Source of the DNA: Scyliorhinus canicula
Taxonomy: Eukaryota
DNA: 64,000 nt
Reading direction: 5' to 3'
NCBI RefSeq assembly: GCF_902713615.1
Contig: NC_052160.1
Span: 137,806,737-137,870,736 of the forward strand
Below are positions 1 through 64,000 of this stretch, piece after piece. The translations under genes and the position numbers were made by a program. The notes under the pieces are model-generated. The model ran no database searches. It was given only the letters and a program-made list of their open reading frames with translations, and was not told where the DNA came from. Each line of letters starts with the position of its first letter. Within the stretch, counting starts at the first letter, position 1.

Positions 1-32
1 CTGTCCGCCATTTCTTTGGAGCAGTGTTGGAA

Positions 33-1600
33 TTTTTTATTTTTTTTTAATAATTTTTATTGGAAAATGTTGTATTTATGCAACAACATCGAACCATAAT
101 AGCAATCATAAACAGTCGCCCCTCCTCAATGAGCAGCACAACATATAAACAACAACTTAAATTAACACAATGTTAAGTTACATAACCATAGAAAAAAATA
201 GAAACAATAAGGAACACACCCCCCTTACCCCCCTCTCTCCCCCCCCTCTCTCCCCCCCCCCTCTCCCCCCTCTCCCCCATCTTCCCACCCCCCCGGGTTG
301 CTGCTGCTATTGACCAAGTTACCTATCTTTGAGCCAGGAAGTCCAGGAAAGGCTGCCATCGTTTATAGAACCCTTGTATTGATCCTCTCAGGGCAAATTT
401 GACCCTCTCCAATTTTATAAATCCCGCCATGTCACTGATCCAGGTCTCCACACTTGGGGGCCTCGCATCCTTCCACTGTAGTAAGATCCTCAGCCAGGCT
501 ACTAGGGACGCAAAGGCCAGGACACCGGCCTCTTTCGCCTCCTGCACTCCCGGCTCCACCGCAACTCCAAAAATCGCGAGTCCCCACCCTGGTTTGACCC
601 TGGATCCAACCACCCTCGACACCGTCCCCGCCACCCACTTCCAGAATTCTTCCAGTGCCGGGCATGCCCAGAACATATGGGCATGATTCGCTGGACTCCC
701 CGAACACCTGGTGCACCTGTCCTCACCCCCAAAGAACAGACTCAGCCTAGTCCCGGACATGTGGGCCCGGTGCAGCACCTTAAATTGGATGAGACTAAGC
801 CTCGCACATGAAGAGGAAGAGTTGACTCTCTCCAAGGCATCCGCCCAAGTCCCGTCCTCTATCTGCTCCCCAAGTTCCCCCTCCCATTTAACCTTCATCT
901 CCTCCACTGACGACTCCTCCACCTCCTGCATTACCTTATAAATGTCAGACACCTTCCCCTCTCCGACCCACACCCCCGAAAGTACTCTGTCCATTGCCCC
1001 CCACGAGGGCAGCAAAGGGAACTCCTATCTGTCGCCTAGCAAACGCCTTTACCTGTAAGTATCTGAACATGTTCCCTTGGGGGAGCCCAAATTTATCTTC
1101 CAGTTCCCCCAGGCTCGCAAACCTCCCGCCAATAAACAGGTCCCTCAATTTACTGATGCCCACCCTTTGCCACCCCCTAAATCCCCCATCAGTATTCCCC
1201 GGGATGAACCGATGATTTCCATCTAATGGAGCCTCCATCGAGCCCCCTGTTTCCCCCCTATGCCGTCTCCACTGGCCCCAGATTCTTAGGGTCGCCGCCA
1301 CCACGGGGCTCATGGTATACCTCTTAGGAGAGAGCGGCAACGGCGCCGTTGCCAAGGAACCCAGGCTCGTACCTCTACATGACACCATCTCCATTCTTTT
1401 CCACGCTGCCCCCCCTCCATCACCCATTTACGCACCATTGACACATTGGCCGCCCAATAGTACCCCAAAAGGTTGGGCAGCGCCGGCCCGCCTCTATCCC
1501 TCCCTCGCTCCAGGAAAACCCTCTTCACTCTCGGAGTCCCATGTGCCCACACAAAGCTCAAAATACTGCTAGTCACCCTCCTAAAGTAGGCCCTGGGGAT
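33..1600 (-). mobile_element. L1-clade LINE, 5'-truncated 3' portion (ORF2 C-terminus, G-rich 3'UTR, A-rich tail)
   Basis: ORF 323-1015 has the L1 C-terminal Cys/His motif (CTRC...HAHMFWAC); frameshifted upstream ORF2 pieces at 945-1427 and 1310-1576; poly-C tracts at 220-295 and T-rich tail with TTTATT near 33-60 on the + strand. Confidence 0.85.
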
Positions 1601-1659
1601 GAAGATGGGGAATTTAGCCTCCCGAGCCCAACACCCTCAATGTGATCGTGGCTGATCCC

Positions 1660-2110
1660 ATCCTGGCCTCAATTCCACTGTCCTGCCCATTCTCCATAAC
1701 CCTTCAACCTAATTAAAAATCTGTCTAACACCTCCTTGGACTCGCACACTGGGGTAGCGAATTCCATAGATACACAGCCCTTTGGGAGAAGTCGTTTTTT
1801 TCCTCAAATCTGTTTTCAATTTGCTACCTCTTATTCTGAGACTATGACCTCTCATTTCAGAATGCCCCACAAGACTAAGCATCCGCTCCACGTCTACTTT
1901 ATCCAGACCGTTTAGCACCTTGTATACCTCAATTAGATCTCCCCTCATTCTTCTAAACTCTGGAGAGTGTAGACCTAAACTGTTCAATCTGTCCTCATAC
2001 GGCAAACCCCTCATCTCTGGAACCAATCTGGTGAAACTCCTCTCAACTGCCTCCAATCCCACTACATCTTTCCTCAAATAACAGGACCAAAACTGTGCAC
2101 AATACTCCAG
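1660..2110 (-). mobile_element. CR1 LINE 3' fragment
   Basis: ORF 1709-2077 (DVVGLEAVERSFTRLVPEM...RRMRGDLIEVYK...RGHSLRI) matches the CR1 ORF2 C-terminus of the 21965-24769 copy. Confidence 0.85.
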
Positions 2111-2392
2111 GTTTCAGTCTTACTAATGCTTCCAAAAGACAGATGGACATACATTGGAAGGGGATGAATGTGCAGGGTTTCGGGGGGGAGCTGGGGTGTG
2201 GGATTCAATTGGACAATAAATGTTCTAAGAGCTGGCACAGACATGACAGGCCAAATGGCCTCCTTCTCTGCTTTAAGGTTCTTGATTCCAGTCCCACTCA
2301 GGATTTGTGTGTGTCCCCTTGTGAAAGGATTGTCTAAAATTCATTGTTGGGATATTTCCAGCTTTCCTAAAACATAATGTTTCCCCCAACAG

Positions 2393-2722
2393 CTTCACAG
2401 ACACAGACGGCTTCGATAGTGGTGAGAGCTGCAGTGGGAGAAACCATCACAGTGGGATGTCCACAGGCAGAAAGGTACAAAAGAAACAATGTCATCTGGT
2501 GGTGCAAGGCAACTTGGGGAAGTGGGTGCGATCAGATATCGAGCATTGATGGGCAGAAAGTCAGAAATGATTATCGAAGAACATCGATTACTGATACCAA
2601 TGGCAAGATTTCAGTAACCATACAAAAACTTGAAGAGAAAGATACAGGAACATACTGGTGTGGACTAGAAGATAAACAAACATTCAGTGTTTCAGATGTT
2701 ATATTGCTGAAGGTTTTCACAG
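2393..2722 (+). CDS. Gene 1 exon: Ig V-type domain 1 of a CD300/pIgR-like receptor
   Basis: 330-nt phase 1-1 exon bounded by caacAG and GTaaga; encodes VGC...IWWC-x7-C...DTGTYWC (canonical V-set cysteines plus the extra CD300/pIgR/TREM-type disulfide pair); paralog at 37199-37528. Confidence 0.85.
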
Positions 2723-2949
2723 GTAAGAATATTTCAGAAGATTAATTCTAGCGTTGATAATGTGGTTGGGCTGCAGTAACACTGCTGCTGTGTGAGCTCA
2801 GACTATGAAAGGATTATCACAGCTCGTTATGTGCAAGTAAAGACCTCCCATCCTCCCATTTCTACCCATTTCCATCTCTAAACATACTTCCCCCTTACAC
2901 ATCGACAAACCTAAAATCAAATTCCACCAATGTCTCTTTTTAAAATTAT

Positions 2950-4080
2950 TTTACTGTATGTTGGCATCGCTGACTAGACCAGCATTTCTATCCCTAAGTA
3001 CCCTTAAGAAGGGGGTGATGAGCACGATAAAAATGCTGGAAAAAGCATCGACCGACCAGACCGACCAAATGGTCGCCCGGAGGCTGAACTCAAGAGGTCG
3101 CTGGCGACCCAGGGGAGCCGGATGGGGAAGGTCGAGGACCAAGAAAATCAGTCAAGGTGACAGAACATTCGAATAGTGGACCTGCCGGAGGGAATCAAGG
3201 GCAGGGACCCGACCGACTACATGGCTCAAATTCTGGGCACCCTAGTGAGGAGGGACAGCTTCCGCAAGCCACCGGAGATTGACAGGGGTCACAGGTCACT
3301 CAGACCAACGCCCAAGGCAGAGTGGCAGCCGAGAGCGGTCATAGCCAAGCTGCAGAAGTACCAGGGCCGGGAAAGGATCCTTTACTGGGTCAGACAGTCA
3401 AAGTCATGTAACTGGGAGGGACATGAAATTAGAATCTACCAGGACATTGGGGCGGACCTGGCAAAGCACTGGCGGAATTTAATCAGGGCAAAGTCGGCCC
3501 TATATAAAATCAAAGTCAGATTTGAGATGTTATTCCCAGCCAGACTCTGGGTTACATATCAGGGTGAGGAACATTATTTTACTGACCTGCAGAGGCGGAC
3601 AAGTCCATCCATAAGACCCGTTTGGACAGACAGCAGAGAGGCAGCGATGAGGCAGACACAGAGGAAGCGGAGGAAACTAATGGAGAATTTTGGACGGGGC
3701 TACATCACCTCGTGGTGAACAGGGGAACCAGCTCATGGGAAGGAGAGGGCGAGGGCACCAGAGAGCAGGAGAGGGTGAGGAGGAGATAGCAGGGTCATCA
3801 GCAGAGCGGGTGTGGGGGTGGGTAAGATGGACCCTGAGCGGGGAGGACACCATACCAGCAGGAAAGGCAGCAACAGGAACTATGAGGGAGAGGGGGGCAG
3901 CAGCACATCTCCCAGGAGACAGCATGTGGCGGGGTGGGGGTGCGGGGGGAGACACGGCGTTGAGGGGCGGGGGAGTTAGACAGAAGAGGAGGGAGATGGG
4001 GGTTGAGGGTAGGGGGGTGCTCAGCGAGGGGGGGAAACAAAACCACAGGGGGAACAAAACGGTAAGAGTGGAAAGGCTCT
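2950..4080 (+). mobile_element. L1-clade LINE ORF1 fragment (degenerate)
   Basis: ORF 3176-3718 (PEIDRGHRSL...PRAVIAKL...IRIYQDIGADLAK...LFPARLWVTY) resembles the L1 ORF1p RRM/CTD; G-rich inter-ORF sequence follows. Confidence 0.75.
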
Positions 4081-4098
4081 AGACTGGCTTCAGCAGGT

Positions 4099-4325
4099 TG
4101 ATGCACGATCAATTGAACAAAGCCTAGAATTGGATACAACTGAGGCTTTATTGCTCTAAGATGTGTGGCCTCCCACAGCAGATGGCAAAATGGCTGCCAC
4201 ATGGAGGACACACATATTTATACTCCGTCTACTGGACGGAGCCAGCAGGCAGGGACTACCAACATACCTGTAGTACAGGTCCTACCATAAATCACCTAAT
4301 AGAGGTGCAACAGTGGTTTACCACA
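4099..4325 (-). mobile_element. Solo LTR (227 bp)
   Basis: Minus strand TGTGGT...TGCATCA termini, TATAAA and AATAAA; 4-bp TSD AGGT; same family as 58189-58415. Confidence 0.8.
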
Positions 4326-4553
4326 AGGTGGTGTGTGTTTGAGGTGCAGAAGTCAGGGGTGGAGAGAGCCATCGTCGGGGATCTGGGCTCAAGGTTTGGT
4401 GGCATCTTTTGTGGCCTCTAGACTCGGCCCGAGATGAGGATGAGAGGGATGTTGGCCCGAGGCCAGAAATGGGTGAGGGTGGTGGGGAGAGATTCTTCGG
4501 ATTATTTGATATGGGGGAAGGAGGTGGGGGATAGTATCGAAAACTAGACTCTG

Positions 4554-4970
4554 TGTAAGATTCAGAACACAAAATACAGGTTAACTTCAACAGTTCATTT
4601 ATTTACTTGCAGCAAGGGGGGACTGCACCGAAGCAAAGATTAGGGTGTGAATCTGAAGTATAACAGTTCTCCTGGGATATTTATACACTGGAGTAAACAA
4701 GTAACACATGCCTTAAAATCCCTGACTCAGCTTAAAATCCTAAAAGACCAACATTTAACTTGAAATTGTGACTCCTACTATGCCAAGATGCACTCAAGCT
4801 GTATCGACAATGTATCAATACATTCCTATGACAATGTGGGGAAACAGATGGATAGAGATAAGGAAGTGACACTACAATACTCAGGAAAGGGGACTCTCCG
4901 ACCTATTCTTGCCCCCTCAGCAGTATTGTGAGCCCACCACAAAGATGGCCAAGTATCCCATCATGCACTG
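4554..4970 (-). mobile_element. Probable truncated LTR of another family
   Basis: Minus strand ends ...CTTACA and carries TATAAA and AATAAA; other end obscured by the adjacent Gypsy LTR. Confidence 0.4.
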
Positions 4971-7910
4971 GTTACTGTGGGTCGACACTATGTTAGATTG
5001 ACTGAAGACCTATGTCTAACCTGACCAGCCTATACTGCTAGCACGTGGTGAAGGTTTGTGCTACTGACTGCGGGCTCTGTCTGGCTCATAGGCTGCATCC
5101 CCAATGAGCGGGAAAACTAGTGCCCTCTGGCTTTATACTGTAGTGAGCGTGCCCTGTCTGGTGATTGGCTGCTGTGTTGTGTGTGTTGATTGGTCTTGCA
5201 GTGTCCCAGTCAGTGTGTATCTCTGCACCATCATACACTGATGTGTATATTATGACATCCACCCTTTTTTGTTAAATGTGTGTTTGTGGCAATAAATAAT
5301 GTATGATGTGAATGTTCCTAACTATGTGTGGCATATGTGAGCATATTTACTAGATTATGTATAGAAACTCTAAGATATTTATATTGGAAGGTGTCTAGTG
5401 CAGATGGACAGTATGTAACAGACAAATAACTAGAACAACAGTATGTACAAACCAGTGAGTTAATCAAACAGGGCAAAGAAACAATCAGTTCATGAGTTCA
5501 GAGAGTCCATGAATTCAGGCAGTTCATAAATTTAGTCTCTGAGGTGGGCGACGAATTCTGGTTGACCGCCTCAAGGGTGGGTCAGGGGCCGCCTGTTCTG
5601 GAATGGGTTGGACTGTAGCAGACTCAGAAGGTGGCAGAGCGAAAGAGAGATCTGCAAAGTCCGTAACGGGTTTGTCGTGATGGCGAGGCAGTACATGATG
5701 ATCTGGTGGCGAGTGAGGAAGGAGTCGTAGTGCCCGCCTATTTCGGCGCAGAAGAGAGCTGTCTGGTAGACGAACCAAAAATGACCTGGGGGCCACTTGT
5801 CTGAGCACCACAGCGGTGGCGGACCAGCCACCATCTGGAAGTTGGACACAGACGTCATCATCAGGAGCCAGAGCAGGGAGATCCGTGACACGGGCGTCGT
5901 AGGCCGATTTCTGTTGGGCCAGAGACAGCTGCATTCGGCGAAGGACTGGAACGTTGTCCAAGTCCGGGTCATGAATGGCCAGCGCCATTTCCCGCAGCGT
6001 GCGATTCATCAATAATTGAGCCGGTGACAGGCCGGTGGACAATGGAGCGGATCTGTAAGCAAGCAGGGCAAGGTAAAAATCAGATCCTGCATCAGCCGCC
6101 TTGCACAGGAGTTGTTTTACGATGTGCACCCCCTTTTCAGCTTTGCCTTTGGACTGGTGGTAATGGGGACTGGACGTGACATGTGTGCAGTTGTATCATT
6201 TGGCAAAGTTGGACCACTCCTGACTGGCAAAACATGGGCCATTGTCGGACATGACCGTGAGCGGGATGCCATGGCGAGCGAAGGTTTCCTTGCACGCACG
6301 GGTAACCGCTGTCGATGTGAGGTCGTGTAGCCTAACTACCTCTGGGTAGTTCGAGAAATAGTCCACTATGAGGACGTAGTCCCGGCCAAGCGGATGGAAC
6401 AGGTCGATGCCCACTTTGGTCCAGAGGGACGTGACAAACTAATGGGGTTGCAAGGTCTCCCTTGGCTGAGCTGGCTGGAATCGCTGGCATGTTGGGCAGT
6501 TGAGAACGGCGCTGGCAATGTCCTCGTTGATTCCAGGCCAGTACACTGCCTCACGGGCCCGTCGGCGGCATTTCTCCACTCCCAGGTGGCCCTCATGGAG
6601 CTGCTCAAGGACGAGGTTGCGCATGCTGTGCGGGATGACGATCCTGTCCAATTTGAGTAGAATTCCATCTACCACCGCCATGTCATCTTTAACGTTATAG
6701 AATTGAGGGCATTGGCCCTTGAGCTAACCGTCTGTCAGGTGGCGCATGACACGTCGGAGCAGGGGATCGTCGGCCATCTCACGACAATTCTGGATGAGTC
6801 GTTCATCCGTGGCGGGCAGATTGGATGCGGCGAATGCCACATGAGCATCAATCTGGCACACGAAGCCCACTGGGTCGCAGGATGTGGTGACAGATCGGGA
6901 GAGTGCATCGGCGACGATGAGCTCCTTACCCGGGGTGTAGACGAGTTCGAAGTCGTACCGCCTGAGTTTAAGGAGAATGTGCTGCAGGCGCGGCGTCGTG
7001 TCGTTAAAGTCTTCTTGAATTATATTGATCAGTGGCCTGTGGTCTGTCTCGACTGTGAACTTTGGGAGTCCATTGACATAGACATGGAATTTGACGACTC
7101 CGCTAAGAAGGCCCAGGCACTCTTTTTCAATTTGCGCATAGCGCTGTTCGGTGGGCGTCATTGGATTGGATTGGATTGGATTGGATTGGATTTGTTTATT
7201 GTCACGTGTACAGAGGTACAGTGAAAAGTATTTTTCTGCAAGCAGCTCAACAGATCATTCAGTACATGGAAGAAAAGGGAATTAAACAAAATTCAAGAAA
7301 AGACAAGAAAATACATAATAGCGCAACACAAGATATACAATGTAACTACATAAGCATTGGCATCGGATGAAGCATACAGGGTGTAGTGTTAATGAGGTCA
7401 GTCAATAAGAGGGTCATTTAGGAGTCTGGTGACAGTGGGGAAGAAGCTGTTTTTGAGTCTGTTCGTGCGTGCTCTCAGACTTCTGAATCTCCTGCCCGAT
7501 GGAAGAAGTTGGAAAAGTGAGTAAGCCGGGTGGGAGGGATCCTTGATTATGCTGCCCGCTTTCCCCCGGCAGTGGGAGGTGTAGATGGAATCAATGGGTG
7601 GGAGGCAGGTTCGTGTGATGGACTGGGCGGTATTTAGGACTCTCTGAAGTTCCTTGCGGTCCTGGGCCGAGCAGTTGCCATACCAGGCTGTGATGCAGCC
7701 CGATAGGATGCTTTCTATAGTGCATCTGTAAAAGTTGGTAAGGATTAATGTGGACATGCCGAATTTCTTTAGTTTCCTGAGGAAGTATAGGCGCTGTTGT
7801 GCTTTCTTGGTGATAGCGTCGACGTGGGCGGACCAGGACAGATTTTTGGTGATGTGCACCCCTAGGAATTTGAAACTGCTAACCATCTCCACCTCGACCC
7901 CGTTGATGCT

Positions 7911-10900
7911 TGGGGTGAATGTGATTCACACTATATATAGTTGCCAATATCACTCCATGTATATATGTTCATTATCTACCCATTGTAAGATCGCTGTATA
8001 TAGTTGCCAATATAACTCCGTGTATATATGTTCACTATCCACCATTGTAAGTACATTTGCACTATCCGACCATCAGGGGGAGTCGCTCTGGGAGTACGCG
8101 AGAGTTTGTACTGGGCTCCTCCCTTGGCTCCGCCCAGGACTCCTCCCCCTGGGGCCGACGTATAAAGGCAAGTGCCTTAGAGCCAGCCTGCCAGTTCATC
8201 TGAAGCTCAGCGACGAATAGGCTGGCTCTGTTGTAAGTGTATTAAAGCCTCTGTTCAGATCCAACTACACGTGTTCGCTGAATTGATGGTTCCATCAATT
8301 TAAGAAACGCTGCGGCCTACGCTCAGGCTCCGCCCCCTCCCGCCACGTGTGATCCATGGGGGCCGCCATCTTGGCAAACCTCCACCATGCGGCCGGCCAC
8401 GTGCGATTCATGGGGGCCACCATCTTGGACGCCATCTTCGTCACCACTCTCCACGTGTGATCCACGGGCCCTAGCTGCATCCACAGACTCAAACAGCTCA
8501 TCAGAGGAGTACGACCTCCCCGAGCAGTCACCACATGGCCCGCAACTCAGCGCAGTGTTCCTGCATCAAGCTCGCCAGAACGCAGCGGCATCTACTCGAC
8601 AGGACACCCGATCGGAAGAATTCGACTCCCCCTGGCACCCAACACGCGGCCCGCAACTCAACGCGGTCGCCCTCGACCAATCTCGCCCCAAGCATCTGAG
8701 AAATTCGATGACGGAGGCCCAGATCAACGGGTACAACACATCGTGCCTCTTCGACTCTGGGAGCACAGAGAGCTTCATACACCCAGAGCTGGTAAGACGC
8801 TGTTCACTCCCTATTTATCCCGTCAACCAAACTATCGCCCTCGCTTCGGGCTCCCATTCCATCCAAATCCAAGGCCGCACTACAGCAACGCTAACGATTC
8901 GAGGCGCTAGCTATTCCAAATTTAAACTGTACGTCTTGCCCGACCTCTGCGCGCCACTCCTCTTAGGCTTGGATTTCTAATGTAACCTCAAGAGTCTCAC
9001 CCTCAGCTTCAGCGGGCCCCTGCCCCCACTCACTATCTGCAGCCTCGCCACGCTGCGCATCTCCCCCCCCCCTCCTCTCTTCGCCAACCTCACCCTGGAT
9101 TGCAAACCGGTAGCCACCAGCAGCAGGCGGTACAGCCTGCAGGATAGGGTATTTATCAGAACGGAGGTCCGAAGGCTGCTCAGTGAGGGGATCATAGCGG
9201 CCAGAAACAGTCCCTGTAGTGGTGGTCGTCAAGACCGGGGAAAAATTCCGCATGGTCGTCGACTATAGCCAGGCCATCAATCGCTTTACGCTCCTAGATG
9301 CGTATCCCCTCCCCAGAATTGCAGACCAGGTAAACCAGATCGCCCAATATCGGGTATTTTCCACGGTGGATCTGAAGTCTGCATACCACCAGCTCCCAAT
9401 CCGCCCGGAGGACCGCCACTACACGGCGTTCGAGGCCGATGGCCACCTCTTCCATTTCCTCCGGGTTCCCTTTGGCGTCACTAACGGGGTTTCGGTGTTC
9501 CAACGAGCAATGGACCGAATGGTGGACCAGTACGGGCTGCGGGCCACGTTTCCGTATCTGGATAATGTTACCATCTGCGGCCATGACCAGCAGGACCACG
9601 ACGCCAACCTCCATTGTTTTCTCCAGACGGCCCAAAAAGTAAACCTTGCATATAACAAGGAGAAATGCGTGTTCTGCACAAACAGACTAGCCACCCTCGG
9701 CTACGTCGTGGAGAACGGAGTCCTGGGTCCAGACCCGGACCGAATACCCCTCCCCCATGACCCCAAGGTCCTCAAACGGTGCTTGGGGCTCTTTTCGTAC
9801 TACACCCAGTGGGTCCCCCAATATGCGGACAATGCCCACCCATTCTTCAAGGCCACACTATTTTCCCTGTCTGCTGAGGCGCGCCAGGCCTTCAGCTGCA
9901 TCAGGGACGACATCGCCAAAGCAGCCATGCGGGCGGTGGATGAATCCACTCCCTTTCAGGTTGAGAGTGACGCCTCAGAGATAGCGCCAGCAGCCACTTT
10001 AAACCAAGCAGGGCGGCCCGTTGCATTTTTCTCCCGTACCCTATCCGCTTCAGAACTCCGACACTCCTCAGTCGAGAAGGAAGCACAAGCCATCGTGGAG
10101 GCTATCCGACACTGGAGGCACTACCTCGCAGATAGGAGGTTCAGCCTCATTACCGACCAATGGTCGGTCGCCTTCATGTTCGACAACTCGCAAAGGGGCA
10201 AAATTAAAAATGACAAAATTCTTCGGTGGAGGATTGAACTCTCCACCTACAATTACGATATCAAATATCGACCGGGGAAGCTCAATGAGCCCTCGGATGC
10301 CCTATCCCGCGGGACATGCGCCAGCGCGCAAATCAGCCACCTAAAAGCCATCCACGATGACCTCTGCCACCCAGGGGTCACCCGGCTCGCCCACTACATC
10401 AGAGCCCGAAACCTGCCTTTCTCCAACGAGGAGGTAAAAGCGGTCACCAGGGACTGCCCGATCTGTGCGGAGTGCAAACTGCACTTCTATAGACCAGACA
10501 GGGCCCACCTGGTCAATGCTTCTAGACCCTTTGAACGCCTTGCGATCGATTTCAAAGGGCCACTCCCCTCCACTAACAAAAGCATTTACTTCCTCAACAT
10601 TATTGACGAGTTCTCCCGATTCCCCTTCACCATCCCATGCCCCGACATGACCTCCCACACAGTCATTAGGGCCCTGCATAGTGTCTTCACCCTGTTCGGT
10701 TTCCCCAGCTACGTGCACAGCGACCGGGGTTCGTCCTTTATGAGTGACGAGCTGCGTCAGTACCTGCTCGACAAGGGCATCGCCTCGAGCAGGACTACCA
10801 GCTACAACCCCAGGGGGAACGGACAGGTGGAGAGGGAGAACGCGACGCTCTGGAAGACCGTCCTACTGACCCTCAGGTCCAGGAAACTCCAAGTTTCCCA

Positions 10901-11911
10901 ATGGCAGGAAGTCCTTCCTGACGCGCTCCACGCAATTAGATCCCTCCTGTGTACAGCTATCAACCAAACCCCCCACTAGCGGCTCTTCATTTTTTCCAGG
11001 GGCACTACCACAGAGGTCTCACTTCCGGCATGGCTGTGGACGCCAGGCCCGGTTCTCCTAAGGAAGCACGTCAGGGCGCACAAGACCGACCCCATTGTTG
11101 AAAAGATGCGCCTGCTTCATTCCAACCCACAGTACGCATTTGTTGAGTTCCCGGACGGTCGCCAGGACACAGTATCCCTCTGGGACCTGGCACCCGCTGG
11201 ATCTAGCCCCCCATCTACCCCCACCGAGGAACTCCTTTCCCCGTTCCCTATGCGGCCGCCCTCTTGCGCCCCCGATTCTGCGAGCTCACCCCACCAGTCC
11301 CGAGCGCCAGCACCAGCCCGCCCCCCGCGCTCCCACCTCCATTCGACCAGGAGGTGTATGAGGCTCGGACAAGACTCGCACCGGAGCCGGCAACCGTACC
11401 CCAGACCTCGACGCCCGCCCAGCCACCGCAAGAGGCTGCAACCCCGGTGCTCCGCAGATCAAAACGGACAATTTGTCCACCGGACAGACTGACTCTTTGA
11501 GCCATCACCCCCGCCGGACTTGATTTTTTTTAACAGGGGGTGAATGTGGTGAATGTGATTCACACTATATATAGTTGCCAATATCACTCCATGTATATAT
11601 GTTCGTTATCTACCCGTTGTAAGATAAATGCTGTATATAGTTGCCAATATAACCCCGTGTATATATGTTCACTATCCACCATTGTAAGTGCAGTTGCACT
11701 ATCCGACCACCAGGGGGAGTCGCTCTGGGAGTACGCGAGAGTTTGTACTGGGCTCCTCCCTTGGCTCCGCCCAGGATTCCTCCCCCTGGGGCCCATGTAT
11801 AAAGGTCAGTGCCTTAGAGCCAGCCTGCCAGTTCATCAGAAGTTCAACGACGAATAGGCTGCCTCTGTTCAGATCCAACTACACATGTTCGCTGAATTGA
11901 TGGTTCCATCA
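7911..11911 (+). mobile_element. Gypsy LTR retrotransposon B (gag-deleted), nested in the Rex/Babar LINE
   Basis: LTRs 7911-8297 and 11545-11911; 5-bp TSD ATGCT; PPT before 11545; protease FDSGST in 8387-8980; RT-RNaseH-integrase ORF 9219-10979. Confidence 0.95.
9219..10979 (+). pseudogene. Gypsy B pol remnant (RT, RNase H, integrase)
   Basis: 586-aa ORF with DLKSAYHQL, PFG, YLDN, ESDAS, H-H-C-C Zn finger, HSDRG, GQVER; frameshifted from protease, premature stop. Confidence 0.9.
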
Positions 11912-13080
11912 ATGCTGACAGGGGTGTGTACAGTACTTTGCTTCGTGAAGTCGATGACCAGCTCTTTAGTTTTGCTGGCATTAAGGGAGAGATTGTTGTC
12001 ATTACACCACTCCACTAGGTTCTCTATCTCCCTCCTGTATTCGGACTCGTCGTTATTCGAGATGCGGCCCACTATGGTCGTATCGTCAGCAAACTTGTAG
12101 ATGGAGTTGGAACCAAGTTTTGCCATGCAGTCGTGTGTGTACAGGGAGTAGAGTAGGGGGCTAAGTACGCAGCCTTGCGGGGCACCGGTATTGAGGACTA
12201 TTGTGGAGGAGGTGTTGTTGCTCATTCTTACTGACTGTGGTCTGTTGGTCAGAAAGTCAAGGATCCAGTTGCAGAGTGGAGAGCCAAGTCCTAGGTTTTG
12301 GAGCTTTGATATGAGCTTGGCTGGGATTATAGTGTTGAAGGCGGAGCAGTAGTCAATAAATAGGAGCTTGATGTAGGAGTCCTTGTTTTCGAGATGCTCT
12401 AGGGATGAGTGTAGGGCCAGGGAAATGGTGACTGATGTGGACCGGTTGCGACGGTATGCGAATTGAAGTGGGTCAAGACGTTCCGGGAGTATGGAGGTTA
12501 TGCGCTTCAAGATCAGCCTCTCTAAGCACTTCATTACAACTGACGTCAGGGCCACCGGGCGGTAGTCATTGAGGAACGTTGCCTGGTTCTTCTTTGGTAC
12601 CGGTATGATTGTGGTCTTCTTGAAGCAGGTGGGGACCTCGGAGTGGAGTAGGAATAGGTTAAAGATGTCTGTGAATACCTCTGCCAGCTGGTATGCGCAG
12701 GCTCTGAGTGCACGAACAGGGATCCCGTCCGGGCCCATCGCCTTCCGTAGTTTCATTTTCAGGAAGGCCGATCTGACTTTGGAAACTGTGATGGTGGGTA
12801 TGGGTGAATTATGGGCTGCTGGGGCACTCGACAGCGGATTGTTGGTTACCTGCTCAAACCGAGCATAGAATGCATTAAGTTCATTGTGGAGGGGTGCGCT
12901 GCTGCCTGAGATACTGCTCGGCTTCGCTTTGTAGCCCGTTATGTTGTTTAGTCCTTGCCACAACCGCCGAGAGTCTGTCTGTGACTCTAGCTTAGTTTGA
13001 TATTCTCTCTTGGCATCTCGGATGGCTTTGCGGAGGTTGTACCTGGATTTCTTGTATAGGACAGGGTCGCCTGCCTTGAA

Positions 13081-13373
13081 CGGGGGTCTGACCTCTCCCC
13101 CCGCCCCCAGTAGACTCACAATGGGAAGCGCTAGCATAGATTTTTAAATAAATCTAAAACCCCCATCGTGGATATCCGCGGCTCGGTTACAACGCGGGTG
13201 GCTGTCTTGGACCCCAACACCCGCGTTATAAAGGGGGACTACTGTATAACTAAGTTGACGTCCCTCCGCCAAAAAACTCCTCCGCCGAATCGGCCACGCC
13301 GAAACGACCCATTCCAATCGGCTACGCCGAACTGGCCCCGCCGAATCGGCCCCGCCGAAACGTCCCATCCCCC
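13081..13373 (-). mobile_element. Single end of a DNA transposon (MULE/foldback-type TIR) replacing part of the LINE ORF2
   Basis: Short modular repeats (GCCGAATCGGC/GCCGAAACG) at 13265-13370; LINE frame breaks at AIQP and resumes at FKAGDP. Confidence 0.45.
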
Positions 13374-14024
13374 AGGTTGTATGGCACAGTCCGGTGAGGC
13401 GGGGGTGAGCCATGTCTCTGTGAAACAGAGCACACAGCAGTCTCTTACTTCCCTCTGAGAGGTAAGTCTGGAGTTAAGTTCATCCAGCTTGTTTTCGATC
13501 GCTTGGACGTTTGCCAGGAGTATGCTGGGGAGAGGGGTCTTGAAACCGCGTTGCTTCAGTTTCACCTGCAGTCCGCTGCGTTTCCCTCACTTCCTCAGTC
13601 GGCGGCTGCTGCTGGATGATCCTGGGATCCAATGGGAGACGTCTGCCCTTGTGGAAGGTAGGTGGTTGCGTCTGGTGGTGTCCAGGGCGCTAGAGAGGTC
13701 CAGGGCGCTGTTTACATTTCCGGGGTCGCGTCTGGCAGGGCCCCGGGCGCTGGTTGAGGTAGAGGGGTTGCTGGGGGGGTGAGTTTGCGATCCGGATGGG
13801 TCCCGGCGTTCTGCGGGCGCGGGAATACCTTGCAGCGCGTTCGGGTCCTTGCGCGCGGTCTCCGTTGTTTTTGGGGTCCTGGGTCGTGGGCAGGGGCTTC
13901 TTGGGGCAGATTGGGCTAGGTCCCATGGTCTGTTCCCTCCCTGGGCGCTCCCGGGGTCGGATCTTGAAGTTAGCAAGGTGGGGCCTCCATGTGGATTTTT
14001 CTTTCTTCCATCACCAGGTAGGTC

Positions 14025-14952
14025 AGGTTGCTGGGCGGGCCTCTCCGGGTCGGGTCGCTGGGCGGGGTCTCTCCGGGTCGGGTTGCTGGGCGGGGCCTCT
14101 CCGGGTCGGGTCGCTGGGCGGGCCTCTCCAGGTCGCTGGGCGGGGTCTCTCCGGGTCGGGTCGTTGGGCGGGTCTCTCCGGGTCGGGTCGTTGGGCGGGT
14201 CTCTCCGGGTCGGGTCGCTGGGCGGGGCCTCTCCGGGTCGGGTCGCTGGGCGGGCCTCTCCGGGTCGGGTCGCTGGGCGGGCCTCTCCGGGTCGGGTCGC
14301 TGGGCGGGCCTCTCTGGGTCGAGTTGCTGGGCGGGGCCTCTCCGGGTCGGGTCGCTGGGCGGGCTTCTCCGGGTCGGGTCGCTGGGCGGGGCCTCTCCGG
14401 GTCGGGTCGCTGGGCGGGGCCTCTCCGGGTCGGGTCGCTGGGCGGGCTTCTCCGGGTCGGGTCGCTGGGCGGGGCCTCTCCGGGTCGGGTCGCTGGGCGG
14501 GGCCTCTCCGGGTCGGGTCGCTGGGCGGGGCCTCTCCGGGTCGGGTCGCTGGGCGGGGCCTCTCCGGGTCGGGTCGCTGGGCGGGTCTCTCCGGGTCGGG
14601 TCGTTGGGCGGGTCTCTCCGGGTCGGGTCGCTGGGCGGGGTCTCTCCGGGTCGGGTCGCTGGGCGGGGTCTCTCCGGGTCGGGTCGCTGGGCGGGTCTCT
14701 CCGGGTCGGGTCGCTGGGCGGGGTCTCTCCGGGTCGGGTCGTTGGGCGGGTCTCTCCGGGTCGGGTCGCTGGGCGGGGTCTCTCCGGGTCGGGTCGTTGG
14801 GCGGGGCCTCTCCGGGTCGGGTCGTTGGGCGGGGCCTCTCCGGGTCGGGTCGCTGGGCGGGGTCTCTCCGGGTCGGGTTGCTGGGCGGGGCCTCTCCGGG
14901 TCGGGTCGTTGGGCGGGCCTCTCCGGGTCGGGTCGCTGGGCGGGTCTCTCGG
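14025..14952. repeat. GC-rich minisatellite, ~28-29-bp unit, ~32 copies, in the LINE 5' region
   Basis: Unit GTCGGGTCGCTGGGCGGG(G)CCTCTCCGG. Confidence 0.95.
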
Positions 14953-17933
14953 GGTCGCGTTGGGCCGGGTCTTGCCGTCGGCGGTCGGGTCGGGAGCTCC
15001 GGGGACTAGACCGGGCGATCCGGGGGCTGGCGTCGGTAGTTAGGCCGGGTTTGGAGCTCCGAGGCCCGGGTCAGCTCCAAATCGAAGTCTTCACTTGCGG
15101 TTTGGGCCCGATCTTCTTTCAGGTCATGGAGGTCAGGTCGGGTCGGGTCAAAAGGTCTCCAAGGGCCTCGGAGGATCTTCAAGACTGCAAGAGAAGATAA
15201 AAGAGAGAGGTTAGTAATAATATTAGCTTTAGAATTAATTTTTAAAAGGTTAGAACAAGTATAAGTTAAGTTAAAAGTGGATCTGTTGGGGAGAGCTGGC
15301 AGAGAGTCACCTCGCTCCGGCGCCATCTTGCACGTGACGCGTATGCGACAGGAGCCCATGAGGAGACGTCGTCACGTTGAAGGAGCACTGCTCCAAAGCC
15401 GGACTGACTGGCATCCGTGGAAATCTTTGTTTCCTTGGCCGGATTGAAAAATGCCAACACTGGGGCCTTGGTCAGCTTTGCCCTGAGTTCTCGCCATTCT
15501 TGTTCGTGGGCGGGGAGCCATTGGAACTCTGTCGACTTCTTGACCAGGTTCCTGAGAGCCGTGGTGTGGGAAGCGAGGTAGGGATGAATTTCCCGAGGAA
15601 ATTGACCATGCCCAGGAAGCGGAGGACCGCCTTCTTGTCCTCATGGCCTTAATGGCAGATACCTTGTCAGCATCCGGCTGCACGCCAAACTGTGAGATGT
15701 GGTCTTCGAGGAATTTAATTTCTGTTTGACCAAAGGAGCATTTGGCCCTGTTGAGGCGGAGGCCATGCTTATGGATCCGTTGGAAGACGCGTTGGAGGCG
15801 ATCAATGTGCTCCTGCGGGGTGGTAGACCAGACGATGATGTTGTCCACATACGCGAACCCCTTCGATACCTTCCATCATCTGTTCCATAATTCTGTGGAA
15901 TACTTCCGATGCAGAGATGATGCCAAACGGCAGCCGGTTGTAACAATACCGGCCAAATAGGTTGTTAAAGGTGCAGAGCTTCCGACTGGATGCGTTGAGT
16001 TGGATCTGCCAGAACCCGTTGGATGTGTTTAGCTTGGTGAAAGATTTGGCGCGAGCCATCTCACAGGTGAGTTCTTCGCGCTTTGGAATGGGATAGTGTT
16101 CTCTCATAACATTGCGGTTGAGGTCCTTAGGATCAATACATATACGTAATTCGCCGGATGGTTTTTTCACGCACACCATGGAGCTGACCCAGTCAGTCGG
16201 TTCCATAACTTTTGAAATTACTCCCTGGTCCTGGAGGTCCTGCAGCTGCTGCTTGCAGGTGGTCCTTGAGGGGTGCTAGGACCCTGTGAGGTACGTGCAC
16301 CACAGGCGTGGCATTTGGTTTTAACAAGATTTCATAAGTGTATGGGAGTGTGCCCATGCCCTCGAATACACGGTGGTATCGGTTGATGATGGCGTCCAGC
16401 TGTGTGCGAAAGACACCGTCCTGAGATGCGGAAGCATCAGCGGGTGACAGGGAGTGAACCCTTTGGACAAGGTTTCGGAGTTTGCATGCTTGCGCACCAA
16501 GTAGGGAGGCTTTAGAGGATCCCACTATTTCGAATGGCAGGTTAGCCTTTAATGACCGGTGCGACATTTCAAGCTGGCAAGAGCCACTGGCAGCAATGGC
16601 ATTGCCATTATTGTCCAGAAGCTGGCAGGCGGATGCCAGGATGGTAGGCTTAACATGGAGGCTTTCGAGGTCACACCGCGCAATGAGGTTGGCTGAAGCG
16701 CCGGTGTCCAGGCGGAATCGGATGCGAGATCGGTTGACCGTGAGGGTGGCACACCACTCGTCGTCCGGATCAATGCTGAATATTGGGAGAGACTTGGCTT
16801 TTGTCTTCGGGAGCATCTTGTGTTTGGTGATGGTGCCCACTCAAAATGGTGCTTTAGGGTTCTCGGTGTCAAGGTCCGGAATCAAGTCGGAGTCGGAATC
16901 GGTGACCGGTGGCTGGATGGCTCGGACATCCCTGCGTGGCCGGTTGGAACGACGAGAGGTAGTAGGTTGAGCAGACCTACATAAGGCAGCATAGTGGCCA
17001 AGCTAGCCTCATTGGAGACAGCGTCGGGATTTGGCAGGACATTGCCGTTTTAAATGGACGGAGCCACAGTTGCCGCACGTCGTAACGTCAGAACGTTCGG
17101 TGCGCCACCGCGCATGCGTGGTGCGGTCGTACGTGGTGCGCGCCTGCGCAGTGCAATCTTTGGCATCGCCGTCCCCTCGGTCAGTGCGCACATGCACGGG
17201 AGCCCGCGAAAAGCGCGCGAAATGGCCGCACTCATCCAAGCTCAGGCCCTGGAGCTGTTTAATGGTTTGCACCCGCTCTGCCTCGTGGGGGCCTTGCCGT
17301 GCCGTTTCAGCCGCTTGAATGTGCGAGTATCGGTTAGTGGCGTGTTCATGCAGAACGCAGTTCTCGATGGCTATAGCAAGGGTGAGCTGTTTAAACTTGA
17401 GGAGCTGCTGGCGTAGGGGGTCAGATTGCACACCGAAAACGATCTGGTCACGGATCATCGAATCGGAGGTGGAGCCGTAATTGCAGGACTGCGCAAGGTT
17501 GCAAAGGTGGGTGAGGAAAGATTGAAAAGGTTCATCCTTACCCAGCAAACGCTGTTGAAAAGCACAGCGCTCAAAACTTTCATTTACCTCGATGTCGCAG
17601 TGACTGTCGAATTTGAGCAGGACTGTCTTGAACTTGGACTTGTCTTCACCGTCAGCGAAAGTGAGAGAGTTGAAGATATGAATGGCGTGATCCCCGGCCG
17701 TGGAAAGGAAGCGAGCGATCCTCCTGGCATCTCAAGCAGCTTCCAGGTCTGTAGCTCCAAGGTAAAGCTGGAATCGTTGTTTAAAGATTTTCCAATTCGC
17801 ACCGAGGTTGCCGGTGATGTGGAGCGGCGGGGGAGGGCAGACGCTGTCCATATTACCGGATGGCTGATTGCTGGTCGAAGGCAGATCACTTGAAGGTTGG
17901 TCTATTAAACTGTAACATCACGTACTGGTACCA

Positions 17934-18337
17934 TGATGTGTTGGGTACTCTGGATCTGTGGAGACTGCGTTTACCTTAGCAGTAACATAGACAGGCTACC
18001 AACACTTGTAATCGTACAACTCTATTTTATTTAACTGAGAGCTGTTAAACATACTCGCACTGTGGGTCGACACTATGTTAGATTGACTGACGACCTATGC
18101 CTAACCTGACCAGTCTAAACTGTTAGCACATGGTGGATGTTTGTGCTACTGACTGCGGGCTCTGTCTGTCTCAGAGGCTGCATCCCGAATGAGCGGGAAA
18201 ACTAGTGCCCTCTGGCTTTATAGTGAGCGTGCCCTAACTGGTGATTGGCTGCTGTGTTGTGTGTGTTGATTGGTCTTGCAGTGTGTCAGTTAGTGTGTGT
18301 CTCTGCACCATTATATACTGATTTGTATATTATGACA
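17934..18337 (-). repeat. 5' LTR of Gypsy A (404 bp)
   Basis: TGTCATAAT...ACACATCA on the minus strand; matches 4975-5257 at roughly 93% by eye. Confidence 0.88.
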
Positions 18338-18339
18338 TA

Positions 18340-19967
18340 CATGGGTTTAGATCCTTTATTTTCATTCTTTTGTTTTCTTTCTGCCCTTATCTATTTCTAA
18401 GTCCCCCCTCCCGTCCCCTTTCCCCACCCTTCCCGTAGCCCGCTTCCCTCTATCCCCCTTCCCCCTGCTTCTCTCCCCCTTACCTCCGTCACCGTTTTTT
18501 GTGCCTCCCCCTCCCCCACTTGCAGGTGCTGTTCCCCTTGCTAGGGGTGCGCCGTTGCTTCTGTCTGCTCCATCAGTCATGGTGCTAATTATGCCGCTAG
18601 TGTGGTGACTCCCCTCCCGGAGTTACTATCCTTCTGTTCCTCGCCCACTCTCTGGAATTCCTACCTGCCATATCCCCGGATTACCCGGTATTTTTCCTGG
18701 GTGCCACTCTGCCTTCCCTCTGTCGCTACCCTCATTGTCCCGAACGAGGCCACGTTCTCACACGTAAAGCGGTCTCTTTGGTGGGGGCTTGCTGTTGGTC
18801 GTACAGGTTGTGGTGGGGGGAGGGGGGGTGCGGAGAGGGGGTTCTTATTTCCTCCGCCCCCTCCCCTCCCCATTGTAGCCATCTCAGATGGCCACCTGCA
18901 AAGGACCATGGGAATTATGGCCAACCCAGGACTCAGACACACTCAGAGCTTGTGTGTGTATTTGCAACTCAGATAGTTAGACGCGATCGAAACCTCCGCT
19001 CGTTTGCATTCTAATGGCCCATTTCCCCAGAACAAAAGGACTGTACTCAGGTAACCGTTACAGATGCAGACTAACCGACACCACTCCCTTTGCTAAGAAA
19101 GCCCAAACAGCAAAGGTCAATGAATGCTCAGGACACGCCCGGCCTTCAAGGCATCCACCCCTTTATTGGCCAAAATTGAAGGGAGTGATCGAAGCCTGTC
19201 GAATTATTGGGTCCAAAGCTAAGGACAGCCCCAAAGAGGGCGAAATCCCAGAGGGATAAAAAGAGACACAGTCATGTGTTCAGTCTCTCTTGGCCCTGGC
19301 GCTCGGTCTCTCTTGGCCCCGACCTACACCTAAAGCCAAGTGCAGCATTACGACCAGAAGACAAGTTCAAGACCAACAGTCGCTACCAGACGGATGAGCC
19401 CAGCAGAAACGAAGCCACTTCTTCTACCCAGCCACGCAAGATCCGAACAACGGCCTTGTTCATCTGCAAAGAGCCGGTTGCACTGAAGTTAAGTACAGGT
19501 TATTGTAGCTGTTAGGTGTAGTTTAACTTGTAGTGTTTTGTGTTGCATTTCGAAGTAATCCTTGTGTGTAAATAAACTATCCTTGAACTTGAACTAACTA
19601 ACTGGTTGTTTGGTCTTTGATCGATATCCGGTAAAGCCTTGTGGTGGTACCATTTGATACCTGCCGACTCTGAAAAGCAATATTATCATTAATAACTATC
19701 ATATCTAGTTAATTTGGCAACATTATTGGCATCTCTGGTACCGATTGGCAACACCATGTCAGCCCATTGCTCGGCCCCTGGATTGACTTTTGCCAGGCAT
19801 TTTTCCCCGTCTCTCTTTTTCCCCCTATTCCACTAAGGTCGGGGGGTTGAGTTGTTAAGTTCTTCGGCGAATGTTTGGCGAAAAATAGCTATTTTGCAGG
19901 TCCACGGGGAGGAGAGCCACCTGATGTGGGACAGCTCAGCACATCGTCGTCACCGGAAGTCTCCTGA
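18340..19967 (-). mobile_element. Probable 5' fragment of an L1-clade LINE, interrupted by a solo LTR
   Basis: Minus strand begins GACTTCCGGTG (typical fish/shark L1 5' end), then purine-rich sequence; no clean ORF. Confidence 0.4.
18874..19753 (+). mobile_element. Solo LTR (880 bp)
   Basis: TGTAGCC...GGCAACA termini, 4-bp TSD CCAT, AATAAA at ~19571. Confidence 0.75.
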
Positions 19968-20450
19968 CTATTTTCTTTAGTATAAAAGCAGTTCAGCAGC
20001 TAATCTCAGACCCAATGGTTCTGACGATGAAAACTGAAACTCCATTTGACCTACAAGTAACAAACTCACATTGGTTGTATATTTTTAGTGTTTATCCAAA
20101 GCGATGCTCAGTTTGTGTCCAATAGGCTTGGAGTTGGGTTCCCTTCATCCACTTTGAAAATTCACCCGAACGTTCTGAGCAATTTCACTGCAGCTACAGA
20201 AATAGAAATGGTTCACTAAACGTAGACCCACACACCTCTGAAATATTAAATTAAAGGTTTAGTATGAGCAGGAATTGAACGCAGGAGCCTTCAATGATTG
20301 CAGTGCATGTTACACTATAATCCAGTCCATACATTAAAAACAGAAAATAATTTTGACATTTTTAACATTTGGTTGGTTCATTATGTTTTGAGCAATGAAA
20401 AGATGCTGAATTTTGAACTTTTATTGATTGTGTTTCTCATCTATCAACAG

Positions 20451-20777
20451 GTACATGGGAGCCAATTGTATCAGAGATCAGTGGTGTTGTGGGAAATGTC
20501 GCCACTGTACCATGTCTGTACACGGAGGAGGAGAATTACTATAAGAAATTCCTGTGTAAAGTCACCTCTATAAATAAATGCACCATTATTGCCAGCTCTG
20601 ATGGGGCTGTAAACAATCTGCAAAATGGGAGTGTTTCAATCACTATTAACAATTCTCAGAATTTTACTGTTACCCTGGGCAACATTAATAAAGCTGATGA
20701 AGGAGAGTACTGGTGTGGAGCAGTAAGAATAACGAACATAAAGATCGTCCAGGTAAAAAATCTGACAACTGCTGAAG
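20451..20777 (+). CDS. Gene 1 exon: Ig V-type domain 2
   Basis: 327-nt phase 1-1 exon (caacAG / GTaagg); VPCLY...KKFLC-x7-C...DEGEYWC; sequons NGS, NNS, NFT, NLT; paralog at 41158-41484. Confidence 0.85.
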
Positions 20778-21217
20778 GTAAGGGTCAATATAAAATTATT
20801 ATCATTCAATCAGTGTTGAATAAAACTCACAAAACAATAACAATTGGTCAATGCTTAGTTCTTTATTTACACATTGCGGCCACCCTACTTCATCTCAACC
20901 TTTCAGCCCATCCTTCTCTTACTTTCCCCCTCGCTAAGTTTAGCTCAATTTCCCCCGAAGAGCATCTATGAAATTTGTCACAATTACACCTTGTGGTACA
21001 GGTAGAACGTCTCAGATCCGCTGACCAAAAAAACAACAGTGTCCGTCCACAAACCAGACATTTTTAGGATGCTCAAGGCACCAATTTTAACTGAGTGAAA
21101 TTTTTTAAAACGCACTGGACAACTCATCTAGGTGCCACGTTGGCATGATGTGGCTCCAGACTAGATACTGGCTTCACCATCCACTCTATCCGCCGCTCCA
21201 TATGATCCTTACACCAG

Positions 21218-21356
21218 CTGACCCGGCCTCACATGAACCATCCGTGGCCTGGACTGCCCACCCTGCACCCCAGCAAGATCTGAAAGCCATGACTGGATTG
21301 GAGGTACTGTCCCTAGTTCCACATTTAACAAGTTCCAGCTTCTATCAGCTCTCTGG
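21218..21356 (+). CDS. Gene 1 candidate Pro/Ser/Thr-rich stalk exon (uncertain)
   Basis: ttacaccAG / GTaaag, phase 1-2, open (ADPASHEPSVAWTAHPAPQQ...SSSFYQLSG); also open at 41925-42063; an internal 30-nt phase 1-1 alternative at 21274-21303 is also possible. Confidence 0.35.
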
Positions 21357-21613
21357 GTAAAGTCTTCAAAAATTTCACTAATACTACAAGAAAATATAAA
21401 TGTTAAAAATAAATTGAAAGTTTGTGCAATACCTCACAGATTATTGTCCTCCCAACACTATAAGCTCTTTGTGAAGGCCCCTCAGAATCTATTTTTTCCT
21501 CAGCTTTAAACACCCAGGTTCATTTTCCATAAGTACAGTACACCAAAGATAATAATGGTGGTGGTTGGTAGTTATTCATCAAATTATTCATTTATCTTTA
21601 CTTCCAACAATAG

Positions 21614-21644
21614 GAAGACCAAATGGTTCCAACGATACCTCAAG
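21614..21644 (+). CDS. Gene 1 31-nt stalk micro-exon (GRPNGSNDTS)
   Basis: aatAG / GTaaga; phase 1-2 joins V2 to the TM exon in frame; exon identical at 42478-42508; two N-glycosylation sequons. Confidence 0.7.
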
Positions 21645-21964
21645 GTAAGATTTTAATTTGCAACTTCGAAATATCAATCTTGTGCCATCCTCATTGAAGC
21701 CACGGTTGTTAGATAATCCTGCTTTCCTCACAGGTCATGATGAGCAACGTGATGTTATTAAATTACTATAATCCACGCAATTCAGGACGCATCCATTCAG
21801 GACGGGTTGCATCTGAACCAGAGGGGCACCAATATCCTGGGGGGGAGGTTTTCTAGTACTCTTCGGGAGGGTTTAAACTAATTTGGCAGGGGAATGGGAA
21901 CCGGATCTGTAATCCAGCAACTAAGGTAGACGATAGTCAGGACACCAAAGCACATAGCGATGCA

Positions 21965-24769
21965 GTGGGGAAGGTAACAATGACAAAGGAGAGTACTTGC
22001 AGGCAAGGAGATGGGTTGAAGTGTGTATACTTTAATGCAAGAAGCATCAGGAATAAGGTGGGTGAACTTAAGGCATGGATCTGTACTTGGGACTACGATG
22101 TGGTGGCCATCACAGAAACTTGGATAGAAGAGGGGCAGAAATGGTTGTTGGAGGTCCCTGGTTATAGATGTTTCAACAAGATTAGGGAGGATGGTAAAAG
22201 AGGTGGGGGGGTGGCATTGTTAATTAGAGATAGTATAACAGCTGCAGAAAGGCAGTTCGAGGGGGATGTGCCTACTGAGGTAATATGGGTTGAAGTTAGA
22301 AATAGGAAAGGAGCAGTCACCTTGTTGGGAGTTTTCTATAGGCCCCCCAATAGCAGCAGAGATGTGGAGGAACAGATTGGGAAACAGATTTTGGAAAGGT
22401 GCAGAAGTCACAGGGTAGTAGTCATGGGCGACTTCAACTTCCCAAACATTGAGTGGAAACGCTTTAGATCAAATAGTTTGGATGGGGTAGTGTTTGTGCA
22501 GTGTGTCCAGGAAGCTTTTCTAACACAGTATGTGGATTGTCCGACCAGAGGGGAGGCCATATTGGATTTAGTACTTGGTAATGAACCAGGGCAGGTGATA
22601 GATTTGTTAGTGGGGGAGCATTTTGGAGGTAGTGACCACAATTCTGTGACTTTCACTTTAGTAATGGAGAGGGATAGGTGCGAGCAACAGGGCAAGGTTT
22701 ATAATTGGGGGAAGGGTAAATACAATGCTGTCAGACAAGAATTGAAGTGCAGAAGTTGGGAACATAGCCTGTCAGGGAAGGACACAAGTGAAATGTGGAA
22801 CTTGTTCAAGGAACAGGTACTGCGTGTCTTTGATATGTATGTCCCTGTCAGGCAGGGAAGAGATGGTCGAGTGAGGGAACCATGGTTGACAAGAGAGGTT
22901 GAATGTCTTGTTAAGAGGAAGAAGGAGACTTATGTAAGGCTGAAGAAACAAGGTTCAGACAGGGCGCTGGAGGGATACAAGATAGCCAGGAGGGAACTGA
23001 AGAAAGGGATTAGGAGAGCTAAGAGAGGGCATGAAAAATCTTTGGCGGGTAGGATCAAGGAAAACCCCAAGGCCTTTTACACATATGTGAGAAATATGAG
23101 AATGACTGGAGCGAGGGTAGGTCCGATTAAGGACAGTAGCGGGAGATTGTGTATTGAGTCTGAAGAGATAGGAGAGGTCTTGAACAAGTATTTTTCTTCA
23201 GTATTTACAAACGAGAGGGGCCATATTGTTGGAGAGGACAGCGTGAAGCAGACTGATAAGCTTGAGGAGATACTTGTCAGGAAGGAAGATGTGTTGCGCG
23301 TTTTGAAAAACTTGAGGATAGACAAGTCCCCCGGGCCTGACGGGATATATCCAAGGATTCTATGGGAAGCAAGAAATGAAATTGCAGAGCCGTTGGCAAT
23401 GATCTTTTCGTCCTCGCTGTCAACAGGGGTGGTACCAGAGGATTGGAGAGTGGCGAATGTCGTGCCCCTGTTCAAAAAAGGGAATAGGGATAACCCTGGG
23501 AATTACAGGCCAGTTAGTCTTACTTCGGTGGTAGGCAAAGTAATGGAAAGGGTACTGAGGGATAGGATTTCTGAGCATCTGGAAAGGCATTGCTTGATTA
23601 GGGATAGTCAGCACGGATTTGTGAGGGGTAGGTCTTGCCTTACAAGTCTTATTGAATTATTTGAGGAGGTGACCAAGCATGTGGATGAAGGTAAAGCAGT
23701 GGATGTAGTGTACATGGATTTTAGTAAGGCATTTGATAAGGTTCCCCATGGTAGGCTTATGCAGAAAGTAAGGAGGCATGGGATAGTGGGAAATGTGGCC
23801 AGTTGGATAACAAACTGGCTAACCGATAGAAGACAGAGAGTTGTGGTGGATGGCAAATATTCAGCCTGGAGCCCAGTTATCAGTGGCGTACCGCAGGGAT
23901 CAGTTCTGGGTCCTCTGCTGTTTGTGATTTTCATTAATGACTTGGATGAGGGAGTTGAAGGGTGGGTCAGTAAATTTGCAGATGATACGAAGATTGGTGG
24001 AGTTGTGGATAGTGAGGAGGGCTGTTGTCGGCTTCAAAGTGACATAGATAGAATGCAGAGCTGGGCTGAGAAGTGGCAGATGGAGTTTAACCCTGACAAG
24101 TGTGAGGTTGTCCATTTTGGAAGGACAAATCTGAATGCAGAATACAGGGTTAATGGTAGGGTTCTTGGCAATGTGGAGGAGCAGAGAGATCTTGGGGTCT
24201 ATGTTCATAGTTCTTTGAAAGTTGCCACTCAAGTGGATAGAGCTGTGAAGAAGGCCTATGGTGTGCTAGCGTTCATTAGCAGAGGGATTGAATTTAAGAG
24301 CCGTGAGGTGATGATGCAGCTGTACAAAACCTTGGTCAGGCCACATTTGGAGTACTGTGTGCAGTTCTGGTCACCTCATTTTAGGAAGGATGTGGAAGCT
24401 TTGGAAAAGGTGCAAAGGAGATTTACCAGGATGTTGCCTGGAATGGAGAGTAGGTCATACGAGGAAAGGTTGAGGGTGCTAGGCCTTTTCTCATTAGAAC
24501 GGAGAAGGATGAGGGGCGACTTGATAGAGGTTTATAAGATGATCAGGGGAATAGATAGAGTAGACAGTCAGAGACTTTTTCCCCGGGTGGAACACACCAT
24601 TACAAGGGGACATAAATTTAAGATAAATGGTGGAAGATATAGAGGGGATGTCAGAGGTAGGTTCTTTACCCAGAGAGTAGTGGGGGCATGGAATGCACTG
24701 CCTGTGGTAGTAGTTGAGTCAGAAAATTTATGGACCTTCAAGCGGCTATTGGATAGGTACTTGGATTAG
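21965..24769 (+). CDS. CR1 ORF2 (APE endonuclease + reverse transcriptase), 934 aa, uninterrupted
   Basis: NARSI, ITETW, GDFN, SDH (APE); KSPGPDG, YRPVSLTS, DFSKAFD, PQGSVLGP, KFADD (RT); ORF track start is GTG, first ATG at 21980. Confidence 0.92.
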   Translation: MGKVTMTKESTCRQGDGLKCVYFNARSIRNKVGELKAWICTWDYDVVAITETWIEEGQKWLLEVPGYRCFNKIREDGKRGGGVALLIRDSITAAERQFEGDVPTEVIWVEVRNRKGAVTLLGVFYRPPNSSRDVEEQIGKQILERCRSHRVVVMGDFNFPNIEWKRFRSNSLDGVVFVQCVQEAFLTQYVDCPTRGEAILDLVLGNEPGQVIDLLVGEHFGGSDHNSVTFTLVMERDRCEQQGKVYNWGKGKYNAVRQELKCRSWEHSLSGKDTSEMWNLFKEQVLRVFDMYVPVRQGRDGRVREPWLTREVECLVKRKKETYVRLKKQGSDRALEGYKIARRELKKGIRRAKRGHEKSLAGRIKENPKAFYTYVRNMRMTGARVGPIKDSSGRLCIESEEIGEVLNKYFSSVFTNERGHIVGEDSVKQTDKLEEILVRKEDVLRVLKNLRIDKSPGPDGIYPRILWEARNEIAEPLAMIFSSSLSTGVVPEDWRVANVVPLFKKGNRDNPGNYRPVSLTSVVGKVMERVLRDRISEHLERHCLIRDSQHGFVRGRSCLTSLIELFEEVTKHVDEGKAVDVVYMDFSKAFDKVPHGRLMQKVRRHGIVGNVASWITNWLTDRRQRVVVDGKYSAWSPVISGVPQGSVLGPLLFVIFINDLDEGVEGWVSKFADDTKIGGVVDSEEGCCRLQSDIDRMQSWAEKWQMEFNPDKCEVVHFGRTNLNAEYRVNGRVLGNVEEQRDLGVYVHSSLKVATQVDRAVKKAYGVLAFISRGIEFKSREVMMQLYKTLVRPHLEYCVQFWSPHFRKDVEALEKVQRRFTRMLPGMESRSYEERLRVLGLFSLERRRMRGDLIEVYKMIRGIDRVDSQRLFPRVEHTITRGHKFKINGGRYRGDVRGRFFTQRVVGAWNALPVVVVESENLWTFKRLLDRYLD

Positions 24770-24802
24770 GGTAGAATAAGGGAGTGTAGGTTAACTTCTT
24801 AA

Positions 24803-25096
24803 GGGCAGCACGGTAGCATTGTGGATAGCACAATTGCTTCACAGCTCCAGGGTCCCAAGTTCGATTTCGACTTGGGTCACTGTCTGTGTGGAGTCTGCAC
24901 ATCCTCCCCGTGACTGCGTGGGTTTCCTCCGGTTACTCCGGTTTCCTCCCACAGTCCAAAGATGTGCAGGTTGGGTGGATTGGCCATGAAAAATTGTCCA
25001 AAATTCTATGATTAACCTAGGACAAAAGTTCGGCGCAACATCGTGGGCCGAAGGGCCTGTTCTTTGCTGTATTTCTCTAACTCTAACTAACTCTAA
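24803..25096 (+). mobile_element. HE1/V-SINE within the CR1 3'UTR
   Basis: tRNA-like head, V-domain (GTGGGTTTCCTCCGG...CCCACAGTCCAAAGATGTGCAGG), CR1-type tail. Confidence 0.8.
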
Positions 25097-25884
25097 CCGC
25101 CACCTTGATGCCATATATTTCCTCATAATTCTGCCATTGATTGTCTTCCCATTTAATACACACATATCAAAGCCAGGGGGCGACGTTTTTCAGACCTTGG
25201 CAGTAATCATTCAGTGCGATAATATGAAAGAGTGACATTAACACTTTCTGCTGATATCTTCCCTTACGGAACATCCGACACCCCAGCCCAGCGTTTATTC
25301 ATTCACGGGATGTCGATGCTGCTGACAAACCTTCATTTATTGCCGATCCCTAATTGCCCTTGGTAAAATGTTGGTAAGCCACCACCTTGAACCCCTGCTG
25401 TCCATGTGATGCCAATACACCCACCGGTGTTGTTCGGTAGAGAGGGTTTTGACTCAGAAAAGGTGAAGGAATCATGATCCACTTACAGGTCAACTTCGTG
25501 TGGTAGTTAAGAAGGTGAAGTTGAGGTGGTGCTGCTTTACCTGTTGGCCTTGTCTTTCCAACTGGTGATGGTCACAGGTTTGGAAGGTGTTGCTGAAGAA
25601 GCCTTAGAACACTGCTGTAATGCATCCTCAACAGAGAGATGCAATCTCACCTGAACACAGCTCGTCTCTGCACAATTCCTGTTAGAGATATTTTCCCTGT
25701 GTGTACAAAGCCCAAAACTCCGAGGCATGACTACACTTTGAAAATCACCCCATAGCCTGTAAAAACTGTCAATGTGTTCAATATAATTTTCCAGAATTGT
25801 TGGGATGTTACTGATGGTCATTTTGCATAAACTGTGCGTTAATTTATTTTGTACTGTATTAATTATAATTCCTTGTTTAATCAG

Positions 25885-25991
25885 AGAGGTTCTGCTGAAG
25901 ATATGGACTATATTCCGTTGGCTGCTCTTTGCGGCTATGGCTGTTTGCTCCGCTTCAGTCACATTCTATGAACATTTTGCAAAAGGGCCAG
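25885..25991 (+). CDS. Gene 1 transmembrane exon with TM arginine
   Basis: taatcAG / GTataa, phase 2-1; (R)EVLLKIWTIFRWLLFAAMAVCSASVTFYEHFAKGP; paralog at 43287-43393. Confidence 0.75.
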
Positions 25992-26604
25992 GTATAAAAT
26001 ATGAAATCTTTTTGCTCTAATATTTACAGATATTTTACTTCAGCCTAAAAACTCAGGCACTTGGAAAGTAGCCAAGAAAAACAACACATAATCCACAAGA
26101 AATGAAGTTCTCTTTGTGAAAATGTAACGAGGGAGCCATTCGAGTGTGATAACAATGACCTTTGGGCTGAATTTTATGCTCGTCGACAGAAAGGATAAAA
26201 ATGTCAGGTCGTCAGGAGATTTTCATTTTTACGCGGGAGCGCAAGATGGGAAAAGTTGTGTAGACACTCAATGCAAAGCACTGTTTAATTAAATTTTTAT
26301 TTAAAATGCATACCTGTGTCCAATAGTGGCCTTGAACATGGGTAAGGGAGCATCAACAGTGCCCCTGGACCAGGCACAGTATGGTGCATTGTATAACCTG
26401 GAACCCATGATGTGCCCCAGAGCTGTGGGCACCAGATGCAAAATAGGTTATTGCAAACAAACCTCAGCACTTACATCAGGATGTCTCCATCCACACTCTC
26501 ACCTATTTTTTCGCCATGTATCGCTTGAAGTATTTCACTTACAGAAAGAAGCTCAATTCCTCTGTTTTCTTCATTACGATTGATTAAATTTATTTGTTAT
26601 ACAG

Positions 26605-26624
26605 TTCTGCAGGCCAGCAAATGA
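26605..26624 (+). CDS. Gene 1 probable terminal coding exon (VLQASK*)
   Basis: ttatacAG acceptor, phase 1, TGA; conserved at 44263-44282; AATAAA ~215 nt downstream in both copies. Confidence 0.5.
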
Positions 26625-26838
26625 TGGGTTCTGTGGAAACATCAGCCAGAGAACATCAATGGGATCAGAGCTGCATTCGAAGACCGGCTAGAAGGTTGAC
26701 TAATACCTACACGAATGACCAGAATATTTTCACCTTGCTTTTATAAGTTACTTTACCGTTTTGCAGTATTTTTATTCTTTATGACAATCTGAAAATCTTT
26801 GTAAAGTTTTGAGAAACTATGTGAACTGCTTTCATTAT

Positions 26839-26844
26839 AATAAA
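26839..26844 (+). terminator. Gene 1 putative polyadenylation signal
   Basis: AATAAA conserved at 44496-44501 in gene 2. Confidence 0.5.
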
Positions 26845-27021
26845 AACAACTGGATGATAACATTTCTTGATGTTTTTGATATTAAGGGGCAGTGGATGCC
26901 GGAACACGATCCAAATTTGAGGAGGAGATAGATAGGTTTTTAATTAGTGGTGGAATGAAGGGTTATGGCAATGGGCAGGATGGTGGAGATGGGGCCTGGA
27001 CGAGATCAGCCAAGGTTGTTA

Positions 27022-27362
27022 GGGGAGGCGATGGCGCAGTGGTATTGTCACAAGACTAGTAATCCAGAGACCCAGAGGTCTGGGATCCTGGGTTCCCACC
27101 ACGGCAAATGGTGAAATTTGAATTCATCTGGAATGAAAAGTATAATGATGACCATGAAGCCATTGCCGATTGTCATAAAAACCCATCTGGTTCACTAAGG
27201 TCCTTCGGGGAAGGGAATCAGCCGTCCTTACCTGGTCTGGCCTACATGTGACTCCGGACCCACACAACAATGCTTCGCCCCTCAGTTCAAGGGCAATTAG
27301 GGATGGGTAACAAATGCTGGCCCAGCCCAGCGACGCCCACATCCAAAGAGCGAATAAGAAAA
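27022..27362 (+). mobile_element. Deu-domain SINE (SacSINE1-like)
   Basis: tRNA-like head; Deu core GGTTCACTAAGGTCCTT...GCCGTCCTTACCTGGTCTGGCCTACATGTGACTCC; tail AAATGCTGGCC...CACATCC; paralog at 44681-45025. Confidence 0.75.
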
Positions 27363-27699
27363 AGTATTGAATGGTGGAGGGGTTGAATTGCCGACCCTTG
27401 CTCTTGGTTCCTATAGTCTTATGTTTGTGTCCTAATAAGTCAAATATGATTTCAGAAACTTTTATATGAACCCAGAATACATATTTAATGATATCAGTGC
27501 CTTCGTTGGGAATGACACACCTTGCTTGCAGAGGGGAAAAAATAGAATTTGGACTTGTTTTTTAACATTGCTTTCCTTGTAAAGCAAGAGAAATGGGAGC
27601 TTACATTTGGTGCACTTATTCTATCATCCTCACATTAATTTTATATTGCAATTATCAGTAAACAGCCTTCCTTCTTTAAGCTTGGGGGAGTGATTCGGG

Positions 27700-28035
27700 A
27701 TGGCACGGTCACACAGTGGTTAGCACTGCTGCCTCACACCTCCAGGGGCCCGGCTTCAATTCCGGCCTCGGGTGGCTGTCTGTATGGAGTCTGCATGTCC
27801 TCCCCGTGTCTGCGTGGGTTTCCTCCGGGTGCTCCGGTTTCCTCCCACAGTCCAAAGATGTGCAGGTTAGGTGGATTGGCCGTGCTAAATTGCCCCTTAG
27901 AGTCCAAACGGTTAGGTGAGGTTACTGGGTTATGGGGATAGGGTGGAGGCGTGGCCTTAAGTAGGGTGCTGTTTCCAAGAACCGGTGCAGACTCAATGGG
28001 CCGAATGGCCTCCTTCTGTACTGTAGAGATTCTGT
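27700..28035 (+). mobile_element. V-SINE (HE1-like), part of the inverted duplication
   Basis: Head, V-domain and tail; inverted copy at ~36085-36425. Confidence 0.85.
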
Positions 28036-28890
28036 GATTCAACGACCTCGTTGAATCCTGTAAGAGGCCTCTCGTGAGATTTGCGACGCTTGCAATGCCT
28101 CACGAGAACCAACGGAATCTCACAAGACGTCGCGATCTGGATCTTGCTCTCGCTGCGCGTGACCCAGATCGGTATATTTAAATGAGCCATTCGGTCTTCG
28201 CTGGATTCTCCCAGCACTCGGGATGTAACGGCCGCTCCTTGGAGATCTTCGTCAGGATGCCATTTGGAGCTGGTTTCCACAAACGTGGATCAGGGATCAC
28301 AGACTCAGGGTGGGGTGGGGGGGCGGGGGGGGGGGTTGCTCCCAGCCATTAGAGACCCCTGGGTGGTCAGGCACAGGGCAAGGTGATACCGTGGGACTCC
28401 CGATGGCAGCCTGGCACCTTAGCCCTGCCACCCTGGCACCTTGGCAATGCCATCTTGCTGCTGCCTGGGTGCCAGGCTGGCAGTACCATCGTGTCCAGGT
28501 AGCAGATTGACACTGATGGCGATCAGGCCCAGTGGAGCCTTTACAGGTGGAGGAGGGGTGACAGGGTGTTCCCAATGACCTCCTCAAAGTTGGGGTCAGA
28601 GGGGTCAAAAACAGGGCGGGAGGACTGAAAGTGTGCAGGGGGGGGGGGGGGGGGGGGGGAGAGAAGGATTGGGTCAGTATTTCAAAATGCGAGGTGCATT
28701 TCCTGCCGGTGAGCAGAAGCAGGAAATCGCTCAAAGTGCGGCCTCAGGGGGGAGTCACTCCCCTCGGCCAAAAGAACAGCAAAGTGCCGTTCAATATTGG
28801 GGTGTTTTTCAGCTCTGCAGCCACCCAGAAACACCCTGCTGAACGCGTGCCAACCAGACATAAACATTGTCTGCTTGAATTGCCCTGAGG
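28035..28890. mobile_element. Non-autonomous TIR element (Harbinger-like MITE), part of the inverted duplication
   Basis: Palindromic GATTCAACG/CGTTGAATC ends, internal G-runs, no ORF of recognisable function; inverted copy at ~35210-36085. Confidence 0.45.
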
Positions 28891-29279
28891 TTTCTCATCA
28901 ACCCTCTTGGGATGAAGCTCAAATCTAGTTGGATTTGTAGCTTCGGATGAGCTGTGGGGTTAGTGAAGTGCCCAATTTAACTCTGCAATCCTCGGAAGAA
29001 TTGGACTTCACAGGCTGTTGGGGGACAGGGCTTACACTCTGCAAATTTATATCACTGCATGTGTGTCCTGATTGTACATGCTTCACCTGAACCAATTGAC
29101 TGTTGTTTCTACAACCCTTTGGTTAGATAGTTCTGTTTTTGGTACATTTAGAATCCTTGGCTTAAATATTCCACCCATTCCTGACGATGGGATATTCCGG
29201 TCCTGCCAATGGTGACCACCCGTGATGCAATCCCGAGTGGCAGGAGATGCCAGGAAGGCAAAACACCACATTGAAATTG

Positions 29280-29935
29280 GCCAGCACAATGTTGTAGGCG
29301 TCACAGAGATGCAGCTGCAAGGAGATCAAGGCTGGGATCTACATATACAAGGTTAAGGTTGCATTGTGAGTATGGAATGAAGTTAAATCGATACCAGGGA
29401 GCGATATAGCCTCAGAAGGCGTAGAATCTCTGTGGGTAGAGTTGAGGAATCACAAAGGTAAAAAAGACCCTGATGGGAGTTATGTACAGGCCCCCAAGCA
29501 GTAGTCAGGGTGTGGGGCAGAATACAAATCAGGAGACAGAAAAGACATGTAAAAAAGGCAATATCACAATAATCTTGGGGGACTTCAATATACAGGTGGA
29601 CTGGGAAAATCAGGTTGGTAGTGGATCCCAAGAAAAGGAATTTGTGGAATGTCTAAGAGATGGTTATTTGAAGCAGCTTGTGACAGAGCCTACTAGGGAA
29701 CAGGCAATTCTGGATTTGGTGATGTGTAATGAGGCAAATTTGATGAGGGAACTTATGGTGAAGGAACCCTTAAAGAGCAGTGACCACAATATGATAGAAT
29801 TTACCCTGCAGTTTGAGAGGGAGTAGCTGGAATCAGAGGTAACGGTATTACAATTAAATAAGGGTATCTACAAAGACATGAGGGAGGAGTTGGCCAGAGT
29901 TGATTGGAGAAGGAGCCTATCAGGGAAGACAGTCG
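29280..29935 (+). mobile_element. CR1 ORF2 endonuclease fragment
   Basis: ORF 29473-29826: GVMYRPP...ILGDFNIQVDW...PTREQAILDLV...SDHNMIEF. Confidence 0.85.
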
Positions 29936-30122
29936 TCACTGTGGAAGACACCAGTGGGATTCCAGAGCTCAAATTGAATTGTTATTCATGACCCAAGTAG
30001 GAGGCATTTGGAGTAATTTCCTGCATAAAGCACCAAGAGGATAATTTATTATATTGATACACATTACAGCAAGAAGCAAAACAACCAGAAATTGAAATTG
30101 AAAAGATATTTTCACATAGAGA

Positions 30123-30292
30123 CAGCAGGATGCTCCATCCCGCCGAACCGCATTTCTGCCCCATCACGCCGGCGGGATGTTCCATTACGCTGGCCAGTCA
30201 ATCGGGTTTCCTATTGTGGGGCAGCCCACGCTGTCAGGAAACCCCCAGGCTGCCAGCAAAACGGAGCATCCCGACGGCGGAGCATCCCGCCC
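30123..30292. mobile_element. Short MITE (GGGCGGGATGCTCC-type TIR) upstream of the gene 2 promoter
   Basis: Imperfect TIRs; absent at the paralogous site ~52612 upstream of gene 3. Confidence 0.6.
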
Positions 30293-30399
30293 AATATCTT
30301 TACTTAATGTCGGAATTTGGCAATGGTCAGCCAACAAGAGATCATTTCCTCAAATTGCAACAAGTGGCATCGACACAAATAATGTTGTGAAGCAGTATG

Positions 30400-30470
30400 A
30401 TTGGTCAGCTTCTCTTATCCTGTATGTGTTGGGCAGATATTGCTGGATCAAGGAGGAAGTAAATGATTCA
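30400..30470 (+). promoter_or_regulatory. Gene 2 putative TATA-less proximal promoter
   Basis: ATTGG 30400-30404, CTTATC (GATA) 30414-30419, GAGGAAGT (ETS/PU.1) 30453-30460, TGATTCA (AP-1-like) 30464-30470; 60-130 nt upstream of the leader ATG; block conserved at 52721-52790. Confidence 0.45.
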
Positions 30471-30526
30471 TCGCAGATCTTCTGACCGATACAGAGGCAC
30501 TGAAAACTGTGGAAACCATTGGGAGC

Positions 30527-30566
30527 ATGATTATTACTGCGTTGCTGTTCCTCACTTTGATATCAA
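30527..30566 (+). CDS. Gene 2 leader (signal peptide) exon MIITALLFLTLIS
   Basis: ATG, hydrophobic 13 codons plus 1 nt, donor A|GTAAGA; phase 1 matches the V1 acceptor; paralog at 52857-52896. Confidence 0.75.
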
Positions 30567-30639
30567 GTAAGATTTTCCAATTCTATATTTGGAGTAACAG
30601 CTCATGTTTATGTCTGAGAAAAATGGCACGACGTTTCTA

Positions 30640-31440
30640 TTTTTTAAATTCAGTTCGGGGATGTGGGTGCCGCTGGTTATGCCAGCATTTATGGCCCATC
30701 CCTAGCTGCCCTTCAGAAAGTGGTGGTGAGCTGCCTTCTTGAACCGCTGCAGTCTGGGTGTAGGTACACCCACTGTGCTGTTCGGGAGGGAGTTCCAACG
30801 ACAGTGAAGGAACAGCGATCTATTTCCTAGTCAGGATGGTGAGTGACTTGGAGGGGAACCTCCAGGTGGGGGGGTTCCCAGGTATCTGCTGCTCTTGTCC
30901 TTCTGGATGGTAGTGGTCGTGGATTTGGAAGGTGCGATCTAAGGAACCTTGGTGAGTTACTGAGGTGCATCTTGTAGATGGTACACACGGCTGCCACTGT
31001 TCGCAGTGGTCGAGGGTTTGAATGTTTGTGGAAGGGGGAGCAATCAAGCGGGGCTGCTTTGTCCTGGATGGTGTTGAGCTTATTGAGTGTTGTTGGAGCT
31101 GCGCTCACCCAGACAAGTGGTGAATAAGCCATGGGGACATCACGGGGTCCAGAGTCGATGTTGAGGACTCCCAGGGCAACTCCCTCCCGACTGCATACCA
31201 CTGTACCACCACCTCTGCTGGGTCTGTCCTGCCGAATAGACAGGACATTCCCAGAAATGGTAATTGTGCAGTCTGTGACATGGGCTGTAAGATATGATTC
31301 TGTGAGTATGACTATATTAGGCTGTTGTTTAGCTAGGCTGTGAAATAGCTCTCCCAACATTGGCACAAGCCCCCAGATGTTAGTAAGGAGGAACTTGCAG
31401 GGTCGGCAGAGCTGGGTTTGCTGTTGTTATTTCCGGAGCC
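30640..31440 (-). mobile_element. L2/CR1-group LINE, internally deleted, shared with gene 3 intron 1
   Basis: ORF 30827-31366 fuses the APE start (PNIVILTESYL...DRPSRGGGT) to the RT C-terminus; 3' tail like the Deu-SINE tail; longer copy at 52960-54500. Confidence 0.75.
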
Positions 31441-31477
31441 TGGTTCGGTGTCGGGCAGCTGTCGGGCAGGCCGCCCG

Positions 31478-33278
31478 TTTTTAGCAATATATACATATAT
31501 ATATTTAGCAGTATATATATATATTTAGCAGTATATATATATTTAGCAGTATATATATATATATATTTAGCAGTATATATATATATATTTAGCAGTATAT
31601 ATATATATATATTTAGCAGTATATATATATATTTAGCAGTATATATATATTTAGCAGTATATATATATATTTAGCAGTATATATATATACTTAGCAGTAT
31701 ATATATATATATTTAGCAGTATATATATATATATTTAGCAGTATATATATATATTTAGCAGTATATATATATATTTAGCAGTATATATATATATATTTAC
31801 AGTATATATATATATATATTTAGCAGTATATATATATATTTAGCAGTATATATATATATTTAGCAGTATATATATATATTTAGCAGTATATATATACTTA
31901 GCAGTATATATATATATTTAGCAGTATATATATATATATATTTAGCAGTATATATATATATATTTACAGTATATATATATATATATATATTTAGCAGTAT
32001 ATATATATATATATTTAGCAGTATATATATATATTTAGCAGTATATATATATATTTAGCAGTATATATATATATTTAGCAGTATATATATATATTTAGCA
32101 GTATATATATATATTTAGCAGTATATATATATATATTTAGCAGTATATATATATATAATTAGCAGTATATATATATATATATATTTAGCAGTATATATAT
32201 ATATATATTTAGCAGTATATATATATATTTAGCAGTATATATATATATATTTAGCAGTATATATATATATATATATTTAGCAATATATATATATATTTAG
32301 CAGTATATATATATATTTAGCAGTATATATATATATATTTAGCAGTATATATATATATATTTAGCAGTATATATATATATATATATTTAGCAGTATATAT
32401 ATATATATTTAGCAGCGTGTCGCGTCTTTTCGTCCAACGATACTTCGTCCACGTCTTTTGGTCCAACGTCTTTTTGTCCGCCCGTCTTTTGGTCCAACGT
32501 CACATCGTCCAATTATCCAATTACAAATTAACTCCGTATAAAACCATTTAATTGATAAAATGCAAGTAATTGATAAAATGCAAGTAAAATGTAAGTTGAA
32601 AAATGCAGTTAAAAAGTTAAAAAATCTAAAAATGCAGTTAAAAAATCTAAAAGTTTACTAATTACTTAAAATTCCCGAAATTACTTAAAATTGATGTAAA
32701 TTGTAAATTCCCGAAATTCCCTAAAAGTTAGATTTACAGAACTGTACCCGAGAGAGAATAATGGGGAGAGGACAAGATGATTTGATATTCTACAATTCCG
32801 ACAGACACAGATATAAGTGGGAGTCTAATTGGATTTAGACAATGAGTGCAGTTCTGAAAGAAGCAGATTTAAACTCGATTTTCGTCGAGTGATTAAAACC
32901 TCTGGTTGGCAGTGGGTTCTGACATTACAGGTCTGCAATGATCAAATATTCCATCAGATACAATGGCTCTCATCACGCTGGAGCATACATGGGTGAATAT
33001 CCTGCAGTTTATCTTAATAATGTCTGGAGATCAAGCAGCACAAATGCAGAACTCAACCTCAAGAGGTGAAATAGGTGGAGAGGATCCTTGAGCAGTAACA
33101 TTGAAAAACTAAATTAAACTATTTGTAATTGGATAATTGGACGAAGTGACGTTGGACCAAAAGACGGGCGGACAAAAAGACGTTGGACCAAAAGACGTGG
33201 ACGAAGTGTCGTTGGACGAAATGACGTCGGACGAAAAGACATAGCACCATTTAGCAGTATATATATATATATATATTT
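31478..33278. repeat. AT-rich satellite TTTAGCAG(TA)n, ~45 units, interrupted by a MITE
   Basis: Fixed 8-mer with variable (TA)n spacer, 31478-32415 and 33249-33278. Confidence 0.95.
32416..33248. mobile_element. MULE/foldback-type non-autonomous DNA transposon (833 bp)
   Basis: ~110-bp near-perfect TIRs built of TTTTGGTCCAACGTC-like modules; 9-bp TSD ATTTAGCAG (32407-32415, 33249-33257). Confidence 0.85.
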
Positions 33279-33299
33279 TAAGGGCCTAACGGGTGTTTA

Positions 33300-34735
33300 A
33301 TCTTTTTTTTCCTTTTAAAGCTCTTTGGGAATTCAAATCAGAGGGGATGGAAGCTAGGGCAGTTACCAGCGCCTCCTGTAGGATGTGGATGGTGATTACA
33401 CCTGCCGGATGTGCACCCAACTCCAGCTCCTCGGAGACCGCGTTAGGGAACTGGAGCTAGAGCTGGATGAACTTCGGATCATCCGGGAGGCAGAGGGGGT
33501 GATAGAGAAGAGTTACAGGGAGGTAGCCACACCCAAGGTGCAGGACAAGAGTAGCTGGGTTACACTCAGGGGAAGGAAAAGGAACAGGCAGACAGTGCAG
33601 GGATCCTTCGTGGCCGTTCCCCTTCAAAACAAGTGTACCGTTTTGGATGCTGTTGGGGACCTACCGGGGGGAGGCCCAAGCAGCCAGGTCTCCGGCACTG
33701 AGCCTGGGTCTGTGGCCCAGAAGGGAAGGGGAAGAATACAAAAGCAATAGTGATAGGAGCCTCAATGGTTAGGGAAACGGGTAGGAGATTCTGTGGTCGC
33801 GAACGAGACTCCCGGAAGGTATGTTGCCTCCCGGGTGCCAGGGTCAGGGATGTCTCGGATTGAGTCTGCAGGATTCTGAAGGGGGAGGGGGAGCAACCAG
33901 AAGTCGTGGTGCACATAGGCACCAACAACACAGCTAAGAAAAGGGATGAGGATCTAAAAAGGGAGTTAGGTTGGAAGCTAAAGAGCAGGACAAGCAGAGT
34001 ACTGATCTCAGGATTGCTACCGGTGCCACGTGCTAGTGAGGCAAGGAACAGAGAACGAGTGCAGCTGAACACATGGCTACAGGGCTGGTGCAGGAGGGAA
34101 GGCTTCAGATATGTGGATCATTGGGATATCTTCTGGCGAAGGTGGGACCAGAACATGAAGGACGGATTGCACCTAAACTGGAGGGGCACCAATATCCTGG
34201 GTGGGAGGTTTCCTCGAGCTCTTCGGGAGGGTTTAAACTAGTTTGGCAGGGGGATGGGAACCAGAGCTATGGATCAGAGGATAGGGTAGCTGTTGAATGG
34301 GCTGAAATAGTATGCAGCAAGTCTGTGAGGAAGGATAGACAGTTGATAGGGCAAAGTTGCACTCAGTGGAATGGGTTAAAGTGTGTCTGTTTCAATGTAA
34401 GAAGTGTCAGGAATAAGGGAGATGAACTCAGAGCATGGATCAGTACTTGGAACTATGATGTGGCCATTACGGAGACATGGATTTCACAGCGGCTAGAATA
34501 GTTGTTCGATGTTTTGTGGTTTAGATGTTTTAAGAAGAATAGAGAGGGAGGTAAAAGAGGAGGGGGAGTGGCACTGTGAATTAGGGAGTGCACCACACTG
34601 CAGAAAATGTGGTAGTGGAGGAAGGTTTGTCTTCTGAGTCAGTTTGGGTGGAAGTCAGAAACAAGAGAGGAGCAGTCACTTTATTGGGAGTTTTCTATAG
34701 ACCCCCCAATAGCAGCAGTGAGATGGAGGAACAGA
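33300..34735 (+). mobile_element. CR1 LINE 5' fragment (ORF1 Zn finger and SGNH esterase, start of ORF2), degenerate
   Basis: DYTCRMCTQLQLL...; VVHIGTNN...DGLHLN; CVCFNVRSVRNK. Confidence 0.85.
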
Positions 34736-34891
34736 ACTATCTGACCAAAGGATTGTAGAAACAGCAGTCAATTGGTTAAGATGAGGCAGCTACAATCAGG
34801 ACACACATGCAGTAACATAAATTTGCAGAGTGTAAGTCCTGTCGCCCAACAGACTGGGAAGTCCAATTCTGTCCAGGATTGCAGAGTTAAA

Positions 34892-35103
34892 CTTCCTTTT
34901 TCATTTTTTTCCAATTAAGGGGCAATTTAGCGAGGCCAATCCACCTACCCTGCACATCTTTGAGTTGTGGGGGCGAAACCCACGCAAACACGGGGAGAAT
35001 GTGTAAACTCCACACGGACAGTGACCCGGAGCCGGGATCGAACCTGGGTCCTCAGCGCCCTGAGGCCACAGGGCTAACCCACTGCGCCACCGTGCTGCCC
35101 CTT
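34892..35103 (-). mobile_element. Short V-SINE with 15-bp TSD
   Basis: TSD GATTGCAGAGTTAAA at 34877-34891 and 35104-35118; empty site in arm A at ~28976-28990. Confidence 0.88.
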
Positions 35104-35769
35104 GATTGCAGAGTTAAAATGGACACTTCACTAACCCCACAGCTCATCCGAAGCTACAAATCCAACTAGATTTGAGCTTCATCCCAAGAGGGTTGATGAG
35201 AAACCTCAGGGCAATTCAAGCAGACAATGTTTATGTCTGGTTGGCACGCGTTTAGCAGGGTGTTTCCGGGTGGCTGCAGAGCTGAAAAACACCCCAATAT
35301 TGAACGGCACTTTGCTGTTCTTTTGGCCGAGGGGAGTGACTCCCCCCTGAGGCTGCACTTTGAGCGATTTCCTGCTTCTGCTCACCGGCAGGAAATGCAC
35401 CTCGCATTTTGAAATACTGACCCAATCCTTCTGCCCCCACCTTGCACACTTTCAGCCCTCCCCCCCCCCCCCTCCTTTTCACCCTTCTGACCCCAACCTT
35501 GGGGAGGTCATTGGGAACACCCTGTCACCCCTCCTCCACCTGGTAAGGCTCCACTGGGCCTGATCGCCATCAGTGTCAATCTGCTACCTGGACACGATGG
35601 TACTGCCAGCCTGGCACCCAGGCAGCGGCAAGATGGCACTGCCAAGGTGCCAGGGTGGGAGGGTCAAGGTGACAGGCTAGCAGAGGGAGTTCCAGGGTAT
35701 CACCCTGCCCTGCCCCCAACCACCCAGGGTCTCTAATGGCTGGGAGCAGCCACCCACCCCCCCCTCCCC

Positions 35770-35801
<32 letters not shown>

Positions 35802-36084
35802 ACCACCCTGTTTGGGTCTGTTTTGCCTGATCCATGTTTCTGGAAACCAGCTCTAAATGGCGTCCTGACGAAGATCTCCCAGGAGTGACCGTTACATCCC
35901 AAGTGCTGGGAGACTCCGGCGATTGCCTAATGGCTAATTTAAATATACCGATCTGGGTCACGCGCAGCGAGAGCGAGATCCAGATCGCGACGTCTCGTGA
36001 GATTCCGTTGTTTCCAGCGTCGCAAATCTCACGAGGGGCCTCTCGCAGGATTCAACGGCCTTTTTGGGCCCAACGAAGCCGTTG

Positions 36085-36425
36085 AATCACAGAAGCCCTA
36101 CAGTGCAGAGGGAGGCCATTCGGCCCATTGACTCTGCACCGGTTCTTGGAAACAGCACCCTACTTAGGGCCACGCCTCCACCCTATCCCCACAACCCAGT
36201 ATCTCACCTAACCTTTTGGACACTAAGGGGCAATGTAGCACGGCCAATCCACCTAATCTGCACATCTTTGGACTGTGGGAGGGAACCGGAGCACCCGAAG
36301 GAAACCCACGCAGACACGGGGAGAATGTGGCAAACTCCACAGAGACAGTCACCCGAGGCCGGAATTGAACCCGAGCCCCTGGAGATGTGAGGCAGCAGTG
36401 CTAACCACTGTGCGGCTGTGCCATC
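36085..36425 (-). mobile_element. V-SINE (inverted paralog of 27700-28035)
   Basis: Head, V-domain and tail on the minus strand. Confidence 0.85.
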
Positions 36426-36519
36426 CCGAATCACTCCCCCAAGCTTAAAGAAGCTGATAATTGCAATATAAAGTTAATGTGAGGATGATTTTTGAATTTT
36501 AAATCGGAGTAATAAATAC

Positions 36520-36900
36520 AAAGTGAGGAGTTATGTTAACCCTTCACTACTCACTGGTTAGGTACTGTGTTCAACTCTGGGCAACACACTTGAGGGAGGA
36601 GGTCAAGCCCCTGGCGAGGGCACAGGGCAGATTTACCAGGATGATACCAGGGATGTGGCAGTTTGGATTTGTGGGCAGATTGGAGAAATTGGGATTATTG
36701 TCCTTAGAGCAGAAAAGATAAAAGGGAAAAAAGTATTGAAATTGAGGAAGGGTCTCATGCAGCAGGTGGAGAGTAATTATTTCCTCTGCTGGTGGATTGG
36801 TAACAAGAGATCATAGAGTTAAAATAGTTGGGAGAAAAAACAGTGGGTAAATGAGGAGACGTTATTTCACACATTAGGCTGTTACCATCTGGAAAACACC
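36520..36900 (+). mobile_element. Ancient CR1 3' remnant shared by intron 1 of genes 2 and 3
   Basis: [31 protein letters not shown]; paralog at ~58625-59020. Confidence 0.7.
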
Positions 36901-37198
36901 AACTGGAATAATCATGGAATGTGATTCCAGAGGAACTTTCCAAAGGCTGATGGACATACATTTGAAGGGGACCAATGTGCAGGGTTTCGGGGGGAGGGGC
37001 TGGGGTGTGGGATTAAATTGGACAATAAATGTTCTAAGAGCTGGCACAGACATGACGGGCCGAATGGCCTCCTTCTCTGCTTTAAGGTTCTTGAGACCGG
37101 TCCCACTCAGGATTTGTGTGTGTCCCCTTGTGAAAGGATTGTCTAAAATTGATTGTTGGGATATTTCCAGCTTTCTTAAAACATGTTTCACCCAACAG

Positions 37199-37528
37199 CT
37201 TCACAGACACAGACGGCTCCGATAGTGATGAGAGCTGCAGTGGGAGAAACCATCACAGTGGGATGTCTACAGGGAGAAAGGTACAAAGGAAACTCTGCAA
37301 TCTGGTGGTGCAGGACAACTTCGGGAACTCGGTGCAATCATATATCGAGCATTGATGGGCACAAAGTCAGAAATGATTATCGAGGAACATCAATTGCTAA
37401 TACAAATGGCAAGATTTCGGTAACCATACGACACCTTCAAGAGATAGAAACAGGAGCATACTGCTGTGGACTAGAAGATACCAGCTCATTCAATATTTCA
37501 GATGTTATATTGCTGAAGGTTTTCACAG
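37199..37528 (+). CDS. Gene 2 exon: Ig V-type domain 1
   Basis: 330-nt phase 1-1 exon (caacAG / GTaaga), open; IWWC-x7-C; ETGAYCC in place of DTGTYWC. Confidence 0.85.
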
Positions 37529-37699
37529 GTAAGAATGTTTCAGAAGATTGATTCTAGCGTTGATAATGTGGTTGGGCTGCAGTAACACTGCTGCTGTGTG
37601 AGCTCAGACTATGAAAGGATTATCACAGTTCCTTATGTGCAAGTAAAGGCCTCCCATCCTCCCATTTCTATCCATTTCCATTAACCTCTCTAAACATAG

Positions 37700-38815
37700 G
37701 ATAAAAGCAAATTACTGCGGATGCTGGAATCTGAAACGAAAGAGAAAATGCTGGAAAATCTCAGCAGGTCTGGCAGCATCTGTAGGGAGAGAAAAGAGCA
37801 AACGTTTCGAGTCCGATGACTCTTTGTCAAAGCTAAAAGACAGAGAAAGTGGGAAATATTTATACTGTGGAGTGAGAATGAAAGATGAGCCACAGCTACA
37901 GAAACCGAGGGAAACTGGGTGCTAATAGCCACAGAAACCAAGGGGAAAGATGGCAGTCCACAGAGAGAACAAAAGGTGTGAAAGGCCAAACAGCAGAAAA
38001 ACTAACATCAGAGGCTAAACTGTGACAGATGGAGATGTGGGGGGGATGGGAAGGGGGAAGCAAAGGGGAGAAGGGATAAGGAAAGGTTGATAAGATGGGG
38101 CGGGGAGTTAAATATATATTAGGAAAGACAAGAAAGAAAGAAATGGTAAGAGATAGTTGAAATGAAATGGGATGAAAAGCATAATCCTCCGCCATTTTTG
38201 CCATCTCCAGCGTGATGCCACCACCAAGCACGTCTTCCCTTCACTCCCTCTGTCAGCGTTCCGCAGAGACCGTTCGCTCCGAGATAATCTGGCCCACTCC
38301 TCCACCCAACACCTCTCCCATCACCCATGGCACCTTCCCATGCAATCGCAGGAGGTGTAACACCTGCCCCTTTACCTCTTCCATGCTTAACATCCCAGGC
38401 CCAAAACACTCATTCCAGGTTAAGCAGCGTTTCACTTGCATCTCTTCCAATTTGGTCTACTGCATTCGCTGCTCCCAATGTGGTCTCCTCTATATCGGAG
38501 AGACTAAACGCAGCCTGGGTGATCGCTTTGCTGAGTATCTTCGGTCTGTGCGTATTCAGGACCCTGACCTTCCCGTTGCATGCCATTTTAACACAAGACC
38601 CTGCTCCCATGCCCACATGTCTGTCCTTGGCCTGCGGCAATGTTCCAGTGAAGCTCAATGCAAACTGGAGGAACAGCATCTCATCTTCCGGTTAGGCACG
38701 CTACAGCCTTCTGGTCTCAACAACGAATTCAACAACTTCAGATGATTAGCTCTACCCCACCTCGACCCATTTTGTTTTCATCCCATTTCATTTCACCTGT
38801 CTCGTAACATTTCTG
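37700..38815. mobile_element. Penelope-like element fragment with inverted pseudo-LTR
   Basis: ORF 38212-38745 encodes a GIY-YIG endonuclease (CNRRRCNTC...VYCIRC...LYIGET...PVACHF...GLN); 37700-38180 is the inverted terminal repeat (TTTTCATCCCATTTCATTTCA shared with ~38775). Confidence 0.88.
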
Positions 38816-38834
38816 TCTCACACCATTTCTTGTT

Positions 38835-38955
38835 AGGTGAATTGGACATTCTGAATTCTCCCTCTGTGTACCCGAACAGGCACCAGAATGTGGTGACTAG
38901 GGGATTTTCACAGTAACTTGATTGCAGTGTTAATGTAAGCCGACTTGTGACAATA
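38835..38955 (+). mobile_element. SINE 3' fragment
   Basis: Tail matches the 40195-40500 SINE. Confidence 0.6.
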
Positions 38956-40008
38956 AGGATTAATTTATTAATAAATTAATCAATATTAAAGATGGGTGCC
39001 AGTGGTGTGGGAACCTTGTCAGCAATAGGGTGGGGGTGAGGGGCCTTGCCAGTGGTCCTGGGTGGGGGGAGGTGGGGGTCTTGCCAGCGATTTGTGAGGG
39101 AGCTGCATCAATATTGTGAAATGGGGGGGGCGCCGAATACCTGTCAGAGAGATTAGGCCCCACCCCTCTCAAGCCCAAAGTATGGGTGGCATGTTGGCAC
39201 AGTGGTGGCTCAGCTCCAGGGATCTGGGCCCATTTCTGGCCTCAGGAGACAGTCTGTGCGGAGTTTGCACGTTGTCCCCAATGGGCTGAATGGCTTCCTT
39301 CTGCACTGTAATTTCTATGGTACTATGTAAAGCCCAATCCTGTGAATAAAACATTCTAAATCCCATTCAATGGTTTTCCTGCTGGAAAGATTCTGGGGTT
39401 TTTAAACAGGAGAATTATGGCCCATATTTCTGAATTTCTATTCCTTCAATCAGCCGAAATCTGAGCTAACTTTAGAGGAAGCAGCTTCTATATTAACATA
39501 TCTTTTTGAGCTAGTTTTTTATGTTTTTCCTCATAACTTACAACTAATACAGTACATCCCCTTGCCCCCCCCCCCCCCTGCCACCTCACCCCCGCTATCC
39601 CAGATTGCAGTATTTATCTTCCCCATCTGCCCCTCTGGAGTCATTTTCTGCCAACTGTCCCCCCCCCCCCCCCCCCCCCCCACACCCCCCCTCCCCCCCC
39701 GGCCCACACTCCTGGATTACATCAGGTTTCTTCCTTCATATTCCCCCCCTCCCCTTCTCCTCCTGCCTCCCTCTCCTCCACCCCCCCCCTCTTTGACTCT
39801 CCATCCCCCATTATCCGCCCATCTTTCCACCTTTTTTCCCTACTCATTCCCTCCCTGCCTTCTCTGTTGCTCCGTCTCTTCCCACCACCCTCCCAGCCCT
39901 GAGCACGCAGGTCGCAGGGAAGGCCGGAACTAGAAATGACCCAGGTGTCCAGCTCTACTGCACGTAGTGTACTGGACGTCAATGGGCCGGGGACAGGGGG
40001 GACAGGGG

Positions 40009-40043
<35 letters not shown>

Positions 40044-40194
40044 GACCATCAGAGATGCAGAGAAGAGATTGGCGAGATGGGGGTGGGGGAACAACCAGGC
40101 CACCGAGACTCACTCCTATTGTCCTGAGCCCTCATAATTTCTTCCCAGTTCGACAATTAATAGATTACTAAAATGGATTAAGTGCTGATGGGAT

Positions 40195-40500
40195 ATAATA
40201 ATAATAATCTTTATTATTGTCACAAGTAGGCTTACGATAACACTGCAATGAAGTTACAGTGAAAATTCCCCTAGTCGCCACATTCCGGCGCCTGTTCGGG
40301 TACAAGGAGGGAGAATTCAGAATGTCCAAATTCCCTAACAGCCCCTCTTTCGGGACTTGTGGGAGGAAAGCGGAGCACCCGGAGCACGCAGACACGGGGA
40401 GATCATGCAGACTCTGCACAGACAGTGACCCAAGCTGGGAATCGAACCTGGGACCCTGGCGTCATGAAGCCACTGTGCTAATCACTGTGCTACCGTGCTG
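40195..40500 (-). mobile_element. V-SINE with alternative tail and (TAA)n end
   Basis: tRNA head at 40440-40500, V-domain, tail ...CTTGTGACAATAATAAAGATTATTATT. Confidence 0.8.
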
Positions 40501-41157
40501 CTGACTTCCCACTTATTAATTAATAATAATAGTAACGCCTGCTGTCTTTCATCACATCTGACATCAAAGTTGGCAAAATACTGCTGACGGCATGAAAAAC
40601 CCTTCCCAAATTAGAACACGATGTCATTGAATCATAGAATTTACAGCGCAGAAGGAACATCTGACCATTTTCTTTAGTATAAAAGCAGTTCAGCAGTTAA
40701 TCTCAGACCCAATGGTTCTGGCGATGAAAACTGAAACTCCATTTGACCTACAAGTAACAAACTCACATTGTTTGTATATTTTTAGTGTTTATCCAAAGCG
40801 ATGCTCAGTTTGTGTCCAACAGGCCTGGAGTTGGGGTCCCTTCATCCACTTTAAAAATTCACCCGAACGTTCTGAGCAATTTCACTGCAGCTACAGAAAT
40901 AGAAATGGTTCACTAAACGTAGACCCACACACCTCTGAAATATTAAATTAAAGGTTTAGAACGAGCAGGAATTGAACGCAGGAGCCTTCAATGATTACAG
41001 TGCATGTTACACTATAATCCAGTCCGTACATTAAAAACAGAAAATATTTCTGACATTTTCAACATTTGGCTGGTTTATTATATTTTGAGCAATATAAAGA
41101 TGCTCAGTTTTTCAGCATTTTGAACTTTTATTGATTGTGTTTCTCATTTATCAACAG

Positions 41158-41484
41158 GTACATGGGAGCCAATTGTATCAGAGATCAGTGGTGTTGTGGG
41201 AAATGTCGCCACTGTACCATGTCTGTACACGGAGGAGGAGAAATTCTATAAGAAATTCCTGTGTAAAGTAACCTCTAGAAATAAATGCACCATTATTGCC
41301 AGCTCTGATGGGGCTGTAACCAATCTGCAAAATGGGAGTGTTTCAATCACTATTAATAATTCTCATAATTTTGCTGTTACCCTGGGCAACATTAATAAAG
41401 CCGATGAAGGAGAGTACTGGTGTGGAGCAGTGACAGTAAAGAACATAAAGATCGTCCAGGTAAAAAATCTGACAACTGCTGAAG
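41158..41484 (+). CDS. Gene 2 exon: Ig V-type domain 2
   Basis: 327-nt phase 1-1 exon (caacAG / GTatgg); 9 aa differences from gene 1 V2. Confidence 0.85.
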
Positions 41485-41924
41485 GTATGGTTCAATATAA
41501 AATTATTATCATTCAATCAGTGTTGAATTAAACTCACAAAACAATAACAATTGGTCAATGCTGAGTTCTTTATTTACACATTGCGGCCACCCTACTTCAT
41601 CTCAAACTTTCAGCCCATCCTTCTCTTACTTTCCCCCTCGCTAAGTTTAGCTCAATTTCCCCCGAAGAGCATCTATGAAATTTGTCACAATTACACCTTG
41701 TGGTACAGGTAGAACGTCTCAGATCCGCTGACCAAAAAAACAACAGTGTCCGTCCGCAAACCAGACATTTTTAGGATGCTCAAGGCACCAATTTTAACTG
41801 ATTGAAATTTTAAAAAACGCGCTGGACAACTCGGCTAGGTGCCACTTTGGCACGGTGTGGCTCCAGACTAGATACTGGCTTCACCATCCACTCTATCCGC
41901 CGCTCCATATGATCCTTACACCAG

Positions 41925-42063
41925 CTGACCCGGCCTCACATGAACCACCCGTGGCCTGGACTGCCCACCCTGCACCCCAGCAAGATCTGAAAGCCATGAC
42001 TGGATTGGAGGTACTGTCCCTAGTTCCACATTTAACAAGTTCCAGCTTCTATCAGCTCTCTGG
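41925..42063 (+). CDS. Gene 2 candidate stalk exon (uncertain)
   Basis: Paralog of 21218-21356, open, weaker donor GTatag. Confidence 0.3.
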
Positions 42064-42477
42064 GTATAGTGTCCAAAACTTTCACTAATACTACAAGAAA
42101 ATGTTGATATTAAAAATATGTTGAAAGTTTGTGCAATACCTCACAGATTATTGTCCTTCCAACACTATAAGCTCTTTGTGAAGGCCCCTCAGAATCTACC
42201 TTTTCCTCAGCTTTCGTGTCAGTCAAGGACAAAGACGTCCTCTCAAAAATCATTGTTCATTCATCCTGTGTTTGACTAACTGGCTTAAGAAAACGTAATC
42301 AGCAAGTGTTCAGGAAAAATGTAACATTTTCCTACCCTTCTGGCCACCCACTCCCACCATTTCGCTGCTCACAATACCCAGGTTCACTTTCCATAAATAC
42401 AGTACGTTAAAGATAATAATTGTGGTGGTTGGCAGTTATTCATCAAATTATTCATTCATGTTTATTTCTGACAATAG

Positions 42478-42508
42478 GAAGACCAAATGGTTCCAACGAT
42501 ACCTCAAG
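42478..42508 (+). CDS. Gene 2 31-nt stalk micro-exon
   Basis: aatAG / GTaaga, identical to 21614-21644. Confidence 0.7.
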
Positions 42509-42624
42509 GTAAGATTTTAATTTGCAACTTCTAAATATCAGTTTTGTGCCACCCTCATTGAAGCCACGGTTGTTAGATAATCCTGCTTTCCTCACAGGTC
42601 ATGATGAGCAACGTGATGTTATTA

Positions 42625-42798
42625 ACATAGAACATAGAACATAGAACAGTACAGCACAGAACAGGCCCTTCGGCCCTCAATGTTGTGCCGAGCCATGATC
42701 ACCCTACTCAAACCCACGTATCCACCCTATACCCGTAACCCAACAACCCCCCCCCCCTTAACCTTACTTTAATTAGGACACTACGGGCAATTTAGCAT
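42625..42798 (-). mobile_element. HE1 SINE 3' half
   Basis: (CATAGAA)n tail and CAGGCCCTTCGGCCC CR1-type 3' end; absent from gene 1. Confidence 0.8.
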
Positions 42799-43286
42799 AT
42801 AATCCTCGCAACCGCCATCTTGGTGCCATATATTTTCTCATAAGAGCATTTTGACCCAGAAAATGTGAAGGAACCATGATAATTTTCCAATTCAACTTAG
42901 TGTGGTAGTTGAAAAGGTGAATTTGAGGTGGTGCTGCTTTACCTGTTGGCCTTGTCTTTCCAACTGTGGATGGTCACAGGTTTGGAAGGTGTTACTGAAG
43001 AAACCTTAGAACACTGCTGTAATGCATCCTCAACAGAGAGATGCAGTCTCACCAGAACACAGCTCGTCTCTGCGCAATTCCTGTCAGAGATATTTTCCCT
43101 GTGTGTACAAAGCCCAAAACTCCGAGGTGTGATTACACTTTGAAAATCACCCCATAGCTTGTAAAAACTGTCACTCCGTTCATTATAATTTTGCAGAATT
43201 GTTTTGACATTATAGATGGTCATATTGCATAAACTGTGAGTTAAATTATTTTGTACTGTATTAATTATAATTCCTTGTTTAATCAG

Positions 43287-43393
43287 AGAGGTTCTGCTGA
43301 AGATATGGACTATATTCCGTTGGCTGCTCTTTGCGGCTATGGCTGTTTGCTCCGCTTCAGTCACATGCTACGCACATTTTGCAAAAGGGCCAG
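43287..43393 (+). CDS. Gene 2 transmembrane exon with TM arginine
   Basis: (R)EVLLKIWTIFRWLLFAAMAVCSASVTCYAHFAKGP, phase 2-1. Confidence 0.75.
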
Positions 43394-43770
43394 GTATAAA
43401 ATATGAAATCTATTTGCTCTAATATTTACAGATATTTTACTTCAGCCTAAAAGCTCAGGCACTTTGAAAGTTGCCAAGAAAAGCAACGCATAATCCACAA
43501 GAAAATAAGTTCTCCCTGTGAAATTTTAACAAGGGAGCCATTCGAGTGTGATAACAATGACCTTTGGGGTGAATTTTAAACTCGTTAACAGAAAGGATAA
43601 AAATGTTAGTTCATCAGGAGATTTCATTTTTACGCGGGAGCGCAAGGTGGGGAAAATTTAAGTCGGCAGTCAAGGCAAAGCACTGTTTAATTAAATTATT
43701 TATTTATAATGCATGCCTGTGTACAAAGGCGGCCTTGAACATGGGTAAAGGAGGATCAACAGTGCCCCTG

Positions 43771-43970
43771 AGGGCAGCACGGTGGCGCATTGAGTCCCAG
43801 GTTCGATCCCGGCTCTGGGTCACTGTACGTGTGGAGTTTGCACATTCTCCCCGTGTTTGCGTGGGTTTCGCCCCCACAACCCAAAGATGTGCAGGGTAGG
43901 TGAATTGGGCACACTAAATTGCCCCTTAATTGGAAAAAATGAATTGGGTACTCTAAATTTATTTTTTAAA
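43771..43970 (+). mobile_element. Short V-SINE with 13-bp TSD, specific to gene 2
   Basis: TSD AACAGTGCCCCTG at 43758-43770 and 43971-43983; empty site at ~26355 in gene 1. Confidence 0.9.
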
Positions 43971-44262
43971 AACAGTGCCCCTGGACCAGGCACAGCGTTG
44001 CATTGTATAATCTGGAACCCATGATGTGCCCCAGAGCTGTCGGCACCAGATGTAAAATAGAGAGCTTCCCCGAACCCAGGAAATTGGAGCGAGATCACAG
44101 TGCGAGGTTATGGCAAACAAACCTCAGCACTTACATCAGAATATCTCCATCCACACTCTCACCTATTTTATCACCAGTATCGCTTGAAGTATTTGACTTA
44201 CAGAAAAAAGTGAATCCATCCGTTTTCCTCATTCCGATTGTTTAAATTCATTTGTTATACAG

Positions 44263-44282
44263 TTCTGCAGGCCAGCAAATGA
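44263..44282 (+). CDS. Gene 2 probable terminal coding exon (VLQASK*)
   Basis: ttatacAG acceptor, TGA; completes an 855-nt spliced ORF. Confidence 0.5.
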
Positions 44283-44495
44283 TCGTTTCTGTGGAAACAT
44301 CAGCCAGAGAACACCAATGGGATCAGAGCTGCACTCGAAGACCGGCCAGAAGGTTGACTAATACCTACACGAATGACCAGAATATTTTCACCTTGCTTTT
44401 AGAAGTTACTTTCCCATATTGCAGTGTTTTATACTTTATGACAATCTGAAAAGCTTTGTAAAGTCTTCACAAATTGTGCGAGCTGCTTTGATTAT

Positions 44496-44501
44496 AATAA
44501 A
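44496..44501 (+). terminator. Gene 2 putative polyadenylation signal
   Basis: AATAAA, conserved with gene 1. Confidence 0.5.
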
Positions 44502-44680
44502 AACAACTAGATGATAAACTTTGTTGATTTTTTTTGACATTAAGGAGCAGTGGATGCCGGAACACTAAAGAAATTTGAGGAGGAGATAACCAGGTTTTTA
44601 ATTAGTGGTGGGATGAAGTATTATTGGAATGGGCAGGATGGTGGGAGATCAGGCCTGGACGAGATCAGCCAAGATTGTTA

Positions 44681-45025
44681 GGGAGGCGATGGTACAGTAG
44701 TGTTGTCATTAGACCAGTAATCCAGAGGTGCGGGATCCTAGTTCAAATCCCACCTTGGCAGATGGTGAAATTTCAATTCAATAAAAAAATCTGGAATGAA
44801 AAGTAGAATGATGACCATGAAACCATTGCCGATTGTCGTAAAAACCCATCTAGTTCACTAAGGTCCTTCAGGAAAGGGAATCAGCCGTCCTTACCGGTCT
44901 GGCCGAAATGTGACTCCAGATACACACAACAATCCTTCGCCCCTCAGTTCAAGGGCAATTAGGGATGGGTAACAAATGCTGGCCCAGCCCAGCGACGCCC
45001 ACATCCAAAGAGTGAATTTAAAAAA
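44681..45025 (+). mobile_element. Deu-domain SINE (paralog of 27022-27362)
   Basis: Same head, Deu core, tail and flanks. Confidence 0.75.
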
Positions 45026-45464
45026 GTATTGAATGGCGGAGCAGGGCCGAGGGTTTGAAATGCTGACTCCTGCTCCTGGTTCCTATAGTCTTACGTTTGT
45101 GTCCTTATAAGTAAAATGCGATTTCAGAAATTTTTATCTGAACCCAGAATTCATATTTAATGATATTACTAGGGAATTACTAAACCCAAGGTCACTCTGA
45201 GTTGGAAGGTTGTGAATGAGTTTTGTTGTCCAGCAGCTACAATAGCTGATCCTCTCGCTTCGGAATCTCTTTGTCCAGCCACATGACTTTTAAAGTTCTG
45301 CAAGAGGGAATTATTTTGTGCTCACCCAACAGGATTACTTCTCTTAATCCCTCATTCATGTGGCCAATTGTGAGTGTTCACACCCACCAGTCAAATGCTA
45401 GCTGTTTAATTCTTTCTAATTCAAGGAAGGTTAAGTGGGCTTTTTGCAAGAATTCCTAAATCCC

Positions 45465-45795
45465 ATAGATACATAGATGATAGGAGCAGGAGGAGGCCTT
45501 TTCGCCCTGCGAGCCTGCTCCGCCATTCATCACAATCATGGCTGATCATCCAACTCAATAGCCTAATCCTGCTTTCTCCCCATGGCCTTTGATCCCATTC
45601 TCCCCAAGTGCTTATCCAGCCACCTCTTGAATATATTCAATGTTTCAGCATCAACTACTTCCTGTGGTAATGAATTCCACAGGCTCACCACTCTTTGGGT
45701 GAAGAAGTGTCTCCTCATCTCTGTCCGAAATGATTTACCCTGAATCCTCAGGCTATGACCCCTGGTTCTGGACACACCCATCATTGGTAACATCT
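45465..45795 (-). mobile_element. CR1 3' fragment
   Basis: ORF 45563-45793 SRTRGHSLRIQGKSFRTEMRRHFFTQRVVSLWNSLP; CATAGA-type tail. Confidence 0.85.
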
Positions 45796-45975
45796 GAGGG
45801 TGGGGGGGTGGGGTGTGTGCAGAGTGCGCCCCCCCCCCCCCCCCGCAACAGCCTCCTGCCTTCCTGAGTACGAGGGGCTGAGGCCATGACTGCAGAACAA
45901 GTTAATGGAACCCTTCCCGCCACCTCCGTCAGCTTCCCACACAACTCCTGGGAGACATCAGGGGGTTTATAACGC

Positions 45976-58188: not shown

Positions 58189-58415
58189 TGATGCACGATC
58201 AATTGTACAAAGACTCAGATTGGGTACAACTGTGGCTTTATTGCAGTCAGATGCGTGGCCTCCTACAGCAGCTGGCGAAATGGCAGCTGCATAGAGGACA
58301 CACATATTTATACTCCTCTTCCTGGGCGGAGCCAGCAGGCAGGGGCTACTGGCGAACCTGTAATACAGGTCCTACCTTACATCCCCTAACACAGGTGTAA
58401 CAATGGTTCACCACA
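58189..58415 (-). mobile_element. Solo LTR (227 bp), same family as 4099-4325
   Basis: TG...CA termini, 5-bp TSD CCGAG. Confidence 0.85.
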
Positions 58416-59671
58416 CCGAGGCCTTGCAATGAGCCTCTCCTCCCCTGCATCTCACAATCTGTGTCTCTTCCCCGGGTCCTCCTCACTCTGCTCCCCATTC
58501 CCGTTTGGAGGTGCCGGAGTGGTATTCCGGTGTGCTCCAGCATCATTACATCACTAACGGAAGAGGAAGATGATAAGGGAGTTGTGGGATTCTTGAATTT
58601 TAAATAGGAGTATTAAATACAAAGTGTGAGGAGTTATGTTAACCCTTCACTTCTCACTGGTTAGGTCACTGGTTAGGTACTGTGTTCAACTCTGGGCAAC
58701 ACACTTGAGGGAGGAGGTCAAGCCCCTGGCGAGGGCACAGGACAGATTTACCAGGATGATACCAGGGATGTGGCAGTTTGGTTATGTGGGCAGATTGGAG
58801 ACATTGGGATTATTGTCCTTAGAGCAGAAAAGATAAAAGGGAAATTTAATAAAAGTATTGAAATTGAGGAAGGGTCTTATGCAGCAGGTGGAGAGTAATT
58901 ATTTCCTCTGGCTGGTGGATTGGTAACAAGAGATCATAGAGTTAAAATAGTTGGGAGAAAAAATAGTGGGTAAATGAGGAGATGTTATTTCACACATTAG
59001 GCTGTTATTATTTGGAATATACCAACTGGAATAGTCATGGAATAAGATTCATAATTCATAGGATATAAGAACAGAATTAGGCTATTTGGCCCATCGAGTC
59101 TGCTCCACCATTCTATCATAAGACCATAAGACATAGGAGTGGAAGTAAGGCCATTCGGCCCATCGAGTCCACTCCGCCATTCAATCATGGCTGACGGGCA
59201 TTTCAACTCCACCTACCAGCATTCTCCCCGTAGCCCTTAATTCCTCGCGACATCAAGAATTTATCTATCTCTGCCTTGAAGCCATTTAGCGTCCCGGCCT
59301 CCACTGCACTCCGCGGCAATGAATTCCACAGGCCCACCACTCTCTGGCTGAAGAAATGTCTCCGCATTTCTGTTCTGAATTTACCCCCTCTAATTCTAAG
59401 ACTGTGCCCACGGGTCCTCGTCTCCTCGCCTAACGGAAACAGTTTCTTTGCGTCCACCCTTTCTTAGCCATGTATTATCTTGTAAGTTTCTATTAGATCT
59501 CCCCTTAACCTTCTAAACTCAATGAATACAATCCCAGGATCCTCAGCCGTTCCTCATATGTTAGACTCGCCATTCCAGGGATCATCCGTGTGAATCTCCG
59601 CTGGACACGCTCCAGTGCCAGTATGTCCTTCCTGAGATGTGGGGCCCAAAACTGGTCACAATACTCCAAAT

Positions 59672-60007
59672 GGGGCCTCACGGTAGCATGGTGGTTAGCA
59701 TCAATGCTTCACAGCTCCAGGGTCCCAGGTTCGATTCCCGGCTGGGTCACTGTCTGTGTGGAGTCTGCACGTCCTCCCCATGTGTGCGTGGGTTTCCTCC
59801 GGGTGCTCCGGTTTCCTCCCACAGTCCAAAGATGTGCGGGTTAGGTGGATTGGCCATGCTAAATTTCCCGTAGTGTAAGGTTAATGGGGGGATTGTTGGG
59901 TTACGGGTATGCGGGGTACGTGGGTTTAAGTAGGGTGATCATTGCTCGGCACAACATCGAGGGCCGAAGGGCCTGTTCTGTGCTGTACTGTTCTATGTTC
60001 TATGTTC
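59672..60007 (+). mobile_element. HE1/V-SINE inserted in the CR1 ORF2
   Basis: Head, V-domain, tail ending (TTCTATG)n; opposite orientation to the host CR1. Confidence 0.88.
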
Positions 60008-62425
60008 TTATAAAGGCTCAGTAGCACATCGCTGCTTTTATATTCCAACCCTCTTGAGATAAATGACAACATTGCATTCGCTTTCTTAATCACGGATTCA
60101 ACCTGCATGTTTACCTTTAGGGAATCCTCGACTAGCACTCCCAGATCCCTTTGTACTTTGGCATTATGAATTTTCTCACCGTTTAGAAAGTAGTCTATGC
60201 TTGGATTCTTTTTTCCAAAGTGCAAGACCTCATATTTTCTCACGTTGAATTGCATCAGCCATTTCCTGCACCACTCTCCCAAACTGTCTAGATCCTTCTG
60301 CAGCCTCCCCACTTCCTCAGCACTACCTGCCTGACCACCTAACTTCGTATCATCGGCAAACTTCGCTAGAATGCCCCCAGTCCCTTCATCCAGATCATTA
60401 ATATATGGTGAACAGCTGCGGCCCCAACACTGAACCCTGTGGGACACCGCTGGTCACCGGCTGCCATTCCGAAAAAGAACCTTTTATCCCAACTCTCTGC
60501 CTTCTGTCAGACAGCCAATCCTCAACCCATGCCAGTAGCTCACCTCGAACACCATGGGCCCTCACCTTACTCAGCAGCCTCCTGTGTGGCACCTTATCAA
60601 AGGCCTTTTGGAAATCCAGATAGACCACATCCACTGGGTTTCCCTGGTCTAACGTACTTGTCACCTCCTCAAAGAATTCTAACAGGTTCGTCAGGCACAA
60701 CCTCCCCTTACTAAATCCATGTTGACTTGTTCTAATCCGACACTGCTCTTCCAAGAATTTAGAAATCTCATCCTTAACGATCGATTCTAGAATTTTACCA
60801 ACAACCGAGGTTAGGCTAATTGGCCTATAATTTTCCATCTTTTGTCTTGATCCTTTCTTGAACAAGGGGGTTACAACAGCGATCTTCCAATCGTCCGGGA
60901 CTTTCCCTGACTCCAGTGATTTTTGAAAGATCTCAACCAACGCTTCCGCTATTTCTTCAGCCACCTCTCTCAGAACTCTAGGGTGTAGCCCATCGGGGCC
61001 AGGAGATTTGTCAATTTTAAGACCTTTTAGCTTTTTTAGCACCATCTCTTTTGTAATGGCAACCATACTCAACTCAGCCCCCTGACCCTCTATAATTTTT
61101 GGGATATTACTCATGTCTTCCACTGGGAAGACAGACGCAAAGTACTTATTAAGTTCTCCAGCCATTTCCTCGTCTCCCATCACTAGCCTTCCGGAATCAG
61201 TTTGAATTGGCCCCATGTCTACTTTGGCCTGTCGTTTGTTTCTTATGTATTGAAAGAAACTTTTACTATCATTTCTTATATTACTGGCTAGCCTGCCTTC
61301 ATATTTGATCCTCTCCTTCCTTATTTGTCTCTTTGTTAACCTGTTTGTTTTTGTAGCCTTCCCAATCTTCTGATTTCCCAGTGCTTTTGGCCACTTTATA
61401 GGATCTTCTTTTTCTTTGATACATTTCCTGACCTCCTTTGTCAGCCATGGTTGTCTAATCCCTCCCCGGATAATCTTTCTTTTCTTGGGGATGAACCTCT
61501 GTACAGTGTCCTCAATTATGCATACAAACTCCTGCCATTTTTGCTCTTTATTTATTTAACTGTAACACCATTACATCCGATTTTGCCTTCTCTCTTTCAA
61601 ACTGCAGACTGAACTCAACCATATTATGATCGCTGCTTCCTAAGTGTTCCCTTACTTTAAGATCTTTTATAAAGTCTGGTTCATTACATAGCACTAGGTC
61701 CAGAATAGCCTGCTCCCTTGTGGGCTCCATGACAAGCTGTTCCAAAAAGCCATTTTGTAAGCATTCCATGAATTCCTTTTCTTTGGATCCACTGGATACG
61801 TTATTTACCCAATCCACCTGCATATTGAAGTCCCCCATGATCACCGTGACCTTGCCTTTCTGACATGCCTTTTCTATTTCCCGGTACATGTTGCGCCCCT
61901 GGTCCTGACCACTGTTAGGAGGTCTGTACATAACTCCCATTATGGTTTTTTTGCCTTTGTGGTTCCTCAATTCTACCCACACAGACTCCACATCATCCGA
62001 CCCTATGTCGTTTAGTGCCATAGATTTAATTTTGTTCTTAACTAACAAGGCAACCCCACCCCCTCGGCCCACCTCCCTGTCTTTTCGATAGGTTGTATAT
62101 CCTTGGATGTTTAACTGCCAGTCCTGAACCCCCTGCAGCCATGTCTCTATGATGCCTACCACATCATAATCATTCATGATGATCTGTGCCATTAGTTCGT
62201 CTACTTTGTTACAAATGCTACGAGCATTCAGGTAAAGTGCCTTAATGCTAACTTTCTTATCATTACAGATATTGGAAGTCCTAAGATGTCCAAAGTTATC
62301 CTTCCTTTCTGTTGCATTCCTAGTCTGCCTCAAGCTTAAATCCACCTGCCTACATGTTATCCTCCTGTGTATCTTGCCATTTAACCCCATGCTCCCTGTC
62401 GCTTTCACTTTCCCTTCCCCCCAAC

Positions 62426-63385
62426 TCAGAAGTTTAAAGTCCTACTGACCACCCTATTTATCCTCTTCGCTAGAACACTGGTTCCAGATCGGTTCAGGTG
62501 GAGACCATCCCAACGGTACAGATCCCCCCGGTTCCAAAACTGATGCCAATGTCCCATGAAGTGGAATCCCTCTTTCCCACACCAATCCCTTAGCCACGTG
62601 TTTACTTCCCTAATTTTCTTATCCCTATACCAATTGGCACGTGGCTCGGGCAGTAATCTGGAGATTATGACCCTTGAGGACCTGTATTTCAATTTTCTTC
62701 CTCGTGCTTGATAGTCCCCGAACAGGTCCTCCACCCTAGCTTTACCTATGTTGTTAGTCCCAATGTGGACCACAACAACTGGATCCTCCCCCTCCCGCTC
62801 CAATATCCTTTCAAGCCGGTCAGAGATTTCCCGCACCCTGGCACCGGGCAGGCAACACACCATGTGAGACTCCCGATCCGGCTTGCATAGGATACTATCT
62901 GTCCCCCTAATTATAGAATCCCCTATAACAACTACTTGTCTTTTTACTCCCCCCTCTTGAATGGCCTTCTGCACCATGGTACCGTGGTCAGCTGGCTCAT
63001 CCTGTCCAGAGCCCTTTTCCTCATCCATACAGGGAGCAAGAGTCTCATACCTGTTGGACAAGGTCAAGGGCTGAGGCTCCTGCACTCCTGAACTCAGGTT
63101 CCCCCTGCCTGCCTCACTTACAGTCACACTCTGAAGTCCCTGATCACTTACTGAATGTGAATTACTTAATCTCCCAGGTGTGACTGCCTCCTGAAACAAA
63201 GTGTCCAGGTAGCTCTCCCCCTCCCGGATGTGCCGCAGTGTTTGAAGCTCAGATTCCAGATCATCAACTCTGAGCCGGAGTTCTTCCAGCAACCAACACT
63301 TGCTGCAGATGTGGTCATTGCCATTCACAAGGGGAACAGCCAGCTCCCACATCATACAGCTACAGCACATCACCTGCCCAGCCAT
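62426..63385 (-). CDS. CR1 ORF1 (Zn finger, coiled coil, SGNH/GDSL esterase), 319 aa, intact
   Basis: CCSCMMW...HICSKC; VVIGDSIIRG; VHIGTNN; DGLHLN. Confidence 0.88.
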   Translation of the reverse strand: MAGQVMCCSCMMWELAVPLVNGNDHICSKCWLLEELRLRVDDLESELQTLRHIREGESYLDTLFQEAVTPGRLSNSHSVSDQGLQSVTVSEAGRGNLSSGVQEPQPLTLSNRYETLAPCMDEEKGSGQDEPADHGTMVQKAIQEGGVKRQVVVIGDSIIRGTDSILCKPDRESHMVCCLPGARVREISDRLERILEREGEDPVVVVHIGTNNIGKARVEDLFGDYQARGRKLKYRSSRVIISRLLPEPRANWYRDKKIREVNTWLRDWCGKEGFHFMGHWHQFWNRGDLYRWDGLHLNRSGTSVLAKRINRVVSRTLNF

Positions 63386-63934
63386 CTCTGATTAGTTAAT
63401 TACTTTATTACTTTGTATAAATTTCCGTTAAAAAAAAAACTTGGATACCTCTGCTATAGTCTTTTCCAACCTAGTTCTGGTTAACAAATAAGAAAAAGAA
63501 AAATAATAATGTAATAAGGCACTCACCTGCTCACCCCAATGGGTCTTATTATTAGGTTAGAGGAGGAGGGCGGGTGGGAGACACTACACGTGTAGTGTCT
63601 CGGGTTTCATCTCCACCAGAATTTATTGACTAGGGAGGGGTAAACCTTCCCAGAAGTCCGCGGGACAAACTTCCTGTTTCCTGCAAAGGTAAGTAATTTA
63701 AACTTACAACTCACCTCCCGACAGGCTCAGCACCTGCCGGTATCCAATGGCTGGCCGCTGCTCCTGCAATGAAATTTACAAATCTACTCACCAGCTGATA
63801 CTGTCCCAGCTCCCGCCGAAATCCAACTGGCTGTCATGTCCCTCATCTGTTACCTACAATGTTACAGACCAAGAGCGAGATTGCAGAATCAGCCGGAGCA
63901 TCTCCTCCCTGGAATACACGACCTCGGGGCGGGA

Positions 63935-64000
63935 GTGGGGAATTTACCCTCCTGAGCCCAACACCCTCACTGTGATCGTGGCTGATCCCATCCTGGCCTC
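63935..64000 (+). repeat. Start of a segment paralogous to 1605-1670 (intron 1 of gene 1)
   Basis: GGGGAATTTA(C/G)CCTCC(T/C)GAGCCCAACACCCTCA(C/A)TGTGATCGTGGCTGATCCCATCCTGGCCTC shared. Confidence 0.9.

Follow-up and report, generated by a model that had tools for sequence, protein, structure and literature searches.

A fast-evolving, selected membrane-distal domain joined to a remainder that evolves in concert is a hallmark of paired receptors (KIR, LILR, CEACAM, CD300, NITR), and the families which bear this hallmark face pathogens or fast-evolving ligands. CD300 proper has a single extracellular V domain. The polymeric immunoglobulin receptor (pIgR) is encoded by a single-copy gene; its membrane helix is uncharged and its long cytoplasmic tail carries sorting and transcytosis signals. 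In the structures of TREM2, CD300, NKp44 and pIgR D1, the CDR-like loops and the C-C' hairpin form the binding sites. Gene conversion was reported between the paired primate genes CD300A and CD300C (PMC12447643). In bovine CEACAM32, conversion tracts cover leader and intron sequences and spare the Ig-domain exons, a pattern taken to mean that selection impedes conversion of the domain which binds the ligand (PMC7042247). From cartilaginous fish, the skate MDIR were described as a multigene family of activating and inhibitory members with V domains like those of CD300, TREM/TLT and pIgR (PMC3031540).

Here we analysed a window of 64 kb, i.e. the whole stretch of DNA considered, from the catshark Scyliorhinus canicula (contig NC_052160.1). 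Its plus strand carries two tandem genes, A and B, and the leader of a gene C; receptor genes and repeats are its sole content. The leader of gene A lies upstream of the window. Five in-window exons follow, all of them open and with canonical splice sites. The V1 exon (2393..2722; AG acceptor, GT donor, open frame) encodes a membrane-distal V-set domain (Pfam E=9e-13) of a type that we call a, marked by the hairpin KATWGSGC and by YWCG. The V1 of the S. canicula protein XP_038675786 (P0166) is 90% identical to it. The V2 exon (20451..20777; Pfam V-set E=2e-11, canonical splice sites) encodes the membrane-proximal V-set domain. It is followed by a stalk exon (21614..21644, GRPNGSNDTSR), a transmembrane exon with Lys and Arg in the helix (25885..25991, LLKIWTIFRW) and a last exon at about 26604. 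The stalk exon is identical in gene B, and the transmembrane exons of the two genes differ by 3 nt.

Gene B begins with a leader exon (30527..30566, MIITALLFLTLIS) which is part of a five-exon spliced model. Its V1 exon (37199..37528; Pfam V-set E=9e-10) is of the b-type, with the hairpin RTTSGTRC, the motif YCCG and an NIS sequon. Then come V2 (41158..41484), the stalk exon (42478..42508), a transmembrane exon with Lys/Arg in the helix and a short tail (43287..43393), and the last coding exon at about 44262. V1 and V2 are each 100% identical to those of XP_038675792.1 (P0162) of S. canicula, and the five exons, when spliced, equal its residues 1-278 exactly. The NCBI pipeline has named this protein 'polymeric immunoglobulin receptor-like'. 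RNA-derived contigs of two organisms, with 1 and 2 mismatches, bridge the GT..AG junction from 37528 to 41158; thus the V1-V2 splice of gene B is real. The intron between V1 and V2 measures 17.7 kb in gene A and 3.6 kb in gene B. Of gene C, the window contains the leader exon (52857..52896), that of XP_038675784 (P0155), whose V1 lies beyond the window end. In the V1 of P0155, Phe replaces Cys45 and the extra C-C' disulfide is thus lost in that paralog.

Several further features of the cluster were recorded. A direct similarity of 2.5 kb with 72% identity connects 8722-11203, in the long V1-V2 intron of gene A, with 47549-50043 downstream of gene B; these are probably copies of a transposable element. 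A pair of 1.4-kb inverted repeats, 86% identical (27623-28990 and 35104-36489), flanks the leader exon of gene B. Four tandem-repeat arrays are intronic or intergenic (14021-14992, 31480-32415, 50993-51582, 54501-54958), and that at 31480-32415 is similar to its own reverse complement as well. Among the annotated products, P0154, P0161 and P0163 (S. canicula isoforms X2, X1 and X3) have one common V1 and differ in V2 or transmembrane exons, and a 792-residue read-through model covers the S. canicula locus. These models hint at splicing between adjacent paralogs, or at chimeric annotation. In S. torazame, the X1 isoforms P0002 and P0151 use the transmembrane exon in another frame and continue into a 3' exon (SSAGQQM...), so that the product has a tail without a membrane helix. 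The corresponding segments of the window are 25867-25995 and 43269-43397, and 26603-26740 and 44261-44398; in gene A the alternative frame of the transmembrane exon contains a stop codon.

How does this locus compare with the known systems? A Pfam V-set domain is present in all four V exons, with the B-F disulfide and an extra pair of cysteines on strands C and C'. PDB profile matches to CLM-1/CD300 chains range from E=1e-31 to 1e-28. Foldseek returned TREM2, CD300c, NKp44 and IRp60 with TM scores of 0.73-0.80, and the fold also matches pIgR D1. By sequence, pIgR ectodomains are the solved structures that match best (E=1e-99 for five domains together), and the two-domain teleost pIgR 5f1s matched with E=1e-48. 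The catshark domains are of the pIgR/CD300/TREM/NKp44 V-type, which has an extra C-C' disulfide. As in the catshark V domains, a second disulfide clamps the C-C' hairpin in CD300/CLM, TREM and NKp44.

Genes A and B both encode two V domains of the CD300/pIgR type, the Lys/Arg-containing membrane helix LLKIWTIFRW and a tail of about 13 residues that ends in KGPVLQASK. ITIM-like tails (xxYSTV, VEYSTL) are present in P0158, P0004, P0159 and P0157. Judged by these motifs, genes A and B are predicted to be of the activating type, with inhibitory, ITIM-tailed members in the same family. CD300 likewise combines activating forms, whose helix is charged and whose tail is short, with inhibitory forms that carry ITIMs. 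Unlike CD300, the catshark receptors have two tandem V domains per chain, and P0001 of Mustelus has three. The teleost two-domain pIgR shares with them two V domains of the pIgR type. However, the catshark helix contains Lys and Arg, a tail of about 13 residues leaves no room for sorting or transcytosis signals, and the genes form a tandem multigene family with ITIM members. A true pIgR was ruled out on these three grounds. Because of the charged helix, the short tail and the ITIM partners, the proteins would work like activating and inhibitory leukocyte receptors and not like transporters, and would not be pIgR in a functional sense. The family fits the published description of MDIR in the clearnose skate (PMC3031540), including a variable number of domains.

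The two V exons of genes A and B were then compared. The preliminary description had given 39 nucleotide differences in 330 for V1 (2393-2722 versus 37199-37528), 30 changed residues and only 3 purely synonymous codon changes, and 13 differences in 327 nt for V2 (20451-20777 versus 41158-41484), 9 replacement and 4 silent. All these counts were reproduced; the 30 residues are among 109 full codons, and the purely synonymous changes are in codons 64, 68 and 73. Equally, a low divergence of the flanking introns was found as described, 23/425 = 5.4% around V1 (6.5% upstream, 3.7% downstream) and 69/1471 = 4.7% around V2. The statement that V2 evolves like intron agrees with 4.0% divergence in the exon versus 4.7% in its flanks.

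The V1 exon as a whole is diverged by 11.8%. It sits in a block of homology (gene A 2129-2886, gene B 36936-37698) which consists of the V1 exon and 264 nt and 164 nt of intron, ends abruptly on both sides and gave 90.5% identity over 766 nt in a self-BLAST. Within the exon the differences are all confined to codons 7-99, and 28 of the 30 replacements fall into codons 23-99. The first 66 nt contain 2 differences and the last 30 nt contain none. The divergent core thus comprises 2459-2690, i.e. codons 23-99, in which about 40% of the residues are changed and silent divergence is about 9%.

Neutral divergence along the A/B pair is heterogeneous, with a class of 5% and one of 9-10%. The V1 flanks and the V2 block (gene A 19964..21761, gene B 40661-42625, 4.6% diverged) belong to the former. 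The 3' block (gene A 25441..27494, gene B 42843-45166) belongs to an older class; its two non-coding parts are diverged by 9.0% (25441-26367 versus 42843-43770) and 10.5% (26355-27494 versus 43971-45166), both values significantly above those of the V1 flanks and of the V2 block. This heterogeneity supports the main rival of a selective explanation. The V1 core could be an old island that has kept the original duplication divergence of about 10%, while conversion by chance covered the flanks, the first 22 codons and V2; V1 would then evolve approximately neutrally, with omega near 1, under weak constraint and without positive selection. The divergence of the whole V1 exon is close to that of the older class, and the silent divergence of the core fits it, too. 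The silent differences in V1, about five, fit either class.

The preliminary description had further claimed a strong diversifying-selection signature in V1. Its direction was borne out, its strength was not. By the Nei-Gojobori method dN was 0.149 and dS 0.068 in V1, i.e. omega was 2.2, versus an omega of 0.65 in V2. A pairwise Goldman-Yang maximum-likelihood codon model gave 2.5 for V1, a marginal excess over 1 (likelihood-ratio test p=0.058, 95% profile interval about 0.97-8.5), and 0.68 for V2 (interval 0.21-2.6). A Fisher test on the V1 exon alone yielded p=0.15, and the difference in omega between V1 and V2 was not significant in this one gene pair (p=0.12). Purely silent codons account for 3 of 33 changed codons in V1 (binomial p=0.037). 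Relative to non-coding DNA, the outcome varied with the reference chosen. Replacement sites in V1 (34/252) exceeded differences in its own intron flanks (23/425, p=5e-4) as well as those in all introns of the 5% class (92/1896, p=1e-6), so that the replacement rate is 2.5-3 times that of adjacent introns. Against the 3' non-coding blocks diverged by 9-10%, the excess was marginal (p=0.04-0.08). Thus the borderline rejection of omega=1 leaves room for an old, neutral island. On the other side the point estimate of 2.2-2.5 does not depend on the age of V1, and replacement sites exceed even the first 3' block (p=0.04). Moreover, the framework is invariant while about 40% of the core residues are changed; an average omega near 1 would therefore still imply some sites above 1. 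On our reading, omega would truly be above 1 in V1. The pattern in the outer domains of genes A and B fits the well-known selection for diversity in receptor families, of which two sequences alone are no proof.

Import of V1 from an old paralog would have raised dS in proportion. This was not seen; dS remained at 0.068 with a dN of 0.149 and is near the intron value, so that an old import with high dS is not needed. As the main cause it was rejected, as about 5 silent differences contrast with about 10 or more expected (Poisson p=0.06) and the immediate flanks of V1 are only 5% diverged.

Two of the silent positions deserve a comment. In gene B, positions 37392 and 37419 of V1 carry the other base in DNA contigs of runs X1 and X10, at 37392 in most and at 37419 in all of them; an RNA contig of run X6 equals the window. 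Of the words sampled from this stretch, run X1 contained only 80%. Because these positions vary among the contigs of other runs, two of the three purely silent V1 differences are not fixed by type; they are polymorphisms or paralog variants. In other runs at least 7 variant sites were noted in V1 (4 replacement and 3 silent) and at least 4 in V2, from a pile-up of paralogs at 80% likeness which is dominated by intron repeats and too small for a family-wide count of replacement and silent changes.

The relationship between V1 and V2 was examined in the protein family. A HMMER search and a follow-up search of the protein library found it in cartilaginous fish only. S. canicula has at least seven distinct genes or products; a database search returned 15 family proteins. 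Four types of V1 were distinguished: a (gene A, P0166 of S. canicula, P0002 of S. torazame), b (gene B, P0154, P0164, P0165 and P0151 of S. torazame), c (P0155) and d (P0158 of S. torazame, with an ITIM tail). Between types, 20-35 of the 109 residues of V1 differ. Four S. canicula genes of the b-type have V1 domains with 0-4 residue differences, no more than in their V2; within the b-type V1 is not diversifying. Of the 30 residue differences between the V1 domains of genes A and B, nine are type-fixed in S. canicula as well as in S. torazame. In contrast, residue 21 is species-fixed whatever the type, which constitutes a four-gamete conflict inside the V1 exon. In the V1 tree, a b-type clade spans both species (support 97/96), whereas the V2 tree groups by species. 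The V1 topology was rejected on V2 data in an AU test (p=0.001); the converse test of the V2 topology on V1 data was not significant (p=0.10). In S. torazame, P0151 (activating) and P0158 (inhibitory) differ at 29 residues of V1 and at only one residue of V2. By the trees, at least the b-type V1 predates the split of S. canicula and S. torazame. A contig of run X17, without the 3-nt deletion, was rejected as S. torazame-like in V2; hence it provides no calibration of that split.

V1 types thus cross species, while V2 and codons 1-22 of V1 go with the species. This points to recombination or conversion that, within a species, homogenises the introns, the 5' end of V1 and V2 and does not reach the V1 core, and therefore part of the contrast between V1 and V2 does not stem from a faster rate alone. 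The discordance of the trees and the position of the species-fixed site 21 next to type-fixed sites, which establish recombination or conversion inside and around V1, are also expected of an old island left by chance. Yet the b-type core was kept in two species with its surroundings homogenised in each, and this is hard to achieve by chance twice. On balance we consider an old and nearly neutral island unlikely, though it is a serious competitor.

We lean, with no great margin of confidence, towards the reading that selection maintains the diversity of V1 and that positive selection has driven part of it, within a cluster that evolves in concert. Repeated unequal crossing-over or gene conversion would homogenise the introns, the V2 and stalk exons and codons 1-22 of V1. 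The core, codons 23-99, would escape and persist as types a, b, c and d; it takes in the B-C loop, the C-C' hairpin with its disulfide clamp, the E-F and F-G loops and the F strand. In it, replacements would have accumulated at about twice the silent rate and on both lineages. The likely cause would be selection for membrane-distal domains that differ in ligand specificity, with positive selection as a type arose, and afterwards selection against its erasure by conversion. Observed directly were the counts, the structure and splicing of the genes, the fold, the discordance of trees and the heterogeneity of divergence; we infer that selection, and not a chance placement of conversion tracts, keeps the V1 core distinct. 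Homogenised flanks around a divergent V1 core repeat the anatomy of the tracts in bovine CEACAM32, the nearest published case. The differences are that CEACAM32 belongs to another Ig subfamily and another taxon, that the catshark tract ends within the exon itself, near codon 22, and that the catshark case is built on one nucleotide pair and on protein trees.

The location of the changes was mapped onto the strands of an AlphaFold model of the b-type V1 (pLDDT 85). Replaced are 5 of 11 residues in the B-C loop, 5 of 7 in the hairpin between Cys37 and Cys45 (C-C'), 5 of 8 in the E-F loop, 2 of 9 in the F strand and 5 of 6 in the F-G loop plus the start of G; strands B, C'' and E have no replacements. 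The preliminary description had named the B-C loop, the segment between the extra cysteines and the F-G loop, and these hold. It had missed the cluster in the E-F loop, which is on the side opposite to the CDR-like tip. Overall, clustering is weak, with p=0.08 for replacements in loops versus strands, and generic tests for clustering of V1 replacements along the sequence were not significant (p=0.23-0.44). The fold-defining residues Cys22, Trp36, Cys37, Cys45, Tyr87 and Cys89 are intact in both V1 domains, and the four cysteines among them are conserved to at least 90% in a 67-sequence alignment. The b-type has gained the N-glycan sequon NIS (residue 98), and a change of Trp88 to Cys generated its YCCG. 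Derived states are found on both sides, L23, G25, A33, T39, E83, A86 and C88 in gene B, and W41, S43, G44 and T66 in gene A. Sites which vary between the two V1 domains show a tendency to be variable in independent contrasts within Mustelus, lamniform sharks and batoids, too (odds ratios of 1.8-4.5, with p=0.001-0.17). V1 presumably is the ligand-binding domain. Positive selection on it, as claimed in the preliminary description, is favoured by an omega estimated above 1, an intact framework, derived changes in both lineages and the transcription and V1-V2 splicing of gene B; the two-sequence signal itself is marginal.

Could the excess of replacements be a mutational artefact? Six contiguous bases differ in the F-G loop (2675-2680 / 37481-37486), and there are several further adjacent differences, doublets among them. 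Such contiguous and adjacent differences look like multi-nucleotide or templated events that were counted as independent changes. Multi-nucleotide events inflate omega. When adjacent differences are merged, V1 amounts to 32 events instead of 39 changes. Patchy micro-conversion from other V1 types (c, d or others), or multi-nucleotide mutation, could then account for the pattern with no selection on this pair. A transition:transversion count of 18:21 is compatible with it, as are the homoplasious sites 46, 47, 54 and 67 and the mosaic V1 protein of gene A, in which 'GLED' is b-type, 'FSVS' is c-type as in P0155 and the rest is a-type. However, the merged events still comprise about 27-29 replacement versus 3-5 silent ones. 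Imported tracts would also bring silent differences, of which few are seen, and donors would themselves need a high dN/dS, which merely moves the question. In addition, the nine type-defining sites are stable across species. We therefore regard an artefact of this kind as improbable.

Relaxed constraint, with gene A a decaying or redundant duplicate that gathers random changes, is highly improbable: none of the 15 family proteins returned, as far as they are from S. canicula, matches its V1 or V2 exactly, its leader is outside the window and expression support was obtained for gene B and not for gene A, but its five in-window exons are open with canonical splice sites, its cysteines, Trp36 and Tyr87 are intact, at least 7 derived changes are on the lineage of the expressed gene B, a-type V1 domains occur in annotated genes of two species (P0166, P0002), and a V1 divergence above that of its own neutral flanks is impossible by relaxation alone. 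Pseudogene decay was rejected on intact frames, splice sites and cysteines and on the changes in both lineages.

Selective maintenance of V1 diversity, the reading towards which we lean, has a more far-reaching form which we put forward only tentatively and with more doubt than belief. The V1 core types a-d may be long-lived specificities, kept by balancing or diversifying selection as islands in a homogenised array across catshark species. If true, long-lived V1 types would give cartilaginous fish their own form of the trans-species diversity known as KIR/LILR-like or MHC-like, within an innate system of paired receptors in which selection sets the ends of conversion tracts inside an exon. 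Rapid divergence of a selected outer domain beside a remainder that evolves in concert is not a new principle, and the present evidence is suggestive and short of decisive. If this combination were shown in a shark cluster, the mode of evolution would reach back as far as the oldest jawed vertebrates. Such a result would also flag genes automatically named "pIgR-like" as leukocyte receptors and not immunoglobulin transporters, a distinction that bears on the search for the pIgR of cartilaginous fish.
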